A DNA stretch of 64,000 bases, taken from Dehalococcoidia bacterium (lineage in GTDB: Bacteria > Chloroflexota > Dehalococcoidia > E44-bin15). The notes under the pieces are model-generated. The model worked only from the letters and a program-made list of their open reading frames with translations, did no database searches and was not told the origin of the DNA. The stretch spans positions 30,381 through 94,380 of the forward strand of contig DATKYK010000005.1 of the NCBI GenBank assembly GCA_035528575.1, given 5' to 3'. The first letter of the stretch is position 1, and the number at the start of each line of letters is the position of its first letter. The position numbers were made by a program, and so were the translations under genes. Of the stretch, positions 1-64,000 are shown piece by piece.

Positions 1-569
1 TGTTCCACGTATACCACGCCCAAAGTGCGCAGCATCTTTATGAGCAGGTAGCACTCTTCGTTGTCCAGCGCCGCACCGCCCAATGAGGCGATGCCCTCGG
101 TCCGGTTTACCGTGTAGCCCTGATCATCGGTTGCCTTCCAGTTATCCGGGGCATCGCGGGTATCCTTAATCCTTCGCGCGATCTGGCCGATAGTCCAATC
201 CCAGCTCTTCTCCTCCCAACCACTTGCGCCGGGGGCTCGGTACATAGGCTTGGTCAGCCGCCTCTCGTTCAGCTTCCCATCCACCGTCCTCAGCTGGGCC
301 AGGGATGCGCCCTTGGCGCAGGCAGCACCAAGATTGATGGGATGATCGGGATCGCCCTCAATGTTTACGATATTGCCATTATCTGCCTCAATGATAAAGC
401 CGCATCCCGAAGCGTCATAGGGACAAATGGTGGTTATCTCACCGATCTTTTTGTGCAGCGGAATGGGTGAATAACCTAAAACCTTTTTCCAGCCCGCTCC
501 CTTAAACAGAAGAAAGCCAGCAGTGCTGGCACCAGATAGCTTGAGAAAACCCCTTCGAGTTAGCTCCAT
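1..569 (-). CDS. Formate-dehydrogenase-family molybdopterin oxidoreductase catalytic subunit, N-terminal 189 aa only. The C-terminus lies beyond the window start.
   Basis: Reverse translation begins MELTRRGFLKLSGASTAG (twin-arginine Tat signal). It continues ...NIEGDPDHPINLGAACAKGASL...ECYLLIKMLRTLGVVYVEH, which aligns with the FdnG/FdhA N-terminus up to just before the catalytic Sec/Cys position. GGAGGTG RBS upstream of the ATG (complement of 567-569). Not in the ORF track because it runs off the edge. Confidence 0.7.
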   Translation of the reverse strand, partial: MELTRRGFLKLSGASTAGFLLFKGAGWKKVLGYSPIPLHKKIGEITTICPYDASGCGFIIEADNGNIVNIEGDPDHPINLGAACAKGASLAQLRTVDGKLNERRLTKPMYRAPGASGWEEKSWDWTIGQIARRIKDTRDAPDNWKATDDQGYTVNRTEGIASLGGAALDNEECYLLIKMLRTLGVVYVE

Positions 570-864
570 ACGTCACCTCCGAAATTTTTTAACCAAATTT
601 CTATTGCGCTGACTATACTCCACTTTTATGGAAAATACAACGTATCCTTTTATACTCCCGATCCTTGCACCTAGCGCATTAAATCTACATCTCACACTAT
701 GAGGACTTATACCCAAAAGCTAGAAAGGCTGATAACAATACTCGGTTTCAATATATATGAAAGGAACTAGTGCTACTGTAATACGTTAATCTTTACTCAG
801 ATAAAAATATATTATACCATATGCTGTCAATGCTACCATAAAAAGACATCACAGGCAATTCCTA

Positions 865-1164
865 TCATCTATTCAGTTCTCTAGCCCCACCTATCTCTCC
901 CAGACCAAGCCTCTGAGCCAGCAAGATTATACCCTCTTTGGTGCAGAATTGTTTCTCATCGGGGTCGGTAAAAATCCCTCCGTGATCCATTTCGATGATT
1001 TTAAGATGAGCCCTAACAGTTCTTTGGTCCATACCGAGTTCGACTGCCAGTCTGGAGATGGAGAAGCAACCGCCATCTCCATCTGCAGACATCTCCATTA
1101 GTTTATTAACGATTTTCTCGTGCTTTGTCGTATAATCCCGATAAACTTTACTACTCATGCCCAT
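865..1164 (-). CDS. Small winged-helix DNA-binding protein (hypothetical regulator)
   Basis: 99-aa ORF with an HTH-like segment ISRLAVELGMDQRTVRAHLKIIE. Lies between the fdh-like gene and the ars operon. No confident family assignment. Confidence 0.35.
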   Translation of the reverse strand: MGMSSKVYRDYTTKHEKIVNKLMEMSADGDGGCFSISRLAVELGMDQRTVRAHLKIIEMDHGGIFTDPDEKQFCTKEGIILLAQRLGLGEIGGARELNR

Positions 1165-1589
1165 CCTTCCTAGTTAATTACAATGTAATAGTTTGTTAAT
1201 TTTTACCAATTCTAGTATATCAGCAGGGATTTGTCAATCCATTTAACTAAGGCTTTGGCAACCTTTCCATAGTATGCCTTATCATCGCTCTTTCACCGGC
1301 AAGATCTTCTGGCAATACCGACCCAACACCCTTAGACAATTCAAAATGGCATGGCTCGGGCCTCCTTCGAATTGTCTCAGCAGCGCTCATGGGGACCATT
1401 TTACTTCCTGGTTCCCGATAAACCCCACCACATTCAGCCCATCGAGCTCTTATTTAATAGCATCCATCTCAACACTCCTTAATGGTTTCACGGTTGTGGT
1501 ACACCCCCCCGCTACGGTACTGCTCTCACTTGATTTTATCTGCGAATCCTTTATAGCATTATACTTTACACAGTATTACCTCCAAGAGG

Positions 1590-2735
1590 CTACCTTTCGT
1601 GGTTCCATGGATCGGGCATGGCTGTTTGTTGTAATTCTTGGCGGAAAAACCTCCGTTGGAAGTATAAAGCAACGCTTACAAGGCTGATGAGCACCGGCAC
1701 TTCCACCAGTGGCCCAATAACCGCGGCGAAGGCCTGCCCCGAGCCGATGCCAAACACCGCTACAGCTACGGCTATAGAAAGCTCAAAATTGTTGCTGGCA
1801 GCGGTAAACGCAATGGCGGTGGTCTTGGAGTAGTCTGCTCCAATTTTCTTTCCCATATAGAATGAGATCAAGAACATGAGCACGAAGTATATTAGAAGCG
1901 GTATGGCTATGCGGATGACGTCCAGGGGGAGTTCCACTATAATCTCCCCTTTGAGGGAGAACATCACCACTATAGTGAAGAGAAGGGCAATGAGCGTAAT
2001 AGGGCTTATTTTGGGTATGAACTTGCTCTCATACCATTCCCGTCCTTTGACTCTGATGAGTACGAAGCGTGTCAGCATGCCCCCGAAGAAGGGGATTCCC
2101 AGATATATGAAGACGCTCTGTGCGATCTGGGCCATCGTTACGTCCACTGCCGAACCTTCGAGCCCGAAATATCTCGGTAGCACCGTTATAAATACGTAAG
2201 CATAAACAGAGTAGAAGAGTATCTGAAAGATAGTATTCAAGGCTACCAGCCCGGCGGCGTATTCGCTGTCCCCTTTTGCTAGCTCGTTCCAAACAATCAC
2301 CATGGCGATGCAGCGGGCAAGACCTATCATAATCAGGCCGACCATGTAGTCCGGATAGGGCCACAGGAAACCCAGGAACCCAATGGCAAGCAAGAACATG
2401 AGCACCGGCCCGATAACCCAGTTCTGGACCAGGGAAAGCCCCAATACACGCCAGTTGCGGAATACCTTGCCCAGTTCTTCGTACCTGACCTTGGCCAGTG
2501 GCGGATACATCATCAGGATGAGCCCGACAGCTATCGGAATCGATGTCGTACCCACGCTAAGGCGGTCGAGGAAATCGGCCATCCCGGGGACCAAGTAGCC
2601 CAGCCCCACGCCGAATCCCATAGCCAGGAATATCCAGAGCGTGAGGAAACGATTTAGTATTGACAGCCGACGGATAACACTTCCCGATTCCGTGTTACTC
2701 AACGCAATCCCCACAAGCAGTGCATGTGCTTTCAT
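1590..2735 (-). CDS. acr3: Arsenite efflux transporter, ACR3 family
   Basis: 381 aa, polytopic. N-terminal [24 protein letters not shown] matches the ACR3 signature. Last gene of the ArsR-led minus-strand operon. Confidence 0.85.
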
Positions 2736-2747
2736 CGACCTTTGCTA

Positions 2748-2963
2748 TCATAACGACCGTCCCTTGAACCTCTCCACCGGGCTCTCGCCACCGGTGTCCA
2801 AGTGAGACCTGAGCCTCCCTTTTTGAGACCGTAGGACCTTGTCAAAGACCACTTTTTTCAAGAACTTGAGGGCCTCTTTTTCATCGCGGTCGATGATAAT
2901 CCTCTGAAGCTCAACCAGCTCTTCCTCCTCAATGGCGACCGCTGTCTTCCTGCTTTCAAGCAT
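2748..2963 (-). CDS. Hypothetical small protein (71 aa) inside the ars-like operon
   Basis: ORF tightly packed between ccdA and acr3. No recognisable motif. Confidence 0.25.
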   Translation of the reverse strand: MLESRKTAVAIEEEELVELQRIIIDRDEKEALKFLKKVVFDKVLRSQKGRLRSHLDTGGESPVERFKGRSL

Positions 2964-2973
2964 AACGTGTCTC

Positions 2974-3690
2974 CTAACTTTGAATCCACAAAACTATGTA
3001 GTATATACCCACGCCGATAAAAATCAGCGCTGCAATCCTCCGCATCACTCTCTCTGCTGCAGTGATCTTGTTCAACCACTGAGAAACCTTAGCTACCCCG
3101 AAGGATAAGAGAACTGCAAAGAGCAGCACAGGAAGGCCTGTGCCTATTGCAAACACAGCGGGAAACGTGATGCCCCCTGTTGATTTAATCGACAGGGGTA
3201 TCAAAACACCGAAAAATAGGATCGCGGTATAGGGGCAAAACGCCAGGGCGAAGACAACGCCCATGAGGAACGCCCCAACTCTCCCCCTTTTGGCGACCCT
3301 TTCTGCTATAGATGAGAGCCTTCCACTGCCCTGAACGAATGGAATCTTGATAATACCCAGCATGAGAATCCCCACGATGATTAGAAGTGGCCCGAGGAAT
3401 TGCTCGCCCGAATCCTGAAGTGCTTTGGAAATGCCAGGGATACCTAGACCTGCAAGTATAACCAGGGCGCCAATTGCAGAATATGAGACCATGCGTCCCA
3501 GGGTATAGAGGATACCGGAAGTAGCCACATACCTGCGATCCGTGATATTACGGCTAATGTATGCCATCGCAGTAATATTGGTGGCTAGTGGACATGGGCT
3601 GATAGCAGCCAGCAACCCTATTAGGAAAGCGGCGATGAAGGGTAAACCACCGCTTTCAATAAAATGGAGGGCGAATCCACTAAAATCCAT
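2974..3690 (-). CDS. ccdA: Cytochrome c-type biogenesis / thiol:disulfide transmembrane electron carrier CcdA (DsbD core)
   Basis: 238 aa, about 6 TM helices. Two conserved membrane Cys are present (AISPCPLATN and LAFCPYTA), as is typical of the CcdA/DsbD_2 family. Confidence 0.75.
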   Translation of the reverse strand: MDFSGFALHFIESGGLPFIAAFLIGLLAAISPCPLATNITAMAYISRNITDRRYVATSGILYTLGRMVSYSAIGALVILAGLGIPGISKALQDSGEQFLGPLLIIVGILMLGIIKIPFVQGSGRLSSIAERVAKRGRVGAFLMGVVFALAFCPYTAILFFGVLIPLSIKSTGGITFPAVFAIGTGLPVLLFAVLLSFGVAKVSQWLNKITAAERVMRRIAALIFIGVGIYYIVLWIQS

Positions 3691-3696
3691 AAGCTA

Positions 3697-4149
3697 CTAC
3701 TCCAAACGCTCTGCTATCTCACTCTTTACCAGGTCAACAAACTCCTGGTCATTACCGATCAGAAACCAAATGCCGGTCACTGGTTCAATGTTATCAACGC
3801 CGTTTACCACCTTATTCATGTATAGAGATGACGTATAGGCCCCGTATTTGTCAACTATTGCAGCGTTGGCATCATCCTGAACATCGATCAGCATAAATAC
3901 CAGCTCACCATCTGCCAGCTCATCCGCAAAATACGTATTTATTGTATATTCCACGCCATCACCCGCGTAGGTACAACTATAGCAGCGATTGGTACGGTGG
4001 AAGTACACCACCTCTACCCCGTTATCCATGCTGGGCTTTAGAGGAGAGTCCGGGTTTGGCACAGATGAACTGCATGCGCAAAAAACGCCTCCAGCCAGGA
4101 TTACAATCATTATCAATGTGCAGGACATCGCTTTGGTAAATAAATTCAT
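3697..4149 (-). CDS. Lipoprotein with CxxC thioredoxin-like redox motif, a likely periplasmic partner of CcdA
   Basis: Lipobox LAGGVFCAC after an N-terminal signal. Motif VVYFHRTNRCYSCTYAG (CxxC) in a thioredoxin-fold-like context. 1-nt spacing to ccdA. Confidence 0.5.
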   Translation of the reverse strand: MNLFTKAMSCTLIMIVILAGGVFCACSSSVPNPDSPLKPSMDNGVEVVYFHRTNRCYSCTYAGDGVEYTINTYFADELADGELVFMLIDVQDDANAAIVDKYGAYTSSLYMNKVVNGVDNIEPVTGIWFLIGNDQEFVDLVKSEIAERLE

Positions 4150-4228
4150 GTTTCCTCCCTGTTTTCACCTTGATACACTTTTCACCGAGGTCTTACTCTT
4201 GTGAGCACAACGTGCCACATTTGCAACC

Positions 4229-4975
4229 TCAGCACTCGTTCTGTAGACAAACATCCCCCTCGGGGTCGCTGTTAACCCACCACTCACAATCACTATCGTT
4301 GGATGGGGTACCTGCCATGAAGTTGGGAACTAGCTTTGTCCATACTATGTCTCCCGGCTGGCCGTCAGCGGTGGGCCACTTCCCATGCTCATCGTGGTAA
4401 AGAGTAAGAGCTTCCTGAATGGCATCCCTAGCTTCCTCGCAGGACATGGCAATTGTTGTTGGTAATATTTCTACGAGTTGGATTTCAAAAGTCAGGTCTT
4501 CCCCTGCCAGCTGATGGGTGTTCACCATTGTCACTCTCGAACCGGATATATCGATCACCTCGGCTACAATTATAAGGTCGTTTTCTACTCCTATTTCGTA
4601 TAGCTCACCGACCTGTGGTGGCTCGTCCGGTGGAAATTGGTCTAGGCTCCCCACCACGTCAAGCGGGCCGTATGCTTCATCCGCCGGGATGTGCACAGTT
4701 ATCGATTCGTCGATGGTCAGCCCGATTACTGCTTGCTCGAAGCTGGGGAGTAACAGCCCATCTCCTATTATGAATTCCAGTGGGTCACCGCCCCGCAATT
4801 CGGAGGAATCAAATACAGTGCCATCATCCAATGTGCCTGTGTAGAAAACCTTAACGGTATCACCCTCCTTTGCAGTTACTTCCTCCGTAGAACAAGCTGA
4901 CATAAATATTGAGCCAATCAGTAGGGCCATTAGCATGAAAACCGATGCAAATCTTGTCATTTTTCCTCCCTTCAT
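4229..4975 (-). CDS. FKBP-type peptidyl-prolyl cis-trans isomerase lipoprotein with Cys-rich C-terminal tail
   Basis: Signal plus lipobox (FMSAC). FKBP core GDTVKVFYTGTLDDGTVFDSS...PLEFIIGDG...IPADEAYG. C-terminal tail SNDSDCEWWVNSDPEGDVCLQNEC, a SlyD-like metal-binding tail made with Cys. Confidence 0.7.
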   Translation of the reverse strand: MKGGKMTRFASVFMLMALLIGSIFMSACSTEEVTAKEGDTVKVFYTGTLDDGTVFDSSELRGGDPLEFIIGDGLLLPSFEQAVIGLTIDESITVHIPADEAYGPLDVVGSLDQFPPDEPPQVGELYEIGVENDLIIVAEVIDISGSRVTMVNTHQLAGEDLTFEIQLVEILPTTIAMSCEEARDAIQEALTLYHDEHGKWPTADGQPGDIVWTKLVPNFMAGTPSNDSDCEWWVNSDPEGDVCLQNEC

Positions 4976-5160
4976 ATTTAAGGTATTATATCCTATAACG
5001 GAACCACCGCAGATTTCGCTTGGGCCACAACAGCCGCCGGAGCAAGGTTGAATAACAACTTCCTCAGCTCCACAGGTGCATTCATCAGAGGAATTGACTG
5101 GCTCTATTTAAGTAGCCAAGGGTACACCTCAGTTCCTCTCTTATCGCGGTAAACAGCTCT

Positions 5161-5424
5161 CTACTTCTCTGCCTTTTGTTCTTTGTCCATAGCGTTAATG
5201 ATGAACTGGGTGATTTCAGCCTTGTTCGGCACCCGCCCGGAACAGACCGGCTCTTCGTTAAGCACCAGTCCCGGAGTGGTCAAGATGGGATACTCCAGTA
5301 TCTTATTGATGTCCTTGACCTCTTCGATGCTGGCATCTATCCCCAGTTCCTTTACAACCTCTCTTGTCGTCTTCTCCAGTTGGCTACACTTGGCACATCC
5401 CGGCCCGAGAATCTTGATTTGCAT
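5161..5424 (-). CDS. Thioredoxin-family small redox-active disulfide protein (redox-active disulfide protein 2 type)
   Basis: 87 aa. N-terminal MQIKILGPGCAKC, the characteristic CxxC of this small Trx-like family, which usually accompanies DUF318/ArsP permeases under ArsR control. Confidence 0.7.
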   Translation of the reverse strand: MQIKILGPGCAKCSQLEKTTREVVKELGIDASIEEVKDINKILEYPILTTPGLVLNEEPVCSGRVPNKAEITQFIINAMDKEQKAEK

Positions 5425-5439
5425 TTTTCTACCTCCTCT

Positions 5440-6483
5440 CTAATTTAATTGGGTTACCAGCCCGAATATGTACCCTGTTATGGTTGCCATCACCACCACC
5501 AATGCTATGTATACCAGCGTTTTTTTAATTCCCATAATTTTCCGTATCACCAGCATATTGGGCAGCGATACCGCAGGCCCTGCTAGTAACAGCGCCAGTG
5601 CTGGTCCCTTGCCCATGTCAAGGTCCAAAAAGGCCCTTACGATAGGTACCTCGGTAAGGGTGGCAAAGTACATCAGTGCGCCCGAGACAGAGGCAATTAG
5701 ATTGGCAAGAAGGCTGTTGCCTCCCACCAAGCTTGACACTATCGACTGCGGGACAGCAACTGTAATGATTCCAGCAATGAATACGCCGCCCAGGAGCCAC
5801 GGCACTATAAGCCTGACGAAGCGAAACGTCTCTTTCATCCACTGCACCAGTTCACCCCTCGCAAACCAGCGCCACAGGATGACGGCAAGAACGGCCATAG
5901 CGACACCGGTTGCAATCCAGTTCTTGGAGGCTGCAAAGACCAGGATGGCAACCAGAGTGCCGAGGAATATAATTTGCTGCCACGGCCTTTTGTCATCTGG
6001 ATTGGCGACCAGCATGTCAAAGGCCTTTGTATCCTTTGTCGTTTCCTCTTTCCGGTAGATAAAGGCCATTATGAGACCAATGCAAACGGCGAACACGATG
6101 GCACCGATGGCGCGTCCGATGCCTAAGTCGTAGCCTAAAAGCCGCGCTGTATAGACGATAGCGAGCACGTTGATTGCCGGCGCAGCATATAAAAAAGTAA
6201 TTGCCGGACCGAGGCCAGCGCCCCGCTTATATATGCTGCCGAACAGTGGAAGCACCGTGCAGGAGCAAACAGCCAGTATTGCGCCTGATACTGAGGCTAC
6301 GCTATAGGAAAGCCACCTATTAGCTCGCGGCCCAAAATATTTGAGAATCGCTGCCTGAGAAAGGAAAACCGATATAGCCCCGGCTATAAAGAAAGCGGGC
6401 ACAAGGCACGTTAGGACATGCGCCGATAAGTATTCGCGCAGGGCATCAACCCCACCTTGCAAGAGATCAATAAAAAATTCCAT
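5440..6483 (-). CDS. DUF318/YraQ-family permease, ArsP-like (organoarsenical/metalloid efflux permease)
   Basis: 347 aa, two 4-TM halves. Motif LAVCSCTVLPLF resembles the ArsP TPFcSCS signature. Located directly downstream of arsR. Confidence 0.7.
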   Translation of the reverse strand: MEFFIDLLQGGVDALREYLSAHVLTCLVPAFFIAGAISVFLSQAAILKYFGPRANRWLSYSVASVSGAILAVCSCTVLPLFGSIYKRGAGLGPAITFLYAAPAINVLAIVYTARLLGYDLGIGRAIGAIVFAVCIGLIMAFIYRKEETTKDTKAFDMLVANPDDKRPWQQIIFLGTLVAILVFAASKNWIATGVAMAVLAVILWRWFARGELVQWMKETFRFVRLIVPWLLGGVFIAGIITVAVPQSIVSSLVGGNSLLANLIASVSGALMYFATLTEVPIVRAFLDLDMGKGPALALLLAGPAVSLPNMLVIRKIMGIKKTLVYIALVVVMATITGYIFGLVTQLN

Positions 6484-6557
6484 ACAATGAACCTATTTCC
6501 TTAAATGCGCATTCTTGCATATGTTTTGTATAAAAAAGAGAGCCGTTATCCCACCTC

Positions 6558-6920
6558 TTATCCAACTGGCCTAACACAACCGGGACCGACACGCTCAGCC
6601 TTATTGAGGCGCTCCCTGTCTCGGGCTACCATTTCGTTGGCATCTAGCGCTTTCTCTACAGCTTGAAGAATATCTGAGAAATATTCTCCCGTCGTATCAC
6701 GGTCTATTGAATACAATGACCACAGGCCATCCTTCCTCAGCTTCAGAAAGCCAGCATCATATAAAGCACTCAGGTTGCGTGAAGCCCTTGTCTGGGAGAT
6801 CTCCAGCGCCTGCATCACCTCGCAGACACAGCACTCCCTTTCCAGGAGCAGGTTCAGGATCCTGAGCCTGGTCTCATCGGAAAGGGCTTTGAAAGCTTTG
6901 GTCAAATCTCGCATGGTCAA
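6558..6920 (-). CDS. arsR: ArsR/SmtB-family metalloregulatory repressor
   Basis: 120 aa. HTH LSDETRLRILNLLLERECCVCEVMQALEISQTRASRNL carries the ECCVCE metal-binding motif of ArsR. An extra C-terminal GPGCVRPVG Cys pair. First gene of the operon. Confidence 0.8.
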   Translation of the reverse strand: MTMRDLTKAFKALSDETRLRILNLLLERECCVCEVMQALEISQTRASRNLSALYDAGFLKLRKDGLWSLYSIDRDTTGEYFSDILQAVEKALDANEMVARDRERLNKAERVGPGCVRPVG

Positions 6921-6963
6921 ACCTCTGTTTAGTTAAACGTTATATGCGCATCTACGCCTATAT

Positions 6964-6991
6964 TTTATATCCACTATACATCTACTGTCAA
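6964..6991 (-). promoter_or_regulatory. Sigma70-like promoter for the arsR operon (-35 TTGACA, 16-nt spacer, -10 TATAAA). The 8-bp palindrome ATGCGCAT downstream is a candidate ArsR operator.
   Basis: Reading the minus strand upstream of the arsR ATG: TTGACAgtagatgtatagtggaTATAAAat...agATGCGCATataacgtt...AGAGGtttgaccATG. Confidence 0.45.
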
Positions 6992-7619
6992 CTCTAGCCG
7001 AGCCCTATAATCCTTCAGCACACCAGCCCGTGACACTATGATCAGAAGTTATGGAACCAGCGTTTGGTTTCTACAGAAGGCCAAGCTGATTTGGGGAATA
7101 TGGTGGACCCGTGATGCCCGGCTAACATCGAGCCTCTTTCTCCGGCCAAACTATATCGCCTATTTGCTGGTACGCAACTATGCTACCGAGGAATCTAGGG
7201 TTGCAGGATTTGCTGCGGTGCTGAGGATCGTTGGATTTATCAATGTACCCATAGTCCTTCCAGCATTCAATCTGTGACGAACACAACATACAGCCACACT
7301 GATTTTCGAAAGGGGACTTACATCTTCTATGCTCCTAACTTCACCGGTCAGCATTGCTGCCTTCACCACTTTGTACATTGCCTTGATTCTTCAGAATATT
7401 TCACTAAAGGGGCCGGGAATCGAGATCAAGCAGGTAAAACATATTAAGAATGAACAAGGGGAGGAGTGAATATGAAAAACCTGAGCTATCTCTTCAGAGC
7501 ACATATACCATCATCTGGGCTGTTATCTTTGGGTACATGCATCTAATGCGGCGAAAGCAAAGAAGGTTATATAGAGAGATTAAATCGCTCAAAGAGCGCC
7601 TGAGCAAGCAAGATTCGAA

Positions 7620-8981
7620 TTAGCGACTCAAGACATTTCGCAGGCGACCCAGCAGAGCCTCTTCCTCTTCCGGGAGGACGGTACGAGGATCGAGAAGCAG
7701 AAGGTTATTCTCAATCCGTCCGATGACCAGAGGTGACCCCCTGCGCAGCCTGTCAGCCAACTGCTTAACTTTGCCCCTTCCTCCGATAGCCACCAGGCAA
7801 GTGGGCAGGGTGCCACCGGGGAGGCTGCCGCCCCCTACTACGGATTCACCTTCAACTACTGAGGCAGCACCACCGAGTGACTGGCACCATTTCTGGGCTC
7901 GCTCCTCTATCTCCTCCAGGGATGCCGAAATCATCCGCCATACCGGGATTTTTACCTCCGCCTCCCCCTTGAGATAGTGGAGCAGGGTGACTGCCAGCCC
8001 TGCCAACCTTATCTTGTCGATGCGCACCGCGCGGGCCAGGGGGTGCTTTTGCAGCTTGGCCATAAGTTGGCCCTGGCCCACAATGATACCGGCCTGGGGT
8101 CCGCCCAGGAGCTTATCCGCAGAGAACATGGCCAGCCCTACGCCAGCCGCGATGCTCTGCTGCACCGTAGGCTCGGCCTCCAGCCCGAACCTGGCGGTAT
8201 CCAGGAGGCAGCCGCTGCCTAAGTCATCGAGTACTGAAAGCCGGTATCGCTCCCCCAGCTGAGTCAACTCCTCGATAGCCGCTGACTGGGTAAAACCGAC
8301 CAATCTGAAGTTACTGGAGTGGACCCGAAGCAAGGCGACGGTTCGTTGGGTGATCGCCTCTTCATAGTCCGACAAATATGTACAGTTGGTTGTCCCTACC
8401 TCCACCAGCTTGGCCCCGCTCTGGCGCATAACACTTGGGATACGAAAGCCGCCGCCGATCTCCACCGCCTGCCCCCTGGAGACGATCACCTCCTTGCCCC
8501 TAGCCAGGGCACTGAGGGCCAGGAGCACCGCTGAAGCGTTATTGTTTACTACAAGAGCAGCCTCGGCCCCGGTTAGCTGGCACAGCAGGGACTCAATGTG
8601 AACCTGGCGGGAGCCCCGCTTCCCACTATCGAGATCGATCTCCAGATTGGTATAGCCCCTGGCACACTCCTCCATAGCTGCCATAGCCTCCCGGCTTAAC
8701 GGTGCCCTCCCCAGGTTGGTATGCAGGAGAACGCCAGTAGCGTTTATCACCGGGCGCAGGCTGGGCTCTGCCAGAGAAGCGATTCGACTGCAGACCGATC
8801 CAACTATCTCGTCAAAAGTCGGGGCAGTTTGGCCCTCGGCGATATCACGGCGCACCTCTTCAAGGTATTGCCGCACCCCCCGGAGCACGAATTCGTGAGA
8901 GTATTCCTCTTGAAGGCGGTGTATGCGCTCATCAGAGAGCAACTTATCGACACTGGGAAGGCTACGAAGGCTTTGATCCAT
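7620..8981 (-). CDS. selA: L-seryl-tRNA(Sec) selenium transferase (selenocysteine synthase)
   Basis: The sequence MDQSLRSLPSVDKLL... plus a PLP-dependent core matches the SelA family along its full length. The start is placed at the Met preceding SLPSVD (the ORF track extends 17 codons further, to 9032). Confidence 0.85.
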   Translation of the reverse strand: MDQSLRSLPSVDKLLSDERIHRLQEEYSHEFVLRGVRQYLEEVRRDIAEGQTAPTFDEIVGSVCSRIASLAEPSLRPVINATGVLLHTNLGRAPLSREAMAAMEECARGYTNLEIDLDSGKRGSRQVHIESLLCQLTGAEAALVVNNNASAVLLALSALARGKEVIVSRGQAVEIGGGFRIPSVMRQSGAKLVEVGTTNCTYLSDYEEAITQRTVALLRVHSSNFRLVGFTQSAAIEELTQLGERYRLSVLDDLGSGCLLDTARFGLEAEPTVQQSIAAGVGLAMFSADKLLGGPQAGIIVGQGQLMAKLQKHPLARAVRIDKIRLAGLAVTLLHYLKGEAEVKIPVWRMISASLEEIEERAQKWCQSLGGAASVVEGESVVGGGSLPGGTLPTCLVAIGGRGKVKQLADRLRRGSPLVIGRIENNLLLLDPRTVLPEEEEALLGRLRNVLSR

Positions 8982-9060
8982 TGCGAAGGCAATGTAGCAC
9001 ATCCCGCTAAAGCCTGTCAAACGATATTTCACTGAAGTATTGCGTTAAAATTAACCAGAT

Positions 9061-9090
9061 TTGACAATACTCGTTTCTGTACTCTATAAT
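9061..9090 (+). promoter_or_regulatory. Sigma70-like promoter of the yedE-selD-selB operon (TTGACA, 18-nt spacer, TATAAT). It is followed by a ~125-nt leader.
   Basis: ttgacaatactcgtttctgtactctataat lies in the divergent selA/yedE intergenic region. Confidence 0.5.
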
Positions 9091-9217
9091 AATTCATTGA
9101 ATATAGAGAGCTAACTTGGAGAGGGGGTGAGATCGATGGCGAACCGACGCACATGAGCCGTGAAGCGGCTGAGAGCGTGGCTCTTAAAGACGGGTAAGAC
9201 CAAGAGAGAAGGAGGGC

Positions 9218-10318
9218 GTGTTTATGCGCGTTTCACGGCGGTTAACGCCGGGTACATTGATCTTCGCCTCCGCGCTGCTGATAGGTATCCTGGCGGCATT
9301 CCTGGTGAAGTGGGGAAACCCACAGAACATGGGAATATGCGTAGGCTGCTTCCTGAGGGATATTTCAGGTTCGCTCGGCCTACATCAAGCGAGTGTTGTA
9401 CAGTATCTCCGCCCTGAGATCATCGGCTTCGTCTTAGGCAGCTTCATCGCTGCCTATGCCTTCAAGGAATTTCGGTCTAGAGGTGGCTCCGCCCCGCTAG
9501 TCCGATTTTTTTTGGGCATGTTCATGATGATCGGGATACTGGTATTCCTCGGCTGCCCGGTGAGGGCACTGCTCCGGCTTGCCGGCGGCGACCTGAATGC
9601 TATCACTGGCCTTGCTGGCGTGGCATTCGGCACCTTCGGCGGAGTGCTCCTACTCAAGAGAGGCTTTAGCCTGGGGCGTGCGGTGAAGAGGCCGACGGTA
9701 GCAGGGTGGATAATACCGGCGGTTATGGCCGGGCTCCTGATCATGGCGATAGTTCAGCCCGGCTTCCTCATTGAGAGCGAAACGGGTCCCGGCTCAATGC
9801 ACGCCGCGCTAATCGTCTCCCTGGCGGTGGGCCTGCTGGTAGGCTTCCTTGCCCAGCGGACTAGGATGTGCACTGTTGGAGGCTGGCGCGACCTGTTCCT
9901 TGTCAGGGATACCTATTTGTTTAAGGGAATAGTCGGTCTTTTCCTCGGGGCGCTGTTGACAAACCTGATCCTCACCCATGGTTTTGGTGAAAGCCTGTTC
10001 AATCTCGGCTTTGAGAATCAGCCAATCGCTCATGCCAACCACCTGTGGAACTTCCTTGGCATGGCACTGGTGGGACTGGCGGCAACCCAGCTCGGCGGCT
10101 GCCCCCTGCGCACACTGGTGCTTAGCGGCGAGGGGGATACCGATGCCGGCATGACCGTCCTCGGCCTGCTCGTCGGCGCCGCTATAGCACATAACTTCAC
10201 TCTGGCCAGTACTTCTGCCGGTCCGTCGGGGCTGGGACCTTGGGCAGTAGTCGCGGGGCTGGTGCTCTGCATAGGCCTCGGATTCCTGCTGCGGGAGAGA
10301 AAGACGATACAACGCTAG
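9218..10318 (+). CDS. yedE: YedE/YeeE-family membrane protein (putative selenium/sulfur-compound transporter)
   Basis: 366 aa, polytopic, with two internal repeats. Conserved Cys-containing motifs GICVGCFLRD and TRMCTVGGWRD are typical of YedE. GTG start with a GAAGGAGGG RBS. Confidence 0.8.
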   Translation: MFMRVSRRLTPGTLIFASALLIGILAAFLVKWGNPQNMGICVGCFLRDISGSLGLHQASVVQYLRPEIIGFVLGSFIAAYAFKEFRSRGGSAPLVRFFLGMFMMIGILVFLGCPVRALLRLAGGDLNAITGLAGVAFGTFGGVLLLKRGFSLGRAVKRPTVAGWIIPAVMAGLLIMAIVQPGFLIESETGPGSMHAALIVSLAVGLLVGFLAQRTRMCTVGGWRDLFLVRDTYLFKGIVGLFLGALLTNLILTHGFGESLFNLGFENQPIAHANHLWNFLGMALVGLAATQLGGCPLRTLVLSGEGDTDAGMTVLGLLVGAAIAHNFTLASTSAGPSGLGPWAVVAGLVLCIGLGFLLRERKTIQR

Positions 10319-10327
10319 GAGGCATAT

Positions 10328-10870
10328 ATGTCACTTTCAAAATGGAAAAAAAAACCAGCCTTCGAGGGAGGGGGATTGGTTCTGTTCATGGATGTTCAGG
10401 CTGCCTTGAAGGCCGAGAAGGTGCTAAAGGGTACAGGGCACGCCGTTAAACTGATCGCCCCTCCCCCGGAACTGCGCAAAGGCTGCGATCTGGCGGTTGA
10501 AATAAACCTGGTAGAACAACCGGGCATTGAGCGGGTCTTCGATGAGAACGACGTCTTCTATGTGGAGATCGTTCCTCTTGGAGAGGGGTATTCCGAGCTT
10601 CTGGACATCGTACAGGTGACAGATTTCGGGGACTGGGTGATGGTCAAGGCAGGCAACATGAAGCTTACCTTTGACAAGGAGACCGGAGTCATCGTAAACA
10701 CATCCGGCGGGGGATGCCCCGATATCCCCGTCATGCACACCAAGCTGGTCGATAGAAAGCTCACCGAGGCACCCAAACCTAAGGAGATCGGCTTTACCCT
10801 GTGTTCCCTGATGCTGCACCGGGCTTTAGAGGAGAGCCTTCTCATATGGCAGGGGGGTGAGCAACAATGA
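10328..10870 (+). CDS. DUF3343-like N-domain (putative Se/S carrier) fused to an uncharacterised C-terminal domain carrying an SGGGCPDIP motif
   Basis: Residues ~15-80, LVLFMDVQAALKAEKVLKGTGHAVKLIAPPPELRKGCDLAV, resemble the ~70-aa DUF3343 proteins found beside yedE/yedF/selD, including the conserved Cys. Here the protein is 180 aa, with an extra ~100-aa domain. Confidence 0.5.
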   Translation: MSLSKWKKKPAFEGGGLVLFMDVQAALKAEKVLKGTGHAVKLIAPPPELRKGCDLAVEINLVEQPGIERVFDENDVFYVEIVPLGEGYSELLDIVQVTDFGDWVMVKAGNMKLTFDKETGVIVNTSGGGCPDIPVMHTKLVDRKLTEAPKPKEIGFTLCSLMLHRALEESLLIWQGGEQQ

Positions 10871-11766
10871 TGCTTATCGCCGGGACGATTCCCGATGAGG
10901 GCGTGCCGCTGACTGTTGGTGACGTCAGTATCGAGGACAATTATCTGGCTGTCTTTGGGCACCGGTTTCCCTGCATGCAGGGAACCGGCGCTATGATCAG
11001 CGCGGCACTGGCGGTCACTGACTACCTGAAGCTCGACCGGCCCCAGGTTGTTATCGCCGGCGACATCGGCAAGGGTAAAGGGAGCCGGGCAATCTACGAA
11101 TACCTTATCCAGAATATAAGGACTCTTTCGCCAAGAGTGCTCGCGCTGCACTACTGGCTGCCCGATATGGCCCTAACGAGGAGACTATGCCAGGCCGTCG
11201 ATAACTGTGAGAGCAGGCCGATCTTAGTCGCCGATGCGGCCTCGATGTATTCCGCCAAGGCAGCGGGGCTGGCTTCATGCTTCGACATCTTTACCCCGGA
11301 CGCTACTGAAATGGCCTTCCTCGCCGACACCTCAGCCACCCACCCTGCCTATATCGCCAGGCATCTCTTCGATAACGATATCACACAGACACCGAATCTA
11401 GTTGCTGCTGCCTACCAGAATAGGGGCGCAGCCAGGTTGCTTCTAGTCAAGGGAGCAGTTGACTACGTGATTCGTGATGGTGAGATTCTGGAAAGGGTGG
11501 ATGAACCGGATGTGCCTGAGTTGGAGGCTATAGGGGGGACCGGCGACACCATTACCGGCCTGGTCTCCGCTTTCGTCTACGCTGGCCTGGAACCGCATCA
11601 AGCAGCCATAATCGCAGCCAAAGCAAACCGTATGGCAGGGAAGTTCGCCCAGCCTACACCGGCAACCAAGGTTAGTGAAATCGTAAAACAGTTCCCCGCT
11701 GTGTTTAAGGAATACCTCTGTGAGTGGAGCGGGGTTTGCCTTACACGAGGAGGAAAAAATGACTGA
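10867..11766 (+). CDS. Ribokinase-superfamily-like protein (YjeF-C/ThiM-like fold, GGTGD motif) of unknown function, embedded in the selenium cluster
   Basis: 299 aa. Motif EAIGGTGDTITGLVSAFVYAG is typical of ADP/ATP-dependent small-molecule kinases/dehydratases of the ribokinase fold. Overlaps neighbours by 4 and 8 nt, so co-translated with yedE and yedF. Confidence 0.4.
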   Translation: MMLIAGTIPDEGVPLTVGDVSIEDNYLAVFGHRFPCMQGTGAMISAALAVTDYLKLDRPQVVIAGDIGKGKGSRAIYEYLIQNIRTLSPRVLALHYWLPDMALTRRLCQAVDNCESRPILVADAASMYSAKAAGLASCFDIFTPDATEMAFLADTSATHPAYIARHLFDNDITQTPNLVAAAYQNRGAARLLLVKGAVDYVIRDGEILERVDEPDVPELEAIGGTGDTITGLVSAFVYAGLEPHQAAIIAAKANRMAGKFAQPTPATKVSEIVKQFPAVFKEYLCEWSGVCLTRGGKND

Positions 11767-11971
11767 AGTCGATGCCCGCGGGCTATCATGCCCGATGCCG
11801 GTAATAAAGACTAAGAACGCCTTGGAAGACATAGAGTCAGGGGACGTGGTAGTCATCGTCAATGACGCTACAGCGCGCGATAACGTTACTCGCCTGGCAA
11901 AAAGCAAGGGGTGTGCCATCTCTGTGGAGCGAAAGGGGGATGATTTTTATCTAACCCTGACTAAGGGTTAA
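11759..11971 (+). CDS. yedF: TusA/SirA-like sulfur(selenium)-carrier protein, YedF-type
   Basis: 70 aa from the ATG at 11759 (GGAGGA RBS). CPxP motif DARGLSCPMPVIKTK. The ORF track's longer version from 11720 probably over-extends. Confidence 0.7.
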   Translation: MTEVDARGLSCPMPVIKTKNALEDIESGDVVVIVNDATARDNVTRLAKSKGCAISVERKGDDFYLTLTKG

Positions 11972-12085
11972 AAGGGGCAGAGCAAAGGAACCGAGATTCG
12001 TTCCGTGTGAAAAAAGTTGTGCGGCTTCAGCCAAGATGCTATGATGGTTCAACTACCATTCGCACTCCACAATGAAGGGAGGACA

Positions 12086-13138
12086 ATGGACGACCAAGTG
12101 AGGCCAAGGCTCACCGAGACCGTTCGCGGCTCCGGCTGAGCTTCCAAGATAGGTCCGTCGGACCTGGATAAAGCATTGTGCGGCCTGCCCCTGGTCGATG
12201 ACCCGAACCTGCTTGTCGGCCTGGAGAAGGGTGATGATGCTGCAGTGTATAGGCTGAACGATGAGCTGGCCATCATCCAGACCATCGATTTCATTACGCC
12301 CATCGTCGATGACCCCTATACCTTCGGGCAGATCGCTGCCGCCAACGCCCTTAGCGATGTCTACACCATGGGGGGCAGGCCCCTCACCGCGATGAATGTT
12401 GTCTGCTTCCCCACGAAGAGCCAGGAGATATCGGTGCTCAGGGACATCCTGCGCGGTGGATTCGATAAACTACAGGAGGCAGGGGTTGCCCTTGTTGGTG
12501 GGCACAGTGTAGAGGATAACGAACTGAAATACGGGCTATCGGTAACCGGCGTGGTACACCCAGCCAAGATAATCACCAGGGAGGGAGCCGAGATAGGGGA
12601 TAAGTTGATCCTCACCAAGCCCCTGGGCACGGGACTGGTTAGCACCGCCCTGAAGGGTGGATTGGCAGGAGAGGAGGCTGTGGCGGGAATCGTTAGCTCT
12701 ATGATTACATTGAACAGAAGGGCATCGGAGCTAATGCTGGAAGCTGAAGTACACGCCTGTACCGATATAACCGGCTACGGTCTCCTGGGGCATGCCTGTG
12801 GAATGATAGAGGATGGCCAGTTGGGCATGGAGCTCCATGTGGGGGCCATTCCCCTCTTCCCAGAGGCGAAGGAGTTCGCCCAGATGGGTCTGGCTCCAGC
12901 GGGAACACATCGCAACAGGGAGTTTCGCCTTAATATGATAGAGCAGGCTTATGAGATAGGCGATGATATATGGAGCATCCTATTTGACCCCCAAACCTCG
13001 GGTGGATTGCTGATCTCGGTCCCGGGTAAAGAGGCTGAGGCGCTACTGCAAAACCTGCACCGGAATGGCATAGAGGATGCTGCCATCATTGGAGCGGTAA
13101 TAGGCAAACCGAAGGGAAAAATCGTCATCCGGGAGTGA
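12086..13138 (+). CDS. selD: Selenophosphate synthetase (selenide, water dikinase), selenoprotein form with in-frame UGA
   Basis: ATG at 12086 (GGGAGG RBS) gives MDDQVRPRLTETVRGSGUASKIGPSDLDKALCGLPLVDDPNLLVG... The TGA at 12137-12139 aligns with catalytic Cys17/Sec of SelD (E. coli [20 protein letters not shown]). The rest matches SelD throughout. The ORF track started only at 12176, after the UGA. Confidence 0.85.
12137..12166 (+). other. Sec-encoding UGA of selD followed 11 nt later by a SECIS-like hairpin (AGGUCC-GUC-GGACCU)
   Basis: Hairpin at 12151-12165, at the canonical bacterial SECIS distance from the UGA, with G/U in the loop. Confidence 0.6.
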
Positions 13139-13141
13139 AGT

Positions 13142-14992
13142 ATGTCCTTTGTCCTGGGCACCGCAGGTCATGTCGATCACGGGAAATCGGTTCTGGTTAA
13201 GGCCCTCACCGGGATAGACCCGGACCGGCTGCGGGAGGAGAAAGAGAGAGGCCTGACCATCGACCTCGGCTTTGCCTGGTTAGAGCTGCCCAGCGGTCGA
13301 GCTGTAGGCATTGTGGACGTCCCCGGACATGAGCACTTCATAAAGAACATGCTCGCCGGTGTTGGAGGCATCGACATCGCCCTGCTCGTTGTCGCCGCCG
13401 ATGAAGGGGCAATGCCCCAGACCAGGGAGCACCTGGCCATTCTCGACCTGCTGAAGGTTGAAAATGGCATCGTAGTAATCACCAAGAAAGATCTGGTAGA
13501 CGATGAGCTGCTGGAATTGGTAACACTGGAGCTAAATGAGCTGCTGGCGAGTACAACGCTGTCCCAAGCCCCGATACTCGCCGTCTCCGCACTCACCGGC
13601 GAGGGCTTGCCCGAGTTGGTTTCCACCATTGACCTGGTTTTAGATTCGGCCACGCCCAAGCAGGACATCGGCAGACCAAGGCTTCCCATAGACCGTGTCT
13701 TTACCATGACTGGTTTTGGCACCGTGGTTACCGGAACCCTGGTCGATGGTTCTTTATCCAAGGGGCAAGAAATAGAGATCCTGCCCTCCGCTCTTACAGC
13801 ACGTATACGCGGGCTGCAATCACACAAGCAGAAGATCGACACTGCCCCTCCGGGCAGCCGCGTTGCGGCTAACCTGTCCGGTTTGTCTACCGTTGAGCTT
13901 GCGCGTGGCGATGTGGTGACCACCCCTGGTTGGCTCCTGCCGACCAGAGCGTTCGACGTCAAGCTACGCCTGCTGCCCTCTGCACCCCGCCCTCTCCCCC
14001 ATAATGCTACCGTTACCTTTCACCATGGGGCCGCCGAGGTGCTGGGGAAGGTCCGCCTGCTGGAAAGGGACAGGATTGACCCAGGGGAAACAACATGGGC
14101 TCAGTTTCTACTTGCTCAGCCCATTGCGGCTGTTAAGGATGACCGATTCATCATTCGCTCCCCCCAGGAGACCCTTGGCGGAGGGCAAATCGTTGGCCCC
14201 CGGGCAAAACGACACCGCCGCTTTCGCCCCGATGTCATTGAGAGACTAGCCACCAGGGAGGCGGGCACCGCTGAACAGATAATCCTGGCCATTATACAAG
14301 AAGAAGGGCCTCTCGAGCTGGAGAGGTTGCTGTCCCTCTGCAATCTGAGGCAAGGGGAAGCAGAGCAAGCCATAAAATCACTGGCCGCCCAGAAGAATGT
14401 TATAGCACTGAGAGACATGGGGCTGCTTTTCTCAGCCCAGGGTTGGGAAAAGCTGTCAAAGCAAGCAGAGCAAGCTGTCCGGAGATACCACCAGCAATTC
14501 CCGCTTCGCCACGGCCCTCCTAAAGAGGAACTAAAAGGCAAGCTGAAGACCCGCACCAAGTTCTTTGCCCACATACTGGAGCAGCTTATACAGGAAGGCA
14601 CTCTAATTGAGGTGGGGCCAATGGTGCGCCTGCCAGAGCACGAGCCTCAGCCAACGCCAAAACAGCAGGCGGAGGTCGACGCTTTCCTGGATAGGCTGAC
14701 ACACAATCCCTACTTGCCGTCCCTCGATCCTCTACCTGAGCCGGACCTCCTCAATCTGCTCATAGAGAAGCGTCTGGTGGTGAAGGTAAGCGATGACGTG
14801 ATCTTCCTGGCCTCTATCTATGACAAGATGGTGGATGACATAATCGCCGAGATAAAATCACGGGGCAAGGTAACCGTAGCCGAGGTCCGCGACCTTTTCC
14901 ACACCAGTCGCAAATATGCCCTGGCCCTGATGGAATACCTGGACACGCAAAAATTAACCCGCCGCGTCGGTGATGAGCGGGTGTTAAGGTAG
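13142..14992 (+). CDS. selB: Selenocysteine-specific translation elongation factor
   Basis: 616 aa. GTPase domain GTAGHVDHGKS...DVPGHE... EF-Tu-like domains II/III plus C-terminal winged-helix SECIS-binding domains. Start is 4 nt after the selD stop. Confidence 0.9.
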   Translation: MSFVLGTAGHVDHGKSVLVKALTGIDPDRLREEKERGLTIDLGFAWLELPSGRAVGIVDVPGHEHFIKNMLAGVGGIDIALLVVAADEGAMPQTREHLAILDLLKVENGIVVITKKDLVDDELLELVTLELNELLASTTLSQAPILAVSALTGEGLPELVSTIDLVLDSATPKQDIGRPRLPIDRVFTMTGFGTVVTGTLVDGSLSKGQEIEILPSALTARIRGLQSHKQKIDTAPPGSRVAANLSGLSTVELARGDVVTTPGWLLPTRAFDVKLRLLPSAPRPLPHNATVTFHHGAAEVLGKVRLLERDRIDPGETTWAQFLLAQPIAAVKDDRFIIRSPQETLGGGQIVGPRAKRHRRFRPDVIERLATREAGTAEQIILAIIQEEGPLELERLLSLCNLRQGEAEQAIKSLAAQKNVIALRDMGLLFSAQGWEKLSKQAEQAVRRYHQQFPLRHGPPKEELKGKLKTRTKFFAHILEQLIQEGTLIEVGPMVRLPEHEPQPTPKQQAEVDAFLDRLTHNPYLPSLDPLPEPDLLNLLIEKRLVVKVSDDVIFLASIYDKMVDDIIAEIKSRGKVTVAEVRDLFHTSRKYALALMEYLDTQKLTRRVGDERVLR

Positions 14993-14996
14993 ATGA

Positions 14997-15084
14997 TGGC
15001 GGGAGCGCATAGGAGTCGAACCTACCGTAGACACCGCATGGTGCCCACCAACGGATTTGAAGTCCGCGGAGTCCACCGGGGCCC
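14997..15084 (-). repeat. Truncated 3' copy of tRNA-Sec (88 nt, lacks the 5' acceptor strand). Direct repeat of 21308-21395.
   Basis: Reverse complement reads ...GGGCCCCGGUGGACUCCGCGGACUUCAAAUCCGUUGG...GGUAGGUUCGACUCCUAUGCGCUCCCGCCA. It is identical to the full selC downstream except for 1 nt, but has no 5' GGGAGCG partner for the acceptor stem. Confidence 0.75.
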
Positions 15085-15295
15085 GTGTCAATGGTGGGGG
15101 TTAATGATGTGGTTACAATTTTGCAACCTGAGGTTGTGTTGGTAAGATAACAGGTTTATCGCATCCTGGGCTATGGGCAGTGCACAGAGAATTATTGTAT
15201 CAAGCACAGTTCGCAATGTTAGTATTGACAGCATATGCCATTGCAGCTTAGAATCTCGTAGGTATAATTTAAATTCAATTAGGAGGTAATGAGCA

Positions 15296-16222
15296 ATGTG
15301 GAAAGTACTAGTCATCGGCATTATGTTGGTATTTTTATTAGCCTTGGCAGGGACTTCTGCTGCCACAACTCAACCCATGGGGGGAGCGTTTGAGACGACG
15401 CCAAAGGATTTACCTGTAATGAAACTGCCCGATGATATGAGTGGAGGGCCGACGACGCCTACTGGCAATCCATATGGTGTGCCACCAGGCCAGGATAAAA
15501 AGCCAAAACCAGATGACGGTTCAGAGGCTAATAAATGGGCAGTTGTAATTGGTATTTCCAATTACAGAGCTGGTGATTCTCTGTGGAATCCAGCGAATGA
15601 TGCCAAAGAGATGAAACAGGCGTTGATTGATAATTATGGCTTTCCGGAGAATAACATTAAACTTCTATTGGACAGAAAGGCAACAGCAAGAGCCATCGAT
15701 AAGGCGATAGACTGGCTAGCTAAGAGCGAGGATGCTGACTCGTCGGTGGTATTTTTCTTTAGTGGTCATGGGTATCGTGCAGCGGATGCTGATAAATGGG
15801 ATTCCGATGACGAGGTCGATGGTTACGATGAATTGATAGTTACGTATGACAACTATGGCCTCCCAGATGGATGGTTAAAGGGTAAGCTTTCAACCCTAGA
15901 ATCGCTAAAAATTACACTCGCCTTTGGTTCGTGTCACTCAGGGGGCATGTTCGACGACCCTGATGACCTTCAGGGTGAGGGACGTGTCATTGCAGCTGCA
16001 TGCAAAGCAGATGAGTATGGTTGGGATTACCTGCAGCTACGTAATACTCTCTGGGGCTATTACTTTGTCGATGAGGGTTTGCTCCAGGGTCTTGCTGACT
16101 TAAATGGAGATGGCGTTTCTATCCAAGAAGCCCATGCCTATGCTTATGCTGGAGTGACATCAGTGAGGGATGACTCACACCCACAGATAAGCGACCAGTA
16201 TTTTGATGAGCTAATCCCTTAA
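15296..16222 (+). CDS. Secreted caspase-family (peptidase C14, metacaspase-like) protein
   Basis: Signal peptide, then a Pro/Gly-rich linker. C14 domain WAVVIGISNYR...NDAKEM...VVFFFSGHGY (His) and LAFGSCHSGGMF (Cys). Lower GC than the flanks. Confidence 0.7.
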   Translation: MWKVLVIGIMLVFLLALAGTSAATTQPMGGAFETTPKDLPVMKLPDDMSGGPTTPTGNPYGVPPGQDKKPKPDDGSEANKWAVVIGISNYRAGDSLWNPANDAKEMKQALIDNYGFPENNIKLLLDRKATARAIDKAIDWLAKSEDADSSVVFFFSGHGYRAADADKWDSDDEVDGYDELIVTYDNYGLPDGWLKGKLSTLESLKITLAFGSCHSGGMFDDPDDLQGEGRVIAAACKADEYGWDYLQLRNTLWGYYFVDEGLLQGLADLNGDGVSIQEAHAYAYAGVTSVRDDSHPQISDQYFDELIP

Positions 16223-16245
16223 TAATATAGAAGCTAGCAATAGAC

Positions 16246-16298
16246 GGGGGGCCACCCATTATCGGGTAGCCCCCCGTAATCCGCTTGGCTAGGCTTGG
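16246..16298. repeat. Islet repeat, composite copy 1. Element A (GGGGGGCCACCCATTATCGGGTAGCCCCCC, a hairpin-forming palindrome) plus element B (AATCCGCTTGGCTAGGCT).
   Basis: Element A recurs at 17777-17804 and 18796-18824, with ~20 nt of shared upstream flank GCTGTGGGyAA. Element B recurs at 16561-16578 and 17681-17698. Confidence 0.65.
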
Positions 16299-16310
16299 TA
16301 CGGCGCATCT

Positions 16311-16529
16311 CTACAACTTGAGTTTCTGAACTATCTCACCCTGGTTGGGAAACCGGCCAGTTTCACCCTTGGAGAACACGAGCTTATCATCTGCAAAAAC
16401 ATCAAAGATGCCGTTGCTACCGGGGACTAGCTTTGTCTCTACACCAAAGGCATTGCGTAGTTCATCCGCCAGACTGGCGGCAGCGGGCTCATAGTTTCAT
16501 TGCCTGCAATAATGTATGTCAACTTTCAT
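16311..16529 (-). CDS. SelW-like (Rdx-family) selenoprotein with CxxU motif and in-frame UGA at 16497-16499
   Basis: Minus-strand translation MKVDIHYCRQUNYEPAAASLADELRNAFGVETKLVPGSNGIFDVFADDKLVFSKGETGRFPNQGEIVQKLKL (72 aa). CRQU sits at the Rdx redox motif position, and the C-terminal G.F.V...KLVFSK..GRFP signature is typical of SelW/Rdx. AGGAGG RBS 6 nt upstream. Missed by the ORF track because of the TGA. Confidence 0.65.
16466..16499 (-). other. UGA (Sec) codon of the selW-like gene with a SECIS-like hairpin (CCGCCAG-UC-UGGCGG) 16 nt downstream in the mRNA
   Basis: Hairpin at plus coordinates 16466-16480 on the minus strand, with G/U in the apical loop. Confidence 0.45.
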
Positions 16530-16548
16530 AATGTACCTCCTGCGGATT

Positions 16549-16581
16549 CTACCCTCTCCCAATCCGCCTGGCTGGGCTCTT
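16549..16581 (-). promoter_or_regulatory. Conserved 5'-leader element (element B plus flank) immediately upstream of the selW-like gene
   Basis: Minus-strand AGCCCAGCCAGGCGGATTGGGAGAGG...AGGAGGtacattATG. The same ~30-nt block precedes the nitrilase-like ATG (17671-17703). Confidence 0.45.
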
Positions 16582-16842
16582 TGCGCCGCTATCTTTTGTG
16601 GTTGTGAGCATACTCCTGGGCAGTTAGACTGTCAAGAGGCTACCAACTAAAACCGAACCGAGCCGAATGGCGGTCTACCAATCCGCTTTTCAAATCACAC
16701 ACTAATTGGCAGTTTTGGGGCATACGGTAGTTGAAGTTTGCCATGCTATTGTTTTTAACATTACTCTGTCGCGAATTCTCTAGATGAAAAAAATAGATAG
16801 GCGGGGATTAAAACATGACTGGCAAAGATTGTCGAGACCTCA

Positions 16843-17667
16843 CTATGGTGGGGGAACAGCTAAAGATGTAGTTAAATTAGAACAGGCAGCGGGATTTTGG
16901 AGCGAGAAGTCTAATATTTTTATTTTTATACGAGGAGTACCTTCTAAAACCTTATTTGAACACTCCGTAGACATATATCCTTTGTGGGGAATATAGTATC
17001 TAAACTTAGCATCTGGGCCTTGCACATGAAGCGAACACATAGAGGCAATGCCATGCTCACCCTCGCCAAGCCCCTTCATACCATGATGTACTCTAAATCC
17101 AGCCCCTCTGTGGCCTAAATCAGCTACAACATTAGATCTGGATTTGCATTCTCTCAAAGCATCTCGGATACGTTGATTAAATATCTCCCCACATATAAGC
17201 ACTCCGAGAGCTTCATCACCTATCATTAGTAGACGTACTTCCTTGCACCTCCTGTTATCTACTAACCACTGGTTATCGCTATCGGTTGACCTCTGCCTAC
17301 CATAATGAATCATCTCTTCAGTTGGACCCCAAGCATATCCATACATAGGGTCAGGCCACCATACCGTAGCCTGCTTTTGTACTTTTACTTTTGTCTTTGA
17401 CCTATGCTGGGTAGAGTCTTTATTCTCCTCATCTACTCCGAATACTACAGCAATACTTAATCTTTCAGCCTCATTTATAAGGGAATTTGCGATACGTTGT
17501 CTTGACTGAGAATCATCACAAGTAAAAAATCCACCAGGCAGCACTAATACATCAGCGCCTAATTCCTTCGCCGCTATTAAGGCCTGCTTCGCAGCTTCCA
17601 GCCTCTGTTGATTCTCGGCAGGAGTTTCAGGCCCCTGAGTTCCCACCGTAGTCGCTGCTATTTTCAT
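16843..17667 (-). CDS. Carbon-nitrogen hydrolase (nitrilase-superfamily)-like protein. Assignment is uncertain.
   Basis: 274 aa. ADVLVLPGGFF and LICGEIFN are reminiscent of the CN-hydrolase catalytic Cys context, but the motifs are atypical. A GGAGAGG RBS lies inside an islet-specific repeat. Confidence 0.35.
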   Translation of the reverse strand: MKIAATTVGTQGPETPAENQQRLEAAKQALIAAKELGADVLVLPGGFFTCDDSQSRQRIANSLINEAERLSIAVVFGVDEENKDSTQHRSKTKVKVQKQATVWWPDPMYGYAWGPTEEMIHYGRQRSTDSDNQWLVDNRRCKEVRLLMIGDEALGVLICGEIFNQRIRDALRECKSRSNVVADLGHRGAGFRVHHGMKGLGEGEHGIASMCSLHVQGPDAKFRYYIPHKGYMSTECSNKVLEGTPRIKIKILDFSLQNPAACSNLTTSLAVPPP

Positions 17668-17670
17668 GTT

Positions 17671-17703
17671 GTCCTCTCCAAATCCGCCTGGCTGGGCTGT
17701 TTA
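17671..17703 (-). promoter_or_regulatory. Second copy of the conserved 5'-leader element, upstream of the nitrilase-like gene
   Basis: Minus-strand ACAGCCCAGCCAGGCGGATTTGGAGAGGacaacATG. Confidence 0.45.
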
Positions 17704-17754
17704 AGTCACTACGTTGTTCGTGAAAGCGATAATACTCCTGCGTTACTAGCCTAT

Positions 17755-17825
17755 CAATGCTGTGGGCAATAACAGAAAGGCCGCCCATTATCGGGTAGCC
17801 CCCTACAATGCGGCTGGTTATGCTA
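17755..17825. repeat. Islet repeat, composite copy 2 (A plus degenerate B)
   Basis: caatgctgtgggcaataacagaaaggccgcccattatcgggtagccccctacaatgcggctggttatgc. Confidence 0.6.
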
Positions 17826-17969
17826 ATGCTTCTAACTCACATTCCCGCCATCTTGCACCCTAAGACCCTCCTGCGCAGCAGTTATGCCAGAATGCCCGCC
17901 CCCTTATCCCGACAGGGCGAATATCGCTGTCACTGCATTAAGGAATCCTCATTGATTAACTAGATAGGC

Positions 17970-18266
17970 TTATCGAGATAATCTTTTTGCAATTTCAACT
18001 ACTTGGCTCAGCGAAGCGACAGGATGCACCTTGAAAAAGACGAACGGAACATAGCGTTGCACCATATCGCCAATTTCCTCCTCAGTTCCCTCAGCAACTG
18101 CATAGCCGTTGATCTCGCCAACGAATGCCCCCCAATCCTTAGTTAAACCTTTTTGCATATCTTTCTTAACCATATCGAGCAAGGTACCCCATCCGGTCCC
18201 TCGCTCTTGAGGACTAATAGGTACTTTCGTCCGGTCTACTTCCCAAAGCATCAGATACTTTCCCAT
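17970..18266 (-). CDS. Hypothetical small protein (98 aa), possibly a GYD/alpha+beta-barrel-like fold
   Basis: ORF with a weak NGYAVAEG motif. No confident family. Confidence 0.3.
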   Translation of the reverse strand: MGKYLMLWEVDRTKVPISPQERGTGWGTLLDMVKKDMQKGLTKDWGAFVGEINGYAVAEGTEEEIGDMVQRYVPFVFFKVHPVASLSQVVEIAKRLSR

Positions 18267-18539
18267 GGCCTTGTTCCTCCTTCTCTGATTAGTCTTCTGG
18301 CTTGCACTCGATTCTCAGGCTACGCGATATCATCACCTCCCTCGCTTTATATGCAGTGAGCCAGGGCTGGGCTTCTATACCCCGCTTAAAGGTTTTTAGG
18401 CAAAACCGTAGGTCACCATACTTCCTGAGCCGATATTCTTTTTTGTGTGAATCCTCAGTTTTGCCCGTATGTGATTATGGCTATTCTTGGCGCAACATTC
18501 CCATTATCAATTTAATTGTAATGGTGAACGGCACTTTTG

Positions 18540-18633
18540 TCTGTAGAGAAAGTCTGTATTTTTTGTGGGGAAAGTCTGTATATTTTTGTGTGGGGAAAAC
18601 CCTGACAAAAATGTGGATTTTTGTAGGGAGGGC
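18540..18633. repeat. Iteron-like direct repeats (AAGTCTGTAT(A)TTTTTGTG(T)GGGGAAA x2 plus a degenerate third copy, with GTCTGTA x3)
   Basis: Seen directly, ~300 nt upstream (in minus sense) of the 98-aa gene. Confidence 0.5.
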
Positions 18634-18773
18634 TTGACACACGTCGATACCGCAGTGCGGGCTGGCAGGCTCAAGGGTGCGGGGAAGCAGGAGCGCAGCC
18701 CGCAAGCACCGTGCGTAGCCCTATCGGGCAAGGCAAGGCAACGCTGCCTATATAGTAGTGAAAACTAGGCTGT

Positions 18774-18826
18774 CAGTGCTGTGGGTAAAAAGATAGGGGG
18801 CCACCTATTTTCGGGTAGCCCCTGTT
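18774..18826. repeat. Islet repeat, copy 3 (element A with shared upstream flank). Lies just 3' of the beta-helix gene stop.
   Basis: gtgctgtgggtaaaaagatagggggccacctattttcgggtagcccctg. Confidence 0.6.
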
Positions 18827-18851
18827 ATCTTTCTGTACGCTACCGTGTAGC

Positions 18852-20675
18852 CTACGCTACTCTCTTCCTCTTAATCAACACTGCAACTGTCATAGCTACC
18901 ACTATAAGAGCAGCAAGTCCCAGCCACGGTGCTAGTATGCCAATCTTATCCACAGGCTCGACAATCCCGCCAACTGCAACCTGTCTCTCATATGCTCCCA
19001 CGTCGCAGACGTAGGTGCCATCTATATCCCCGTCCGCCGGCCGTGGTTGCCCCCGCTGGTCGGTGGTTAGGTTACATGAAACAATGCAGGCGTCTATGGC
19101 CGGGCTGCCAGTTATTAGAGCGTGGGTCTCTGTGGGACCCCCGTTATCCTGAAGCGGGCCGAGGAGGGGGTCGGGAGCAGGGCTAAGAAGCTCATCTACG
19201 ATGGATTCGCCGCCGATGTCTAAGTACTCACCGTAGTAGTTCTTATCAACAGCAGCATTATTACCGTATATTATGGTGCATCTTAGCTCTACATACTCCG
19301 CCCAACCCGTCCCTTCGTTATAAACGCCACCACCCCAATTCTGTGCAGAGTTATTGCTTACCGTGCAGTTAGTAAGAGTTGTAAGGCCCACGTAGGTATA
19401 TATGCCACCACCTTCCTTAGCGTTGTTTCCACTCACTGTACAGTTGGTCATATCCACTCGGCCACTATCATTACGAATACCACCACCGTTATCCCCGGCT
19501 TCGTTGCCGCTGATGGTGCAGTTGGTCAGCGTCACCTCGTCTTCATTGTTATAAATACCGCCGCCATCGCCAGAGGCGTTGTTTCCGCTGATGGTGCAGT
19601 TGGTCATCGTCACCGTGAAATCCGGCCCGACGGTACCAATGCCGCCGCCGTTGCCGTCCCGGGCAGTGTTGCCGCTGACGGTACAATCGGTCATCGTCAC
19701 GTGACCGCCGTAGTTATAAATGCCGCCTCCGTTATAGGCCTCATTTCCGCTTACGGTGCAGCCGGTCATCGTCAGCTCATCACCATAATCATTAAAGATG
19801 CCACCACCATTATTGTCGGCATCGTTTCCGCTTACGGTGCAGCCGGTCATCGTCACATTGCCACTATTATAAATGCCGCCTCCGTCGGGAGCCTCATTTC
19901 CAATTATGGTGCAGTTGGTCATCTCAAGCGGGCCATCGTTCCGAATGCCGCCGCCTTCGGTATCGGCCTTGTTATCGCTGACGGTGCAGCCGGTCATCGT
20001 CAGCCCATCTCCCGCCCCCCCGTTGTTATAAATGCCACCGCCGAGCATCCCGCTCGCGGCAGTGTTTCCGCTGACGGTGCACTTGGTCAGTGTCACCTCG
20101 CCCCCGTCTCTATAAATGCCGCCTCCCCAAAAATTAGCCTCATTCCCACTTATGGTGCAGCCGGTCATCGTGAGATTGCCACCGTTGTTATATAGGCCGC
20201 CTCCATTATAAGCCTCATTCCCACTTACGGTGCAGTTGGTCATCGTCACATTGCCGTATTCGTTATATAGACCGCCGCCGTTTGCTGCGGTTGAAACATT
20301 GCCATTCCGAATCGTCATGCCGGACATATCGACCGTGGAATTATTTATATAAAACACCCTGCTCATATCCTCACCGTCAACGAAGGTGCTTCCCGCACCT
20401 GCACCCCGTAGCGTCAGGGACTTGTTTATTGTAATGTCATGCTCATTGTATTGCCCTGCTGCTATGATGATGGTATCGCCTGCGGATGCGTTCCCGATAG
20501 CGCTCTGAATTTTACAGAACGGGTTGCCCACCGTGCCTGTCCCTGGCCCAGGGCAGCTCGTAGCATCAACATACCAAGGCGGTTGTGCAGACACTGTGCC
20601 TATTGGAATTATTACCGAGGCCAACGAAAATACAAGTACCAGAGCCACTACCATACTAACCATCCTGGCTTTCAT
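18852..20675 (-). CDS. Secreted parallel-beta-helix repeat surface protein with a C-terminal membrane anchor and basic tail
   Basis: 607 aa. Signal peptide. More than 15 tandem ~22-aa repeats of the type GGGIYN.G.VTMTNCTVSGN.A (PbH1-like). C-terminus ...IGILAPWLGLAALIVVAMTVAVLIKRKRVA. Confidence 0.65.
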   Translation of the reverse strand: MKARMVSMVVALVLVFSLASVIIPIGTVSAQPPWYVDATSCPGPGTGTVGNPFCKIQSAIGNASAGDTIIIAAGQYNEHDITINKSLTLRGAGAGSTFVDGEDMSRVFYINNSTVDMSGMTIRNGNVSTAANGGGLYNEYGNVTMTNCTVSGNEAYNGGGLYNNGGNLTMTGCTISGNEANFWGGGIYRDGGEVTLTKCTVSGNTAASGMLGGGIYNNGGAGDGLTMTGCTVSDNKADTEGGGIRNDGPLEMTNCTIIGNEAPDGGGIYNSGNVTMTGCTVSGNDADNNGGGIFNDYGDELTMTGCTVSGNEAYNGGGIYNYGGHVTMTDCTVSGNTARDGNGGGIGTVGPDFTVTMTNCTISGNNASGDGGGIYNNEDEVTLTNCTISGNEAGDNGGGIRNDSGRVDMTNCTVSGNNAKEGGGIYTYVGLTTLTNCTVSNNSAQNWGGGVYNEGTGWAEYVELRCTIIYGNNAAVDKNYYGEYLDIGGESIVDELLSPAPDPLLGPLQDNGGPTETHALITGSPAIDACIVSCNLTTDQRGQPRPADGDIDGTYVCDVGAYERQVAVGGIVEPVDKIGILAPWLGLAALIVVAMTVAVLIKRKRVA

Positions 20676-21307
20676 TTTCGCAACATCCTCCCAGTTTGAA
20701 ATTGAAAGGGTATTAATCCCTGCTAATTATGTGCGCCGTGCGTGATTTCAATCGAAATTAGACCATATCTGATAGAGCCTGTCAATGGCTCTAAGCAGCG
20801 GCGGATGGCAACAGGCTGGCGGGCTCAAGATACCGGTTGGCCAGATGGGTAGGCTAGAATATCCTGCTGCTATTAAATTCTGTAGCTATTCAATGACTTT
20901 TTCATGTTGATTAGTATACCTATTCAACGCAAAGTTCAACGTGACAGGCTCACCGGTCGAGAATTACCATTCTACCTTCCAGCTCCACCCCCGGCCATAA
21001 ATATACCCTCGAATATAAACACGTAGCCACTCCAGGGCAAATATGAGCGCTTTAACCTAATTCTAAGCCTGGGGCGACGGTGAGCTGTGCTGTGGCTGGT
21101 GAGCATATACACTCTAGCGGGGTGAAATTGCCGGTAAGAAGCTAGGACGTGATTGGGTAGTCCTGAGCTTGGACTATAAAAGGAAGAGGAAGCCGAAGGT
21201 TAAGAAAGGAGAGGGCAATGCAAAAAGCTGATCAAACTGCTAAGCAATTCGTTGCGGAAGAGTTTCAAACACCTCCAAATAATTCCGTAAAACCGCTGAA
21301 ATTAGAT

Positions 21308-21405
21308 TGGCGGGAGCGCATAGGAGTCGAACCTACCGTAGACACCGCAAGGTGCCCACCAACGGATTTGAAGTCCGCGGAGTCCACCGGGGCCCATCCG
21401 CTCCC
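21308..21405 (-). tRNA. selC: tRNA-Sec (anticodon UCA), full length with encoded CCA
   Basis: Reverse complement GGGAGCGGAU GGGCCC-CGGU-GGACUC ... GCGGA-CUUCAAA-UCCGU ... long variable stem-loop ... GUAGG-UUCGACU-CCUAU GCGCUCCC G CCA. It has a 6-bp D-stem with 4-nt loop, UCA anticodon, long extra arm and 5-bp T-stem, all typical of bacterial tRNA-Sec. There is a G-G mismatch at acceptor pair 8. Confidence 0.8.
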
Positions 21406-21996
21406 ACTATTTATCAAAGCTCTACCTGGGCTTCAGGCAGCGCAATACGCTTCTTAGATGGCTGGACAAGCAAAACCAGAAATGCTTCCGCAAGGTAGGG
21501 GTGGACCGCTGGTAACGCAATAAGCGAGCTTTCCCGATACCTAATAGAACATAACATCACCGGCACTCATCCCTAGAAGCCTGATGATCTCACACAAGGC
21601 CCCGCCACCATATCCTACTGCATAACAATTCTGGAAGTCGCATTCTGTCACATTATTCACAAACTGTCAAGCATCAAACCAGAGCACATCAAGGTGTCGC
21701 CAGAGCTGTAAAGCGATAGCCCTGTCGTACCGCCTCACCTCGGCCAGCGAATCCACTGCCAAAAGGGGTAATCTCAGGCTACTGAGAGAATATCTCATGA
21801 AACAGGGAGGATTCAAGTACATTGCCCAAGAGCAGATAAATGAACTTCAGGGCTGGATAAATGCCCGGTGCCAACTTTGCCTGGACCGGGCTAACGAATT
21901 TATAGAAAGTGCTCTCGCTTACCAAGGACTGGAAGGAAAAGAAAACGATAACCAACCTCAAGGAGTGAGCAATTCTATGATTGTGCTTTTTTTCAC

Positions 21997-22025
21997 TTTA
22001 CAAAAAAAATGACATGTTGTATAAT
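21997..22025 (+). promoter_or_regulatory. Sigma70-like promoter of the nuo operon (-35 TTTACA, 17-nt spacer, -10 TATAAT)
   Basis: tttacaaaaaaaatgacatgttgtataat, ~55 nt upstream of the nuoA TTG start. GGAGGGG RBS. Confidence 0.5.
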
Positions 22026-22081
22026 GCCAAAAGTTGTTGTAAAATACTGCAGGTTTCCAAATTAACTCGGAGGGGCGATAT

Positions 22082-22453
22082 TTGCTAGGTGACTTCGGTT
22101 ACATTGGAATTTTCCTCGTTGCTGCTCTTGGTTTTACCGCCTCAATGATCCTAATCCCCGTTACCCTCAGGCTCCTCCACATCGTCCCCCGGAAGCCCAA
22201 CCCCACAAAGTACACCACCTATGAGTGCGGCATGGAAACGATAGGCAACTCCCGGGTTCAATTCAACTTCCGCTATTATTTCTTTGCCCTGCTCTTTGTA
22301 ACCTTCGATGTACAGGTGGTCTTTCTCTATCCCTGGGCAGTGGAGCTAAAGCAGCTTAAGCTCTTCGGGCTGGTGGAGATGCTGGCATTCGTACTGATCC
22401 TGATGGTCGGTTTTGTCTATGCGTGGAGAAAGGGGGTTCTAAAGTGGAAATAG
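22082..22453 (+). CDS. nuoA: NADH-quinone oxidoreductase subunit A
   Basis: 123 aa, 3 TM. ...[40 protein letters not shown]... conserved NuoA core. TTG start. Confidence 0.85.
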
Positions 22454-23040
22454 AGATGCCCTATGTGAGCAGCGAGCTGGATAAGACCGAGGGCGCGGAA
22501 ATAGAGGCGCTCATCGCAGCTTCAAGGGAGCCCTATCCCGATCCGGTAGCCTGGCTCCATGAGGAGCTTCAGCGCAATGTGCTGCTTACCTCAACCGAGC
22601 ACGTTATAGACTGGGGGAAGCGCTACTCTGTCTGGCCGGTTCTCCTGGGGCTCGCCTGCTGCGCCTTCGAGATGATCTGTGCTGCTGCTTCGCGCTATGA
22701 TTTCTCTCGATTCGGCATGGAGGTTTTTCGCTTCTCCCCACGCCAGGCCGACCTGATGCTTGTTGCCGGCACGCTCACCTGGAAGATGGCCCCAGCCCTG
22801 AGGCGAATCTATGATCAGATGGCCGAGCCGAAGTGGGTCATAGCTATGGGGGCCTGCACTATCAGCGGTGGGGCATTCCGTGGTTCCTATAGCGTGGTTC
22901 CCGGGATAAACCTCATCGTCCCGGTAGACGTCTACATCCCCGGGTGCCCGCCTCGCCCCGAGGGTCTGCTCCACGGATTCATGGAGCTGCATCGCAAGGT
23001 CTTGAAAGACAAACTTATAAAGAAAGAAAAGGATGACTAA
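22423..23040 (+). CDS. nuoB: NADH-quinone oxidoreductase subunit B (N2 cluster subunit)
   Basis: Motif GLACCAFEM...GACTISGG...IPGCPP (four Cys ligands of cluster N2). The true start may be the ATG at 22456, directly after the nuoA stop. Confidence 0.85.
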
Positions 23041-23497
23041 GCAGCTTTCCGGCCCAGAGGTCGCACAGCAAGTAGGAGGGCGATTCCCCGACGCGATCAC
23101 TGGTTCCGATGAAACCGCTGTTTTCGTCCGCGGCGAAGCGCTTCTTGAAGTGGCGCGCTTCATCAAAGAGAGCCTCGATCTCGATTACCTCAACAGCATC
23201 ACCGCCGTCGATTACATCGACTATTTCGAACTGGTATACCTTCTAACCTCGCTAGAAAATAACCATAGCATCATCTTAAAGACGAGGTGCGATGAGCGCG
23301 AAAATCCCAGGCTGCCCTCGGTGGTCAGCCTGTGGCAGGGGGCCGATTTTCAGGAGCGCGAGATCTATGACCTCATGGGCATCTCCTTTGAGGGACACCC
23401 CAATATGAAGCGAATCTTCCTCTGGGATGGGTTCAAGGGGCATCCTCTGAGGAAGGATTTTGTTATAGACGTGCCGGGCGGTGGGAAAGCGACGTAG
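23033..23497 (+). CDS. nuoC: NADH-quinone oxidoreductase subunit C (30 kDa)
   Basis: 154 aa. ...[42 protein letters not shown]... matches the NuoC core. Confidence 0.8.
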
Positions 23498-23507
23498 CAG
23501 GGAGTAA

Positions 23508-24611
23508 ATGACGCTCAAGACCGAGCCAGTCACTATTAATATAGGGCCGCAGCACCCCTCAACCCATGGGGTATTTCGGATGAGGGTCACCTTCGATGGC
23601 GAGGTGATCGTCGATATGGAGCCCATCTTTGGCTACCTCCACCGCGGGATCGAGAAGCTCGCAGAGCATAAAACCTACACCCAGAATATCCCCTTTACCG
23701 ATAGGCTGGACTACCTGGCCTCGATGTCCAATAACTTTGCCTACGTGCTAGCGGTGGAGAAGCTTGCCGGTATCGAGGTCCCCGAGCGGGCAGAATATAT
23801 CAGAATAATAATGGCCGAGCTTATGCGGATTGCCAGTCACCTCATGGGAGTGGGATTTTTCTTCAACGACATGGGAGCCTTCATGACGCCGGTCCTTTAT
23901 ATGTTACGCGAGCGGGAAAAGATCCTAGACCTCTTTGAGATGGCCTGCGGGCAGCGCCTGACCTATAACTATATGCGCTTCGGCGGGGTTAGCCACGATA
24001 TCCCCCAGGAGTTTATACCGGCACTGAAGAGGTTTATCGGTGAGATGCCCCGCTATATCGATGAATACGACCAGCTTCTTGCCGAGAACGAGGTGGTACT
24101 TGCCCGCGCCAAGGGAGTGGGCATTCTACCAGCGGATAAGGCAATCAACGCTTCGGTCGCCGGCCCGGTGCTGCGTGCCAGCGGGGTAAAGTGGGACCTG
24201 CGCAAGGCAGATCCCTACTCTATCTATGACCGGTTCGATTTCGACATCCCTACCGGCACCAATGGCGATAACTACGACCGGTACCGGATTAAGATAGAGG
24301 AGATTAAGCAGAGCGTGCGCATTATCGAGCAGGCTATGGAGCAGATTCCCCAAGGGGAGGTACGCACCAGGGTATCGCCGACATTCAAGCCGCCTAAAGG
24401 GGAAGCCTACGGCAGGGTGGAGGGCCCCAAGGGAGAGCTGGGCTTTTATCTGGTGAGCGATGGCTCTGCTAAACCCTATCGCTTCAAGGTACGTGCCCCA
24501 ACACTACTAAACCTCACCGTACTCCGCGATATGATTATCGGACGGATGCTGGCAGATGCCATAATCACCTTTGGCAGCATTGACATCTGTATGGGCGAGG
24601 TGGATCGCTAG
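23508..24611 (+). CDS. nuoD: NADH-quinone oxidoreductase subunit D (49 kDa)
   Basis: 367 aa. [39 protein letters not shown]...ICMGEVDR matches Nqo4/NuoD end to end. Confidence 0.9.
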
Positions 24612-27600
24612 TGGGCGTTCTCGAGCAGTTCCAGGATTGGCTGCTGGGCTATATCCCCGGTTGGGCAGCATACCTCATACCCGTAGTCATCGCCTTCGCC
24701 ATCCTCTCCACCTTTATTCTGCTTGTGGTAATGGCCTTTATTTACATCGAGCGGAGAGGGATAGGAAGATTCCAGGTTCGCCAGGGGCCCAATCGAGCAG
24801 GCCCACAGGGCATCCTTCAACCGGTAGCAGATGCCATCAAGATACTGCTGAAGGAGGACATCATCCCCATCCTGGGGGACCGCTGGGTTCACTGGCTAGC
24901 CCCCATAATAATCTTCACTCCCGTATTAATGATCTTCGCTATCATACCCTGGGGCCACGGTGCTTTCATCGCCGACCTTAATATCGGCATACTTTACATA
25001 ATAGCGATATCCTCTCTGAGCGTAGTTGGTATTTTCATGGCGGGGTGGGGCTCAAGCAATAAATACTCCCTGCTTGGTGCCATGCGCGCTGTGGCCCAGA
25101 TGGTAAGCTATGAGATCCCGCTGGTGCTCTCCATCATTGGTGTGCTCATAATAACCGGCTCCATGTCCATGGTGAGTATCGTGGAGGCACAGACCGTGCC
25201 CTTCCTTCTGCTCCAACCCTTGGGGTTAATGATCTTCTTCCTGGCAGCAGCCGCAGAGATCAACCGCAGCCCCTTCGACCTCCTGGAGGCAGATTCGGAG
25301 ATTGTCGCCGGCTTCCATACGGAATACTCCGGAATGAAGTATGGCCTCATTATGCTCGGGGAATACGCTCACGCCTTCGCCGTTTCCGCTATCCTGACCA
25401 CCCTTTTCCTCGGTGGAGGCAGCGGGCCACTACTACCGGCGGTGTTGTGGTTCATGATTAAGGTGTTACTGGTTTTTGTCACCCTCGTATGGATACGGAG
25501 CACCCTGCCCCGGCTCAGGGTGGACCAACTGATGGAGTTTGCCTGGAAGTTCCTCTTCCCACTGGCATTGGCAAATATCTTTATCACCGCGATTGAGGTT
25601 ATCGTCTGGCCCTCGTTCCCCTGGTGGCTTATGTTCATTAATATCCCCGTCGCCATCATACTCATTATCCTATGGTCAAGTATGTTCAGGGTGTACGGGG
25701 AGAGGTTTAGCCTCAGGCATTTCGGCCGTGGCGTTGCCAAGGGGATGGCTCTTACCTTCAGGCATCTTTTACGCAGCCCCATCACGGTACAGTATCCTGA
25801 GCAGCGGCTCAATGTTTCCAGGCGGGCACGGGGCCAACGATTTATACGGGATGAGCGCAAACGGGCTCCATGCATTGCGGCGTGCCCTGCCAGCGTGGAT
25901 GTGCAGGGATATGTCTCTCTTATCACCCAGGGTCGATTTGTTGAAGCGGTTGAGCTCATCAGGCAAACCAATCCCTTCCCCGTCGTCTGCGGGCGGGTCT
26001 GCACCCACCCCTGCGAAACGGCCTGCAACCGGGGATCTATGGATAAAGCGGTCGCCATCCGTGAACTAAAGCGCTTCGTGACCGACTATGAAATGAGCGT
26101 AGGCAGGGGAGAGATAATGCCGTACCCCCGAACCAAAGACGAGCGGGTAGCGGTTATTGGCTCAGGGCCTGGAGGGTTGACCGCCGCCCGCGATCTGTCG
26201 AGGATGGGCTATGGGGTGACCGTCTTCGAAGCGCTCCCGGTCGCCGGCGGGATGATGTCGGTAGGTATTCCGGAGTATCGTTTGCCCAAAGCGGTGCTGC
26301 AAAAGGAGATCGATGGAATACTGCAGCTTGGTGTTGAACTGAAGCTGGAAAGCCCCCTAGGCAAAGATGGCCTGACACTGGAATCGCTCAAAGGACAAGG
26401 CTATAAAGCCATTATCATGTCCGTGGGTGCCCATGAAAGCATGAAACTGGACATCCCCGGCGAAGACATTGAGGGAGTATATCACGGGGTTTTTTTCCTC
26501 AGGGATGTACTCCTGGGCAAAAAGGTCAAGGTGGGAAATAGGGTCGCCATAGTTGGCGGAGGTAATGTGGCCATCGACGCTGCGCGAACCGCCCTCCGCC
26601 TCGGCGCCAAGGAGGTAACTATTGTTTACCGCAGGTCGCGGCAGGAGATGCCCGCCGCTGAGGAGGAGATAGAGGATGCGGAGGCCGAGGGGATCAATAT
26701 CCATTATCTGGCGGCGCCGGTCAGGGTTGTTGAAGATGGAGGGAAGCTGGCAGGCCTGGAGTGCATTCGGATGGAGCTGGGCGAACCCGATGCCAGCGGC
26801 AGAAGGCGCCCGGTACCCGTCGATGGGTCGGAATTTATACTCGACATCGACATGCTCATTCCCGCCATCGGTCAGGTCACTGACCTCTCCTGCTTGCCCC
26901 ATGATCACAAACTTAATATCACAAAGAGAGGGACATTCGAGGTCGACCCCCTCAGCATGGCTGCCAACATATCCGGCGTCTTCGCCTGCGGGGATGCCGT
27001 GAGCGGGCCCAAGACTGTGGTTGAGGCTATCGGGGCAGGAACCAAGGCTGCCCTCGCCGTCGACTGCTACCTTCGCGGCGAAAAATTCGGAGAGCTGGAG
27101 CCAGTGCTGCCACTAAAGGAGGTAGCTTTCGAGGATCTCGATATCAGCGATGTCGAGAGTAAAGAGAGGGCAAAGGTATCCCACTTACCGGTTAAGGATA
27201 GGATCCGCAGCTTCGAGGAGGTAGCCCTCGGCTTTTCAGAAGAGACGGCTATAGAGGAAGCCAACAGGTGCCTCAACTGTGGCTTCTGTGCCTGGTGCCG
27301 GCAGTGCGAAAATGCCTGTCCCTACGGGGTTATCAGGATAGTACCCCAGGAGACCCCGGAGGGTACGACCGGAGTGGAAAGGTTTGACATCGACCTCGGA
27401 GAATGTATATTCTGCGGCCTGTGCATCGAGGCATGTCCGGCACACCGACTATATCTATCGAGAATATACGAAGCATCCTGTTACCGGCGGGGAGACCTAT
27501 TACTGGATAAGGAGGGGCTAATACCATCCCCCGAAAAACAGCCGAGTGCCTATGCCCGTCCCGAGATTGAGCCTGCCCTGCCCAAACAGGCCCTTCTACT

Positions 27601-27652
27601 GGACAATAACCGGGTGGTTGAGGAGGAGAGAGAGAAGGAAAAGGTGACGTGA
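24611..27652 (+). CDS. nuoH/nuoI: Tripartite fusion: NuoH (aa 1-~330), an extra TM helix, the NuoI N-terminal segment, a GltD-like NAD(P)H/FAD oxidoreductase domain (~440 aa), the NuoI 2x[4Fe-4S] ferredoxin domain, and an acidic/basic tail
   Basis: The N-terminus matches NuoH through ...[50 protein letters not shown] is an added TM segment. [38 protein letters not shown] aligns with the NuoI N-terminus. [54 protein letters not shown] matches the GltD/DPD Fe-S N-domain. [17 protein letters not shown] is the FAD Rossmann motif and [31 protein letters not shown] the NAD(P)H Rossmann motif. [12 protein letters not shown] and [12 protein letters not shown] are the two NuoI CxxCxxCxxxCP motifs. No separate nuoI gene exists, and nuoJ overlaps the stop by 4 nt. 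Confidence 0.8.
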   Translation: [1013 protein letters not shown]

Positions 27653-28143
27653 TTGGTTTAGATATTGCCTTCTGGATTCTGGCGGTGGTGAGCGTTAGTG
27701 CGGCTCTGGCGGTGGTACTACTGCGCGATGTCTTCCGCGCCGCACTTTTCCTGATGCTATGCTTCCTCACCGTTGCCGGAATCTATATCACCCTGAGTGC
27801 CGATTTCCTTGCCGGCGCACAGGTGCTCATCTATGTGGGGGCCATCGGGGTGCTTATCATCTTCGCTATCATGCTTACCAGAGAGAGCCAGCGGGGCAGC
27901 CCCTCGGGGCGACTACGGCTCCCTGCCTTACTGATAGGGCTTTTCTTTCTAATAACCATGCTCTTTGTGGTGTTGAATACCGATTGGCATGTCGTCGCTG
28001 AGATTCCCACCCAGCCCACCACATCAGCGATCGCAGATGCCCTGTTTAATAAGGTGGATGGCTTCGTCCTTGCCTTCGAAATAGCAGCAGTGCTTCTGCT
28101 GGCAGCGATAATCGGGGCTATAGTGCTGGTGAGGGAGAAATAG
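27649..28143 (+). CDS. nuoJ: NADH-quinone oxidoreductase subunit J
   Basis: 164 aa, 5 TM, ND6-like. Position and size fit between the nuoH/I fusion and nuoK. Confidence 0.8.
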   Translation: MIGLDIAFWILAVVSVSAALAVVLLRDVFRAALFLMLCFLTVAGIYITLSADFLAGAQVLIYVGAIGVLIIFAIMLTRESQRGSPSGRLRLPALLIGLFFLITMLFVVLNTDWHVVAEIPTQPTTSAIADALFNKVDGFVLAFEIAAVLLLAAIIGAIVLVREK

Positions 28144-28146
28144 ACG

Positions 28147-28452
28147 ATGTCTGTTGGACTCGAGCATTTCTTGATCCTTTCAGCGGTGCTCTTCTCTATC
28201 GGGCTCTATGGCGTTCTGGCAAAGAGAAATGCGGTGATAATCCTGATGAGCATCGAGATAATGCTTGCTGCAGTGAGTATCTCTATGGCGGCTTTCTCCC
28301 GGTATAGCCATGTCATCACCGGACAGGTCTTTGTCATCTTTATTATGGTAGTCGCTGCCGCCGAGGTTACGGTTGGTCTGGCGCTTATAATTACCATCTA
28401 TCGAAGAAAGAAAACTGTGGATGCAGAGAAATTCGATCTAATGAAGTGGTAG
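28147..28452 (+). CDS. nuoK: NADH-quinone oxidoreductase subunit K
   Basis: 101 aa, 3 TM, ND4L-like (LEHFLILSAVLFSIGLYGVLAKRNAVIILMSIEIMLAAV). Confidence 0.85.
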   Translation: MSVGLEHFLILSAVLFSIGLYGVLAKRNAVIILMSIEIMLAAVSISMAAFSRYSHVITGQVFVIFIMVVAAAEVTVGLALIITIYRRKKTVDAEKFDLMKW

Positions 28453-28456
28453 TACT

Positions 28457-30379
28457 ATGCCGAATGTAGCAGTTTGGGCCATATTTCTATTGCCGTTCTT
28501 CTCCTTCCTCATTATCGCACTGATATTGAGGCCGTTTTTCAATCATAAGCCCCAGTTCAGCGCGTATACTACTATTTTTGCCATAGCGGGCTCTCTCGCA
28601 CTTTCTATCTGGGCACTAATCTCGGTCAATGGAGCGGAGCATCATGTCCTGACGGACGTCAGCTACCAGTGGTTGTCCATCGGCGATATGGCGATCAATA
28701 TTGGTATTACGATGGACTCGCTGGCAGCGATAATGGTAGTTGCAGTCAGCACCATAAGCTTACTGGTACAGATATACTCCATAGGTTATATGAAGGGAGA
28801 CGGGGGACTTGCCCGCTATTTTGCCTTCATGTCGCTTTTCACCGGTTCGATGCTGGGGCTAGTGATGGCCAACAACCTCCTCTTCCTGTTTCTGTTCTGG
28901 GAGGGTGTAGGGCTCTGCTCATACCTCCTTATCGGATTCTGGTTCCATAAGCCCGAGGCAGCTAGGGCAGCGATGAAGGCCTTCTTGGTAACCCGTCTCG
29001 GTGACTTCGGCTTCCTGGTCGCGGTCATACTCCTCTACGTCAAAACCGGCACATTCGATATCGGGGAACTTCATACGCTCGCCCTTGCGGGGGTACTAGG
29101 CGGTTCAACGCTTACCTTAGCGGCTATCGGCATCTTCTCGGGGGCGGTGGGAAAATCGGGCCAGTTCCCACTACATGTATGGCTCCCCGATGCCATGGAG
29201 GGCCCGACACCAGTCAGTGCCCTAATCCATGCCGCTACCATGGTAACTGCAGGCGTCTACTTGGTTGCGCGTATGTTCCCCGTGTTCGCATCATCGGAGA
29301 CAGCGATCACTATAGTGGCCATAATTGGAGGCTTTACCGCAATATTCGCTGCTTCTATGGGTCTGGTGGCGACCGATGTTAAGCGCGTTCTGGCATACTC
29401 CACCATCAGCCAGCTCGGCTATATGATGCTGGGACTGGGAGCAGTCGGTATAGGTTATGCCAGCGGTCACTTAGATGAGCATCATGCCCTGGCGCTGGGT
29501 GTAGCGGTGGCAATCTTCCATCTGTTCACCCATGCCTTCTTCAAGGCGCTACTCTTCCTGGGAGCAGGCAGCGTCAGCCACGCTACGGGAACCTTCGATA
29601 TGCGGATGATGGGAGGACTCAGGAAGGTGCAACCCTGGACATATGCCACCTTCGTAATAGGCTCATTGAGCCTTGCCGGGATCTGGCCGCTGGCGGGATT
29701 CTGGAGCAAAGAAGGCATCCTGCACGAAGCAAATGCGTACACTCCAGTTTTATTCTGGTTAGCGATGATCACCGTCTTCATGACCGCCTTCTATATGTTC
29801 CGCGCAGTATTTCTCACCTTCCATGGAGAGTACCGGGGTGATGTGGAAGGCAGTCATAGCCATGGCCTGCATGAGTCGCCCAAGATTATGATCATCCCAC
29901 TTGTTATTCTAGCCATATTTGCAGTAATTGCGGGGTGGCTGCCAGTTGGAGATTTCTTAGGGGCGGATGTCCATTTCAGCTTCTTTGGCGCCCTCACCAG
30001 CTGGTTGGCCTGGGCGTCGCTCGGTTTTGGAATCGCCGGTATCTTGCTAGCCTATGCCATATACGGAAGGAAGCTAGTGTCAGCGAAATCTATCGGGCAG
30101 AGCCTTGGCCCCATCTATACCTTACTCATCCGTAAATACTTCTTTGATGAGCTTTACGAGAGATTCTTCTTGATGAGATTCTTTATAGACGGCATTTCCG
30201 CCGCCCTTGAATGGATCGACACATACATTGTTGACGGTGCGGTAAACGGCATCGCCACGGTTACAGTGGCGGGCGGGAGCCTTATGCGGAGGCTAGAAAC
30301 GGGACAGCTACAGGTCTATGGACTGTCCATATTTGTCGGCATCCTGGCAATCGTAGCTTTCCTGCTCATATTTAGCTAG
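28457..30379 (+). CDS. nuoL: NADH-quinone oxidoreductase subunit L (antiporter-like)
   Basis: 640 aa. ND5/MrpA-type antiporter core (...WLPDAMEGPTPVSALIHAATMVTAGVYL...). Confidence 0.9.
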   Translation: MPNVAVWAIFLLPFFSFLIIALILRPFFNHKPQFSAYTTIFAIAGSLALSIWALISVNGAEHHVLTDVSYQWLSIGDMAINIGITMDSLAAIMVVAVSTISLLVQIYSIGYMKGDGGLARYFAFMSLFTGSMLGLVMANNLLFLFLFWEGVGLCSYLLIGFWFHKPEAARAAMKAFLVTRLGDFGFLVAVILLYVKTGTFDIGELHTLALAGVLGGSTLTLAAIGIFSGAVGKSGQFPLHVWLPDAMEGPTPVSALIHAATMVTAGVYLVARMFPVFASSETAITIVAIIGGFTAIFAASMGLVATDVKRVLAYSTISQLGYMMLGLGAVGIGYASGHLDEHHALALGVAVAIFHLFTHAFFKALLFLGAGSVSHATGTFDMRMMGGLRKVQPWTYATFVIGSLSLAGIWPLAGFWSKEGILHEANAYTPVLFWLAMITVFMTAFYMFRAVFLTFHGEYRGDVEGSHSHGLHESPKIMIIPLVILAIFAVIAGWLPVGDFLGADVHFSFFGALTSWLAWASLGFGIAGILLAYAIYGRKLVSAKSIGQSLGPIYTLLIRKYFFDELYERFFLMRFFIDGISAALEWIDTYIVDGAVNGIATVTVAGGSLMRRLETGQLQVYGLSIFVGILAIVAFLLIFS

Positions 30380-30395
30380 AAATTAGGAGGAAAGG

Positions 30396-31877
30396 TTGGA
30401 TTTTCCTTATCTATCGGTAATAATTTTCCTCCCCCTCATCGGGGCAATAGTCATTGCCCTGCTGGGGGCTAACCACAGGCGTATAAAGCTCACTGCCACT
30501 GCCTTTGCCGCGGTATCGTTTATATTGTCGCTGGCTCTCTTCTCCATGTTCGACCGCTCACTTGACGGGCCCCAGTTTGTGGAACAGGTGTCGTGGATCC
30601 CGGCAATCGATGTCCAGTACTTTATGGGCGTCGACGGGTTAAGCCTGCCCTTAGTAATCCTTACCACCTTTATCGGCCTCGTCGCAGTGCTTGTATCGTG
30701 GAAGATAGACCTCAGGGTCAGGGAATACTTTGCCTGGCTCCTGGTACTGGAAACGGGCATCCTGGGAGTGTTCTGCTCCCTGGATCTTCTCCTATTCTTC
30801 ATCTTCTGGGAGGTGGAGCTGATACCGATGTATATGCTCATCTCCATCTGGGGCACGGGGAGGAAGGAGTACTCGGCAATCAAGTTCGTCCTCTATACCC
30901 TCTTCGGCAGCGCCTTTATGCTTGCCGGCATCCTGCTTCTCTATTTCCAGGCGGGTACCTTCGATATGATAGCGCTGGCGGGAATGGGCCTCGACTCCAT
31001 CCTCAGCTCAATGATGGCAGCGTCGATATTCTTCCTTATTATCGCTGCCTATGCGATTAAGCTGCCCATTTTCCCCTTACACACATGGCTCCCCGATGCG
31101 CATACCGATGCCCCAACCGCGGTGAGCGTAGTGCTCGCCGGAGTGCTCCTCAAGATGGGGGGCTACGGTATGATACGGGTTGCGGTGGGCATATTCCCTG
31201 AGACTGCGCATAGCTATGCGCCGTTCTTCATTGTGCTAGCGGTTGTCGGTGTGATTTACGGTGCGGCATTGACGTTGCGGCAGACCGATCTAAAGAGACT
31301 GATCGCTTACAGCAGCGTGAGCCATATGGGCTTCGTCCTACTCGGCATTTTTGCCTTATCCCATGTGAGCATGACCGGCGCCGTGCTGCAGATGGTCAGC
31401 CACGGCGTCATAACCGGACTCCTATTTGCGTCGGTTGGGCTAGTCTACAGCAAAACGCATGAGCGTAGCATCCCCAAGCTTGGCGGGCTGGTGCGTCAGA
31501 TGCCGGTAGTCGCGGTCGTCTTCAGCATTGCCGGCCTTGCCGCCTTGGGCCTTCCTGGCACTAGCGGTTTCGCCGCCGAGGTCATAACCTTCATTGGTAG
31601 CTTCGGCAGCACCATGGTTTCCGGCATTCAGGTCTACACCATTCTGGCAATTACCGGGGTGGTGCTGGGTGCGGGGTACATCCTGTGGATGCTGCGGCGC
31701 GTGTTCTACGGCCCGCCTAGGGATGAATATAATGGTGCACCCGATGCTGACAGGCTGGAAAAGGTGTACACATTCGCCTTTATAGCTTTGATCATGCTCA
31801 TCGGGCTCTATCCGGCAATACTCACCGATGTTATTAAACCAAGCATTCAGTCAATTCTTGGGGTGTTCAGTGGGTGA
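30396..31877 (+). CDS. nuoM: NADH-quinone oxidoreductase subunit M (antiporter-like)
   Basis: 493 aa, ND4-type (...WLPDAHTDAPTAVSVVLAGVLLKMGGYG...). Confidence 0.9.
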   Translation: MDFPYLSVIIFLPLIGAIVIALLGANHRRIKLTATAFAAVSFILSLALFSMFDRSLDGPQFVEQVSWIPAIDVQYFMGVDGLSLPLVILTTFIGLVAVLVSWKIDLRVREYFAWLLVLETGILGVFCSLDLLLFFIFWEVELIPMYMLISIWGTGRKEYSAIKFVLYTLFGSAFMLAGILLLYFQAGTFDMIALAGMGLDSILSSMMAASIFFLIIAAYAIKLPIFPLHTWLPDAHTDAPTAVSVVLAGVLLKMGGYGMIRVAVGIFPETAHSYAPFFIVLAVVGVIYGAALTLRQTDLKRLIAYSSVSHMGFVLLGIFALSHVSMTGAVLQMVSHGVITGLLFASVGLVYSKTHERSIPKLGGLVRQMPVVAVVFSIAGLAALGLPGTSGFAAEVITFIGSFGSTMVSGIQVYTILAITGVVLGAGYILWMLRRVFYGPPRDEYNGAPDADRLEKVYTFAFIALIMLIGLYPAILTDVIKPSIQSILGVFSG

Positions 31878-32292
31878 GATAAAGGTAGCAGTTGGAGCCG
31901 TGATCGGTGATGAGGAGGGGCGGGTCCTGCTAGTAAAGCATGTGCCGGAGAGGAATGGTTTCTGGCAGGGGAAATGGATCTGCCCCGGGGGTACACTGGA
32001 ATTTGGGAAAGGTATCGAGGAGGGAATAACGAGGGAAGTGAAGGAGGAAACCGATCTCCAGATACAACTGCAGACTCTGCTACCTCCCTTCGAGCGGATC
32101 GTAAAGTCGGATAGTGAGACAACGCTTCACGTTATTTACATTGATTCTATAGCACGCTTGATCGGGAGGGAATTCCGACCGGGCAGCGACGTGGGCGAAG
32201 GAATCTGGGTTTCACCAGAAGATCTCCCGAAGATATGGGATGATCTGCACGAGGATACCCAGAAGCTACTAAATTTAGCGAAGGTGGTTTAA
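31870..32292 (+). CDS. NUDIX hydrolase inserted between nuoM and nuoN
   Basis: Nudix box GGTLEFGKGIEEGITREVKEETDL (GX5EX7REUXEEXGU). Likely GTG start at 31870, overlapping the nuoM stop. The ORF track's longer form starts at 31828. Confidence 0.65.
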   Translation: MGEIKVAVGAVIGDEEGRVLLVKHVPERNGFWQGKWICPGGTLEFGKGIEEGITREVKEETDLQIQLQTLLPPFERIVKSDSETTLHVIYIDSIARLIGREFRPGSDVGEGIWVSPEDLPKIWDDLHEDTQKLLNLAKVV

Positions 32293-32302
32293 GGAGCGAG
32301 CA

Positions 32303-33724
32303 TTGGATCTTTATCTGTTGTCACCTGAGATAAGCCTCCTGGCCCTGGCTCTGGTTGTGATCCTCCTCGACCTATTCATCAAGGAAAAGTGGATCCTGGG
32401 ATGGGTGAGCATTATCGGGCTCATCGTGCCTGCCATCTTCGCTCTATCCCTATGGGGTAGAAATGAGACATCCTTCGGCGGCACGCTGGCTGTTGACTAT
32501 TTCTCTATCTTCTTCTGCCTACTTTTCCTAGGAGTGGCAGCTCTAATACTACTGTCCTCTACTGAGTATGCCCGTAAGTTCAACGCCTTTCGCGCGGAGT
32601 ACTATGCCCTGGTGCTCTTGGCTACCACGGGGATGATGTTGCTGGCATCAACTAGGGAGCTGATCTCTATCTTCATAGCCCTAGAGTTGACCGGAATATC
32701 TCTTTATGTCTTAACCGGCTTTCTCAAGGATCCCAAGTCCAGCGAGGCGGGATTGAAGTACCTGCTCCTGGGTGCAGTGGCCAGCGCGGTGCTGCTATAT
32801 GGTATGGCGCTTGTCTTCGGGCTAACCGGTACCACCCATCTTGAGGGGATTGCCGCGGCTATTTCATCTCAGAGTCTGTTGGCAAGTCCGGCGCTCCTCA
32901 TGGGCATCGTTCTACTAGTTGCCGGCTTCGGCTTTAAGATCGCCAGCGTTCCCTTCCAGATGTGGGTCCCCGATGTTTATGAAGGGGCGCCCACACCAAT
33001 TACCGCTTATCTCTCTGTAGCCAGCAAGGCGGCGGGCTTTGCGATTGTACTGAGGGTCTTCTATGAGGCCTTCGGGGCGGCGAGCGCGGACTGGGGGATG
33101 ATATTCGCCGTGATTGCTGCCATCACCATGACCGTAGGCAATGTGGTCGCCATCGCCCAGAAGAACATCAAGCGCATGCTGGGGTACTCCAGCATCGCCC
33201 AGGCGGGCTATCTTATAATCGGGCTGGCGGCGGTTACCACCCAGGCAAGTAGCGCGCTAATCTTCTTCCTGGCATGCTACGCCCTCACCAATCTTGGGGC
33301 GTTTATCGCCATTATTGCCATCTCCAACAAGATCAACAGCGATGAAATCGCTGACTATTCCGGTATGGTGCGGCGGGCCCCGCTATATGCCATAGCCTTG
33401 GCGCTCTGCCTCATCTCACTTGCCGGCATCCCGCCTACCGCAGGGTTCATGGCCAAGGTCTATATCTTCAGTGCCGGCGTTAACGCCGAGCTGTTATGGC
33501 TGGTTATCATTGCCGTTATTAACTCGGTGATCTCGGCATACTACTATTTGAGGGTAGTACGCGTGATGTTCCTGGGAGAGCCACTATCAGAGGAGAAGGT
33601 ACATGCCTCAATTGGGCTCCGCGTTGCACTTTCCATCGCCTGCCTCGGGGTGTTAGCGCTCGGTATTTACCCCTGGATGCTGATGAAGTTTGCAGAGACT
33701 GCCGCTAGTATCTTTCTCCCTTGA
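32303..33724 (+). CDS. nuoN: NADH-quinone oxidoreductase subunit N (antiporter-like)
   Basis: 473 aa, ND2-type (...WVPDVYEGAPTPITAYLSVASKAAGF...). Confidence 0.9.
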   Translation: MDLYLLSPEISLLALALVVILLDLFIKEKWILGWVSIIGLIVPAIFALSLWGRNETSFGGTLAVDYFSIFFCLLFLGVAALILLSSTEYARKFNAFRAEYYALVLLATTGMMLLASTRELISIFIALELTGISLYVLTGFLKDPKSSEAGLKYLLLGAVASAVLLYGMALVFGLTGTTHLEGIAAAISSQSLLASPALLMGIVLLVAGFGFKIASVPFQMWVPDVYEGAPTPITAYLSVASKAAGFAIVLRVFYEAFGAASADWGMIFAVIAAITMTVGNVVAIAQKNIKRMLGYSSIAQAGYLIIGLAAVTTQASSALIFFLACYALTNLGAFIAIIAISNKINSDEIADYSGMVRRAPLYAIALALCLISLAGIPPTAGFMAKVYIFSAGVNAELLWLVIIAVINSVISAYYYLRVVRVMFLGEPLSEEKVHASIGLRVALSIACLGVLALGIYPWMLMKFAETAASIFLP

Positions 33725-33808
33725 CAGCCCTTATGAGCAATGCTAGACTTCCCAGTGCAATTTAGCCTAAAAATCTTTGTTGTTTTGATTAGGTATTGAG
33801 AGCAGTTC

Positions 33809-34624
33809 TTGAAGCGGGTTGGTATTCTCTATCATCCAAAGATCGCTGCTGCCAGGGCTTTTGCCGAGGAGTTGGCAGACTTTTTACCCTCCCTGAATGC
33901 GCTTGTTTGGCTCTGTTCTGCCTGGGATGAGGAGAGTGCCGGGGCCCAGATTGAGAGCACGGAGCTAGTCCTCAGCATTGGCGGCGATGGCACTATATTG
34001 CGGGCAGCGCGCGCTGTCGCACCTAAGTCCATTCCCATTGTGGGGATAAATCTGGGCAGGCTTGGGTTTATGACCGAGCTTAGCGTTGAGCAGGCTAGGG
34101 ATGGACTCACTGCCTTACTGGCAGGAGAGGGCTGGGTTGATGAGCGCGCTATGCTCCAGGCAAAACTGCCAGGCAAACGAACATATCATGCCTTAAACGA
34201 CATTGTCATAGGGCGTGGCGCCATATCCAGGGTAATCTACGTGGAGACCACCATCGATGGTGCTCCTTTAACCACCTACAAGGCGGATGGTGTCATTCTC
34301 GCCACTGCAACCGGAAGCACAGGACACTCCCTGGCCGCAGGTGGACCCATCCTCTATCCCCAGTCTAGGGAGATCCTATTAAACCCCATTTCCCCCCACC
34401 TCACCTTCGCCAAGGCGGTGGTGCTTCCACCCACAGCCATCGTTGAGCTAAAAGTGCACACCGACCATCAAGCGATGCTCAGCATCGACGGTCAGATTAA
34501 CCTGTCGCTGGAAAGCGGTGATGAAGTTAAGGTCAACCTCAGCCATCACGTAGCCCGTTTCCTCAGGGTTCAGCCGCGTGGCTATTACTACACCGTCCTG
34601 ATGGAGAGATTGGTGCCAAAATGA
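33809..34624 (+). CDS. nadK: NAD(+)/NADH kinase
   Basis: 271 aa. GGDGTILRAAR and NDIVIGRG...DGVILATATGSTGHSLAAGGPI motifs. TTG start. Confidence 0.85.
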   Translation: MKRVGILYHPKIAAARAFAEELADFLPSLNALVWLCSAWDEESAGAQIESTELVLSIGGDGTILRAARAVAPKSIPIVGINLGRLGFMTELSVEQARDGLTALLAGEGWVDERAMLQAKLPGKRTYHALNDIVIGRGAISRVIYVETTIDGAPLTTYKADGVILATATGSTGHSLAAGGPILYPQSREILLNPISPHLTFAKAVVLPPTAIVELKVHTDHQAMLSIDGQINLSLESGDEVKVNLSHHVARFLRVQPRGYYYTVLMERLVPK

Positions 34625-35085
34625 AGGCGGAAAGGGCCCGCATTAGTGACATACCTCATATTCACAAGCTGGTCAATCACTTTGCCGATAAGGGAGAGAT
34701 GTTGCCCCGCGCCCGGAGCGAGCTCTATGAGAACGTGAGGGACTTTTTCGTGGTACTCGATGACGAACAACTGGTTGCCTGTGCCGCGCTTCATATATTC
34801 TGGTCCGATCTGGCAGAGATAAGGGCTGTATCCGTGGTCGAGGGGATGCAGGATCAGGGGGCCGGCACTCTGCTGATTCAGGCTTGCCTTGAAGAGGCGA
34901 CTAGTATGGGGATGAAGACCATCTTCTGTCTCACCTACAGGCCCGATTTCTTCGAGCACTTTGGCTTTCGACAGGTGGACAAAAAGGAGCTACCGCACAA
35001 GATATGGGGGGAGTGTTTTCGCTGCCCCAAGTTCCCCGACTGCGATGAGGTGGCACTAATTTATAAGCCGGAATCTTCGTGCTGA
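34621..35085 (+). CDS. GNAT-family N-acetyltransferase (N-acetylglutamate-synthase-like)
   Basis: 154 aa. Acetyl-CoA binding segment VSVVEGMQDQGAGTLLIQACLEEA. Confidence 0.6.
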   Translation: MKAERARISDIPHIHKLVNHFADKGEMLPRARSELYENVRDFFVVLDDEQLVACAALHIFWSDLAEIRAVSVVEGMQDQGAGTLLIQACLEEATSMGMKTIFCLTYRPDFFEHFGFRQVDKKELPHKIWGECFRCPKFPDCDEVALIYKPESSC

Positions 35086-35624
35086 TGGATGAGCAAACCC
35101 TAGACAGCAGACAAATATATGACGGGCGCCGGGTGAAACTTCGCCTCGATAGGGTGGTGCTCCACGGCGGCAGGGAGACCACCCGGGAGGTGGTAGAGCA
35201 CCCGGATTGTGTCGCCATTATTGCCCTCGACGCGGATGATAATGTTATCCTGGTACGCCAATTTCGCCAAGCGGCAGCGCAAGAGCTTCTGGAGGTCCCC
35301 GCCGGCGTCATCGAACCCGGCGAGGAGCCACTGAAGAGTGCCCTGAGGGAGCTAGCGGAAGAGAGCGGGTATATCGCCGGGAGGATTGAGCGGCTTGGCG
35401 GTTTCTACAGCAGCCCGGGATACTCCACCGAGTTTTTGCACCTTTTCCTCGCCACTGAACTCAAGCCCGGTCCCAGCCAGGCCCATGAGGACGAGATTTT
35501 GGAGGTGGTACCCATCCCATTGAAACAGGTTCACCGCCTGATTAAATCGGGTGAGATCCGGGATGCCAAGAGCATAGCCGGCCTCTTGGCCCTATCCCTG
35601 CACCGGGGGAAGAGCGAAGCATGA
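35079..35624 (+). CDS. nudF: ADP-ribose pyrophosphatase (NUDIX)
   Basis: 181 aa. Nudix box GVIEPGEEPLKSALRELAEESG plus a NudF-like N-terminal beta domain. Confidence 0.75.
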   Translation: MLMDEQTLDSRQIYDGRRVKLRLDRVVLHGGRETTREVVEHPDCVAIIALDADDNVILVRQFRQAAAQELLEVPAGVIEPGEEPLKSALRELAEESGYIAGRIERLGGFYSSPGYSTEFLHLFLATELKPGPSQAHEDEILEVVPIPLKQVHRLIKSGEIRDAKSIAGLLALSLHRGKSEA

Positions 35625-36841
35625 GAATTTGCCTCCTTTGCAATAGGGGGAATATGTACAGTGGGGGGCAGGGGATTTATCTCTATTACCTGTCCCGCGA
35701 GCTTAAGAAATTGGGGCACGAGGTTCATGTCATTGTCGGTCCTCCCTATCCACATATTGCCGAGGGTATCACGGAGCACCGCCTAAAAAACCTGAACCTC
35801 TTCGAGTTCGGATTCCCCAAGAAAGACCCGTTCCAGGTTTTCACCCCGCTCAACCTCTACGAGCTGGCGGCAACCAGGATGGGTATGTTCCCCGAGATGT
35901 TCTCATTCAGCATCAGGGCCTACCAGAAACTGTGCCAGCTCCGTCGCCATCTCCACTTCGATATCATTCATGACAATCAGACCCTGGGCTATGGCATGCT
36001 TCTGATGAAGGCGTTTAAAATACCTGTGGTGGCTACCGTTCACCACCCCCTACCCATCGACAGAAAGACCGATATCGCCTATATACACAGGGCATGGGAG
36101 AGATTCGGCAGGATAATGTTCTACCCGCTGGTAATGCAGCACCTGGTGACCAGAAGAATGGATCGGGTAATCACGGTCTCAGAGAGCGCTGCAGAGGAGA
36201 CCAGGCGCGCCTTCAAGGTTCCCCGAGAGAAGATAAGGGTGGTCTACAATGGCATCGATACCGAGATGTTCCGGGAGCTGGATGGCAAGCGGAAGGAGAG
36301 AGGTCGCCTCCTCGTCGTGGCCAACACCAAGGACCGCAAAAAGGGGGTTATCTACCTGCTTCGCGCCCTTCAGCTACTCCGTGAAGAGATGGATGTGAAA
36401 TTAACTATCGTAGACCGTGGCGCCCCTGATAACGACTATACACCGGCCCTGGTGGAAAGGTTCGGGCTCGATGGAAGCGTCGAGTTTACCGGGAGACTGC
36501 GTGTGGAGGAACTAGTCGAGTGCTACGCAAGAGCCGAGGTGACAGTGGTTCCCTCCTTGTATGAGGGCTTTTGCCTTCCCGCTGCGGAAGCGATGGCCTG
36601 TGGCCTTCCCGTGGTCGCCACTACGGCGGGAGCGCTCCCTGAGGTTGTGGAGGACGGGAAGTGCGGCATCTTGGTGCCACCGCGGGACCACCATGCACTG
36701 GCTGGAGCACTCAAGCGCCTGCTTGACGACGAATCCCTGCGCCAGGCAATGGGGGAAGCGGGAAGGGAAAGGGTAAAACGCCACTTCACCTGGGAGGAGG
36801 CGGCACGGAAAACCCTGGAGGTATACCGGGAGGTAGTTTAG
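35621..36841 (+). CDS. GT4-family glycosyltransferase (paralog 1)
   Basis: 406 aa. GT-B fold, with E...E motif region EGFCLPAAEAMACGLPVVATTAGALPEVV. Confidence 0.8.
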   Translation: MRICLLCNRGNMYSGGQGIYLYYLSRELKKLGHEVHVIVGPPYPHIAEGITEHRLKNLNLFEFGFPKKDPFQVFTPLNLYELAATRMGMFPEMFSFSIRAYQKLCQLRRHLHFDIIHDNQTLGYGMLLMKAFKIPVVATVHHPLPIDRKTDIAYIHRAWERFGRIMFYPLVMQHLVTRRMDRVITVSESAAEETRRAFKVPREKIRVVYNGIDTEMFRELDGKRKERGRLLVVANTKDRKKGVIYLLRALQLLREEMDVKLTIVDRGAPDNDYTPALVERFGLDGSVEFTGRLRVEELVECYARAEVTVVPSLYEGFCLPAAEAMACGLPVVATTAGALPEVVEDGKCGILVPPRDHHALAGALKRLLDDESLRQAMGEAGRERVKRHFTWEEAARKTLEVYREVV

Positions 36842-37566
36842 TGCTTACCGTTAATTTTAACCTTTTTAAGATAAGAGACGGCGACAGGTTTTTAGACGTG
36901 GGCTGCGGTGATGGCAGGCACAGCTATGAAGCATACCGCCTCAACAATGGCAGTGGCATGACATGCTCTATGGATCTCGACGATTTATGCCTCAGGAAGA
37001 CCAAGTATGTGCTGGACCATATGGATCAACAGAACGGGTCCAGTGGTAACCGGAACGTGCTTTGCAGTGACGCCCTGAACCTCCCTTTTAAGGACCACTC
37101 CTTCAACAGGATTATCTGTGCTGAGGTTATGGAACACGTTAAGGATCCCGATCAGGGTATTCAGGAAATGGTGCGGGTACTCAAGCCTGGGGGACTGCTG
37201 GCGGTCACCGTGCCCACCTATGTGCCCGAAAAGGGCTGCTGGATACTGGATTCGGACTACTATAACCATCCCGGCGGCCACGTTAGGATATTCACCGCAC
37301 GAGGGCTGGTGAGGACACTGCGCCGCCATAACCTGGGGGTTTACGCTATTCGCTATGAACATGCCTTCCATTCTATCTATTGGATCCTGCGCTGCATCTT
37401 CGGGCTTAAGAATGAGGATTCAAGGGTTCCCGCGACCTACCTGAGGTTCCTAGAGATGCAGATAACCACCAAGTCCAGGTTTGTTCCCCGGGTAGAACGC
37501 ATTTTCAACTTCATATTTCCCAAAAGCATCGTTATCTATACCCGAAAGCAAAACAGGGGGAGCTAA
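36841..37566 (+). CDS. Class I SAM-dependent methyltransferase
   Basis: Motif I FLDVGCGDGRHS. Post I ...VLKPGGLLAV. Confidence 0.7.
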   Translation: MLTVNFNLFKIRDGDRFLDVGCGDGRHSYEAYRLNNGSGMTCSMDLDDLCLRKTKYVLDHMDQQNGSSGNRNVLCSDALNLPFKDHSFNRIICAEVMEHVKDPDQGIQEMVRVLKPGGLLAVTVPTYVPEKGCWILDSDYYNHPGGHVRIFTARGLVRTLRRHNLGVYAIRYEHAFHSIYWILRCIFGLKNEDSRVPATYLRFLEMQITTKSRFVPRVERIFNFIFPKSIVIYTRKQNRGS

Positions 37567-37568
37567 AG

Positions 37569-38831
37569 GTGAAAATATGTCTCCTGTGTTATCGGGGGAA
37601 TAAATACTGTGGTGGTCAGGGAGTTTATCTCTATTACCTATCTCGCGAGCTTCACCGGCTGGGACATGAAGTTGACATAATCGTTGGCCCGCCCTATCCC
37701 GATGTCCCCTGCGGTGTCAGGGCGCACTACCTGGAGAGCCTGAATCTGTACGATCGCAGGCATGACGGGAAAAGCCCCCTGTCCCAGGAAAAACCATTCC
37801 ACCTGCTCACCCCGTTTAACCTCTACGAGTTCGCCGGTAGCAAGCTGGGCATGTTCCCCGAAATGCTCACCTTCAGCCTTAAGGCATATCTCAAGATAAG
37901 GGAACTTCTCGACACCCATCGCTACGATGTCATTCATGATAACCAGTGCCTGGCCTACGGGCTGCTGCTGATGAAGACCCTCCAGATCCCCGTGGTCGCC
38001 ACCATTCACCACCCCCTCCCAATTGATACCAGGGCCGAACTTGCTCAGGAGACGAGCGTTTGGAAGAAGGTCAGGCAACTCCTTCTCTATCCCCCGCTAA
38101 TGCAGGGGATCGTTTCTCGCCGCCTTGATATGGTCATCACCGACTCGAATAGCTCGGCGTTTGAGATTGGCCGGGAATTCAGGATACCCGATAGCAAGAT
38201 TAGGATGGTTTACCCCGGCATCGATACCGATCTATTCCGGAATGTGAATGGGTTTGGTGCGAAGTCCGAAAAGGAGTTGGGCCGACTCATCATGGTCGGC
38301 AGAACCAGCGACCGCAAAAAGGGTGTCCTTTTCCTGCTTCAGGCGTTGCGGCTGCTGAAGCAGGAAAATGTGGCGCTTAAACTAACGGTGGTAGACCAGA
38401 TCGAGACAAATGATACCTATGCCCTCGACCTGGTGAAGGAGTACGGGATCGAGGACATGGTTGACTTCACCGGGAGGGTGACCACAGAGGAACTGGTGAG
38501 AGAGTACTCAGCAGCCCAGATCGCCATTACACCCTCCGTTTATGAAGGCTTCGGTCTCCCCGCAGCGGAGGCTATGGCATGCGAGGTTCCGGTAATCGCC
38601 ACCAGGGCCGGGGCGCTTCCTGAGGTGGTGGGTGAGGATGGGAAGAATGGCATTTTGGTGCCCCCCCAGGATCCCCATGCCTTGGCCAGGGCAATAAAAA
38701 GACTCCTGGGGGACGAACAGTTACGCCGAAGGCTGGGTGATGAGGGGAGGAGCAGGGTAACGCAACGCTTCTCCTGGGAGCAGACAGCAAGACAGATTAT
38801 CGACGTGTATGAAGAGGTCTGCAAGCGCTAA
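37569..38831 (+). CDS. GT4-family glycosyltransferase (paralog 2)
   Basis: 420 aa. N-terminus MKICLLCYRGNKYCGGQGVYLYYLSRELHRLGHEV parallels paralog 1. EGFGLPAAEAMACEVPVIATRAGALPEVV. Confidence 0.8.
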   Translation: MKICLLCYRGNKYCGGQGVYLYYLSRELHRLGHEVDIIVGPPYPDVPCGVRAHYLESLNLYDRRHDGKSPLSQEKPFHLLTPFNLYEFAGSKLGMFPEMLTFSLKAYLKIRELLDTHRYDVIHDNQCLAYGLLLMKTLQIPVVATIHHPLPIDTRAELAQETSVWKKVRQLLLYPPLMQGIVSRRLDMVITDSNSSAFEIGREFRIPDSKIRMVYPGIDTDLFRNVNGFGAKSEKELGRLIMVGRTSDRKKGVLFLLQALRLLKQENVALKLTVVDQIETNDTYALDLVKEYGIEDMVDFTGRVTTEELVREYSAAQIAITPSVYEGFGLPAAEAMACEVPVIATRAGALPEVVGEDGKNGILVPPQDPHALARAIKRLLGDEQLRRRLGDEGRSRVTQRFSWEQTARQIIDVYEEVCKR

Positions 38832-39595
38832 TTGCGTCTCGGCGTAACCCTGATAATGATAACATCGCTTAGCGAGGGGAACAGGCAGGCAATCTTATCG
38901 AGAGATACCAGGATGGCTGAAGCGACCCACCGGGGGAGCAGGGATAGAAATTTTCCCCAGTAAGGGGCAGTCCAGAGCAGTGACATGCCCCTTACTTTTT
39001 TTATCTCGAAATCATCTGCAACTGTCTTTTTCAGTATGGGGCAGTCGAACCTGTAGTTGTGGTCGGCAGGAGGCATCCAGGGATGGATGTCAGACTGTTT
39101 ACGGTAAAGCCTCTTCACAATAGAGAACCAGTTCCTCCCCAGTCGACAGCTAAGGCTTTCGAAGTTGGCAATAGCGATTATCGCAGCGCCACCAGGCTTT
39201 AGTGACTGAGATATATCCGCCATCGTCCTTGGTATGTCGGCGAAGTGGTCCAGCGCCCCCTTGCATATAATCTTATCCAGGGAGTTTCCTTTGAAGGGCA
39301 GCGCCTCCCCAATCCCGCGCACAAGGGCGACATCGCTATCTCTCAGGTTGCTTTTAGCCCCGCTCATCATCTTATCTGAGGGATCAATACCTATCGCTCT
39401 AACACCCTGCTTGCCTAGCTCCAGAGCATCCACTGCCCGGCCACACCCGATATCCAGTATTATCTCCCCGTTATTGGGGGCAACCATCTCCCGGATTATC
39501 TCCGCCATCTTGTCAAAGATAAATGCGGTATCGGGGTGAACCGTCTCCGGGACAACCCCCTCATCACCCCACTCCAGATCAACCTTTAGCTCCAT
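38828..39595 (-). CDS. Class I SAM-dependent methyltransferase (convergent)
   Basis: Motif I ILDIGCGRAVDAL. Post I KPGGAAIIAI. Confidence 0.7.
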   Translation of the reverse strand: MELKVDLEWGDEGVVPETVHPDTAFIFDKMAEIIREMVAPNNGEIILDIGCGRAVDALELGKQGVRAIGIDPSDKMMSGAKSNLRDSDVALVRGIGEALPFKGNSLDKIICKGALDHFADIPRTMADISQSLKPGGAAIIAIANFESLSCRLGRNWFSIVKRLYRKQSDIHPWMPPADHNYRFDCPILKKTVADDFEIKKVRGMSLLWTAPYWGKFLSLLPRWVASAILVSLDKIACLFPSLSDVIIIRVTPRRN

Positions 39596-39796
39596 TTGCT
39601 CTCCAACCAGGGCGTTATAACAGGTTGAGCCCCTTAACCGAAGGAGCCCATATTTTCAGGATGCCAGCACAAAATCTCACTACCAGATAGATGCTAGGGA
39701 CATATCTACCAGGGTAATTACCATATCAAGGAAAAACAACCTTAATGGTACGCACTAACTGTCCCTCCTGACCCTGTAAATCTCATCGCCATTTGT

Positions 39797-40354
39797 CTAG
39801 CCTGCTTTTTTCCGGTACATGGCCTTCCCCTCCTCGTATAAATCCCCCCCGTGGGCATCGTTTACCACAGTGGCGGGGAAGTCCTCCACCTCAAGGCGCC
39901 TGATTGCTTCTGCCCCCAGGTCATCGTAGGCTACTACCTCAGCCTTCTTTATCGACCTGGCAATGAGAGCACCGGCTCCCCCGATGGCGGCGAGGTACAC
40001 CCCCTTGTTTTTCACGATAGCTTCCTTTACCTCCGACGAGCGGCTGCCTTTTCCTATCATGACCTTTAGCCCTTCGGCAATGAGGCGCGGAGAATAGGGG
40101 TCCATGCGCCCGCTGGTAGTGGGTCCCGCCGCACCGATAACCGCACCCGGCTTAGCCGGGGAGGGGCCCATATAATAAAGGGTCTGACCATGGAAATCGA
40201 ATGGCGGCTCTTCCCCGCGATCCAGGGCTTCGGTCAGCCGCTTATGAGCAGCATCACGTGCGGTATAAATGACCCCGCTGATTAATACCTGTTCCCCAGA
40301 TCTTAGATCCTCGATGGTCTTATCATCTAGGGGCGAGGTAATCTTCTTCAACAT
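39797..40354 (-). CDS. Class I fumarate hydratase / tartrate dehydratase, beta subunit
   Basis: 185 aa Fe-S hydro-lyase beta (C-terminal domain) family (...GVIYTARDAAHKRL...YYMGPSPAKPG...). Confidence 0.8.
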   Translation of the reverse strand: MLKKITSPLDDKTIEDLRSGEQVLISGVIYTARDAAHKRLTEALDRGEEPPFDFHGQTLYYMGPSPAKPGAVIGAAGPTTSGRMDPYSPRLIAEGLKVMIGKGSRSSEVKEAIVKNKGVYLAAIGGAGALIARSIKKAEVVAYDDLGAEAIRRLEVEDFPATVVNDAHGGDLYEEGKAMYRKKAG

Positions 40355-40380
40355 CGCAATCCTCCATTTCGATGCTCGGT

Positions 40381-41181
40381 TTATTTTACCGTAAACTCAG
40401 GCACCTCTATCTTCGGCTTTATCTCCGTCGGTGCCGGGGCGATAGGGGCAGGCCGTTTCCCCCTTTTTAACCGCAGACTACTAGCCACCATCGCTCGCTT
40501 GAGCAGTTGTATGGCTAGTGCCGGATCGACGCCCTTAGGACATGCCTCCGAGCAGGCACCAGCCAGGTGACACAGCCAGATGCCGTGACGCGAGTCGGCT
40601 TGGCAGAACCTCTCCCTAGCTCCCGTATCCCTGGTATCAGTGCAGTATCTATATGCCTGGGTTAGCGACTGGGGACCTATAAAAAGATCGTCCCAGGCCA
40701 CAGTGGGGCAGGCTGACATGCAAAGCCCGCATTTTAGGCAATACGAAAACTGCGCATATGCCTCCAGCTCATCTGTTGATTGTACAGATTCCGCTTCAGT
40801 TTCCTCGGCCCCTTCTCCGCCCATTACGTAGGGCTTTATCGACCTGTGCTTCTCGAAGAGGGAAACCAGATCGGGCACCAGGTCCCTGATAATGGGAAAG
40901 TTGTGTAGGGACCTTACCGTTATCGTACCCGCACCCAGCTCTTCAACGGGGGTGTGGCAGGCGAGCATAGGGAAACTGTTTACGAGCATGCCGCAGGAGC
41001 CACAGATTCCCATGCGGCACGAGCTGCGAAATGAAAGGGTGTTATCCATATTCTCCTTGATGTAGATAAGGCCATCCAGCACCGTCATCCCTTTACGCAG
41101 TGGAATGGTGAACTGCTGAAGATAGGGCTTCTGATCTTTGCCGGGGAGGTACCGCTGCACCTTGAAGGTTAACTCTTGCAC
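40381..41181 (-). CDS. sdhB: Succinate dehydrogenase / fumarate reductase iron-sulfur subunit
   Basis: SCRMGICGSCGM (2Fe-2S), CLKCGLCMSACP and CHLAGACSEACP (4Fe-4S/3Fe-4S). Confidence 0.9.
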   Translation of the reverse strand: MQELTFKVQRYLPGKDQKPYLQQFTIPLRKGMTVLDGLIYIKENMDNTLSFRSSCRMGICGSCGMLVNSFPMLACHTPVEELGAGTITVRSLHNFPIIRDLVPDLVSLFEKHRSIKPYVMGGEGAEETEAESVQSTDELEAYAQFSYCLKCGLCMSACPTVAWDDLFIGPQSLTQAYRYCTDTRDTGARERFCQADSRHGIWLCHLAGACSEACPKGVDPALAIQLLKRAMVASSLRLKRGKRPAPIAPAPTEIKPKIEVPEFTVK

Positions 41182-41211
41182 AAGCTACTCCTTGCTACCT
41201 GTTTTTTTCAC

Positions 41212-41544
41212 TCATAGGAAGGCATTTATGGGAATATAGACAGCGTAACCGAAGATCGCCAGCCCTACGACCACCAAGCCCCAGTCCAGCAATCTGGCAG
41301 GAGGCTTGGGTATTCTCGATTCTATAATTATGGTTCGAAGTCCATGTATCCCGTGGTAAAGCCCAAATATCAAGAGGAGTACATAGCAGATGAGCCAACC
41401 GGCGCTGGCCGCCCTCTCTGAAACCGCTCCCCAATCCGTTTGCTCGCCGCTTCCCAGGTATATGATTACTAAATGCAAACCTACAAGGAAGAAGAGCCCT
41501 ATACCGGTAATGTACTGTAGAATCTTAAGATTAGTCTCTCTCAT
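41212..41544 (-). CDS. sdhD: Succinate dehydrogenase membrane anchor subunit
   Basis: 110 aa, 3 TM, with His for heme b (LYHGIHG). Confidence 0.7.
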   Translation of the reverse strand: MRETNLKILQYITGIGLFFLVGLHLVIIYLGSGEQTDWGAVSERAASAGWLICYVLLLIFGLYHGIHGLRTIIIESRIPKPPARLLDWGLVVVGLAIFGYAVYIPINAFL

Positions 41545-41553
41545 AGCGGTCTC

Positions 41554-42003
41554 CTAGGTCAGAATCACGATTAGAACATATATCACCAGTGCCGCCATCA
41601 GCGCCAGCATCATCCAAACCAGGTATCGCTTACGGCGCAGGGCATCGACATAGGGATATACCGGTGTCTTGGGCCTGCCTAGGGTGTACCCCAGGTGTTG
41701 CAGTATGAGCCTGCCGCCGTTCAGGGCATGGATGATAAAGGCTGCTGCTACCAGGTATTCGCCCGCCTTGAACCCGGGGTGGCTGAAGATCCCCATGATG
41801 TCAGTCCAGCTTTCCACACCCCCCAGGCGGAAGCCATTCATGGCTAGGTGCAGGGTTATATATAGAAGTAAGCCGAGCCCGGTCAGCCTATGCAGGGTGT
41901 AGAGATAGCGCTCCAACGTGTAGCGCCCCGCCCATGCCCAACCCTTTATACCCAGACGATTGGGTAAATGCCCGCTCTGGCTACCTGCTGCCTTCATTGC
42001 CAT
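41554..42003 (-). CDS. sdhC: Succinate dehydrogenase cytochrome b subunit
   Basis: 149 aa, 3 TM. HRLTGLGLLLYITLH and FIIHALNG heme-ligand contexts. Confidence 0.75.
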   Translation of the reverse strand: MAMKAAGSQSGHLPNRLGIKGWAWAGRYTLERYLYTLHRLTGLGLLLYITLHLAMNGFRLGGVESWTDIMGIFSHPGFKAGEYLVAAAFIIHALNGGRLILQHLGYTLGRPKTPVYPYVDALRRKRYLVWMMLALMAALVIYVLIVILT

Positions 42004-43724
42004 TAGTATTTCCTCTCAACCGGTTTCCACATGGTGATATTCACCGGGATATAGTCCAGTCGCGGCCCTTCTGGTGTATAATAAGCCAGGGTATGCCTCT
42101 CCCAGTTGACGTCGTCCCGCTTGGGAAAGTCCCGCCTGGAATGCGCCCCCCTGGACTCGGTGCGCGCCAGGGCACCGGCCACGATTACCTCTGCCACATC
42201 AACCAGGTTAACCATTTCCAGAACGGCGAGCAGGTTGGTATTATATATCCGACTCTCATCCTTAACCCTTACTTGCCCAACCCTCTTTTTAAGTTCCCTT
42301 ATCTTTTCCAGAGCCTGTTCCAACTCCGAGCCATCACGATAAACAGCCACATTGTGGTCCATCACTCGTTGCAGTTCCGTGCGTAGGGCAAAGATATCCT
42401 CGCTTCCACTGCCACGCCCAATTTGCTCAAACAATCGTTCACTTTGCTCCTGAGCCTTCTGCTGAGGAGCAGGTGGAAGAGACCTCTGACCCATAGCATA
42501 ACGTGCTGCTTTCTCTCCTGTGATCCTACCCCAGACCAGGCACTCAGCGGTAGAATTGGCGCCCAGGCGATTTGCCCCGTGCAGGGATACACAAGCTGCC
42601 TCCCCCGCTGCCCAGATGCCCTCAACAGGTGTCGCCCCGTCAATATCGGTATGGATGCCCCCCATGAAATAGTGAGCCGCCGGCCGAATGGGTATGGGCT
42701 GCTCTATGGGGTCGATGAAGGCAAACCTGATGGCAACCTCCCTGATAAGTGGCAATCGCTCATTTATCTTTTGTGCCCCTAGATGGCGCAGGTCAAGATG
42801 AACATAGTCCAGGCCATCTGGTCCCGATAAACCTCTACCCTCCAAAATCTCGGTTATCTCAGAGCGGGATACGATATCCCGGGGCGCAGTTTCCATCTTG
42901 GAAGGCGCGTACCGCTCCATGAATCTCTCACCTTCACTGTTAATCAGATACCCGCCCTCGCCCCTCGCAGCCTCAGTGATCAGGATACCCGAAGGTATCA
43001 ACCCAGTTGGGTGAAACTGCACAAACTCCATATCCTTAAGTGGCATACCAGCCCTATAGGCCATAGCCAAACCGTCTCCGGTAGCTGTTAGGGAATAGGT
43101 GGTAAATCCAAACATGCGGCAGCCACCACCGGTAGCTATAACAAGGGCTTTACCTCTTATCACAAAAAAATCCCCGGTGGTCAGATCCCAAACCGTTATA
43201 CCCTGAAAGATGCCATTATCTATCAAAATAGAAGTAACGTAGCATTCATCATAGCGTGTAACGCTGGCATACTGCTGAAGGGTATCGTATAGGGTGTGCA
43301 TCTCAAAGAAGCCAGTCTTGTCCTCAGCGAAGGTAGCCCGATCGAAGCTGTGCCCCCCGAACGGCCTCTGGTTTATGCGGCCATCAGGACGTCTGGACCA
43401 GGGGATACCCCAGCGATCCAGTTGCAGGATCTCCATGGGAGACTCCTCGACGAAACGCCACACCACATCCTGGTCAGCCAGGAAATCGCTCCCCCTTACC
43501 GTATCCCAGGCGTGAAGCTCGAGGCTATCGCCCTCTTCCGGGCGCATGACTGCGGCGGTTCCACCCTCGGCGCAGACAGAATGCGAGCGCATTAGCTGCA
43601 CCCGGGAAACAATGGCTATATCCATCTCGTCACCGCTCACACGGGCAGCTTCAATCGCTGCCCTTAAACCTGCCAGACCAGAACCCAGAATTACTACATC
43701 ATGAGTAGTTTCTACAGCTACCAT
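42003..43724 (-). CDS. sdhA: Succinate dehydrogenase / fumarate reductase flavoprotein subunit
   Basis: 573 aa. DVVILGSGLAGLRAAIEA FAD fold. RSHSVCAEGG (FAD-attachment His region), HYFMGGI, RLGANS. Confidence 0.9.
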   Translation of the reverse strand: MVAVETTHDVVILGSGLAGLRAAIEAARVSGDEMDIAIVSRVQLMRSHSVCAEGGTAAVMRPEEGDSLELHAWDTVRGSDFLADQDVVWRFVEESPMEILQLDRWGIPWSRRPDGRINQRPFGGHSFDRATFAEDKTGFFEMHTLYDTLQQYASVTRYDECYVTSILIDNGIFQGITVWDLTTGDFFVIRGKALVIATGGGCRMFGFTTYSLTATGDGLAMAYRAGMPLKDMEFVQFHPTGLIPSGILITEAARGEGGYLINSEGERFMERYAPSKMETAPRDIVSRSEITEILEGRGLSGPDGLDYVHLDLRHLGAQKINERLPLIREVAIRFAFIDPIEQPIPIRPAAHYFMGGIHTDIDGATPVEGIWAAGEAACVSLHGANRLGANSTAECLVWGRITGEKAARYAMGQRSLPPAPQQKAQEQSERLFEQIGRGSGSEDIFALRTELQRVMDHNVAVYRDGSELEQALEKIRELKKRVGQVRVKDESRIYNTNLLAVLEMVNLVDVAEVIVAGALARTESRGAHSRRDFPKRDDVNWERHTLAYYTPEGPRLDYIPVNITMWKPVERKY

Positions 43725-43791
43725 TCTACACCCACAAGCTTTTCTTTTAGTATAGCCTTCAACAATCCGAGACTATGGAAAATTTCTACTT

Positions 43792-44643
43792 TCAGAGAAT
43801 CGCCTCCTTATGCCTTGCGGCGTGGCAATTCAGGTTCACCGCCACCGGCATCATCGCAATATGCGTCGGAAAGACCTCGGCGTGCACCGCCAGGGCTGTG
43901 GTCCTACCACCGAAACCCTGCGGCCCGATGCCCAGGTTATTCACGCGCTCCAGTATTTCCCGCTCCAGCTCAGCCATCTCGGGGTCTGGATTTGGCTCTC
44001 CCACCCGGCGCAGCAGTGCCTTTTTCGCCAATATCGTCGCCTTATCTGCCGTCCCACCAATCCCCACGCCGACGACAATCGGTGGACAAGGATTGGAGCC
44101 TGCCTCCGCCACCGATTTCACCACGAATTCGATAACCCCCTGACGGCCCTTGGCTGGGGTGAGCATAGCAAGACGGCTCATGTTCTCGCTACCGCCGCCC
44201 TTGGGCATGACCGTGATCTTCAAGCAGTCCCCTGGCACCATGTCTAGGTGTATCACAGCGGGGGTGTTATCTTTGGTATTCGCCCTTGCCGAGAAAGGCT
44301 GGCTCACTATGGATTTTCTGAGGTAGCCATCCTCATAACCCCGGCGTACCCCCTCTTCAACGGCGGTATAAAGATCGCCACCGGTAACATGGGCATCCTG
44401 ACCCAGCTCAAGAAATATCACTGCGGTACCACAGTCCTGACATATAGGGATATTCTCATTCGTGGCGATACTGTCATTCTCCAATATCTGATCTAAGACC
44501 TGCTGCCCTAAGGTGGATTCCTCCTTCTCCCTAGCCTGCTTAAGCGCCTCTAGGACATCCTCTCCGATATTGAAATTTGCCCGCTGACAGAGGTGTGCCA
44601 CGGTGTTGACAATATCCGCAACCGATATTTCTCTCATCGTCAC
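43792..44643 (-). CDS. Class I fumarate hydratase / tartrate dehydratase, alpha subunit
   Basis: 283 aa Fe-S hydro-lyase alpha (N-terminal domain) family (...[19 protein letters not shown]...[12 protein letters not shown]...). Confidence 0.8.
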
Positions 44644-45569
44644 TCCAGCTTCATAATAGCTACGAGTTCCTTTACCGCCTCAGCCGAGCGCTTGAGCGCC
44701 TCGCTCTCCTCAGGTGTCAGCTTTAATTCAATGATCTGCTCGATCCCACTGGCTCCCAGCTTTGCCGGGACTCCGACGTATGCACCGTTGATGCCGTATT
44801 CGCCCTCGAGGTAGGCAGCACAGGGGAGGATCTTCTTTCTATCGAACACTATAGCTTCAACCATCTGGACTGCTGCCGCGGAGGGGGCATAGTAGGCACT
44901 TCCTGTCTTGAGCAGGCCAACGATCTCGGCGCCGCCCTTCACAGTGCGTTCCAAGATAGCATCCACTCTATCTTTCGACAGAAGCTCGGTCATTGGGATG
45001 CCACCAACGGTAGTCAATCGGGGGATTGCTACCATAGTGTCGCCGTGCCCACCAAGGAGGCATGCAGCAACGTCGTCAACCGACACACCGAGCTCCATTG
45101 CGATAAATGTCCTGAGCCTGGATGAATCGAGGATTCCGGACTGCCCCATGACGCGATTCTTGGGGAACTTGCTCACATGAAGCGCCAGCTGCGTCATGGC
45201 ATCTAGTGGGTTGGTGACCACGATGATGATGCAATTAGGGGAATACTCCACCACGTTCTCGGTAACCTCTTTGATGATCTTCATGTTGGTGAGGATGAGG
45301 TCATCGCGGCTCATCCCTGGCTTTCGCGCTATGCCCGAGGTGATGACTACGATATCGGAATCCGCTGTCTCCTCGTAGCCGTTGGTACCGATAATACTGG
45401 AGTCGAAGTTCAGGATCGGTCCACTTTGCAGGATATCCAGTGCCTTCCCTTGAGGCAGCCCCTCGATGATGTCCACCATCACCACATCGGCATAGCCCCC
45501 CTCCACGATCCGCTGGGCGCAGGTAGCACCCACATTCCCGGCACCAACAACTGTGACCTTATTTCGCAT
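44640..45569 (-). CDS. mdh: Malate dehydrogenase (LDH-like family)
   Basis: [15 protein letters not shown] Rossmann. [25 protein letters not shown]. Confidence 0.85.
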
Positions 45570-45573
45570 TGCT

Positions 45574-46653
45574 CTACTCCTTCATTTTTTCGATTACGGC
45601 ATCAGCAACCTGTGAGGTGCCTACCGCCGTGGGGTCGTTGCGGTCGCGTTTCATATCATAGGTAACCGATTTCCCCTCAGCGATAACCTGGACTATGGCA
45701 CTCTCCATCCTATCGGCAGCCTCTTTCTCCCCGAGGTGGCGGAGCATCATCACCCCGGAGAGCATCATGGCCATAGGGTTTACCTTGTTCTGACCGGCAT
45801 ATTTAGGGGCGCTGCCATGGGTCGGTTCAAAGACGGAGATATCATTCCCGATATTGGCTCCAGGGGCGATCCCCACCCCACCAATAAGCCCGGCACAAAG
45901 CTCGGAGACGATGTCACCATAAAGGTTCGGTAGGACGATAACATCATGGTGCTGAGGGAAACGTACTAGTTGTGAGCACATGCTATCGACCATGTGGGAT
46001 TCAAACTCAATGTCGGGGTAATCCTTAGCAACCTCGGTTGTGATTGATAAAAAGAGCCCATCGGTTTCCTTCAGGATATTCGCCTTGTGAACTACAGTAA
46101 CCTTTTTGCGGCCATGGGCTCTGGCATAATCGAAGGCATACTGTGCAATCCTTCGGGTGGCATTGGGGGATATCGCCTTGATGCTAAAGCTCGAATCCGC
46201 ATTGACCCAGTTTCCGTTTTCCTCAATGAGGCGGGTAAGCTTTATCGCCTCGGGGGTCTGCCTACGGCACTCGATCCCCAGGTAGAGGTCCTCGGTATTT
46301 TCTCGCACCACTACAACATCTACATTAGTGTGGATGGAAGGAGCACCGGGGTAGCTCTTGCAGGGGCGGAGGCAAACATAGAGATCCAGCCCCTTCCTTA
46401 TCGCTACATTGACGCTGCGAAAGCCCGAGCCCACGGGGGTGGTGATCGGGCCTTTCAAGGCTACCTTGTTCCTCCTGATGGAGTCGAGTAGTTCATTGGG
46501 AAGTAAAGAGCCATACTTTTCTTGAGCCCTCTCGCCGGCAAACGCTTCCTCCCAGTTGAACTCGATCCCGGTCGCCTCAAGGACCCTTACTGCAGCCTCG
46601 GTTACCTCAGGACCGATGCCATCGCCCCTAATTAGTGTAATGGTATATGCCAA
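45574..46653 (-). CDS. icd: Isocitrate dehydrogenase (short, prokaryotic/archaeal-type; beta-decarboxylating dehydrogenase family)
   Basis: [41 protein letters not shown] is closest to IDH rather than Leu[11 protein letters not shown]. Confidence 0.65.
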
Positions 46654-46667
46654 TATATATCTCCGCG

Positions 46668-47162
46668 CTAAGATTCAAAGCCACCATGCCTCTTAATATA
46701 AGGGATAAGCCCGCCCTCTTTAAGTATCACGAGCATCACATCGGGGAACTTTCCTGTGGTGAGCTCGGTTCCGCTGGTAAGATTCTTCACTGTTCTTCCC
46801 GCAAGGTCAACCTCAAGCGTATCGCTATCATTGATCTTTTCAGTGTCGCATATCAATACGGGAAGCCCGATATTGATGGCATTTCTATAAAAGATGCGCG
46901 CCGCTGACTTCGCCAGGACAGCAGCCACGCCAGCCATCTTGATTACGATAGCGGCATGCTCCCGGCTTGAGCCAAGCCCGAAGTTCAAACCTGCAACGAC
47001 GAAATCGCCTGGCTTCACCATTGTACAAAAGCCGGGTTCAACATCTTCAAGGGTGTGCTTTGCCAATTCCGGAAGATTACTCCTAAGATGGAAGTACCTT
47101 CCCGGGCAGATGTGATCGGTGGAAATATTATCACCGAATTTAAAGGCTTTTCCCCTTAGCAT
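46668..47162 (-). CDS. Aconitase-family dehydratase small subunit (LeuD-like)
   Basis: 164 aa, LeuD/HACN small-subunit family (GDNISTDHICPGRY...GLNFGLGSSREHAA). Confidence 0.75.
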   Translation of the reverse strand: MLRGKAFKFGDNISTDHICPGRYFHLRSNLPELAKHTLEDVEPGFCTMVKPGDFVVAGLNFGLGSSREHAAIVIKMAGVAAVLAKSAARIFYRNAINIGLPVLICDTEKINDSDTLEVDLAGRTVKNLTSGTELTTGKFPDVMLVILKEGGLIPYIKRHGGFES

Positions 47163-48428
47163 TTACATTAGCTCCCTGGGGTCGGTGATCTCGCCAGCGA
47201 TGGCGCTCGCCGCGGCAGTAGCCGGGCTTCCCAAGTAGATATGGGCCTCTGGATTTCCCATGCGCCCCCTGAAATTGCGGTTGGCTGTGGAGAGGCAAGC
47301 CTCCCCATCCCCCAGCACTCCCTGGTGTACCCCAACGCATGGGCCACAACTCGGCGGCAGAAGCACCGCCCCAGCCTCAAGGAAGGTCTGGATATATCCA
47401 GCGCTAATCGCTTCTTTAAGTACATCCAAAGATGCCGGGGCAACGAGCAGCCTAGTTTTAGGATAACGTCTTTTTCCATTCAGAATTGCGGCCGCTACCG
47501 CCAGGTCATCCAGGCGACCGTTGGTACAGGTGCCGATGAAAACCTGGTCGACTTTCGTGCCCGCTAGCTCTCTCGCCAGGGCGATATTATCTACTGCGTG
47601 AGGTCTAGACAATGTGGGCTCAAGGCTAGAAGCATCGATGGTGATCACTTGCTCATACATGGCATCATGATCAGGGCACAAAGCGTGAAAAAGAGCACCG
47701 CGACCGCGAGATTCAAGATAGGCTTGTGTAGTCCCATCCGTAGGGAAAAGCCCCGTCTTGGCCCCTGCCTCCACTGCCATATTAGCCAGGGTGAAACGAC
47801 CCGCCATGCTCATATTTGCGATAGCCTCTCCTGAGAACTCCAGCGATTTGTAAGTGGCGCCATCAGCACCAAGGCTCCCGATAAGGTGCAGGGCAAGGTC
47901 CTTTGCATATACTCCCTTGGCGAAGCGACCACTTACCTCTACCTTGAAGCTCTCAGGTACCCTGAGCCAGGTCTTTCCTAAAGCAATGGCTATGGCAACA
48001 TCGGTGGAGCCCATACCAGTGGCAAAAGCCCCTAATGCCCCTGCGGTCACGGTGTGGGAATCAGCGCCGAGGATCACCTCCCCCGGGTTAGCATAGTATT
48101 CCAACACCAGCTGGTGGCAAACCCCTTCCCCCACATCGCAAATCTGGACGCCGCTCTTTCGGGCGAACTGACGTAGGGTAATGTGGTCATTGGCAAGCTC
48201 TCGTGACGGGCAGGGAGCAGCGTGATCAAGAAAAAGGACTACCCTATCTGGATTGGCTGCCTGCCCAAGGCCGCTCTCTTCAAGTTGCCGCAGCGCTAGA
48301 GGGCCAGTGCCATCCTGGAGGAAGGCAAGATCGACCCTGGCGATGATGATATCTCCAGCATGGGCATCGCTCCCTGAATTCTCGCTCAGGATCTTCTCGG
48401 CGAGGGTCTTCCCCATAGCGTTAACCAA
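47163..48428 (-). CDS. Aconitase-family dehydratase large subunit (LeuC-like)
   Basis: 421 aa. LeuC/HACN large-subunit motifs (ILGADSHTVTAG, IGTCTNGR, PPSCGPCVG). Confidence 0.75.
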   Translation of the reverse strand: MVNAMGKTLAEKILSENSGSDAHAGDIIIARVDLAFLQDGTGPLALRQLEESGLGQAANPDRVVLFLDHAAPCPSRELANDHITLRQFARKSGVQICDVGEGVCHQLVLEYYANPGEVILGADSHTVTAGALGAFATGMGSTDVAIAIALGKTWLRVPESFKVEVSGRFAKGVYAKDLALHLIGSLGADGATYKSLEFSGEAIANMSMAGRFTLANMAVEAGAKTGLFPTDGTTQAYLESRGRGALFHALCPDHDAMYEQVITIDASSLEPTLSRPHAVDNIALARELAGTKVDQVFIGTCTNGRLDDLAVAAAILNGKRRYPKTRLLVAPASLDVLKEAISAGYIQTFLEAGAVLLPPSCGPCVGVHQGVLGDGEACLSTANRNFRGRMGNPEAHIYLGSPATAAASAIAGEITDPRELM

Positions 48429-50304
48429 TCACTGCGATGATACCATCTTTGGCCACGCGATCCCCAGGCTTCACCCTCAGCTCCCTAACCGTACCATCGA
48501 TAGGGGTAGGGAGGACACTCTCCATCTTCATCGCCTCCAGGATCACGATGGTATCTCCTGCCTTAACCGCTTGTCCCAGCGTCACTTCGCATCTGATGAT
48601 TATTCCGGGCATGGGGGCGAGTACAGCACCCTCAGGAGTCACCGCAGGTGTTTCTCTGGTCTCCTGCGTAGCTACGGGTTCCGCCGGTTTTGGTGGCGCT
48701 GCGCTAGCAGCCGGACTATTTATTGCAGGATGCCCACCAGCAGGCTCCACCTCTACCTGGTAATACTCATCACCCACAAATACATTATAAGCCTTAAGCC
48801 CCGGCCCCTTTGGCGGAACGGCCTTCTCCGCCTTCTCCTCCAGCTTACCAGCTTTCGCTTTGGCTATAAGTTCATCCTCCCGCTTAACGTCCTCTAAGGT
48901 CTTTGGTTTTGTCTCCGGTGGTGGCTCCTCCAACCCATATTTCCATTTCAGAAAGCGCATCCCGGTGGTGGGATAGAGGGCATAGATGAGCACATCGCCA
49001 TCGTCCCTGGCGATTTCTTTTGTATCCGCCCTAGCCTTCTCCATCTCTGGCTCTAGTATATCTGCAGCGCGGCAGGTGATTGGCTCCTCACCACGCTCAT
49101 ACCCCTTGAGCGCTTTCTTTTGCACCTCAGGGTCGATATTAGCCGGAGGCTTGCCGTAGAGGCCATAGATATAGTCCTTGACCTGGCTGGAGATCATCTT
49201 GTATCTGCCCATGAGGACATTTTGCACCGCCTGAATCCCCACGATCTGGCTGGTGGGGGTAACCAGGGGGGGGTTACCCAGCTCCTTCCTGGTCTTGGGA
49301 AGCTCAGCATATACCTCATTGATCCTATCCAGTGCATCCGCTTCCTTTAGCTGGGATATCAGGTTAGTAGTCATGCCTCCAGGAATCTGGTGCACCAGCA
49401 CCCCGGTATCGATGACCGACATCTTGGTGGTACCCAGGAAGTCGCGGTATTTAGGGGCAATGGACTCGATATACTGCCCCAGTTTAAAAAGATAGGCCAG
49501 GTTAAGCCCAGTGTCCCGCGGCGTCCCCTCAAGGGCGACCACAATAGGCTCCACCGCTGGCTGGGAAGAGCGTAGGGCAAACGGGGCCAGGGCGGTATCG
49601 ATAATGTCCACCCCAGCCTCGGCGGCCTTGAGGCAGCTCATAGACGCCATACCGCTGGTATAGTGAGTGTGGAACTGGATTGGTATCTTTATTACCGCCT
49701 TGAGGGCGCTAACTAGCTCATAGATGTCATAGGGGGCAGCGAGTCCGGCCATATCCTTGATGCAAATGCTGTCAGCTCCCATATCCTGAATTATAAGCGC
49801 TTTCTTGACATAATAATCTATGTTGTAGGTCGGCCCCCCTAATTTCCGCTCAGTGAGGGAGTAACATAATGTACCCTGGATGTGCTTGCCACACTCCTTG
49901 ATCGCCTTAAAAGGAGCCTCGAAATTACGCTCATCATTCACCGCATCGAAGACGCGAAAGATATCGATGCCTACCTTCGCTGCCTGATGGACGAAAGCGA
50001 ATACTACATCGTCGGCATAGTGGCGATAGCCCACCAAGTTCTGCCCTCGAAGCAGCATCTGAAGCGGGGTATTAGGCATCAGCCGTTTCAAGAGGCGAGG
50101 TCTCTCCCAGGGATCCTCATTGAGAAACCTTGTTGGCACATCGAAAGTAGCTCCACCCCACACCTCCGCAGAATAAAATCCTGCCTTATCCATCTCCGCG
50201 GCGATGGCTTCCATATCCTCAGTACGCATCCTAGTTGCCAGCGATGACTGATGCCCATCTCGGAGGGTGGTATCGGTGATTTTAAGCGGGTTCTTCTTCT
50301 CCAT
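48421..50304 (-). CDS. Pyruvate/oxaloacetate carboxyltransferase (5S-type) fused to a biotin carboxyl carrier domain (PycB/OadA-like)
   Basis: N-terminal TIM-barrel carboxyltransferase (ITDTTLRDGHQS...FHTHYTSGMA). C-terminal biotinyl domain IVILEAMKMESVLP. Confidence 0.8.
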   Translation of the reverse strand: MEKKNPLKITDTTLRDGHQSSLATRMRTEDMEAIAAEMDKAGFYSAEVWGGATFDVPTRFLNEDPWERPRLLKRLMPNTPLQMLLRGQNLVGYRHYADDVVFAFVHQAAKVGIDIFRVFDAVNDERNFEAPFKAIKECGKHIQGTLCYSLTERKLGGPTYNIDYYVKKALIIQDMGADSICIKDMAGLAAPYDIYELVSALKAVIKIPIQFHTHYTSGMASMSCLKAAEAGVDIIDTALAPFALRSSQPAVEPIVVALEGTPRDTGLNLAYLFKLGQYIESIAPKYRDFLGTTKMSVIDTGVLVHQIPGGMTTNLISQLKEADALDRINEVYAELPKTRKELGNPPLVTPTSQIVGIQAVQNVLMGRYKMISSQVKDYIYGLYGKPPANIDPEVQKKALKGYERGEEPITCRAADILEPEMEKARADTKEIARDDGDVLIYALYPTTGMRFLKWKYGLEEPPPETKPKTLEDVKREDELIAKAKAGKLEEKAEKAVPPKGPGLKAYNVFVGDEYYQVEVEPAGGHPAINSPAASAAPPKPAEPVATQETRETPAVTPEGAVLAPMPGIIIRCEVTLGQAVKAGDTIVILEAMKMESVLPTPIDGTVRELRVKPGDRVAKDGIIAVIG

Positions 50305-50506
50305 ACGATCTCCTCCTTCTACGGGGGGCTGGGGCGCATATTCTTATTTGCCACGATATACGCATCCTCATCATCTCCGCAAGCCCCCAATATTTCCAAT
50401 AGCTCATCCTAGGGCGCGGCACTGCGGGCACTGCCAGGGTCTCCTCCTCCTCAAACCGGTCGATGGCCGCCAGGATCGCCGCCATGACCCCCTCTTTTTC
50501 ATGCAT
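50282..50506 (-). CDS. Small hypothetical protein between the carboxyltransferase genes (possible small accessory subunit)
   Basis: 74-aa ORF in the 12S-x-5S operon gap. Basic C-terminus. No family assigned. Confidence 0.3.
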   Translation of the reverse strand: MHEKEGVMAAILAAIDRFEEEETLAVPAVPRPRMSYWKYWGLAEMMRMRISWQIRICAPAPRRRRRSYGEEEPA

Positions 50507-50515
50507 TCTTTCTCA

Positions 50516-52066
50516 CTATAGCGGGATGTTGCCGTGTTTCTTGGGGGGATTTGAGTCCCTCTTATTTTGCAGCATATCCAGTGCCTTTATCAACCTGGGG
50601 CGGGTCTCCCTGGGGTCGATCACATCATCGAGATAGCCCCGGGCCGCCGCTATATAGGGATTGGCGAACTTCTCCTTATACTCCGCGACCAGATTCGCTC
50701 TGGTCTCCTCGGGGTTCTCCGACTTTCGGATGGCCTCCCTATGTATGATGTTCACCGCACCATCGGGCCCCATAACCGCGATCTCGGCAGTGGGCCAGGC
50801 GAAGTTGATGTCGCTCCTGAGGTGCTTGCTGCTCATAGCTACATAGGCACCGCCGTAGGCTTTACGGGTGATCACGGTCACCTTTGGCACTGTGGCCTCG
50901 GAGTAGGCATAGAGCAGCTTAGCGCCGTGCCTGATGATCCCACCATATTCCTGATGGACACCGGGCATATACCCTGGGACATCGCAGATGGTGATTATGG
51001 GGATGTTAAAGCAATCGAGGAAGCGCACAAACCGGGCAGCCTTGTCGGAGGCATCGATATTGATACACCCCGCCGATATGGAGGGCTGCTGGGCCACGAT
51101 GCCCACCGAGCGCCCCCCGAGCCGGGCAAATCCAGTAAGGATGTTCGGGGCGAAGTGCTCATGAACCTCCATGAATTGGCCATTATCGAACACCCTCCGG
51201 ATAACCTCTTTCATATCGTAGGCTTTACTAGCATCCTCGGGTATGATGTGAAGAAGCTCCTCATCTCTCCTATCGGGGTCATCGGCATTTTTCTCAAAGG
51301 GAGCTTCCTCCATGTTGTTCTGGGGGAGGTAGGTGAGGAGCTGGCGCACCATCTTCAGGCACTCCTCCTCGTTTGGGGCTACAAAGTGGCAATTCCCGCT
51401 CTGGCTGGCATGAACCATCGCCCCTCCCAACTGCTCAAGGGTCACCTCCTCGCCGGTCACCGCCCTGATGACATCGGGGCCGGTGATATACATCTCCCCC
51501 ATTCCTTGAACCATAAAAATGAAGTCGGTGATCGCCGGAGAGTATACCGCGCCGCCAGCGGCCGGGCCCATGATCACCGATATCTGGGGGATCACCCCCG
51601 ATGATAGGGTATTTCTGACGAAGATCTCACCATATCCGGCGAGGCTCTCCACCCCCTCCTGAATCCTGGCCCCGCCACAATCCAAAAGGCCAATTAAGGG
51701 CGCCCCGTTCTTCACCGCCATGTCCATGACCTTACAGATCTTCTCAGCGGCCACCTCCGATAGCGAGCCCCCGAGGACGGTGAAGTCCTGAGAGAAGATA
51801 TAAATAAGCCTGCCATCTACCTTGCCGTATCCAATGACCACCGCATCGCCCAGGAACTTCTTATCCCCGAGGCCGAACTCGGTGGCGCGGTGGGTGACGA
51901 AGGGGTCCAGCTCCTCGAAGCTGCCCTCATCGATGAGATAGGAGATTCGCTCCCTGGCGGTGAGCTTGCCCTTCTCATGCTGCGCTGCGATGCGCTTTTC
52001 GCCCCCACCCAGCTGCGACTCCGCCCTCAGTTTGGCCAGAATTTCCAGCCTTTCTTCAATCGCCAT
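50516..52066 (-). CDS. Acyl-CoA carboxyltransferase (12S / propionyl-CoA carboxylase beta / methylmalonyl-CoA decarboxylase alpha family)
   Basis: 516 aa. Two crotonase-like CT domains (...GGARIQEG...MGPAAGGAVYSPA...MYITGP...). Confidence 0.85.
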   Translation of the reverse strand: MAIEERLEILAKLRAESQLGGGEKRIAAQHEKGKLTARERISYLIDEGSFEELDPFVTHRATEFGLGDKKFLGDAVVIGYGKVDGRLIYIFSQDFTVLGGSLSEVAAEKICKVMDMAVKNGAPLIGLLDCGGARIQEGVESLAGYGEIFVRNTLSSGVIPQISVIMGPAAGGAVYSPAITDFIFMVQGMGEMYITGPDVIRAVTGEEVTLEQLGGAMVHASQSGNCHFVAPNEEECLKMVRQLLTYLPQNNMEEAPFEKNADDPDRRDEELLHIIPEDASKAYDMKEVIRRVFDNGQFMEVHEHFAPNILTGFARLGGRSVGIVAQQPSISAGCINIDASDKAARFVRFLDCFNIPIITICDVPGYMPGVHQEYGGIIRHGAKLLYAYSEATVPKVTVITRKAYGGAYVAMSSKHLRSDINFAWPTAEIAVMGPDGAVNIIHREAIRKSENPEETRANLVAEYKEKFANPYIAAARGYLDDVIDPRETRPRLIKALDMLQNKRDSNPPKKHGNIPL

Positions 52067-52262
52067 TTCCCCTCCCGACTAGCAGGTTTGTGAAAACGCT
52101 CACTTTGTGAAAGCAGTCACATAGTGCATTATATAATGCTAAACCTAAAAATGCAACCAAGTTTACTCGTACGATAGATTAGCGACACGTCGCCTTTCGC
52201 CCGCTTTTCCCCGTCATTGCTACGAAAATACACTTATATGTCTGGACGAACCCTACGCACAT

Positions 52263-52328
52263 GTCATTCCCGCGCAGGCGGGAATCTAGACCGACCAGTC
52301 TCTGGATTCCTGCTTCCGCAGGAATGAC
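52263..52328. repeat. Pair of adjacent inverted hairpins (ATTCCCGCgcaggCGGGAAT / ATTCCTGCttccGCAGGAAT) nested within the outer inverted repeat GTCATTCC...GGAATGAC. Candidate bidirectional terminator.
   Basis: Seen directly, between the citE-like stop and the 12S gene start. Confidence 0.4.
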
Positions 52329-52395
52329 AGCCAAAGCCGGTACAAACATACACCATTTTCATCCTCTGTAGTGCCGCTGGCGAGAGGCATGCTGG

Positions 52396-52426
52396 ATTGC
52401 GACCCCGATGTATCGGGGACGGCAAT
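52396..52426. repeat. REP-like palindrome ATTGCGACCCCGAT-gt-ATCGGGGACGGCAAT (copy 1)
   Basis: Near-perfect 14-bp inverted repeat. A second, perfect copy is at 62216-62247. Confidence 0.6.
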
Positions 52427-52536
52427 CTCACCTCTAAACTCCCCAGGGCTCTTTCACCACAGAGCTCCCGGGGATGAGAAAAGGGCGAAATCAACCATAC
52501 TATATATCACATGTCTATCTGAGCGAGATCGTGAAG

Positions 52537-53445
52537 TTAATCATCCTCACTCCTCCGCCGGGCAATGGAATCCGCTACAAAGAGCAGCTTCCTTGCCCTA
52601 TTGGCGATAGGAATATCGATCATCTTGCCATCAAGAGAGGTTGAGGCGAAGCCCTGGGCCACAGCGGCCTCAAAGGCGTCAACCACCCTTCTAGCATGGG
52701 CTATCTCCTCTGGCGAGGGGCTAAAGATACGGTTCACCGACTCTATCTGGCTGGGGTGAATAAGGAACTTACCCCCAAAGCCAAGCCTTCGAGCGAGCCT
52801 GGCCTCATTAACCAGCCCCGCTTCATCCTTGAAGTTATTATAGGGGGTGTCCACTGCGACAACATCGGCCGCCTTGGCGGCGATGACAACCATCGTCCGG
52901 GGATAAAGAAGCTCGCTGCCCTCCTCGGTGCGTATCATGCCCGTATCCAAGGTGAAATCCTCAGCACCAAAAGAGATGCCTACAACCCGGGGTGAGGCAC
53001 TGGCGATCTCGAAGGCGTGGAGCAGCCCCATGGCAGTCTCCACCCAGGGAAGAAGCCTGACATGACCCGCGGCGATCCCTCTTTCTTGTTCCAGAAGCGC
53101 AATGATCGCCGCCATCTCTGTTACGTCATGCGCCGTAGCAGGCTTGGGCTGGCTGATACCATCGACCCCGGGGATGATGACAGCCTCTAGATCCTCCCGC
53201 GCCAGTCCGCTGGCGAGTGAATTGATACGCACAAAGACCTTTCGCCCTTTTTGCGTCTCCCCTCTCTTCGCCCTCGCCAGCATAGCTAGCGTATCCCTTG
53301 CCAGGGCTCTGGCACTAGCTTTCTCTGAAGTGGGCACCGAATCTTCCAGGTCCAAAACGAGCGCATCGACAGGCAGATTCCACACTTTATCAATCATGTT
53401 TTGCCGGTTGCCGGGGACAGAGAGTAGAGTTCTAAGCGGCTCCAC
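52537..53445 (-). CDS. HpcH/HpaI-family (citrate lyase beta / citryl- or malyl-CoA lyase-like) protein
   Basis: 302 aa. ...DALVLDLEDSV... and VVGISFGAEDF... are characteristic of CitE-like lyases. Confidence 0.7.
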   Translation of the reverse strand: MEPLRTLLSVPGNRQNMIDKVWNLPVDALVLDLEDSVPTSEKASARALARDTLAMLARAKRGETQKGRKVFVRINSLASGLAREDLEAVIIPGVDGISQPKPATAHDVTEMAAIIALLEQERGIAAGHVRLLPWVETAMGLLHAFEIASASPRVVGISFGAEDFTLDTGMIRTEEGSELLYPRTMVVIAAKAADVVAVDTPYNNFKDEAGLVNEARLARRLGFGGKFLIHPSQIESVNRIFSPSPEEIAHARRVVDAFEAAVAQGFASTSLDGKMIDIPIANRARKLLFVADSIARRRSEDD

Positions 53446-53523
53446 TTATTACCTCCGTGCTGCTAAAGGCTAGTATGGTGTTTCTGCCAGATAGTTGTCA
53501 AGTATTCTCAACGCCACAGGCTT

Positions 53524-54372
53524 GTGCTAGAATCTGAGGCGATGAGTACCGCTCTTGGCGTTACCGTATGTGGCAATCGGGAGTTCCGCTGGGGTGAGCG
53601 AACCTTCATTATGGGGGTGTTGAACCTCACGCCGGATTCCTTCTCCGGCGATGGGCTGGGAGATGACATCGCTGCTGCCCTTGCCCAGGCAAGACGCCTG
53701 GTGGCTGAGGGTGCTGACATCCTCGATGTGGGGGGTGAGTCCACCCGTCCCCAATCGTCGCCGGTATCTGCCGAGGAGGAGCTGGCACGGGTGATCCCGG
53801 TGATTGAAAAGCTGGCCGGGGAGGTTGCGGTGCCCATCAGCATCGACACCTACAAACCTGAGGTGGCCATGCATGCCCTTGAGGCTGGTGCCAGGATGAT
53901 CAATGATATCTGGGGCTTAAGGCGTAATCCCTATCTTGCCCAGCTTGCTGCAGAATGGGAGGTACCCCTGGTTATCGCGGCTAACCAGCGGGAAACCACC
54001 TACGATCAGATCGTCCCTGAGGTTATTGCTTCCCTGAGTCAGGGAATTGATCTAGCGCGGGACGCGGGGGTGGTCTGGGAGAATATCATCATCGACCCGG
54101 GTATCGGCTTCGGCAAGACCCTGGAGGGAAACCTTGAGCTCATCCGGCGGCTGGGCGAGCTCAAGGCGCTAGGACGGCCGATCCTCTTGGGCACGTCGCG
54201 CAAATCGATGATCGGGCTGGTATTAAACCTGCCTCCTGAGCAACGTTTGGAGGGGACAGCGGCCACCATCGCCCTGGGCATTGCCGGGGGCGCTGATATA
54301 GTGCGGGTGCACGACGTGCTGCAGATGGGACGCGTGGCCCGTATGACCGATGCCATTATCAGGGGAAGGTGA
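53524..54372 (+). CDS. folP: Dihydropteroate synthase
   Basis: IMGVLNLTPDSFSGDG and ILDVGGESTRP motifs. Confidence 0.85.
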   Translation: MLESEAMSTALGVTVCGNREFRWGERTFIMGVLNLTPDSFSGDGLGDDIAAALAQARRLVAEGADILDVGGESTRPQSSPVSAEEELARVIPVIEKLAGEVAVPISIDTYKPEVAMHALEAGARMINDIWGLRRNPYLAQLAAEWEVPLVIAANQRETTYDQIVPEVIASLSQGIDLARDAGVVWENIIIDPGIGFGKTLEGNLELIRRLGELKALGRPILLGTSRKSMIGLVLNLPPEQRLEGTAATIALGIAGGADIVRVHDVLQMGRVARMTDAIIRGR

Positions 54373-54379
54373 ACTTTAT

Positions 54380-54877
54380 ATGCAGGTCTACCTTGGCCTC
54401 GGTTCCAATTTAGGTGAGCGCCAGGCAAATCTGGCAAGGGCGCTGAAAATCCTTAGCGATAGTGTTCACATAGAGCAGGTCTCCTCCCTCTACGAGACCG
54501 AACCCGTGGGACACATCGAGCAGCCCTTATTCCTCAATGCCGTCTGCCGCGCGCAAACGGAGCTAGGCCCCCTGCAACTGCTCTCGCTGATAAAAGGGAT
54601 CGAAGCCAGCCTGGGGAGAGTGCCGGGCTTCCCCAATGCCCCTCGCTCCATTGACCTTGACATAATACTCTACGGCGACCTGGTTATGGAGACCCCCGAG
54701 TTAACCATTCCCCACCCCCGTTTTATGGAGCGAGCCTTCGTGCTAATCCCCCTTCTCGAGATCGCCCCCGATCTCCGCCACCCGGTAAGCGGTGATCGAA
54801 TAAAGGATATGGCAGCTGTAGTCGAGGGGCAGGATGGGGTGAAAAAGATAGGTGAACTAAAGACTGAAGATGTATGA
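54380..54877 (+). CDS. folK: 2-amino-4-hydroxy-6-hydroxymethyldihydropteridine pyrophosphokinase
   Basis: MQVYLGLGSNLG...ETEPVG...RSIDLDIILYG. ATG at 54380 (the ORF track starts 10 codons earlier). Confidence 0.8.
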   Translation: MQVYLGLGSNLGERQANLARALKILSDSVHIEQVSSLYETEPVGHIEQPLFLNAVCRAQTELGPLQLLSLIKGIEASLGRVPGFPNAPRSIDLDIILYGDLVMETPELTIPHPRFMERAFVLIPLLEIAPDLRHPVSGDRIKDMAAVVEGQDGVKKIGELKTEDV

Positions 54878-55115
54878 GATAGACGAAATACTTGCTCTAG
54901 TTTCCGAGAGTCTAGCATTCGCCGGCACCTGAGCCGCCTGCGAGTCATGTAAGAGCGAGATAGCAGCATAGACGCAGCCCTGCCGGACGGACTTGGAGGA
55001 TTGAAACATAAGCTATATAGCTAGAAAACAGAAGGGCCTAAAAACCGTTGAGATCGATGGTATAGGGCTAGTTCTATTTGAACGCAGCAAGCGGGCAAAG
55101 CATCTGAACATCTCC

Positions 55116-55598
55116 GTGAAACCTTTGAGAGGCGTTCGAGTTGCTGTTCCTTATAGACTGTCACTTAAAAAAGCCGAGGAATTTGTTCACGCGAAGTCGG
55201 ATTGGATAAACAAGCATCTGGAAAGGATAAAACAGTATGAGCGAGAATATGAAGCCAACTCACAGAATGCCCCTGGTATCGACAGGGCAAAAGCGAAAAG
55301 AAAACTATCCCGAAGGCTCAAATACCTGGCAGATAAGCACGGGTTTACCTATGAAAGGGCGTTCATCCGAAATCAAAGGACAAGGTGGGGCAGTTGCTCT
55401 CAGAAAAACGACATCAGCCTCAATATGAAACTCGTCCGGTTGCCGGATGAATTGATGGATTACGTGATCCTGCATGAGCTTGCCCATACCCGATGCAAGA
55501 ACCACAGCAGCGAATTCTGGGCCGAGTTGGATAGACTTGTCGGAAACGGGAAGGGTATGGACGCTCAATTGAAAGCATACGGACTGGGATTATTATAA
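55116..55598 (+). CDS. DUF45/YgjP-like HExxH metal-dependent hydrolase (M48-like). The N-terminus may use a non-canonical start or be truncated.
   Basis: ILHELAHTRCKNHSSEFW zinc motif. The in-frame upstream sequence (..IDGIGLVLFERSKRAKHLNIS) looks like the family N-terminus but has no ATG/GTG before the stop at 55002. Confidence 0.55.
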   Translation: MKPLRGVRVAVPYRLSLKKAEEFVHAKSDWINKHLERIKQYEREYEANSQNAPGIDRAKAKRKLSRRLKYLADKHGFTYERAFIRNQRTRWGSCSQKNDISLNMKLVRLPDELMDYVILHELAHTRCKNHSSEFWAELDRLVGNGKGMDAQLKAYGLGLL

Positions 55599-56267
55599 TA
55601 GCACCATATCCGATCGATTAATTCGCCCAGCCAGGCGTATTTGGGACAACCCGACAGAAAAATGCAACCCAACTTGCATCCGGCCATAGCCTATCATTTC
55701 TAGCCTGTTCCCGCGCCGGGCCATTTCACAAGAGTAATTTGCAGTTCTATAATCTGGCCGATCGGAGAAACCCACCAAAAAGGCTTATGCTATATCAACA
55801 TCAGATGGTACGCTTGCCTAGTCAGGCGAAATGTATCATATATGCCACAGCTATACTTTGCAGATCTTTATCATGGTGCCGTAGTGCTTCGCCTTATATT
55901 GCCAGCACAACCTCATGTTGCAATTTTATGACTGTATCACGTAAGCACACCCATCCGGCTACCACGACCGCAGGGCTTACAGTCGCCATTTGACCGCGTA
56001 TCAGCGAAGTGATAGCCCTTTACCTGCTTGGACGGCTGCGATTCTCCCGGAAAGCCCATTCCCCACAGATGGCCTCCTCAACAGCAAGTCGCTTGCTCTG
56101 GTAGAAGACGCTCATCGAGGAGATGGGATATACCCTGATAAGACCTGTTTGACACGACCACTGTAGTTGATGCGGTAAATCCCTGGATAATTAGATTGCG
56201 ATAGCGGGCTAAGATGAAGAAGAGCAGCACAGGTCTTGATTCCAACATGGGAGGGATGCTATAGTAT

Positions 56268-56675
56268 ATGCAGGGCCGGTTAACCGATCTGATATACTCC
56301 CTGATAGAGCATAAGGACGAATTTATCCGCTACCACGACGTGCAGTCGATCATCTTCTTCGGTGCCATAACCGCAGCTTGTATTGTCTTTAGCTTCTCGC
56401 AGTGGATTCCCGGCCACGTGGGTGTTTTGTTCACCGCTATCATATCGCCTGGGGGACTCTTTGCTTTTTATTATACGGAGCGTGCTCACGGTGAAAGTCT
56501 GCCAGGGAAAGCGCTACAGGCTGCCCGTGGCCGGCGACCTGGCCGGGAGATGCTCGCCAGAGCGAGACAAGGTTTAACTGCCAGGGATAGGGCTGTAAAG
56601 GCACAGGGCAGAGCGGATCAGGCTACCCCTGATTTCGTCTATGTAGTCGTGAGGCGAAATAGCATATTTGATTGA
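56268..56675 (+). CDS. Hypothetical membrane protein
   Basis: 135 aa with 2 hydrophobic helices and an Arg-rich tail. No family assigned. Confidence 0.3.
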   Translation: MQGRLTDLIYSLIEHKDEFIRYHDVQSIIFFGAITAACIVFSFSQWIPGHVGVLFTAIISPGGLFAFYYTERAHGESLPGKALQAARGRRPGREMLARARQGLTARDRAVKAQGRADQATPDFVYVVVRRNSIFD

Positions 56676-56688
56676 TGGATTGTAATAT

Positions 56689-57789
56689 ATGAGTTTTAAA
56701 AAGCTGCCAAAACTGCGAATAGGTGATTTGGAAGCTAACCTGGCCATTGTTCAGGGAGGAATGGGCGTTGGTATTTCCTTATCAGGTTTAGCCTCGGCTG
56801 TTGCAAATGAGGGTGGTATTGGAGTTATTGCTGCTACTGGGATTGGTTGGCTTGAGCCTGATTCAGGCATAAATTTCAAGGAGGCAAACAAGAGAGCCTT
56901 GAGCAAAGAAATAAAAAAGGCAAGGGAGATGACAACGGGCGTTATTGGTGTAAACATAATGGTAGCTCTTTCAGATTCTCATGATCTCGTACAGGTTGCA
57001 GTGGATGAAGGCGCAGATTTAGTTTTTCTTGGCGCAGGGCTTCCACTAAGGAATTATAATGCATCGTCGCCGGATAGCTCGAGAAAAGCCACAACCAAGA
57101 TTGTTCCTATAGTATCTTCTGCAAGAGCGGCCGGAATTATATTTCGATATTGGCAAAGAAACTACAATCATGTGCCTGATGCTGTGGTTCTTGAGGGCCC
57201 ACTGGCCGGTGGACACCTCGGGTTTAAAAAGTGGCAGATCGATGACCCTGACTATACACTGGAAAAGATACTGCCGGAGGTGATCTCCATTATAAAGCCC
57301 TATGAGCAGCATTTTAATAAAAGCATTCCAGTAATCGCCGCAGGCGGCATATACACAGGGGCTGATATTCATAAATTTATCCAGCTAGGTGCTCAGGGAG
57401 TGCAGATGGCAACCAGGTTTGTTGCAACTCACGAGTGTGATGCTTCCATAGAATTTAAGGAGGCATATGTAAAATGCAAAAAAGATGATATAATCATAAT
57501 TGAGAGCCCCGTTGGATTGCCGGGAAGAGCTATACGAAACAGGTTTCTTGAAGATGTGTCATCGGGAGTTAAAAAGCCTTTTAAATGCCCCTGGAAGTGT
57601 CTGAAGGCCTGTGATTTTAGAAATGCGCCATACTGCATTGCCCTTGCATTAACCAATGCCAAAAAGGGAAACCTTGAAGAAGGATTTGCTTTTGGGGGAG
57701 CCAACGCCTATAGGTCAGATAAAATCACCCCTGTTAAGGAGCTTATAGAGGCTTTATTGGAAGAATATGAAAGGGCAGCATCTGCATAA
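56689..57789 (+). CDS. NAD(P)H-dependent flavin oxidoreductase, nitronate monooxygenase / FabK-like (NPD family), paralog 1
   Basis: 366 aa. IVQGGMGVGIS, AGGIYTGADI, QLGAQGVQMATRF. Confidence 0.7.
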   Translation: MSFKKLPKLRIGDLEANLAIVQGGMGVGISLSGLASAVANEGGIGVIAATGIGWLEPDSGINFKEANKRALSKEIKKAREMTTGVIGVNIMVALSDSHDLVQVAVDEGADLVFLGAGLPLRNYNASSPDSSRKATTKIVPIVSSARAAGIIFRYWQRNYNHVPDAVVLEGPLAGGHLGFKKWQIDDPDYTLEKILPEVISIIKPYEQHFNKSIPVIAAGGIYTGADIHKFIQLGAQGVQMATRFVATHECDASIEFKEAYVKCKKDDIIIIESPVGLPGRAIRNRFLEDVSSGVKKPFKCPWKCLKACDFRNAPYCIALALTNAKKGNLEEGFAFGGANAYRSDKITPVKELIEALLEEYERAASA

Positions 57790-57944
57790 AATGCTTCGCC
57801 TGATACAAGCAGACACGCTTCGGGCTTGCGCCCCCTTGCCCTTTGGGACGTTGCTTCCTCTGGTAGCAACGTCGTATACGCTGTAAACGTCAGGTGAATT
57901 TTCAGCATTGATGTCAAAGAGAGAGAGATAGAAAGGAGGTCAAA

Positions 57945-58217
57945 GTGAACATCTACGCAGGCAACTTGTCACACGAGCTCACCGAGGAGGAATTGCAGGA
58001 GGCTTTTAAAGAGTTCGGGGAGATTACATCCGCCAGAATCATCACCGACAGATACAGCGGCGTATCGAGAGGATTCGGATTTGTGGAGATGCCCAGCAAA
58101 TCTGAAGCCGAGGCTGCGATCGCTGGACTGAACGGCAGGGAGTTGAAAGGACGAGCACTTACCGTTAATGAGGCGCGCCCTCGCACCGAAGGCCCTCGAG
58201 GTGGGGAACGGCGCTGA
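57945..58217 (+). CDS. RRM-type RNA-binding protein
   Basis: RNP-2 IYAGNL and RNP-1 RGFGFVEM. Gly/Arg-rich tail. Confidence 0.85.
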   Translation: MNIYAGNLSHELTEEELQEAFKEFGEITSARIITDRYSGVSRGFGFVEMPSKSEAEAAIAGLNGRELKGRALTVNEARPRTEGPRGGERR

Positions 58218-58613
58218 TAAACGGTCCTAATTTCTAACAGATTTACAAGAGCCTATTGCACAAAGCAAAAAATTTGAATAAGTTCCCCCACTAGGCTGCT
58301 AAAATCGCTATCACAATGGCATGATGGCTCCATTATTAGTCTCAAGATAGGCTTTCCAGTGGGCCTATTCCTCACTGTAATGAGAAGATCCGTGTTTATG
58401 CAACAAGCTCATAATAGAGCTTCCCGGGGGGGCTGAGGTTTCACTCGCTTTGGGTGAGAGGAGACTAATACTTCCTTGCGGAAATCCGCGTCACTTCTTG
58501 ACTACCCCTAGGGGGGGCTGACAGGCTTGGGAAATCGCATTCTCGAACAAGGTACTGAGACGTTTACTTTTACAACAAAGTACTAGCATAGAGTATATAT
58601 GAGTGCTGGTTGA

Positions 58614-59009
58614 TTAGGTTGCAGGGGTTACAGGGGTTACAGGGATTACAGGCTTTCCACTTCTCGGCCCAAACCCGCTAAAGGTTTTAAAAACTTTCTG
58701 TCCACCACACTTCTTGCAAATACCTAGAGCCTCACCATCACTCTGTTCTTTAATAATCCAGTGATGCACACAGGTAATCAGAGGGGGGGAGTCCAGGGTA
58801 TCAGAAAGCGTCTCACCGTAAGTTAGAGAGTAACAACGTGATTTAAAAATTCTCACACCTTCCTGAATTCCATTATACCACATTTGAAACCAACACCCAT
58901 AGCGAACTTTTTTGAATATTCGAATATTCAAACGGCTCTGCTTTAACCAAAAAGTCGGTGGGTACCCTGACGTAAGATTGTAAGGCAATATTTTAATGCT
59001 GAAAAACAT
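58614..59009 (-). CDS. Doubtful ORF (131 aa) in an AT-rich non-coding-looking tract. Carries a CxxHH...CKKCGG zinc-ribbon-like stretch and a C-terminus encoded by a 9-nt tandem repeat.
   Basis: GC is clearly lower than in the surrounding genes. No RBS. The end of the ORF is the (GGGGTTACA)x3 repeat. Confidence 0.15.
   Translation of the reverse strand: MFFSIKILPYNLTSGYPPTFWLKQSRLNIRIFKKVRYGCWFQMWYNGIQEGVRIFKSRCYSLTYGETLSDTLDSPPLITCVHHWIIKEQSDGEALGICKKCGGQKVFKTFSGFGPRSGKPVIPVTPVTPAT
58622..58650. repeat. Tandem 9-mer repeat GGGGTTACA GGGGTTACA GGGATTACA
   Basis: Seen directly. Confidence 0.7.
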
Positions 59010-59391
59010 AGCTCATAGATACCCGCTATTTGGGGGATACTTAATTAGTACTAAACATGGAATTCCTCAGGCTTGCTTCTGCTAAGCAGCCGTTTATGCC
59101 AGGGCGACCTATCCGCAGTTAGCAGCTTAACCTGGCTTTCGAGGGCTTCTACCTTATTCCGAGGCAACCCCGATCTAATCTGAAAGAGCAATTAACTCAC
59201 ACTATCAAGATAGTGGCGCCTCATAAAACCTCAGGCTATCCTCAAATCTGATAGAGCGCGTATAGCGCACCACTCCAATCAGTAGCAGTCTTGTTGGGTG
59301 CGAACGCCCCCGCGACATGGTACAATAGCGCGAGTCATAATCTCTATTGAAAAGTCCATTTCCCAGCATCCGCTAGATAGATGCCCTGAGT

Positions 59392-61218
59392 TTGAAAATG
59401 GGTTATAAAAGTATAAGCGATTATGGAATCATTGGAAATATGCTTTCTGCGGCCCTGGTAGGGATCGACGGCTCCATCGACTGGTGTTGCCTGCCCCAAT
59501 TCGATTCCCCCAGCGTCTTTGCCGCGATATTGGATGATGAGAGGGGGGGGAGATTTCATATCAGGCCGCAGACGCCTTTTAAGTGCGGCCAAGCCTATCT
59601 ACCCGATACTAACGTGCTTCAGACCACCTTCCAAACCGCGACAGGCACGGCCACTGTAACCGATTTCATGCCCTGCTACCTAATCTCTGGGCATCGACTG
59701 GCCCAATTCCCTGAGATCCATCGCGTGGCGCAGTGCACCGAAGGTGAGGTGTCACTGGAAATTATTTTTGAGCCGAGGCTAGACTACGCTCGAAGTAGGA
59801 CACGATTAGATATCTCAAAATACGGAGTTACCGCAAATGGAGGGAAAGATACTCTAGCACTCTCCTCTTCGATTCCCTTTGCCACTCATGAAGATAGCGC
59901 TGTTAGCCGATTCACTCTTCAACAGGGACAAAAAAATGAGTCTGTCCTGCGATACGGCTCCGATACACCTGTGCCTCCCAGTGCCTATAAATCGGCAGGT
60001 AAATTAGAGAGAACCGCGGCATACTGGCAACATCAAACTGAAGGCATGGCCTGTTCGGGCACTTGGCGAGAGGCCATTGTGAGGTCTTATCTGGCCCTGC
60101 GCCTGCTGGTTTACTCACCAACAAGTGCCGTTATCGCGGCTCCAACCACATCATTGCCGAATGAAATCGGCGGCGAGCGTAACTGGGACTATCGCTTTTC
60201 ATGGCTCAGAGATACCTCGCTAACGTTTAATGCATTTCACTGCCTATGGCACAGTGAAAAGGATTCAGGGTTCAGGAAGTGGCTGCTTAATGTATGCCGC
60301 AAGGGTGACTCCAGAAACCAGGTTTTCCATAAAATCGATTTTATGGAACCAGTTGATGAACAGGTGCTCGATCATTTTAGGGGATACCGGGACTCCCAGC
60401 CGGTACGAATCGGGAATGATGCCTATCGGCAACTTCAACTGGACGTTCCTGGTGAGGTTCTAGAGACCGCCTACAACTACTTCAACATCGGTGGCCACAT
60501 CGGGCAATGCATCTGGGCACTCCTGGAGAGCTTTGTTAATGACGCGTGCGAGCTGTGGCAGAAACCCGACAGCGGTATCTGGGAGGTAAGGGGTGGCCCA
60601 TATCATTTTGTGCATTCCAAGCTCATGTGCTGGGTAGCTGTGAACCGGGGAATCAAAATGGCCGAAAAGCTGGGGCACAGGAGAAACCTTGAGCGATGGG
60701 GAAGAACTGCCCGGGATATCAAGGATGACATTCTAACCAGGGGCTGGAACTCACAGCGGCGGGCTTTTACACAGCACTACGATACATTAGCTATGGACGC
60801 GAGTAATCTCCGCATGCCTCTCTACGGCTTCTTACCCATCTCTGACGAGCGGATAATGTCCACTATCGAACGCACCGTTGAAGAGCTGAGTTTAAATGGC
60901 CTTTTGTTCCGATATAGAGCCGACGAGATCGATGATGGACACAGCGGGTCGGAGGGAGCGTTCTTGTCGTGCTCCTTCTGGTTAGCGAGGGATTTGCTCC
61001 GGATGGGAAGGCTAGAAGATGCTGTCGCTATGTATCAAAGATTACTTGGCTACGGCAATCATATCGGGCTTTTTTCAGAAATGGCCGACCCAACTTCCGG
61101 AGAAGCCCTGGGTAATTTCCCTCAGGCCCTTACTCATCTAGAGGTAATCACCACTGGACTGGAGCTACTCCAAGCCATGCAAGGTAAAAACACTGCAGCA
61201 GGCAGATCGCCAGCATGA
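59392..61218 (+). CDS. Glycoside hydrolase family 15 (glucoamylase/trehalase-like)
   Basis: 608 aa. N-terminus YKSISDYGIIGNMLSAALVGIDGSIDWCCLPQFDSPSVFAAILD is the GH15 N-domain signature. C-terminal (alpha/alpha)6 barrel region. Confidence 0.8.
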   Translation: MKMGYKSISDYGIIGNMLSAALVGIDGSIDWCCLPQFDSPSVFAAILDDERGGRFHIRPQTPFKCGQAYLPDTNVLQTTFQTATGTATVTDFMPCYLISGHRLAQFPEIHRVAQCTEGEVSLEIIFEPRLDYARSRTRLDISKYGVTANGGKDTLALSSSIPFATHEDSAVSRFTLQQGQKNESVLRYGSDTPVPPSAYKSAGKLERTAAYWQHQTEGMACSGTWREAIVRSYLALRLLVYSPTSAVIAAPTTSLPNEIGGERNWDYRFSWLRDTSLTFNAFHCLWHSEKDSGFRKWLLNVCRKGDSRNQVFHKIDFMEPVDEQVLDHFRGYRDSQPVRIGNDAYRQLQLDVPGEVLETAYNYFNIGGHIGQCIWALLESFVNDACELWQKPDSGIWEVRGGPYHFVHSKLMCWVAVNRGIKMAEKLGHRRNLERWGRTARDIKDDILTRGWNSQRRAFTQHYDTLAMDASNLRMPLYGFLPISDERIMSTIERTVEELSLNGLLFRYRADEIDDGHSGSEGAFLSCSFWLARDLLRMGRLEDAVAMYQRLLGYGNHIGLFSEMADPTSGEALGNFPQALTHLEVITTGLELLQAMQGKNTAAGRSPA

Positions 61219-61305
61219 CGCCGTGTAGCAGCATATCATCTCGCTAGCACAACCTCTCTTTACGGAGCTATGTTATAATTGGTAAAGATAGGGAAGGAGG
61301 ACGCT

Positions 61306-61668
61306 GTGTTCGTTATAGAAGTACGGGAGCACTTTGATGCGGCGCACGCATTGAGGGGCTACCGGGGGAAATGCGAGAACCTTCACGGGCACCGCTTTGA
61401 GGTGATGGTAACGCTGCAGGCACAGGAGCTGGACCAGATCGGCTTGGCCTACGATTTTACGGTGCTCAAGCGGCACCTCAGGGAGATACTGGCAAGCTTT
61501 GACCACGTGTGTCTTAACGATGTACCACCCTTCGACCGTATAAACCCCTCCTCAGAGAACATCGCCACCACAATATATGAGGAGTTCCAGAAAAGGGAAC
61601 TCCCCATCTCAAGCATCCAGGTCTGCGAATCTGCAGACTCCTGCGTTATCTACATGCCGGGTAAATAG
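61306..61668 (+). CDS. queD: 6-carboxy-5,6,7,8-tetrahydropterin synthase / 6-pyruvoyl-tetrahydropterin synthase
   Basis: CENLHGHRF (Cx3HGH zinc/catalytic motif) plus the ...EHFDAAHAL... motif. GTG start at 61306 with a GGAAGGAGG RBS. The ORF track's ATG at 61279 lies inside the RBS. Confidence 0.8.
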   Translation: MFVIEVREHFDAAHALRGYRGKCENLHGHRFEVMVTLQAQELDQIGLAYDFTVLKRHLREILASFDHVCLNDVPPFDRINPSSENIATTIYEEFQKRELPISSIQVCESADSCVIYMPGK

Positions 61669-61670
61669 GT

Positions 61671-61907
61671 TTAGGTCCTGGACTCTGATTCCTCGATGAC
61701 CTCCGGCGGGATCTCGATCGCGGTCACTGCCATGATCCATCCGATCCAGAACCCCAGCGCCAGCACCACGAAAAAGCCAATGATTACCGGAACCGCAATG
61801 GCCCAGACGACCAGTTCGTGCTGCAGGACTATCCCGGCGATGAAGGCACACCCTGCCAGAACGGTTCCCAGGCAAATCAGCACACCAACTACGCGAGACT
61901 TCTGCAT
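61671..61907 (-). CDS. Small membrane protein (78 aa, 2 TM)
   Basis: Two hydrophobic helices. No family assigned. Confidence 0.35.
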   Translation of the reverse strand: MQKSRVVGVLICLGTVLAGCAFIAGIVLQHELVVWAIAVPVIIGFFVVLALGFWIGWIMAVTAIEIPPEVIEESESRT

Positions 61908-61922
61908 GTTACCTCCTATAAT

Positions 61923-62108
61923 TTAGGTACGAAGCTCCGGCGGGAGTAGATTTGGGATAGTATCTTCTATGGGATAGGTTACCGAGCAACTTTCGCAATA
62001 CAGTGAGCCCTTGACTATCTCTTGCTCATCCTCCTCCTCGACGGTAAGTTTCAGGTCCCCCTTACACAGCGGGCAGGCGAGGATCTCCATAAGCTCTCGT
62101 TTCATCAT
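61923..62108 (-). CDS. trm112: Trm112-family protein (UPF0434/YcaR)
   Basis: ILACPLCKGDL...LYCESCSVTYPIEDTIPNLL, a zinc-ribbon-like Trm112 signature. Confidence 0.8.
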   Translation of the reverse strand: MMKRELMEILACPLCKGDLKLTVEEEDEQEIVKGSLYCESCSVTYPIEDTIPNLLPPELRT

Positions 62109-62215
62109 CCCTCCTTATCATCGAATAGAATTCTACCTCACTACCTTCACATCGTCAATATCGTATACTTGTACAGTACATTAGTGACACAAAATCGCCA
62201 GACCATTGCCGCTGT

Positions 62216-62247
62216 CATTGCGACCCCGATTTATCGGGGTCGCAATG
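62216..62247. repeat. REP-like perfect palindrome CATTGCGACCCCGAT-tt-ATCGGGGTCGCAATG (copy 2 of the element at 52396)
   Basis: 15-bp perfect inverted repeat. A shared 27-mer (TATCACccATcTCTATCTGArCGAGATC) also occurs near both copies, at 52504-52530 and 62282-62307. Confidence 0.65.
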
Positions 62248-62384
62248 ATGGGTAAAAGAGCGCCTTAAAAGTACACTAGGGTATCACCCATCTATCTGAA
62301 CGAGATCAATAGCGGCCGCTTCGCCTTGACAGCGCTCCTCCTCTCCGAATAGAATGCTTGAGAGCCAGTGAAGGGGTGGCATCT

Positions 62385-63341
62385 GTGAAAAAGACTAGGA
62401 TTTGCGAATTGCTGGGTATAGAGTACCCAATAATACAAGGGGGGATGACCTGGATTGCCAACGCAGAGCTGGCCGCTGCCGTCTCCAGTGCTGGAGGGCT
62501 GGGCCTAATCAGCCCCAACGCTTCTATGAGGCTGGAGGATGATCTGTTAGCGAACCTGAGGAGCCAGATAAGGACGGCGAAAAGGCTCACCGATAAGCCC
62601 TTCGGGGTGAACCTTGTGGTGCAGATCCCGGGGATTGAGGATCTGATCGGTGTAGTAATTGAAGAGGGGATAAAGGTGGTAACTACCTCCGCGGGCAACC
62701 CTGCCATCTATACCCCCCTCCTGAAGGAAGCCGGGATGACGGTGCTTCACCTGGTAGCCTCCGTAAGACAGGCTAGAAGCGCGGAAAGAAGCGGGGTGGA
62801 TGCGGTGATTGCTGAGGGCTATGAGGCCGGCGGGCACAACGGCTTGGATGAGATTCCCACCCTGGTCCTCGTCCCCCAGGTGGTGGATGCGGTGAGCATC
62901 CCGGTGGTTGCCGCCGGCGGCATCGCCGACGCGCGCGGCTTCGCCGCTGCCCTGGCCCTAGGGGCGGAGGGGGTACAGATGGGCACCCGCTTTATCGCCA
63001 CCCACGAATGCATCGCTCACGGCAACTTCAAGGATGGTATCATAAACGCTACTGACACCGGGACAATGGTCACCGGCAGAAGGCTTGCCCCCACACGGGG
63101 GCTCAAAAACGATTTCCTGGCAAAGGTCGCCGAGATGGAGCAGCAGGGTGCCACCGCTGAGGAGCTTTTCGCTTTCATCGGTTTTGCCCCGTCAAGGATT
63201 GGCCAGTTAAAGGGCGAGATGCAAGAAGGCGAGCTATACTGCGGTGCTATCTCCGGAATGATAAGCGAGATCACGAGCGCGGGCGATGTGGTGCGAAATA
63301 TCGCAGATGGCTACTCCGGGGTGGTAGCCAGTCTAAGATAA
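62385..63341 (+). CDS. NPD-family nitronate monooxygenase / FabK-like flavin oxidoreductase, paralog 2
   Basis: VKKTRICELLGIEYPIIQGGMTWIA... GTG start at 62385 with a GAAGGGGTGG RBS (the ORF track's TTG 62358 start is less likely). AAGGIADARG...GAEGVQMGTRF. Confidence 0.75.
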   Translation: MKKTRICELLGIEYPIIQGGMTWIANAELAAAVSSAGGLGLISPNASMRLEDDLLANLRSQIRTAKRLTDKPFGVNLVVQIPGIEDLIGVVIEEGIKVVTTSAGNPAIYTPLLKEAGMTVLHLVASVRQARSAERSGVDAVIAEGYEAGGHNGLDEIPTLVLVPQVVDAVSIPVVAAGGIADARGFAAALALGAEGVQMGTRFIATHECIAHGNFKDGIINATDTGTMVTGRRLAPTRGLKNDFLAKVAEMEQQGATAEELFAFIGFAPSRIGQLKGEMQEGELYCGAISGMISEITSAGDVVRNIADGYSGVVASLR

Positions 63342-63366
63342 ACCATTGAGCTAAAAGGGGGAGTAG

Positions 63367-64000
63367 GTGAAAAAGACCAGGGTCTGCGAGCTTCTGTGTA
63401 TCGAGTATCCCATAATTCAAGGGGGGATGAGCCTTATCGCCAATGCCGAGCTGGCGGCCGCCGTCTCCAATGCTGGAGGGCTGGGCATAATAAGCCCCAA
63501 CGCCGGAGAGCATGACTGGGGGAAGGTCGAGGGGAACCTCAGAAGCCAGATTCGAAAGGCGAAAAGCCTCACCGATAAACCCTTCGGGGTGAATTTCCCC
63601 ATACCTGTATTAGGGCAGGATAGAAGCCTGCTCGATATCGCTATTGAGGAGGGTATTCCGGTAGTTACTACGGGGGCGGGAAGCCCGGCTCTTCATACCA
63701 GCTACCTACAGGAGCATGGCGTCAGGGTTCTCCATTTAGTAGCCTCAGTAAAACATGCAAAGGGGGCTGAGAAAAGTGGTGTAGATGCTGTGATCGCTGA
63801 GGGATACGAATCGGGTGGGATAAATAGCCCAGATGAGCTTACTACTTTTATCCTCGTCCCTCAGGTAGTGGATGCTGTGAGCATCCCGGTGATTGCCGCC
63901 GGGGGTATTTGTGATGCCCGTGGCTTGGTTGCTGCCCTCGCTCTGGGAGCGGAGGGGGTGCAGATGGGGACAGTATTCATTGCTACCCAGGAATGCATTG
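63367..64000 (+). CDS. NPD-family nitronate monooxygenase / FabK-like flavin oxidoreductase, paralog 3. Tandem duplicate, 3' end beyond the window.
   Basis: VKKTRVCELLCIEYPIIQGGMSLIANAELAAAVSNAGGLGII... has the same architecture and start context (GGGGGAGTAGGTG) as paralog 2. Absent from the ORF track because it uses a GTG start and runs off the window. Confidence 0.7.
   Translation, partial: MKKTRVCELLCIEYPIIQGGMSLIANAELAAAVSNAGGLGIISPNAGEHDWGKVEGNLRSQIRKAKSLTDKPFGVNFPIPVLGQDRSLLDIAIEEGIPVVTTGAGSPALHTSYLQEHGVRVLHLVASVKHAKGAEKSGVDAVIAEGYESGGINSPDELTTFILVPQVVDAVSIPVIAAGGICDARGLVAALALGAEGVQMGTVFIATQECI

Follow-up and report, generated by a model that had tools for sequence, protein, structure and literature searches.

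An arsenic-resistance gene cluster of eight open reading frames (ORFs) lies on the minus strand near one end of the window, the 64-kb stretch of Dehalococcoidia DNA that was analyzed. The original prediction of eight minus-strand ORFs in a single co-directional cluster was borne out, with every ORF found at its predicted coordinates, short spacers between the genes, and no terminator-like site in any of these spacers. The cluster represents the form that a widespread arsenic-resistance operon takes in Dehalococcoidia, with the gene order arsR, an arsP-type permease gene, arsE, variable genes, arsF, arsG, small genes, and acr3. Its features are as follows.

6962-6991, minus strand: sigma-70-type promoter, TTGACA-18-TAAAAT (11 of 12 positions match)
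6942-6961: predicted operator 1, 20-bp dyad ATAGGCGTAGATGCGCATAT (one mismatch to the consensus)
6558-6920, minus strand: arsR (HTH_5; ECCVCE motif)
6503-6522: predicted operator 2, 20-bp dyad ATATGCAAGAATGCGCATTT in the arsR-arsP spacer (two mismatches to the consensus)
5440-6483, minus strand: ArsP-type permease gene (ArsP_1, PF03773, E 1.7e-78; C73-S-C75)
5161-5424, minus strand: arsE, thioredoxin-like, 87 aa (GPGCAKC; TIGR00412)
4229-4975, minus strand: FKBP gene, 248-aa ORF (PF00254)
4460-4975, minus strand: residues 1-172 of the FKBP ORF, predicted lipoprotein signal and SlyD/SlpA-type FKBP (PF00254, E 4.5e-17)
4229-4450, minus strand: residues 176-248 of the FKBP ORF, C-terminal four-cysteine domain (homologue clusters)
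3697-4149, minus strand: arsF, CxxC protein, 150 aa (NF040494; CYSC)
2974-3690, minus strand: arsG, DsbD_2/DsbD_TM protein (NF040495, PF13386, PF02683)
2748-2963, minus strand: 71-aa ORF (conserved small-protein clusters)
2695-2751, minus strand: ferredoxin-gene remnant, 18 codons (comparison with the close relative L001)
1590-2735, minus strand: acr3 (TIGR00832, 453 bits)

Promoter and Predicted Operators

The sigma-70 promoter was located where it had been proposed (6991..6962), as was the 8-bp palindrome ATGCGCAT, at 6944-6951. The palindrome alone is within chance, with three copies in the window against 1.4 expected; it forms half of a conserved 20-bp dyad, ATATGCG-N3-ATGCGCATAT, which occurs at exactly two sites in the window against 0.17 expected, a count reached by none of 100 shuffles. 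Operator 1, which contains ATGCGCAT, begins straight after the -10 element of the arsR promoter. The dyad upstream of arsR is kept in 27 of 35 related loci and its position in front of arsP in 15, and 48 of the 50 dyad sites in 553 kb of related loci lie no more than 80 bp upstream of either arsR or arsP. Of 31 related arsR upstream regions, 22 have a promoter of the form TTGAC-N16-19-TAnnnT that abuts the operator, as in the window. The proposed control by ArsR is backed by the conserved predicted operators, one at the promoter and the other in front of arsP. From what is known of the family, ArsR would bind the dyad abutting the -10 element of its own promoter and the second copy before arsP, and As(III) at its CCVC site would release it from both.

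Regulator, Pumps, and the ArsE, ArsF, and ArsG Proteins

ArsR is an ArsR/SmtB repressor (NF033788, 81 bits against a cut-off of 55; PF01022 also matches), the cysteines of which (C30, C31, and C33) are kept in 36-38 of 38 homologues; the more likely start of its gene, judged from the sequence, is ATG 6914, downstream of the ribosome-binding site AGAGG. ACR3 scored 453 bits against a TIGR00832 cut-off of 283, and C142 in its R-C-I-A motif is kept in 32 of 32 homologues. Like the methylarsenite permease ArsP of Campylobacter jejuni, the permease matches PF03773 over its full length and has a membrane helix with vicinal C-x-C cysteines (C73 kept in 42/42 homologues and C75 in 37/42), but here it is paired with arsE; no curated equivalog model in NCBIfam applied, with SO_0444 and SaoE far below their cut-offs.

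ArsE passed TIGR00412 (100 bits against 62) and matched PDB entry 1ILO (MTH895; E 1.6e-17). Its CxxC (CAKC) is kept in 45 of 46 homologues, and a direct reading of its N terminus revealed neither a hydrophobic segment nor a signal sequence; it is predicted to be a cytoplasmic MTH895-like thioredoxin. In ArsF (NF040494, 86 bits against 60), an N-terminal helix and a linker precede a thioredoxin fold, modeled by AF2 at a pLDDT of 87 in the order beta-alpha-beta-alpha-beta-beta-alpha, in which helix 1 begins with the CxxC; all 50 top PDB matches in Foldseek were thioredoxins or PDI domains. The CxxC is kept in 50 of 50 homologues, the lipobox L/F-C-A-C is likewise conserved among homologues, and the protein models as a membrane-tethered or lipoprotein-type exported thioredoxin fold. 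ArsG reached 283.5 bits with the equivalog NF040495 (cut-off 200), PF13386 and PF02683 also match, and its two membrane cysteines, C33 (SPCP) and C152 (FCP), are kept in 46 of 46 homologues. The architecture that had been proposed, namely, a thioredoxin-like protein, a DsbD-like membrane protein, and an exported CxxC protein, is real; the redox cysteines are invariant, and ArsF is an anchored thioredoxin fold in the model.

Conservation in Relatives

Neighborhoods were compared in 50 species-level representative genomes, almost all of which belong to Dehalococcoidia. arsF adjoins arsG in 49 of these and is found with arsR, arsP, or acr3 in 44; within 8 kb on the same strand, arsE was present in 42, arsP in 39, arsR in 35, and acr3 in 33. 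The CcdA/CxxC genes of the original prediction lie with ars genes in the relatives, not with those of cytochrome c maturation, contrary to the refuting case that had been raised for them. In 32 of the 50 loci, arsE comes immediately after the ArsP-type gene, and as much as 3 kb of variable genes can lie between arsE and arsF-arsG; DsbA-like and MauE/DoxX genes also occur in some of the related clusters. The parts of the cluster are separable because, among the close relatives, L001 has lost arsR-arsP-arsE and L065 has lost these together with arsF-arsG, while both have kept the FKBP gene and acr3.

FKBP Lipoprotein and Its Four-Cysteine Domain

ATG 4960, preceded by GGGAGG, is the more likely start of the FKBP gene; its homologues begin MTRFASV and retain the lipobox FMSAC (S-A-C). 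The AF2 model (pLDDT 82.7) gave SlpA (4DT4) and SlyD (4ODM) as top Foldseek matches (E about 1e-14), and an FKBP of this type carries an insert-in-flap (IF) chaperone domain. The FKBP fold and IF domain are common to the window protein and to SlyD/SlpA, whereas the latter are cytoplasmic and the former is predicted to be an exported lipoprotein; moreover, in place of the unstructured His/Cys-rich metal-binding tail of SlyD, it has a separately occurring domain of approximately 73 residues. A three-cysteine tail had been proposed for this protein: C-terminal cysteines are present, but the conserved ones number four and belong to a separate domain. All four are invariant in homologues, which form 25 clusters, nearly all of standalone proteins of approximately 118 aa. 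The domain is usually a standalone lipoprotein, its fusion to a SlyD-type FKBP being confined to close relatives; in L004 and L020, the standalone gene has the operon position that the fusion has in the window, and in L042 it lies between arsG and acr3. The domain is an independent one, and is also found away from ars genes, in the housekeeping neighborhood gatCA-tail-81aa-methyltransferase.

The view of the FKBP as an integral and conserved member of the operon was not upheld, since FKBP-only homologues (67-72% identity) are found in housekeeping neighborhoods, adjoining recO, surE, sucCD, and a trypsin-like protease gene. The FKBP lipoprotein, a membrane-tethered folding helper fused to a small four-cysteine domain, is a lineage-specific addition and the sole unusual part of the cluster, which is otherwise of a known kind. 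It probably represents a general SlyD-type envelope folding helper that was fused to a four-cysteine lipoprotein domain already residing at that operon position in relatives.

It is a real possibility, although we place it somewhat short of probable, that the fusion gene is a passenger, i.e., a general envelope folding helper that rearrangement brought into the cluster or left there, which would have no role specific to arsenic and might be transcribed on its own. Besides the housekeeping homologues, this reading is favored by L066, which has the FKBP-tail fusion at the same housekeeping site, by the occurrence of an FKBP in the ars cluster of none of the 50 related genome loci, by several deletions around the gene in this lineage, and by the 185-nt spacer in front of it, because of which an internal transcription start is possible. 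Nevertheless, neither a promoter-like nor a terminator-like site was detected in that spacer, the gene has been kept beside acr3 in all three close relatives even after the loss of arsR-arsP-arsE or arsFG, and the tail domain alone occupies the same slot in more distant relatives.

Discussion

The NCBIfam names of TIGR00412 (ArsE), NF040494 (ArsF), and NF040495 (ArsG) derive from a study on arsEFG of Shewanella putrefaciens 200. In that study (Chen, Zhang, Rosen 2019, Environ Sci Technol 53:6182), these genes are said to have been described as encoding a nitroreductase for nitroaromatic arsenicals and an efflux permease. The original prediction of an uncharacterized route for metalloid-thiol handling does not hold in this respect: the trio passes the curated NCBI cut-offs for families already named from S. 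putrefaciens, annotation of these genes as a set is routine in Bacteroidota, and the trio is not an undescribed module. The window and S. putrefaciens 200 share a CxxC thioredoxin-like protein, a CxxC protein of approximately 150 aa, and a DsbD-family membrane protein, which are encoded together under an ArsR-type regulator. In contrast to S. putrefaciens 200, arsE in the window is attached to the ArsP-type permease gene with other genes before arsF-arsG; acr3, the 71-aa gene, and the FKBP fusion are added, and the host belongs to an anaerobic Dehalococcoidia lineage.

In Prevotella nigrescens F0103 (NZ_CP072340.1) and Fulvitalea axinellae pFA1 (NZ_AP025315.1), PGAP annotates an ArsR-type regulator, a thioredoxin-family protein, ArsF, ArsG, and a "permease", with ArsC and ACR3 in addition in the former. 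Both clusters have the motif VxVxYFH..RCxxC in ArsF and the motifs SPCPLATNI and FALAFCP in ArsG in common with the window, whereas the gene order differs, identities are 22-27% for ArsF and 39-45% for ArsG, and the FKBP, four-cysteine domain, and 71-aa gene are absent from both.

On balance, we favor an arsenic-resistance operon in which ArsE, ArsF, and ArsG most likely constitute a chain from a thioredoxin through a DsbD-like protein to an exported thioredoxin, with the FKBP as a lineage-specific addition. ACR3 and the ArsP-type permease would export trivalent arsenicals. Judging from their anatomy, the two membrane cysteines of ArsG would receive reducing equivalents from cytoplasmic ArsE and would in turn serve to reduce the CxxC of the outward-facing, tethered ArsF. 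The latter may then reduce an extracytoplasmic substrate, for which arsenicals or arsenic-damaged protein thiols are candidates; an arsenical substrate would be in line with the nitro-reduction phenotype reportedly published for Shewanella. The CcdA/DsbD-type relays (thioredoxin to CcdA to ResA/CcsX/StoA) have the same components, namely, a cytoplasmic thioredoxin-like part (here ArsE), a membrane protein with one conserved cysteine per half (PF02683/PF13386; here ArsG), and an N-terminally tethered extracytoplasmic CxxC thioredoxin fold (here ArsF, in the model). The proposed relay differs from these in that the best Pfam match of ArsG is DsbD_2 and not the CcdA-type DsbD_TM, and in that the window genes adjoin ars genes instead of cytochrome c or sporulation genes. 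Furthermore, the invariant cysteines of ArsG would equally suit an As(III)-binding permease, and ArsE may serve the ArsP-type permease rather than ArsG because arsE adjoins arsP, apart from arsF-arsG. The gene losses in L001 and L065 and the 185-nt spacer before the FKBP gene also speak against the favored reading.

Going by the NCBIfam names and PMC9144182, ArsG is in the published account an efflux permease, and ArsE and ArsF are nitroreductase subunits, with no electron relay. Applied as such, trivalent roxarsone or nitarsone would have its nitro group reduced by ArsE and ArsF acting together, and ArsG would export the aminophenyl arsenical, which would make the locus a three-pump resistance island for arsenicals and organoarsenicals, lacking a thiol-disulfide relay. 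The curated cut-offs (at the equivalog level for ArsG) and the same RefSeq annotation of the Bacteroidota clusters speak for this account, as does the classification of ArsG among efflux transporters and of ArsE and ArsF among organoarsenical-resistance proteins, for which Chen et al. (2019) is cited (PMC9144182). We regard it as unlikely for this locus, considering that ArsF is in the model a plain CxxC thioredoxin fold without a flavin or nitroreductase-like domain and bears an export signal or lipobox, that ArsG retains the two hallmark cysteines of the DsbD family in every homologue, and that synthetic nitroaromatic arsenicals seem an improbable selective agent for a module that is near-universal in the sampled Dehalococcoidia loci.

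Highly doubtful is a role for ArsF as an extracytoplasmic arsenic-binding chaperone or sink, in which its CxxC and perhaps the four-cysteine domain would capture As(III) or MAs(III) from the pumps, the task of ArsG and ArsE being limited to maintaining these cysteines in the reduced state: the cysteines of both are invariant, both proteins appear tethered outside the membrane (lipoboxes, ArsF model), and the tail protein has a slot inside the ars clusters of L004, L020, and L042, but the tail domain also occurs in the housekeeping context, and As(III) is usually bound by three cysteines, two binding it weakly.

Regarding the small genes before acr3, the 71-aa protein lacks cysteines and matches no Pfam or NCBIfam family; its homologues form 124 clusters at 50% identity (E <= 1e-3), and its gene turns up in 9 of the 50 related ars loci, where its place differs and tandem copies occur in some cases. 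It is a conserved accessory from a real small-protein family. By alignment with L001, TTG 2702 is the probable start of acr3, and the 381-aa ORF takes its first 11 codons from the ferredoxin-gene remnant. At this place L001 encodes a 43-aa Fer4 protein, whereas 87 bp are deleted from the window, and by this comparison the 18 codons left of a small 4Fe-4S ferredoxin gene represent decay.

Organization of the ars cluster

This operon belongs to a kind that is already known and annotated widely and that comprises arsR, an arsP-type permease gene, arsEFG, and acr3, and its variant features are an FKBP gene fused to a four-cysteine domain and a 71-aa gene. The eight co-directional minus-strand ORFs of the original prediction were all recovered by an ORF inventory and family searches, from 6920 down to 1590.

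Genes of the ars cluster, from arsR to acr3
6558-6920, minus strand, arsR (NF033788, 81.4 bits against a cut-off of 55; PF01022, 56.6 against 22)
5440-6483, minus strand, ArsP-type permease (PF03773, E 1.7e-78)
5161-5424, minus strand, 87-aa thioredoxin-like protein, arsE (Thioredoxin_3)
4229-4975, minus strand, 248-aa FKBP (PF00254)
3697-4149, minus strand, 150-aa CxxC protein, arsF (no Pfam family)
2974-3690, minus strand, DsbD-type membrane protein, arsG (DsbD_2 and DsbD_TM)
2748-2963, minus strand, 71-aa ORF (no family)
1590-2735, minus strand, ACR3 (TIGR00832, 453 bits against a cut-off of 283)

The spacers from arsR to acr3 measured 74, 15, 185, 79, 6, 10, and 12 nt, and a terminator scan found no minus-strand terminator-like site within them; one such site was located at 7607..7585, directly past the upstream gene selA. 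The likely starts of arsR (ATG 6914 behind AGAGG, window 6912-6926) and of the FKBP gene (ATG 4960 behind GGGAGG, window 4958-4975) are not those of the longest ORFs, and homologues of the FKBP begin with MTRFASV. An internal promoter 5' of the FKBP gene was considered and rejected: a TATAAT is present at approximately 4989-4984, but it lacks an acceptable -35 element and was not called by the promoter scan.

Both permeases carry conserved cysteines. In ACR3, which is assigned at the level of the equivalog TIGR00832, C142 of the R-C-I-A motif is kept in 32 of 32 homologues. The ArsP-type permease covers PF03773 at full length and has a vicinal cysteine pair, with C73 kept in 42/42 and C75 in 37/42 homologues; it scored below the curated subfamilies SO_0444 (Cu/Zn efflux; 123 bits against 300) and SaoE (120 against 325).

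Candidate ArsR operators

The promoter originally predicted in front of arsR was confirmed as TTGACA-18-TAAAAT at 6991..6962, as was the palindrome ATGCGCAT at 6944-6951. The frequency of this 8-bp palindrome was within chance, so that it was rejected as a signal by itself and a 20-bp dyad was taken instead; an alignment of upstream regions revealed that the palindrome is the right half of the dyad ATATGCG-N3-ATGCGCATAT, the arms of which are ATATGCG and CGCATAT. At up to 3 mismatches, the window contains exactly two dyad sites, against 0.17 expected, and none of 100 shuffles reached that number.

Dyad sites in the window
6942-6961, site 1, begins directly after the -10 element of the arsR promoter
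6503-6522, site 2, in the arsR-arsP spacer

The related loci, 553 kb in all, contained 50 dyad sites, 48 of which lay within 80 bp upstream of arsR (27/35 loci) or arsP (15 loci). In 22 of 31 arsR regions, the dyad adjoins a TTGAC-N16-19-TAnnnT promoter, and zero spacing, which is also found in the window, was the commonest arrangement. The regulator itself is a winged-helix HTH_5 protein of the ArsR/SmtB metalloregulator type, above the family cut-offs, and the cysteines of its ECCVCE motif (C30, C31, and C33) are kept in 36-38 of 38 homologues, which fits a CVC-type As(III) site. Because the dyad is conserved at the promoter and before arsP and the ArsR cysteines are also conserved, putative ArsR control of the cluster is well supported by comparison, with the two sites as candidate operators. 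We consider it very probable that the cluster is both an operon of the known arsR/arsP-type/arsEFG/acr3 kind and under the control of ArsR.

Assignment and conservation of arsEFG

The original prediction regarded the redox genes of this cluster as an uncharacterised route. This view did not hold, as all three products scored above the cut-offs of curated and already named families in NCBIfam. The 87-aa protein belongs to the MTH895/ArsE family (TIGR00412, 100.1 bits against 62), keeps its CxxC in 45 of 46 homologues, and matched PDB 1ILO (MTH895) with an E value of 1.6e-17. The 150-aa protein was assigned to NF040494, "nitrophenyl compound nitroreductase subunit ArsF" (86 bits against 60), and the membrane protein to the equivalog NF040495, "aromatic aminobenzylarsenical efflux permease ArsG" (283.5 bits against 200).

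These names reportedly stem from arsEFG of Shewanella putrefaciens 200, in work attributed to Chen, Zhang, and Rosen in 2019, which is said to have dealt with the nitro-reduction of poultry-feed arsenicals. In a passage of a later source, ArsG is placed among efflux transporters, and ArsE and ArsF among organoarsenical-resistance proteins (PMC9144182). In RefSeq, this set is also annotated for two Bacteroidota, Prevotella nigrescens F0103 and Fulvitalea axinellae (pFA1), where ArsF and ArsG are encoded together with an ArsR-type regulator, a thioredoxin-family protein, and a permease and, variably, with ArsC and ACR3. The window shares with these records the VxVxYFH..RCxxC motif of ArsF, of which YFH..RCxxC is invariant across the Chloroflexota and Bacteroidota members, and the SPCPLATNI and FALAFCP motifs of ArsG. 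A full-text literature search found no paper on arsEFG genes in Dehalococcoidia, the mentions of ArsEFG being citations and a one-line summary.

An ArsF alignment was used to scan a single genome of each species, which gave 50 loci, nearly all of them from Dehalococcoidia/Dehalococcoidales MAGs. Neighbours were counted using the proteins of the window as queries, on the same strand and within 8 kb of arsF.

Genes found with arsF in the 50 related loci
arsG directly 3' of arsF, 49/50
arsE, 42/50
arsP, 39/50
arsR, 35/50
acr3, 33/50
at least one of arsR, arsP, and acr3, 44/50

Three of the 6 loci without any ars marker were contigs shorter than 3.1 kb. The commonest order was arsR-arsP-arsE-arsF-arsG-acr3, and arsP was directly followed by arsE in 32/50 loci. 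When arsF and arsG, the CxxC and CcdA genes of the original prediction, were inspected for unrelated neighbours in relatives, ars genes were found near them in 44 of the 50 loci; the refuting condition set by the original prediction thus does not hold for these two genes, which are ars genes. A link to known CcdA clients such as cytochrome c maturation was not found: the neighbours are ars genes, and no cytochrome c maturation genes were seen among the ORFs inventoried in the related loci. The apparent novelty is thereby corrected: what appeared to be an uncharacterised relay is the arsEFG module, which is standard in the ars operons of the sampled Dehalococcoidia, and the assignment helps in the annotation of these uncultured, environmentally important anaerobes.

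The loci closest to the window were from Dehalococcoidales MAGs; at the amino-acid level, the identity was 74-91% for L004 and L020. In these two loci (L004 4262-4672; L020 1776-2009) and in L009-L011, a SelT/SelW/SelH-family gene is located between arsE and arsF and adjoins an LMW-phosphatase-type ArsC; an N-terminal CVE-TGA reading suggests that the gene in L004 encodes a CxxU selenoprotein. The same interval is occupied in L019, L025-L027, L030, L040, L043, L050, and L052 by a recurrent accessory trio, namely, an 88-99-aa protein with EKPCCPAAAARM (no family), a DGC-domain protein (PF08859), and a 180-aa protein with a PF04060 Fe-S domain, which DUF169 sometimes joins in Dehalococcoidia ars clusters.

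The FKBP and its four-cysteine domain

The FKBP part of the 248-aa ORF is of the SlyD/SlpA type with an insert-in-flap domain (model pLDDT 82.7), and its top Foldseek matches were 4DT4 (SlpA) and 4ODM (SlyD), at approximately 1e-14 over about 145-153 columns. SlyD proper is cytoplasmic and ends in an unstructured His/Cys-rich metal-binding tail, whereas the protein of the window is preceded by a conserved lipoprotein signal and ends in a conserved folded domain, which also occurs standalone and lacks a His-rich run. The FKBP did not prove to be a conserved ars gene: an FKBP was encoded in the ars cluster of 0/50 genome loci, and homologues at 67-72% identity lack the tail and adjoin recO, surE, sucCD, or a trypsin-like protease in housekeeping neighbourhoods.

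The last 73 residues of the ORF are a domain of their own, in which four cysteines are invariant (C-x50-C-x12-C-x4-C). Its 25 homologue clusters are nearly all standalone proteins of approximately 118 aa, in which the domain is combined with a signal and a Pro/Thr linker, and the standalone gene occupies the same slot, 3' of arsE, in L004 and L020 and is located between arsG and acr3 in L042. Fusions of the FKBP with this tail were found in close relatives only (P0001, P0002, P0005, and P0007), and one of these is located at the housekeeping site with the protease. We read the FKBP gene of the window as a putative lineage-specific fusion between a general envelope chaperone and a small cysteine domain that was previously ars-associated. 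Together with the conserved 20-bp candidate ArsR operator, this fusion is a small addition that is open to direct experiment.

A constant link between the standalone protein and arsenic was rejected, as several copies are located in a gatC-gatA neighbourhood without ars genes. The order in L054-L060 (e.g., L054 7001-8437) is gatC, gatA, the four-Cys lipoprotein, an 81-84-aa protein (no family), a class I SAM methyltransferase, and an AsnC regulator, and the methyltransferase had no match to ArsM models. Pfam searches with the four-Cys domain gave only noise at E values up to 10 (CBM_19, 0.02-0.14; PilW_C, 0.27), and no significant match emerged when PDB sequences were searched with a profile (IscU C-terminal helix, 0.16-1.3; pilins, approximately 0.85). 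A GspG-like pseudopilin was also rejected, with an hhalign probability of 3.5% over 21 columns against an EpsG sequence.

Remodelling of the cluster

Neither Pfam nor NCBIfam has a family for the 71-aa protein, the relatives of which form 124 clusters at 50% identity. The gene is present in 9/50 ars loci in varying positions, at times in tandem, and once reads through into ArsF (P0165). A remnant of a further small gene follows it in the window.

2695-2751, minus strand, ferredoxin stub of 18 codons, small 4Fe-4S type, between the 71-aa gene and acr3

The related locus L001, the DNA of which is 94-95% identical to that of the window, encodes a 43-aa Fer4 protein at this position (window 2695-2751 and 2700-2735), and compared with this locus, 87 bp are deleted in the window. 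The deleted segment ends precisely at the TTG (2702) from which acr3 starts in L001; therefore, the 381-aa ORF probably overstates ACR3 by 11 residues. We also compared L001 1-530 and L065 1-1525 with window 5197-7952, and the segments aligned at 82-95% DNA identity. In L001, the 3' flank of selA is fused to the last codons of arsE, and arsR, arsP, and most of arsE are missing. L065 similarly lacks these genes as well as arsF (22 codons left), arsG, and the 71-aa gene, and retains the FKBP-tail gene directly before acr3. The deletions in the window, L001, and L065 thus indicate that the cluster is undergoing remodelling in this lineage.

A possible thiol-disulfide relay

The curated names, a nitroreductase subunit and an efflux permease, are in conflict with the anatomy of the proteins, a thioredoxin fold with predicted export and a DsbD-type membrane protein. 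ArsE begins directly at its first strand with no signal sequence and is therefore cytoplasmic. ArsG (PF13386, 84.5 bits; PF02683, 45.7 bits) has the hallmark DsbD-family cysteines C33 and C152, one in each half, which are kept in 46/46 homologues. Sequence searches found no relatives of ArsF or ArsG among PDB sequences. In the AF2 model of ArsF (pLDDT 87), an N-terminal helix and a disordered Pro/Ser linker lead to a domain of beta-alpha-beta-alpha-beta-beta-alpha order, in which helix 1 begins with the invariant CxxC. Members of the family commonly carry a lipobox, L/F-C-A-C. In a Foldseek search of the PDB with this model, the best 50 matches were all thioredoxins or PDI domains; no flavin-binding nitroreductase-type fold was found in the model or among these matches, and the trio does not resemble flavin nitroreductases. 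Such a fold is not required by the definition of NF040494, although it is relevant to the name of the family. We infer from these features that ArsF may be an anchored, exported thioredoxin-fold CxxC acceptor encoded beside a cytoplasmic thioredoxin-like donor. The relay architecture originally predicted is consequently present: the anatomy of ArsE, ArsG, and ArsF is that of a thioredoxin to CcdA to ResA-type relay.

As a mechanism, electron transfer from ArsE through ArsG to ArsF appears to fit the structures, as modelled, better than the family names do, and is at odds with the published assignment. However, the genetic link of arsE is with arsP and not with arsG, and the cysteines of ArsG would be equally suited to an As(III)-binding permease; we place the relay slightly below an even chance. 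The explanation as a whole, including operon identity, ArsR control, and the relay, is held with moderate confidence. If the relay is true, arsenic defence would have an envelope thiol-protection arm, and the ArsE, ArsF, and ArsG family names would need revision.

A wider reading is rather unlikely in our judgement. In it, ArsE, ArsG, and ArsF would form a dedicated reducing relay that spans the membrane, is induced by arsenic, and natively protects or repairs extracytoplasmic cysteine chemistry; it might, for instance, maintain the thiols of exported proteins in a reduced, As(III)-free state or reduce arsenic species outside the cell. On this view, the nitro-reduction reported from Shewanella would be a side reaction, ArsG (the "efflux permease") a misread electron conduit, and the SlyD-type chaperone/four-Cys fusion a folding helper recruited here for the same stress.

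Some related clusters contain a DsbA-like thioredoxin gene (PF13462/PF01323) and a MauE/DoxX membrane protein gene between arsG and acr3 (L006 9628-10814, L007 9802-10915, and L042 7677-8303). The products are a possible disulfide-forming pair within ars clusters, and their presence again suggests a theme of envelope thiol chemistry.

Flanking regions

A selenium-utilisation locus adjoins the operon (window 7620-10318, 16311-16532, and 21308-21405).

Selenium-related genes in the window
7620-9032, minus strand, selA (567 bits)
9218-10318, plus strand, YedE selenium transporter
16311-16532, SelW/T/H-like CxxU selenoprotein gene (in-frame TGA at 16497-16499)
21308-21405, minus strand, tRNA-Sec

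On the other side, the G+C content falls to 0.40-0.43 directly downstream of acr3 (window 501-1500), where one further ORF is found.

865-1164, minus strand, 99-aa ORF, no family, with its own promoter-like site TTGACA-17-TAGAAT at 1237..1209

In L001 and L065, a CsoR-type repressor gene is present in place of this ORF.

What the first reader, a model, noticed from the sequence alone, without database searches (positions are those of the whole stretch)
12086..13138. selD is a selenoprotein: in-frame UGA at 12137-12139 plus SECIS-like hairpin. The ORF track mis-started the gene after the UGA.
- Translating from the ATG at 12086 (GGGAGG RBS) through the TGA gives MDDQVRPRLTETVRGSG-U-ASKIGPSDLDKAL..
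- This aligns residue-for-residue with the SelD N-terminus, placing the UGA at the catalytic Cys/Sec position.
- A 6-bp hairpin with a GUC loop begins 11 nt downstream, which is the canonical bacterial SECIS spacing.
- The surrounding operon supplies selA, selB and, nearby, selC, so the decoding machinery is present.
Basis: partly seen in the sequence, partly recalled or inferred. Interest (0 to 1): 0.5.

Follow-up and report, generated by a model that had tools for sequence, protein, structure and literature searches.

The report
Selenocysteine-coding selD gene with SECIS hairpin
The gene for selenophosphate synthetase (selD) in this window does contain an in-frame UGA that is almost certainly read as selenocysteine with the help of a small RNA hairpin just downstream. 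This is a well-known and often mis-annotated feature of selD in many anaerobic bacteria, so the finding is correct but ordinary.

Summary
An ORF from ATG 12086, preceded by GGGAGG, runs through TGA 12137-12139 to the stop at 13138. It encodes a full-length SelD (TIGR00476, 383 bits). The UGA aligns with catalytic Cys17 of E. coli SelD.

All 78 assessable closest genomic relatives carry TGA at this codon. They come from Dehalococcoidia, Desulfobacterota, Bacillota and other lineages. The 17 codons upstream of the TGA evolve like coding sequence.

A 7-bp hairpin (12150-12166, GUC loop) meets all four published bacterial SECIS criteria. It closely matches the SelD SECIS that a selenoprotein database shows as its example entry.

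The strongest evidence is at synonymous sites inside the hairpin. These sites are nearly fixed in Sec-type genes: the Gly wobble is U in 42/45 and the Asp wobble is C in 43/45. They are free in 108 Cys-type selD genes that encode the same peptide motif. Hairpins form in 42/45 Sec-type genes against 27/108 Cys-type genes (p about 1e-15).

selB follows selD after 3 nt, and selA and tRNA-Sec are nearby. TGA is otherwise an ordinary stop codon in this genome.

Sec-containing SelD is the second most widespread prokaryotic selenoprotein family, and its truncation by gene callers is documented. Interest is therefore low.

The parts
12086..13138 (+). selD coding sequence (350 codons), selenide, water dikinase, with selenocysteine at codon 18
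   Evidence: Translation. TIGR00476 at 383 bits (cut-off 125), plus AIRS and AIRS_C domains. PDB matches to 2yye (5e-77) and 3u0o (6.9e-65) cover the N-terminal loop.
12077..12082 (+). Shine-Dalgarno-like GGGAGG, 3 nt before ATG 12086
   Evidence: Read directly from the sequence. Many relatives have a Met 17 codons before the UGA.
12137..12139 (+). In-frame UGA, the selenocysteine codon at the position of catalytic Cys17 of E. coli SelD
   Evidence: TGA is present at this codon in 78/78 assessable relatives. Cys-type homologues have TGY at the same position.
12150..12166 (+). SECIS upper stem-loop: 5' arm 12150-12156 (UAGGUCC), loop 12157-12159 (GUC), 3' arm 12160-12166 (GGACCUG)
   Evidence: It appears in the MFE and centroid structures. 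The hairpin alone folds at -8.4 kcal/mol. Only 0.9% of synonymous recodings are as stable. Synonymous sites are constrained in Sec-type genes only. An almost identical element is given as the SelD SECIS example in BSepDB.
12140..12174 (+). Possible lower helix of the SECIS: GCUU 12140-12143 paired with AAGC 12171-12174. Support is weak.
   Evidence: It appears in the MFE structure. Across 72 relatives 75% of cells pair, which is no better than column shuffles. It may simply follow from the two Ala codons.
13142..14992 (+). selB, the Sec-specific elongation factor, starting 3 nt after the selD stop. It has the C-terminal winged-helix domains that bind SECIS RNA.
   Evidence: TIGR00475 at 372.5 bits. 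Pfam SelB-wing_3 at 69 bits, SelB-wing_2, and Beta-barrel_SelB. No terminator-like site lies between selD and selB.
21308..21405 (-). tRNA-Sec (selC), anticodon UCA
   Evidence: ARAGORN. Rfam RF01852 at 70.2 bits against a gathering score of 47.
7620..9032 (-). selA, L-seryl-tRNA(Sec) selenium transferase, transcribed divergently from the yedE-selB block
   Evidence: TIGR00474 at 567 bits and Pfam SelA at 457 bits.
9218..11971 (+). Selenium-handling genes upstream of selD: yedE (9218-10318), DUF3343/Se_S_carrier (10328-10870), a Carb_kinase-like ORF (10867-11766) and a TusA/YedF-like ORF (11720-11971)
   Evidence: The same genes sit next to Sec-type selD in 20-38 of 80 related loci. YedE, YedF and DUF3343 are published selenium-linked genes.

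Best explanation
selD (12086-13138) encodes a selenocysteine-containing selenophosphate synthetase.

Proposed mechanism:
1. Translation starts at ATG 12086.
2. When the ribosome reaches UGA at codon 18, the SelB-GTP-Sec-tRNA(Sec) complex is already held on the mRNA. SelB is encoded immediately downstream, and tRNA-Sec lies at 21308-21405. The C-terminal winged-helix domain of SelB is bound to the hairpin at 12150-12166, which has a GUC loop and starts 11 nt after the UGA.
3. SelB delivers Sec-tRNA(Sec) to the A site, so Sec is inserted instead of termination.
4. The ribosome then melts the hairpin and translates it as I-G-P-S-D-L.
5. The Sec lies in the N-terminal glycine-rich loop (G-S-G-U-A-S-K), the position of catalytic Cys17 in E. 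coli SelD. There it handles selenide for ATP-dependent selenophosphate synthesis.

Shown here: the gene anatomy, homology across the UGA, conservation of TGA, selection on the hairpin, and presence of the machinery.

Inferred, not shown: actual Sec insertion, SelB binding, and enzyme activity.
For: - Full-length SelD homology spans the UGA. The UGA aligns with E. coli Cys17, the selenide-binding residue whose serine mutant is catalytically inactive (PMC3956282).
- Cys-type homologues have near-identical flanking peptide, GSGCASKLGPGDL.
- TGA is present at this codon in 78/78 related loci from several phyla.
- Codons upstream of the UGA conserve the amino acid while the wobble base varies freely. 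For example L9 and G17 are 100% conserved with wobble entropies of 1.76 and 1.74 bits. That region is therefore translated.
- The hairpin meets the bSECIS model quoted in PMC13188914. The model requires a loop of 3-9 nt, a stem of 4-16 bp, a G in the first two loop positions followed by G or U, 16-37 nt between the UGA and the loop, and MFE <= -7.5. The values here are a 3-nt loop, a 7-bp stem, loop GUC, 17 nt, and -12.7 kcal/mol (-8.4 for the hairpin alone).
- Internal control within the Sec-type genes: wobble entropy is 0.40 bits at Gly23 and 0.20 at Asp26. The mean for 62 other conserved fourfold-degenerate columns is 1.75, and other Asp columns give 0.87-1.0.
- External control with the same peptide motif, Sec-type against Cys-type: Gly wobble U 42/45 vs 33/108 (p=1.7e-13); Pro wobble purine 45/45 vs 61/108 (p=3e-9); Asp wobble C 43/45 vs 71/108 (p=4e-5); hairpin present 42/45 vs 27/108 (p=9e-16).
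- The BSepDB example SelD SECIS, UGAGCAGCCAAAUUGGGUCCGGCGGACCUC, has the same GGUCC/GGACC stem in the same place.
- selB with SECIS-binding wing domains, selA and tRNA-Sec are all present.
- TGA ends 13 of 38 long ORFs, including selD itself, so the genetic code is standard.
Against: - There is no direct evidence for Sec insertion or SelB binding. All evidence is computational.
- The hairpin is small. Its folding energy alone is not distinguishable from shuffled sequence (z = 0.16).
- The published SECIS criteria are permissive. 13% of synonymous recodings pass them.
- No Rfam family matches the element.
- Relatives use two mutually exclusive pairing registers, so the exact structure that SelB recognises is not settled.
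- The lower helix has no comparative support beyond chance.
Confidence: 0.93

Rival explanations
1. The UGA is a genuine stop. The functional gene starts downstream (TTG 12176 or later) and makes an N-terminally truncated SelD, as gene callers annotate it. The 17-codon upstream ORF is meaningless or a leader peptide.
For: The mechanical ORF list and all public calls for close homologues give 307-328 aa proteins that start after the UGA.
Against: - The truncation removes the glycine-rich loop carrying the catalytic Cys/Sec, the residue whose mutation inactivates E. coli SelD.
- The region upstream of the UGA matches the SelD profile from position 1.
- That region is conserved at the amino-acid level with free wobble positions across phyla.
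- There is no GGAGG-like motif before TTG 12176.
- Called starts differ among relatives, so no downstream start is conserved.
- This explanation does not account for selection on the hairpin in TGA-type genes only.
Confidence: 0.03
2. The TGA is a sequencing or assembly error, or an inactivating mutation, and selD is a pseudogene.
For: A single in-frame stop near the 5' end is what a pseudogene or a base-call error would look like in isolation.
Against: - The same TGA is present in 78/78 related loci from independent assemblies and phyla.
- It is also present in an independent metagenome contig that encodes the identical protein (L081).
- The rest of the gene is intact, and its catalytic aspartates are invariant.
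Confidence: 0.005
3. The UGA is decoded, but not as selenocysteine. Options are a reassigned genetic code (UGA read as Trp or Gly), near-cognate read-through, or Cys inserted through mis-charged tRNA-Sec.
For: Some uncultured bacteria reassign UGA. Cys can be inserted at Sec codons when selenium is scarce (my own knowledge, not tested here).
Against: - TGA terminates 13 of 38 long ORFs in the window, including selD itself.
- A complete Sec machinery is encoded next to the gene.
- The homologous position is Cys in Cys-type enzymes, never Trp or Gly.
- Occasional Cys insertion under selenium limitation cannot be excluded, and it would be compatible with the main explanation.
Confidence: 0.03
4. 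The hairpin is a by-product of the conserved peptide I-G-P-x-D-L (GGN CCN ... GAY YUN is partly self-complementary) and has no role in decoding.
For: - The stem is built from codons of highly conserved residues.
- 25% of Cys-type genes with the same motif also form a hairpin here.
- 13% of synonymous recodings pass the SECIS criteria.
Against: - With the peptide motif held constant, Sec-type genes form the hairpin in 93% of cases against 25% for Cys-type genes.
- Sec-type genes fix the wobble bases that make the pairs. Cys-type genes use all four bases there, even though their GC content is higher.
- The native codon choice is in the top 0.9% for local stability given this genome's codon usage.
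Confidence: 0.03

Closest known systems
Sec-containing bacterial SelD (selenophosphate synthetase selenoprotein family), for example the BSepDB entry for Acetomicrobium mobile SelD
   Same: - The N-terminal motif is the same (...RLTE..R.SG-U-A[AS]K[IL]GP.DL).
- The UGA is at the catalytic position.
- The SECIS has the same GGUCC...GGACC stem at the same distance (UGAGCAGCCAAAUUGGGUCCGGCGGACCUC).
- SelD is described as the second most widespread prokaryotic selenoprotein family, with Sec in the N-terminal flexible loop.
- It is described as frequently mis-annotated.
   Different: - Nothing differs in kind.
- The loop here is GUC, where the example has GGC.
- The host appears to be an uncultured Dehalococcoidia bacterium. 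The closest named relative is a Dehalococcoidia MAG at 80% identity.
- selB is directly coupled downstream here, which only 1 of the 80 related loci (L010) shares; three others have selB nearby on the opposite strand.
Aquifex aeolicus SelD (PDB 2yye/2zod) and E. coli SelD (PDB 3u0o)
   Same: - Full-length homologues (E = 5e-77 and 6.9e-65).
- The alignment covers the Gly-rich loop, with the window's U18 opposite the Cys of 'SSGCAAK' and Cys17 of 'GAGCGCK'.
- Asp and Asn residues are invariant at positions that correspond to E. coli D51, D68, N87, D91 and D227. Their role in metal and ATP binding is recalled from memory.
   Different: - E. coli uses Cys (UGC) and has no SECIS.
- The crystallised A. 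aeolicus protein has Cys at this position. From memory, the native gene has Sec; this was not checked here.
E. coli fdhF SECIS and the consensus bacterial SECIS model (bSECISearch)
   Same: - It lies in the coding region immediately 3' of the UGA.
- It has a small apical loop beginning with G followed by U, a 7-bp upper stem, and 17 nt from the UGA to the loop. All of these are inside the model's limits.
- From memory, the 11-nt gap to the hairpin equals the spacing required for the minimal fdhF element.
   Different: - It is much shorter than the ~40-nt fdhF element.
- It has a triloop rather than a larger loop with a bulged U.
- There is no sequence similarity, and no Rfam model covers it.

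Membership tests
SelD / selenophosphate synthetase (TIGR00476, COG0709) | PurM-like two-domain architecture (AIRS N-terminal and AIRS C-terminal domains), scoring above the equivalog cut-off | tested here: met
   TIGR00476 at 383.1 bits (cut-off 125). NF002098 at 322 bits (cut-off 299). PF00586 at 104 bits and PF02769 at 76 bits.
SelD / selenophosphate synthetase (TIGR00476, COG0709) | N-terminal glycine-rich loop with the catalytic Cys/Sec (E. coli Cys17) followed three residues later by Lys (E. coli Lys20) | tested here: met
   G15-S16-G17-U18-A19-S20-K21 aligns with E. coli G14-A15-G16-C17-G18-C19-K20. The role of Cys17 is taken from PMC3956282. The role of Lys20 is recalled from memory.
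SelD / selenophosphate synthetase (TIGR00476, COG0709) | Conserved acidic and Asn residues of the ATP/metal site | tested here: met
   D51, D68, N87, D91 and D227 are invariant in a 13-sequence alignment. They occupy the same numbered positions in E. coli SelD according to the pairwise alignment. Their functional assignment is from memory.
SelD / selenophosphate synthetase (TIGR00476, COG0709) | ATP-dependent synthesis of selenophosphate from selenide | not testable with these tools
   This needs an enzyme assay.
Bacterial selenoprotein gene (Sec-UGA plus SECIS) | In-frame UGA aligned with Cys in homologues and conserved as UGA in orthologues | tested here: met
   78/78 related loci have TGA. 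Cys-type homologues have TGY at the same position.
Bacterial selenoprotein gene (Sec-UGA plus SECIS) | Stem-loop meeting the bSECIS model: loop 3-9 nt, upper stem 4-16 bp, G in the first two loop positions, 16-37 nt from the UGA to the loop, MFE <= -7.5 kcal/mol | tested here: met
   Criteria are from PMC13188914. Here the loop is GUC (3 nt), the stem is 7 bp, the distance is 17 nt, and the energy is -12.7 kcal/mol, or -8.4 for the hairpin alone. The bSECISearch program itself was not available.
Bacterial selenoprotein gene (Sec-UGA plus SECIS) | Evolutionary constraint on the RNA structure beyond what the protein requires | tested here: met
   Synonymous-site entropies. Sec-type against Cys-type contrast. 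Covariation is significant for one register: 0/500 shuffles reach the observed score. It is not significant for the window's own register.
Bacterial selenoprotein gene (Sec-UGA plus SECIS) | The genome encodes SelA, SelB, SelD and tRNA-Sec | tested here: met
Bacterial selenoprotein gene (Sec-UGA plus SECIS) | SelB binds the hairpin, and selenium is incorporated at the UGA | not testable with these tools
   This needs a gel shift, 75Se labelling or mass spectrometry.
Rfam SECIS families | A match to a curated SECIS covariance model | tested here: not met
   Only tRNA-Sec reaches gathering score in the window. Permissive scanning of 12080-12240 gives only chance hits: mir-7385, sR48 and HgcC, with E = 0.7-8. 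This reflects the absence of any Rfam model for this element, so it is not evidence against function.

The most novel reading that the evidence does not exclude
The UGA/SECIS at codon 18 might act as a selenium-sensing gate for the whole selD-selB transcription unit.

selB starts 3 nt after the selD stop, with no terminator between them. Termination at codon 18 under selenium shortage would therefore uncouple or lower selB translation. Sufficient selenium would give a self-reinforcing rise in both SelD and SelB.

A second, smaller point concerns the selD SECIS itself. Across lineages it exists in two mutually exclusive registers. One has a GGUCC/GGACC stem with the loop starting at the Pro wobble G. 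The other has a CCAGG/CCUGG stem with a GGA loop. This suggests the element has slid by 3 nt while staying inside the invariant G-P-G-D-L motif.
Probability: 0.2. Interest if true: 0.35.

Novelty: already known. Interest (0 to 1): 0.1.

Why it matters
The value is practical, not conceptual. The gene should be annotated as a 350-residue selenoprotein starting at 12086, not as the 320-residue truncated product that public databases hold for this clade. It also marks the organism, probably an uncultured Dehalococcoidia bacterium, as a Sec user. Other UGA-interrupted genes elsewhere in its genome should therefore be expected. It opens no new question: Sec-containing SelD, its SECIS and its mis-annotation are all documented.

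Tried and rejected
- Folding energy of the single sequence. The z-score was 0.16 against dinucleotide shuffles, which is uninformative for so short a hairpin. I replaced it with synonymous-recoding and comparative tests.
- Rfam. The gathering-threshold scan of the whole window found only tRNA-Sec. A permissive scan of 12080-12240 gave only chance hits. Rfam has no model for this element.
- Covariation on the window's own pairing register. It is not better than column shuffles, because most stem positions are fixed by conserved codons. The alternative register does show covariation. I therefore relied on the contrast of wobble positions between Sec-type and Cys-type genes.
- Lower helix 12140-12143 / 12171-12174. 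It has no support beyond chance.
- Promoter and terminator scan of 11700-15400. No promoter-like site passes threshold before selD, and the counts are at chance level.
- Search for other UGA-interrupted genes in the window. I examined 24 of the 71 same-frame segment pairs joined by TGA; none looked like a coding read-through. Sec codons within 12 codons of a gene end would have been missed.
- NuoD-like gene 23508-24611. I checked it for a C-terminal Sec, as reported for some Group 4 hydrogenases. It ends normally in TAG after ...CMGEVDR.
- Minus-strand ORFs overlapping selD (12049-12303, 12361-12645, 12705-12908, 12949-13161). None has a Pfam match.
Full report
**1. What is in the sequence**

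Reading window 11900-13300 shows an ATG at 12086-12088, preceded by GGGAGG at 12077-12082. An in-frame TGA sits at 12137-12139, which is codon 18. The frame then stays open to the TGA stop at 13136-13138.

The translation is MDDQVRPRLTETVRGSG*ASKIGPSDLDKALCGL..., 350 codons in all. The mechanical ORF list starts the gene at TTG 12176, giving 320 aa.

An out-of-frame ATG at 12072 runs into a stop after nine codons and is irrelevant.

**2. It is SelD, and the homology runs across the UGA**

With Cys substituted for the stop, the 350-residue protein scores 383 bits on the selD equivalog TIGR00476 (cut-off 125). The match covers residues 8-316 and profile positions 1-310. The 17 residues before the UGA are therefore part of the family profile. 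Pfam finds the AIRS and AIRS_C domains.

Against solved structures the best matches are:
- Aquifex aeolicus SelD, 2yye/2zod, E = 5e-77;
- E. coli SelD, 3u0o, E = 6.9e-65.

Both alignments begin upstream of the UGA. They place it opposite the Cys of 'SSGCAAK' and opposite Cys17 of E. coli 'GAGCGCK'. E. coli Cys17 lies in the glycine-rich region 14-21. It is the selenide-binding residue, and its serine mutant is catalytically inactive (PMC3956282).

Rare full-length database homologues that have Cys read ...KNPRLTESVRGSGCASKLGPGDLDQALCGL... This is almost identical to the window on both sides of the UGA.

**3. The UGA is conserved, not an error**

A protein search shows that identical and near-identical proteins in public collections are almost all called as 307-328 aa. 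They are truncated after the UGA, and the chosen start varies from relative to relative.

I fetched the 80 closest genomic loci. They come from Dehalococcoidia/Chloroflexota, many Desulfobacterota lineages, Bacillota, Calditrichota, KSB1 and others. In them:
- 71 carry TGA at the aligned codon by a motif search;
- the 7 that the motif search missed carry it too;
- the remaining 2 are cut off by the contig end.

That makes 78 of 78 assessable loci. An independent metagenome contig encoding the identical protein also has the TGA (L081).

Upstream of the UGA, amino acids are conserved while third positions vary freely. For example Leu9 and Gly17 are 100% conserved with wobble entropies of 1.76 and 1.74 bits. 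This is the signature of translated sequence. Many relatives have a Met exactly 17 codons before the UGA.

**4. The genetic code is standard and the Sec machinery is present**

TGA ends 13 of 38 stop-to-stop segments of at least 250 codons in the window, and it also ends selD itself.

The machinery found is:
- tRNA-Sec (anticodon UCA) at 21308-21405 on the minus strand, by ARAGORN and Rfam RF01852 at 70.2 bits;
- selB at 13142-14992, starting 3 nt after the selD stop, at 372 bits on TIGR00475, with the SelB winged-helix domains;
- selA at 7620-9032 on the minus strand (567 bits).

Between selA and selD lie yedE, a DUF3343/Se_S_carrier gene, a Carb_kinase-like ORF and a TusA/YedF-like ORF.

**5. 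The hairpin**

The minimum-free-energy and centroid structures of 12137-12190 contain a 7-bp stem with a GUC loop. The stem is UAGGUCC (12150-12156) paired with GGACCUG (12160-12166). The loop is at 12157-12159. A 4-bp lower helix is also predicted.

The published consensus model for bacterial SECIS elements (PMC13188914, Fig. 2 legend) sets four constraints. The table compares them with this hairpin.

| Criterion | Model | Here |
|---|---|---|
| Apical loop | 3-9 nt | 3 nt (GUC) |
| Upper stem | 4-16 bp | 7 bp |
| UGA to loop | 16-37 nt | 17 nt |
| MFE | <= -7.5 kcal/mol | -12.7 kcal/mol; -8.4 for the hairpin alone |

All four constraints are met.

The BSepDB paper prints, as its example entry, the SelD of Acetomicrobium mobile. 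Its 'canonical SECIS element' is UGAGCAGCCAAAUUGGGUCCGGCGGACCUC..., which has the same GGUCC/GGACC stem at the same place.

**6. Is the hairpin more than chance?**

Energy alone says nothing: z = 0.16 against shuffles. The criteria are also loose: 13% of synonymous recodings of the peptide ASKIGPSDLDKALCG, drawn from this window's own codon usage, pass them. Three tests show selection nonetheless.

(a) Synonymous recoding. Only 0.9% of those recodings give a local hairpin as stable as the native one.

(b) Internal control within the 72 Sec-type genes.
- The Gly23 wobble is U in 44/47 (0.40 bits).
- The Pro24 wobble is only G or A (0.88 bits).
- The Asp26 wobble is C in 64/66 (0.20 bits).
- By contrast, 62 other conserved fourfold-degenerate columns in the same genes average 1.75 bits (minimum 0.70).
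- The ten other conserved Asp columns give 0.87-1.0 bits.

(c) External control with Cys-type genes. A degenerate DNA pattern for G-C-A-x-K-x-G-P-x-D-L, with all wobble positions left free, was scanned over metagenome contigs. It yielded 108 distinct Cys-type selD genes. The comparison with the 45 Sec-type genes that have the same peptide motif is shown below.

| Feature | Sec-type | Cys-type | p |
|---|---|---|---|
| Gly wobble is U | 42/45 | 33/108 | 1.7e-13 |
| Pro wobble is a purine | 45/45 | 61/108 | 3e-9 |
| Asp wobble is C | 43/45 | 71/108 | 4e-5 |
| Hairpin in one of the two registers | 42/45 | 27/108 | 9e-16 |

The Sec-type hairpins are also more stable, despite lower GC content (55% against 69%). 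The structure is therefore maintained only where a UGA has to be recoded. A loss of SECIS structure in Cys-type SelD has been reported before (cited in PMC13582414).

**7. Caveats on the structure**

Relatives use two mutually exclusive registers.
- The window's register is GGUCC/GGACC, with the loop starting at the Pro wobble G.
- The second register is shifted by 3 nt: CCAGG-GGA-CCUGG.

On the 72-sequence alignment the second register shows covariation beyond all 500 shuffles. The window's register is 77% paired (76.8%, helix 2) but, being built on conserved codons, is no better than shuffles. The lower helix has no support beyond chance. No Rfam family matches the element. SelB binding and Sec insertion are inferred, not shown.

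**8. Rivals**

- Real stop with a downstream start. This would delete the catalytic loop. It has no Shine-Dalgarno motif and no conserved start. It explains neither the coding-like conservation upstream nor the hairpin constraint specific to Sec-type genes.
- Sequencing error or pseudogene. This is excluded by the 78/78 conservation.
- Reassigned UGA. This is excluded by normal use of TGA as a stop and by Cys, not Trp or Gly, in homologues.
- Hairpin as a by-product of the peptide. This is excluded by the Cys-type control.

**9. Comparison with what is known**

[quoted passage not shown] The window's gene meets every testable defining feature of both SelD and a bacterial selenoprotein gene. 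It is an ordinary member of a catalogued family.

**10. Verdict**

Novelty: already known. Interest: about 0.1. The practical outcome is a corrected annotation, namely a 350-aa selenoprotein starting at 12086.

The least ordinary reading still open is that the UGA gates expression of the translationally coupled selB in response to selenium. This is speculative. Among the 80 relatives, only L010 has selB directly downstream of selD; in L008, L028 and L038 selB lies upstream on the opposite strand.

Noticed in passing
window 10867-11766 (+); also next to selD in L001, L004, L011, L012, L014, L016, L023, L029, L030, L033, L034, L036, L041, L048, L052, L065, L075 and others: A ~299-aa ORF of the ribokinase / Carb_kinase (YjeF C-terminal-like) fold sits between DUF3343 and selD. 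Its family matches are weak: PF01256 at 42 bits, all NCBIfam hits far below cut-off, and the best PDB hit is a thiazole kinase at E = 0.009. tblastn finds it beside Sec-type selD in 21 of 80 loci from several phyla, at 39-72% identity, in all but one (the contig-end fragment L013) with a DUF3343 gene beside it. [quoted passage not shown] It may be an unnamed selenium-linked gene.
   Followed up: partly
window 10328-10870 (+): The DUF3343/Se_S_carrier protein here is 180 aa, about twice the 80-100 aa described as typical. Only residues 17-82 match the Pfam domain. The long form is conserved next to the kinase-fold gene in related loci.
   Followed up: partly
alignment A2 of L001-L080 and the window, columns 14-33 after the UGA: The selD SECIS occurs in two mutually exclusive pairing registers across lineages. 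One is GGUCC-loop-GGACC, as in the window. The other, shifted by 3 nt, is (U)CCAGG-GGA-CCUGG(A); it is typical of loci with K-L-P-P-G-D-L and a Pro CCA codon. Both sit inside the conserved G/P-P-G-D-L motif.
   Followed up: partly
window 11720-11971 (+): The YedF-like gene encodes only the TusA/SirA domain. It is 83 aa and matches positions 1-66 of the 194-position YedF profile; it ends in TAA and has no DsrE-like half. In Dehalococcoidia loci it lies directly before selD. In most Desulfobacterota loci it lies between yedE and DUF3343.
   Followed up: partly
window 13136-13144: The selD stop (TGA 13136-13138) and the selB start (ATG 13142) are 3 nt apart, with no terminator-like site between them. 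This suggests translational coupling. Of the 80 related loci, only L010 has selB directly downstream of selD; in L008, L028 and L038 it lies upstream on the opposite strand.
   Followed up: partly
window 22423-33724 (+): This is a complex I / nuo-like cluster, with a 20-kDa NuoB-like subunit and a 49-kDa NuoD-like subunit followed by long membrane-subunit ORFs. The NuoD-like protein ends normally in TAG (...CMGEVDR), so it is not one of the Sec-containing Group 4 hydrogenase variants recently reported in Chloroflexota.
   Followed up: yes
window 15296-16222 (+) and 18852-20675 (-): Between selB and tRNA-Sec lie a caspase-domain (Peptidase_C14) protein and a 607-aa beta-helix/PMP-repeat protein with a choice-of-anchor Q domain. 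Neither has an evident connection to selenium metabolism.
   Followed up: no

Follow-up and report, generated by a model that had tools for sequence, protein, structure and literature searches.

A putative decayed and remodelled genomic islet at the tRNA-Sec (selC) integration hotspot of a Dehalococcoidia bacterium

Organisation of the selB/tRNA-Sec locus

We analysed a 64-kb stretch of DNA from a Dehalococcoidia bacterium (GCA_035528575.1 DATKYK010000005.1:30381-94380), hereafter the window, with coordinates counted from its first letter. It holds a 6.2-kb block with five accessory genes (the islet), lying between a full tRNA-Sec gene and an 88-nt copy of the 3' end of that tRNA. The features of the locus are:

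13142-14992, plus strand: selB, left chromosomal flank (Pfam GTP_EFTU, SelB beta-barrel and SelB winged-helix domains)
14997-15084, minus strand: displaced tRNA-Sec 3' fragment, positions 11-98, with an attR-like role at the far end of the islet (88-nt repeat, 1 mismatch)
15085-15295: non-coding left inner end of the islet (alignment to related locus L097 breaks at 15084)
15296-16222, plus strand: caspase-family (C14) protein with a signal-peptide-like N-terminus (Pfam Peptidase_C14 E = 3.9e-17; PADLOC caspase E = 2.6e-22)
16237-16295: D6a, strong terminator-like hairpin, GGGGGGCCACCC/GGGTAGCCCCCC (fold -36.3 kcal/mol, z = -3.2)
16311-16529, minus strand: SelW/Rdx-family selenoprotein gene, CRQU motif with in-frame TGA (translation; Pfam Rdx E = 5.9e-21)
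16553-16591, minus strand: D8a, a 5' leader module preceding Rdx and reading AGCCCAGCCAGGCGGATTGGGAGAGG on the gene strand (repeat search)
16843-17667, minus strand: divergent 274-aa protein with a predicted nitrilase-superfamily fold (AlphaFold model, Foldseek)
17673-17711, minus strand: D8b, copy of the D8 leader upstream of the 274-aa gene (repeat search)
17766-17824: D6b, second hairpin copy, downstream of the 98-aa gene (repeat search, folding)
17970-18266, minus strand: 98-aa protein with no assigned function (ORF; gene call in independent assemblies)
18786-18844, minus strand: D6c, third hairpin copy, then a T-run (terminator scan 18822-18797, tail CTATCTTTTT)
18852-20675, minus strand: 607-aa parallel beta-helix protein with PMP-type repeats, secreted/surface (Pfam Beta_helix E = 1.3e-28, Chlam_PMP)
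20676-21307: non-coding stretch of 632 nt beside the 3' end of the full tRNA (no ORF, no integrase remnant)
21308-21405, minus strand: complete tRNA-Sec, anticodon UCA (tca), attL-like role (ARAGORN; Rfam RF01852, 70.2 bits)
21406-22081: right chromosomal flank, the region upstream of tRNA-Sec as far as nuoA at 22082 (similarity to L004 and L097)

Run on the whole window, ARAGORN called a single tRNA, tRNA-SeC at 21308-21405 on the minus strand, which folds as a cloverleaf (-47.1 kcal/mol) and is 100% identical to the tRNA-Sec of related loci L004, L098, L101 and L107. The direct repeat of 88 nt has two copies, at 14997-15084 and 21308-21395, with 99% identity (BLAST E = 1e-39), and their sole mismatch falls at tRNA position 56, in the variable-arm loop. 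The partial copy, which lacks the ten 5' bases of the tRNA (GGGAGCGGAT), follows the selB stop after 4 nt, with its CCA end beside selB. ARAGORN, the repeat search and BLAST agree here with the initial annotation, which had described a full and a 5'-truncated tRNA-Sec sharing 88 nt with one mismatch, the truncated copy abutting the selB stop. That just one of the two copies is complete, as it had also held, is borne out: as a candidate complete tRNA the partial copy was rejected, because it has no acceptor stem, was not called by ARAGORN and fell just under the threshold of the Rfam tRNA-Sec model (46.4 bits against 47, the acceptor stem being left out of the alignment). It folds no better than shuffled sequence (z = +0.7), nor does it fold as a tRNA with an alternative acceptor stem. 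The partial copy is not a tRNA.

Two assemblies made independently (ENA ERZ27256827 and JGI 3300031539) reproduce the whole structure and both junctions at 100% identity, and two further assemblies show 99.5% identity across those parts of the islet that their contigs cover. Several related contigs end at or inside tRNA-Sec copies (e.g. L179, L001 and L180), which would favour a chimeric contig joined via the tRNA-Sec sequence. However, the ENA and JGI assemblies were made with different pipelines, and because both carry the same structure with identical junctions, the islet is a real structure; the probability of an assembly artefact is negligible.

Cargo genes and repeat modules

The C14 gene, preceded by a promoter-like site at 15225-15254 (TTGACA-18-TAGAAT, 11 of 12 matches in a promoter scan), has its nearest homologue outside its own lineage at 70% identity, though sister lineages are sampled, and all six contigs that bear it show the same context. 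The Rdx gene scores 91.4 bits against a cut-off of 88 with NCBIfam NF041051 (SelT/SelW/SelH); its UGA lies at 16497-16499 with a small hairpin (CCGCCA-GUC-UGGCGG) 16 nt downstream, and both the ORF and the TGA are kept in strain variants. No family in Pfam, NCBIfam or PADLOC was matched by the 98-aa protein, and the 607-aa protein carries a choice-of-anchor Q domain (NCBIfam choice_anch_Q E = 1.2e-23) and has a hydrophobic segment and a basic tail at its C-terminus. These four genes correspond to those listed initially, namely a metacaspase, a SelW-like selenoprotein, a small protein and a beta-helix protein with a C-terminal anchor.

The remaining gene had been called nitrilase-like, and this holds for the fold: the model of the 274-aa protein (pLDDT 82.6) matched nitrilase/amidase structures of the PDB in Foldseek (E = 2e-11, TM approximately 0.6), whereas no Pfam or NCBIfam family was matched. 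The protein has 28 homologue clusters, and in its family Cys159, within a CGEIF motif, is invariant and the position of the usual 'PE' glutamate reads LP[GAS]G. Judged from the model, it appears to be a member of a small uncharacterised family that is nitrilase-like at the fold level only. One homologue lies in an island of L094 with a methyltransferase, SHOCT, an AAA_15 ATPase, HTH_17 and an integrase, and another near an integrase C-terminal fragment (L091-L093). Neither the C14 protein nor the 274-aa protein has a homologue above 70-75% identity among 5.8 billion proteins, where SelB of the sister lineages (84-96%) is present.

A promoter-like site is found at each of the five genes (at 16635-16607 upstream of Rdx and 17757-17729 upstream of the 274-aa gene), and a shared hairpin lies 3' of all except the 274-aa gene. 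Therefore, the five probably act as ordinary accessory genes, whose products include secreted or surface proteins along with a selenoprotein of thioredoxin fold and a divergent enzyme of nitrilase fold.

The islet had been described as lower in GC, and by GC3 this applies to four of the five genes: against 0.63 +/- 0.07 for the 37 other genes of the window, GC3 is 0.42 for C14 (z = -3.1), 0.52 for Rdx, 0.35 for the 274-aa gene (z = -4.2) and 0.44 for the 98-aa gene (z = -2.8), but the beta-helix gene, at 0.58, is native-like. Foreign composition is thus clear for three of the five (C14, 274-aa and 98-aa), moderate for Rdx and absent from the beta-helix gene.

Several repeat families had also been thought confined to the islet, which within the window is true of D6 but not of D8, found also at 55625 and in related genomes; D1-D5 and D10 are coding repeats inside the beta-helix gene. 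D6a occupies the gap between C14 and Rdx, which converge on it, and delimits on the left an Rdx cassette shared with locus L181; D8a delimits this cassette on the right. D6c resembles an intrinsic terminator, presumably that of the beta-helix gene.

An empty site in related loci

The synteny of selD and selB is kept in approximately 165 related loci, among which no homologue of the non-coding left inner end (15085-15295) was found. The closest relative that we found, L097 (SelB 97% identical in amino acids; 96.2% nucleotide identity over 2244 nt), has an empty site, in which the selB stop is followed after 7 nt by a full convergent tRNA-Sec. The alignment between L097 and the window breaks off at 15084 and picks up again at 21307, and past the tRNA of L097 stretches of 36 and 119 nt match the right flank of the window (21406-21441 and 21618-21735) at 90% identity. 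Over 691 nt, the same flank shares 79% identity with L004, in which tRNA-Sec is likewise followed by nuoA. One complete convergent tRNA-Sec also directly abuts selB in about 30 further loci, whose SelB identities span 82% to 59%, so this arrangement is ancestral; in the window, it is the fragment that abuts selB, in precisely the position that the whole tRNA has in these relatives. In line with the insertion proposed at the outset, these comparisons support reading the 6.2 kb as an insertion relative to an ancestral selB and single convergent tRNA-Sec; relatives with the same gene order as the window, a single tRNA and no repeat were not found.

A local duplication of tRNA-Sec, with the gap filled later and the partial copy representing a decayed second gene instead of an att scar, has a parallel in L007, which carries two complete tRNA-Sec genes 4.4 kb apart. 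However, the part missing from the copy in the window is precisely the 5' acceptor strand, the copy's 3' end still occupies the ancestral place beside selB, the homology of the repeat runs at most about 5 nt into either flank, most of the intervening genes are compositionally foreign, and the site is empty in L097. We disfavour duplication as very improbable.

A recurrent integration hotspot

The geometry of the islet is classic: a full tRNA, an island and a displaced 3' fragment in direct orientation. Islander, as far as its definition of tRNA-gene islands goes, has a regenerated target and a displaced fragment mark the ends of an island (PMC4383910), and the window, where a full tRNA and a displaced fragment bracket 6.2 kb, fits that definition.

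The selB/tRNA-Sec junction of Dehalococcoidia is a recurrent hotspot, with leftovers of approximately 20, 30, 54, 66-69 and 88 nt. Three loci, L135, L027 and L041, independently pair a displaced full tRNA with a fragment, of 69, 67 and 54 nt respectively (100% identical in L041); in L133, fragments of 30 and 67 nt are stacked, and L001 has a 69-nt fragment on a contig that ends before any full tRNA. Fragments most commonly start at tRNA positions 30-33, in the anticodon stem and loop, which is a classical crossover site. The 88-nt block of the window reaches the D-stem and is longer than the 66-69-nt class of the loci with integrase remnants, a point against entry through an integrase.

As the initial annotation had stated, no integrase or transposase is present, and neither an excisionase nor a recognisable pseudogene of any of these was found by tblastn, HMM search or annotation in the islet or the rest of the 64 kb: with four integrases as tblastn queries, no match to the window fell below E = 0.07, and the best match there of an HMM built from six integrases (E = 0.77) lay outside the islet. 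The zone beside the 3' end of the full tRNA is the normal place of the integrase gene, and a tRNA-gene scar without an integrase is the usual trace of a mobile element that has lost it. In L135, the full tRNA-Sec is followed 52 nt downstream by a truncated tyrosine integrase (140 aa, Phage_integrase E = 1.3e-5); integrase fragments adjoin selB in L148 and L028, and in two IMG/VR viral contigs a tyrosine integrase adjoins a tRNA-Sec 3' fragment of approximately 70 nt. The description of the islet as a decayed or immobilised island thus draws on analogy with the truncated integrase in the equivalent position of L135, rather than on anything within the window, and in that form it may stand, though not as one clean element. 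Approximately ten small inserts have arisen independently at this junction and all lack an intact integrase, which could equally reflect mobilisation in trans or another mechanism.

Signs of a mosaic

Sister lineages L180 and L181 (SelB 96% and 94%) have the SelW-like gene immediately behind selB, accompanied by its terminator hairpin and 5' leader, and have neither the 88-nt repeat nor C14. The L181 Rdx copy beside selB is 90.6% identical in nucleotides to that of the window, with homology starting at 16248, and the breakpoints of this homology are exactly the D6 hairpin and the end of the D8 leader. Because the cassette adjoins selB in these lineages without the repeat, the DNA between the repeats did not all arrive in one event. 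At the other side, the inner right end (21218-21307, 90 nt) is conserved, being 75-79% identical to the same position in L098, L101, L104, L107 and L004, a clade at approximately 85% SelB identity that has only a leftover of about 20 nt and different, otherwise unrelated inserts, as expected for related elements that share an att-proximal arm. Given the placement of the cassette in L180 and L181 and an inner right end common to this distant clade, the islet appears to be a mosaic at a recurrent hotspot.

The inner right end has diverged by approximately 21% from the 85% clade, equal to the neutral flank. If it is orthologous, the insertion would be old, and the fragment should then carry about nine changes and not one (Poisson estimate, P approximately 0.001), barring a refresh by gene conversion or re-integration. 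The single mismatch in 88 nt, together with presence of the islet in strain variants at 99.5% identity and its absence at 96% (L097), is a point for a recent insertion.

A young-looking fragment combined with an old-looking inner right end would also suit recombination without any site-specific recombinase for the present repeat, in which DNA of the empty arrangement recombined with a filled allele, at the left by selB homology and at the right illegitimately or via short modules such as the D6 hairpin, leaving tRNA positions 98 to 11 beside selB. Relatives at 94% SelB identity or more show four or more different alleles (the window, L097, L001 and L180/L181), the breakpoints with L181 fall on the modules just described, and L007 carries a 346-nt duplication, made up of the tRNA, 60 nt of selB and the region upstream of the tRNA, that is consistent with Campbell-type homologous integration and not an att core. 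Yet the fragment starts exactly at the tRNA 3' end, as it does in loci with integrase remnants, fragment lengths cluster at structural landmarks of the tRNA (approximately 20, 30, 54 and 66-69 nt) instead of varying at random, and a donor allele with C14 beside a tRNA fragment was not found. We regard this route as unlikely.

The contrast between nearly identical repeats and an old-looking inner right end can alternatively be accommodated by a non-autonomous, CIME-like element that is still mobilisable, having functional attL and attR of tRNA-Sec and no recombinase, and moved by a selC-specific integrase elsewhere in the genome or from a passing element. Integrase-less tandem islands at ssrA in Dehalococcoides, proposed as cis-mobilisable elements, provide a precedent (PMC3146451), and the lack of intact integrases from the small inserts of other Dehalococcoidia, the perfect repeats around a single gene in some (e.g. 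the 1.5 kb of L041) and the stacked fragments of L133, expected for accretion, point the same way. However, no second copy of the islet was found, nor one in another context, the six C14 contigs being alike and the first 80 of the approximately 165 related loci showing no nucleotide match to the islet; contigs assembled across the site are biased to small, fixed inserts, and those of many relatives stop at selB/tRNA-Sec. Continued mobility of this kind seems decidedly improbable.

Proposed history

We favour, with moderate confidence, the reading of the region as a small genomic islet, decayed and remodelled, at an integration hotspot formed by tRNA-Sec (selC); the biology is ordinary, the host unusual. 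The repeat, the empty site, the foreign composition and the lack of an integrase are observed directly, whereas entry through an integrase, its later loss and the order of events are what we infer. In the ancestral state, selB and tRNA-Sec were convergent and 4-8 nt apart. An integrative element bearing a copy of the tRNA-Sec 3' part may have recombined into the chromosomal gene, the recombinase being most likely a tyrosine integrase, by analogy with other tRNA genes. A functional tRNA would thereby have been rebuilt from the chromosomal 5' end and the element's 3' part, keeping its promoter and its place by the nuo operon, and the original 3' part would have been left beside selB as a dead 88-nt fragment, with the DNA of the element separating the two copies. 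Subsequent deletion presumably removed the integrase together with any genes for excision or transfer, and the interior was probably reshaped as this highly variable locus recombined with its other alleles. The present mosaic would comprise at least three pieces: the fragment with C14; the SelW-like cassette; and the 274-aa, 98-aa and beta-helix genes with the right end. The islet now looks immobile, although the 88-nt repeats may allow a RecA-dependent deletion that would recreate the empty site precisely.

A truncated tRNA-Sec lies beside selB

The sole tRNA of the 64-kb window is a tRNA-Sec with anticodon UCA, called by ARAGORN on the minus strand at 21308-21405. A search of the window for repeats returned its 3' part as a direct repeat, with copies of 88 nt at 14997-15084 and 21308-21395 that are 99% identical and pair in BLAST at E = 1e-39. 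This is what the initial annotation had described, namely a full tRNA-Sec and a 5'-truncated copy that share 88 nt with one mismatch. The shared block comprises tRNA positions 11-98 on the same strand and omits just the 5' acceptor strand and the two-base linker, and the mismatch falls at tRNA position 56, in the loop of the long variable arm. The fragment is convergent with selB (13142-14992, plus strand) and begins 4 nt past its stop codon, so the claim that the copy abuts the selB stop also stands.

The 88-nt fragment is not a tRNA. The full gene folds as a cloverleaf at -47.1 kcal/mol (z = -2.3) and scores 70.2 bits with the Rfam tRNA-Sec model, for which the threshold is 47, whereas the fragment reaches 46.4 bits with its acceptor stem unaligned, gives z = +0.7 against shuffled sequence and receives no tRNA call from ARAGORN. 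The results of all three programs thus speak against an alternative acceptor stem in the selB-side copy, which had been raised as a counter-case. Both junctions and the whole structure are 100% identical in ENA assembly ERZ27256827 and JGI assembly 3300031539, and the covered parts of the structure are 99.5% identical in two further assemblies. An assembly artefact, set against two assemblies that agree through both junctions, is practically out of the question.

The closest relative carries an empty site

We compared the locus with others selected by SelB, 80 of them in species-representative genomes and 80 in metagenomes; all belong to Dehalococcoidia or Chloroflexota. The closest locus (L097, SelB 97% identical at the amino-acid level) can be aligned with the window over 2244 nt at 96.2% identity, as far as 15084. 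In L097 the selB stop is followed by 7 nt, a complete tRNA-Sec, and then 36 and 119 nt that are 90% identical to 21406-21441 and 21618-21735 of the window. The breakpoints between the two loci are 15084 and 21307, and the 6.2 kb at 15085-21307 are absent from L097. The comparison with relatives that the initial annotation had proposed therefore supports an insertion relative to an empty selC site, L097 having selB, a single full tRNA-Sec and the right flank. In our estimate it is highly improbable that the second copy stems from a local duplication of the tRNA gene.

A convergent tRNA-Sec abutting selB is also found in about 30 other loci, with SelB identities from 82% down to 59%, and because the arrangement of L097 recurs in this way we regard it as ancestral. 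On the other side of the tRNA, three loci with SelB identity of about 85% (L004, L104 and L107) have tRNA-Sec, about 690 nt and then nuoA, as in the window, at 79-87% identity. Formate-dehydrogenase genes, not nuo, follow tRNA-Sec in L097 (2593-4238) and in L101 (16762-19893), a locus of the 85% clade, where the fdhA frame is broken by an in-frame TGA (16762-17349, then 17398-19893). The presence of these genes in place of nuo in some relatives implies that the 5' side of selC is a point of rearrangement as well.

Cargo of the islet

Genes between the two tRNA-Sec copies, with the basis of each assignment
15296-16222, plus strand: C14 caspase-family protein with a signal-peptide-like N-terminus (ORF call, Pfam)
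16311-16529, minus strand: SelW/Rdx-family gene with an in-frame TGA in a CRQU motif and a small hairpin 16 nt downstream (translation, Pfam, NCBIfam, folding)
16843-17667, minus strand: 274-aa protein without a Pfam or NCBIfam family
17970-18266, minus strand: 98-aa protein of unknown function (ORF call, Pfam search)
18852-20675, minus strand: 607-aa beta-helix/PMP-repeat protein with a choice-of-anchor Q domain and a C-terminal hydrophobic segment (Pfam, NCBIfam)

The first and last of these genes had been described as a signal-peptide metacaspase and as a parallel-beta-helix protein with a C-terminal anchor, and both descriptions agree with the domain matches and terminal segments found here. 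A reading of the cargo as a defence island was set aside, PADLOC giving a generic caspase model as its sole match. One homologue of the C14 protein, P0161, is encoded in an ordinary chromosomal context beside msrA/msrB, which is uninformative.

The SelW-like product carries CRQU at residues 8-11 and scores 74.9 bits with Pfam Rdx (cut-off 22.6) and 91.4 bits with NCBIfam NF041051 (cut-off 88). A 6-bp hairpin lies 16 nt past the UGA, with a stability not above that of shuffled sequences, and the UGA is kept in strain variants and in the sister lineage L181. With its CxxU motif, HMM scores above threshold and a UGA followed by a SECIS-like hairpin, the gene belongs to the SelW/SelT/SelH family and is a predicted selenoprotein, so that the earlier call of a SelW-like selenoprotein holds, with selenocysteine as a prediction from sequence.

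For the 274-aa protein, earlier called nitrilase-like, the resemblance holds at the level of the modelled fold. The superfamily combines an alpha-beta-beta-alpha sandwich with a Glu-Lys-Cys catalytic triad. The predicted structure (pLDDT 83) matches nitrilase-superfamily amidases in Foldseek at E = 2e-11 and TM ~0.6, and an alignment with 25 homologues shows an invariant Cys159 within a CGEIF motif. However, the Pfam search gave no CN_hydrolase match, and in all 26 sequences LP[GAS]G stands where the catalytic 'PE' glutamate is usually found; for these two reasons catalytic competence is uncertain. A homologue in L094 belongs to an island (3278-14405) that also encodes an N6/N4 methyltransferase, SHOCT, an AAA_15 ATPase, HTH_17 and an integrase, and those in L091-L093 are near an integrase C-terminal fragment (L091 13057-13215); the family seems to travel with integrative islands. 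Neither the C14 nor the 274-aa protein has a homologue above 70-75% identity in a collection of 5.8 billion proteins, in which SelB of sister lineages is present at 84-96%.

Mobility genes are absent from the islet

Consistent with the initial annotation, which had reported neither integrase nor transposase, Pfam and NCBIfam found no Phage_integrase or other recombinase domain in the cargo. The integrase gene of a tRNA-gene island normally lies beside the 3' end of the tRNA; here the 632 nt adjoining that end of the full tRNA-Sec are non-coding. The search for a distal integrase pseudogene that had been proposed gave none in the window: the lowest E value was 0.078 in tblastn with four tyrosine integrases, drawn from related or viral loci, and 0.77 for an HMM built on six integrases and run against all six-frame stop-to-stop translations, both outside the islet. 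Most window genes were annotated by Pfam, and the annotated ones are housekeeping only (ars, sel, nuo, TCA cycle, folate).

The selB/tRNA-Sec junction is a recurrent insertion point

In other relatives, too, inserts at the same junction come with a 3' fragment of tRNA-Sec beside selB and a full gene displaced from it.

Partial or duplicated tRNA-Sec at the junction in related loci
L001 (SelB 94%): 69-nt fragment; unrelated sequence, after which the contig ends
L135: 69-nt fragment; insert of 2.7 kb
L027: 67-nt fragment; insert of 1.0 kb
L041/L159: 54-nt fragment, 100% identical; insert of 1.5 kb with one EEP-nuclease gene
L133: stacked 30- and 67-nt fragments; insert of 4.6 kb
L004, L098, L101, L104, L107 (the 85% clade): ~20-nt fragment with 3 mismatches; non-coding insert of 0.64-2.15 kb
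L007: 346-nt duplication of 60 nt of selB, the tRNA and the tRNA upstream region; insert of 4.4 kb

The commonest start of these fragments is at tRNA positions 30-33, in the anticodon stem and loop (L001, L135, L027, L137 and L149), where tyrosine integrases classically cross over (Williams 2002); others start at 45 (L041) or 69 (L128, L133), and the window fragment reaches position 11, the start of the D-stem. The canonical starts for fragments of tRNA-gene islands are the anticodon loop, the T-loop and the 3' acceptor end. None of the inserts examined at this junction has an intact integrase. The best-preserved selC island remnant of the set is L135, in which a truncated tyrosine integrase of 140 aa (4400-4819, minus strand; Phage_integrase E = 1.3e-5) lies 52 nt downstream of the full tRNA-Sec (4871-4967, minus strand), which is the expected place, while the fragment abuts selB 2.7 kb away. 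Integrase fragments also adjoin selB in L148 and L028.

Two viral contigs from IMG/VR (L087 617-1955, L088 4180-5280) have a tyrosine integrase directly beside a ~70-nt 3' fragment of tRNA-Sec that runs from the anticodon stem to the CCA end; the contigs are high in GC and probably come from another host group. At 11852-16592 of L133, tandem 3' fragments of about 7, 30 and 67 nt precede the full gene, and the modules between them encode UDG-family, metallophosphoesterase-like, 223-aa and TPR proteins, which suggests serial accretion at selC. In L007 two complete tRNA-Sec genes lie 4.4 kb apart within the duplication (7874-8219 and 12355-12700, 96.5% identical), which extends over the final 60 nt of selB and the region upstream of the tRNA and flanks a gene for an AMP-binding enzyme; further repeats join 8395-8705 to 12823-12968 and 13956-14118. 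This looks like a Campbell-type integration by homologous recombination and not an att-core event. The non-coding 2.15-kb insert of L004 has an extra 1.5 kb nested within it relative to L098, L101 and L104, and contains an internal repeat of ~135 nt (12423-12561 and 12985-13116, or 575-713 and 1137-1268 of the insert; 91-92% identity) that may represent miniature repeat elements. L066, considered as a further partial copy with an island, was set aside as a rearrangement, its fragment being followed by housekeeping genes.

Many contigs of relatives end at selB or within tRNA-Sec, and for that reason larger, strain-variable islands are probably under-represented among the assembled examples. The insertion hotspot at tRNA-Sec accounts for the many metagenomic contigs in this group that break right after selB.

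The interior of the islet is a mosaic

The initial annotation had taken the islet for one selC-targeted insertion. The fragment and the empty site bear this out, but the interior is a mosaic, part of which occurs in relatives without the repeat. In the sister lineages L180 and L181 (SelB 96% and 94%), the selB stop is followed by ~24 nt, a hairpin of the D6 repeat family with a T-run, and the SelW-like gene; the stretch between selB and D6 contains neither a C14 gene nor anything recognisable as a tRNA fragment. L181 3005-3333 and window 16248-16576 are 90.6% identical, the homology starting inside the D6a copy and stopping at the end of the D8a leader, and in L181 the D8 leader after Rdx is followed by another small Cys/His-rich gene. 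The Rdx cassette at this locus is thus older than the present repeat and the C14 gene.

The 90 nt beside the full tRNA (21218-21307) have counterparts at the corresponding place in the 85% clade, with 75-79% identity. This divergence equals that of the neutral right flank (79%), and the inserts are otherwise unrelated. If the insertion were as old as the split from that clade, about 9 changes would be expected in the unconstrained fragment, and 1 is observed (our Poisson estimate, P ~0.001). A single ancient insertion common to the window and the 85% clade is accordingly disfavoured unless gene conversion has acted. The near-perfect repeat points to one of three events: an element akin to that of the 85% clade integrated or re-integrated recently, gene conversion acted, or the locus recombined with an empty allele. 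Elsewhere, a blastn search of the first 80 related loci with 15085-21307 gave no nucleotide match, and the Rdx cassette is the sole part of the islet in the loci added after them. An all-against-all comparison of the inner insert ends linked only the window with the 85% clade and L133, L137, L149 and L114 with one another. At least four alleles of the junction occur in relatives whose SelB is 94% identical or more.

Composition and repeat modules

GC3 is 0.42 in the C14 gene, 0.52 in Rdx, 0.35 in the 274-aa gene, 0.44 in the 98-aa gene and 0.58 in the beta-helix gene, against 0.63 +/- 0.07 in the 37 other window genes. The C14, 274-aa and 98-aa genes are thus clearly foreign in composition, Rdx deviates to a moderate degree and the beta-helix gene is native-like, and the lower GC that had been claimed for the islet applies to four of its genes but not to this one.

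The repeat families had been described as confined to the islet, which needs qualification: D1-D5 and D10 are coding repeats within the beta-helix gene, and the D8 motif also occurs elsewhere in the window and in relatives. D6 is a strong hairpin in three copies, which follow C14/Rdx, the 98-aa gene and the beta-helix gene. The copies are best read as terminators, because one of them with its T-run is called as an intrinsic terminator and the same hairpin and T-run end the Rdx gene in L181. D8 is a ~26-nt 5' leader common to the Rdx and 274-aa genes, with the motif AGCCCAGCCAGGCGGATTKGGAGAGG on the gene strand. Copies of it lie at 16553-16591, 17673-17711, 16278-16295 and 55624-55644 of the window, and in L181 (~3330-3360, ~3540-3570), L101 (13349-13382) and L007 (11943-11968). 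The motif stands just 5' of the start codons of unrelated small genes (SelW-like, 274-aa, a 56-aa Cys/His-rich ORF, FMN-reductase-like) and looks like a common 5' leader or operator. A permissive Rfam search of 11500-22500 returned the two tRNA-Sec matches alone and no known RNA family for D6 or D8.

An integron array has IntI and attI, cassettes in one orientation, and attC sites with R''/R' cores (RYYYAAC/GTTRRRY). We rejected integron gene cassettes as an account of the ~59-nt D6 repeats, since there is no IntI or any other integrase and no attC core (by eye, the D6 sequences contain neither GTTRRRY nor RYYYAAC), and the hairpin with its T-run is terminator-like.

Origin of the islet

We consider it probable, with some reserve, that the islet arose by site-specific integration at tRNA-Sec, with later loss of the integration module and remodelling of the interior among alleles. 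An element bearing a copy of the 3' part of tRNA-Sec would have integrated site-specifically into the chromosomal gene, rebuilding the tRNA on the promoter side and leaving the old 3' part beside selB; the integration module would have been lost afterwards, and recombination among alleles would have remodelled the interior. The 88-nt repeats would still permit precise RecA-dependent deletion, and a circular form would have the predicted junction ...CCGCTGAAATTAGAT followed by tRNA positions 98-11 and GTGTCAATGGTGG... A recombination mosaic, in which homology-anchored illegitimate recombination would have brought the fragment in from an empty allele, appears unlikely.

Somewhat more doubtful is a CIME-like element that lacks an integrase and is still mobilised in trans. 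Two att-like repeats at 99% identity without mobility genes fit such an element, and the same proposal has been made for integrase-less ssrA islands of Dehalococcoides (PMC3146451), but no second context of the islet appeared in the first 80 related loci, and an exact-protein look-up of C14 gave no context other than the islet's own. CIMEs arise through accretion and decay of integrative elements. The islet resembles them in having cargo between two att-like repeats without recombination or transfer genes; its mobility, a parental element and a cognate integrase would be hypothetical.

More speculatively still, and with a slightly lower probability, the selB/tRNA-Sec junction of Dehalococcoidia could be a dedicated landing pad, at which a recombinase acting in trans inserts, stacks and exchanges small integrase-less modules, with the lineage-specific D6 and D8 modules as joints for shuffling single-gene cassettes and selenoprotein cargo matched to a Sec-specific target. 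At such a site, expression of cargo like the SelW-like selenoprotein gene would be assured, because the target is present in Sec-decoding hosts only.

Several known systems come close to the islet. In Enterobacteria, islands at selC span tens of kb and usually retain a P4-like integrase beside it. Like them (LEE and others in E. coli; PMC6174562, PMC3408504), the islet has tRNA-Sec as target, variable accessory cargo and a site occupied by different islands across strains. It differs from them in belonging to an unrelated host phylum, in having 6.2 kb and no integrase, and in that selC is here convergent with selB and abuts it. The Islander definition (PMC4383910) is of islands in tRNA or tmRNA genes with tyrosine integrases. 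Four features of such islands are present: an intact target at one end, a displaced direct 3' fragment at the other, a precise empty site in close relatives that lack the islet, and foreign composition. Unlike the islands as described there, the islet has no integrase gene or remnant, its 88-nt identity block extends into the D-stem and is longer than usual, and its interior is mosaic and partly common to relatives without the repeat.

The ssrA islands of Dehalococcoides mccartyi (PMC3146451) belong to the same class, with a single-copy structured-RNA gene as landing site, low GC and, as at selC, tandem arrangement between direct repeats of the gene's 3' end. For some that lack an integration module, a cis-mobilisable or fixed state has been proposed (PMC3146451). 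They differ in that the target is tmRNA, the repeat is 20 bp and lies at the T-loop, and the recombinase is the serine recombinase DsiB, whereas the selC remnants in L135, L148 and L028 are tyrosine integrases.

A full-text literature search found no paper joining Dehalococcoidia with selC or tRNA-Sec islands. In these uncultured, streamlined bacteria tRNA-Sec is a hotspot of insertion and plasticity, beside the known tmRNA hotspot of Dehalococcoides. The filled site, the empty site at 96% identity and the decay series in relatives make a worked example for annotating such MAGs and for spotting integrase-less island remnants. Practical consequences are limited, and the cargo comprises accessory proteins that are secreted or at the surface, one small selenoprotein and a nitrilase-fold family that is uncharacterised; the wider interest lies in whether the many integrase-less modules at selC move in trans.

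Other features of the window

In the nuo operon, a 1013-aa ORF (24611-27652, plus strand) joins NuoH (PF00146) to Fer4_20, Pyr_redox_2 and Fer4_7 domains. A membrane subunit fused to a GltD-like flavin/FeS module is unusual, and the fusion might be an electron-input module of a complex I that here seemingly lacks NuoEFG. A compact selenium-utilisation cluster occupies 7620-14992, with selA (minus strand), YedE-like Sulf_transp, Se_S_carrier, Carb_kinase-like, TusA, selD and selB. Upstream of it, at 1590-6483, lie arsenic-resistance genes for ACR3, ArsG-like, ArsF-like and ArsP proteins.
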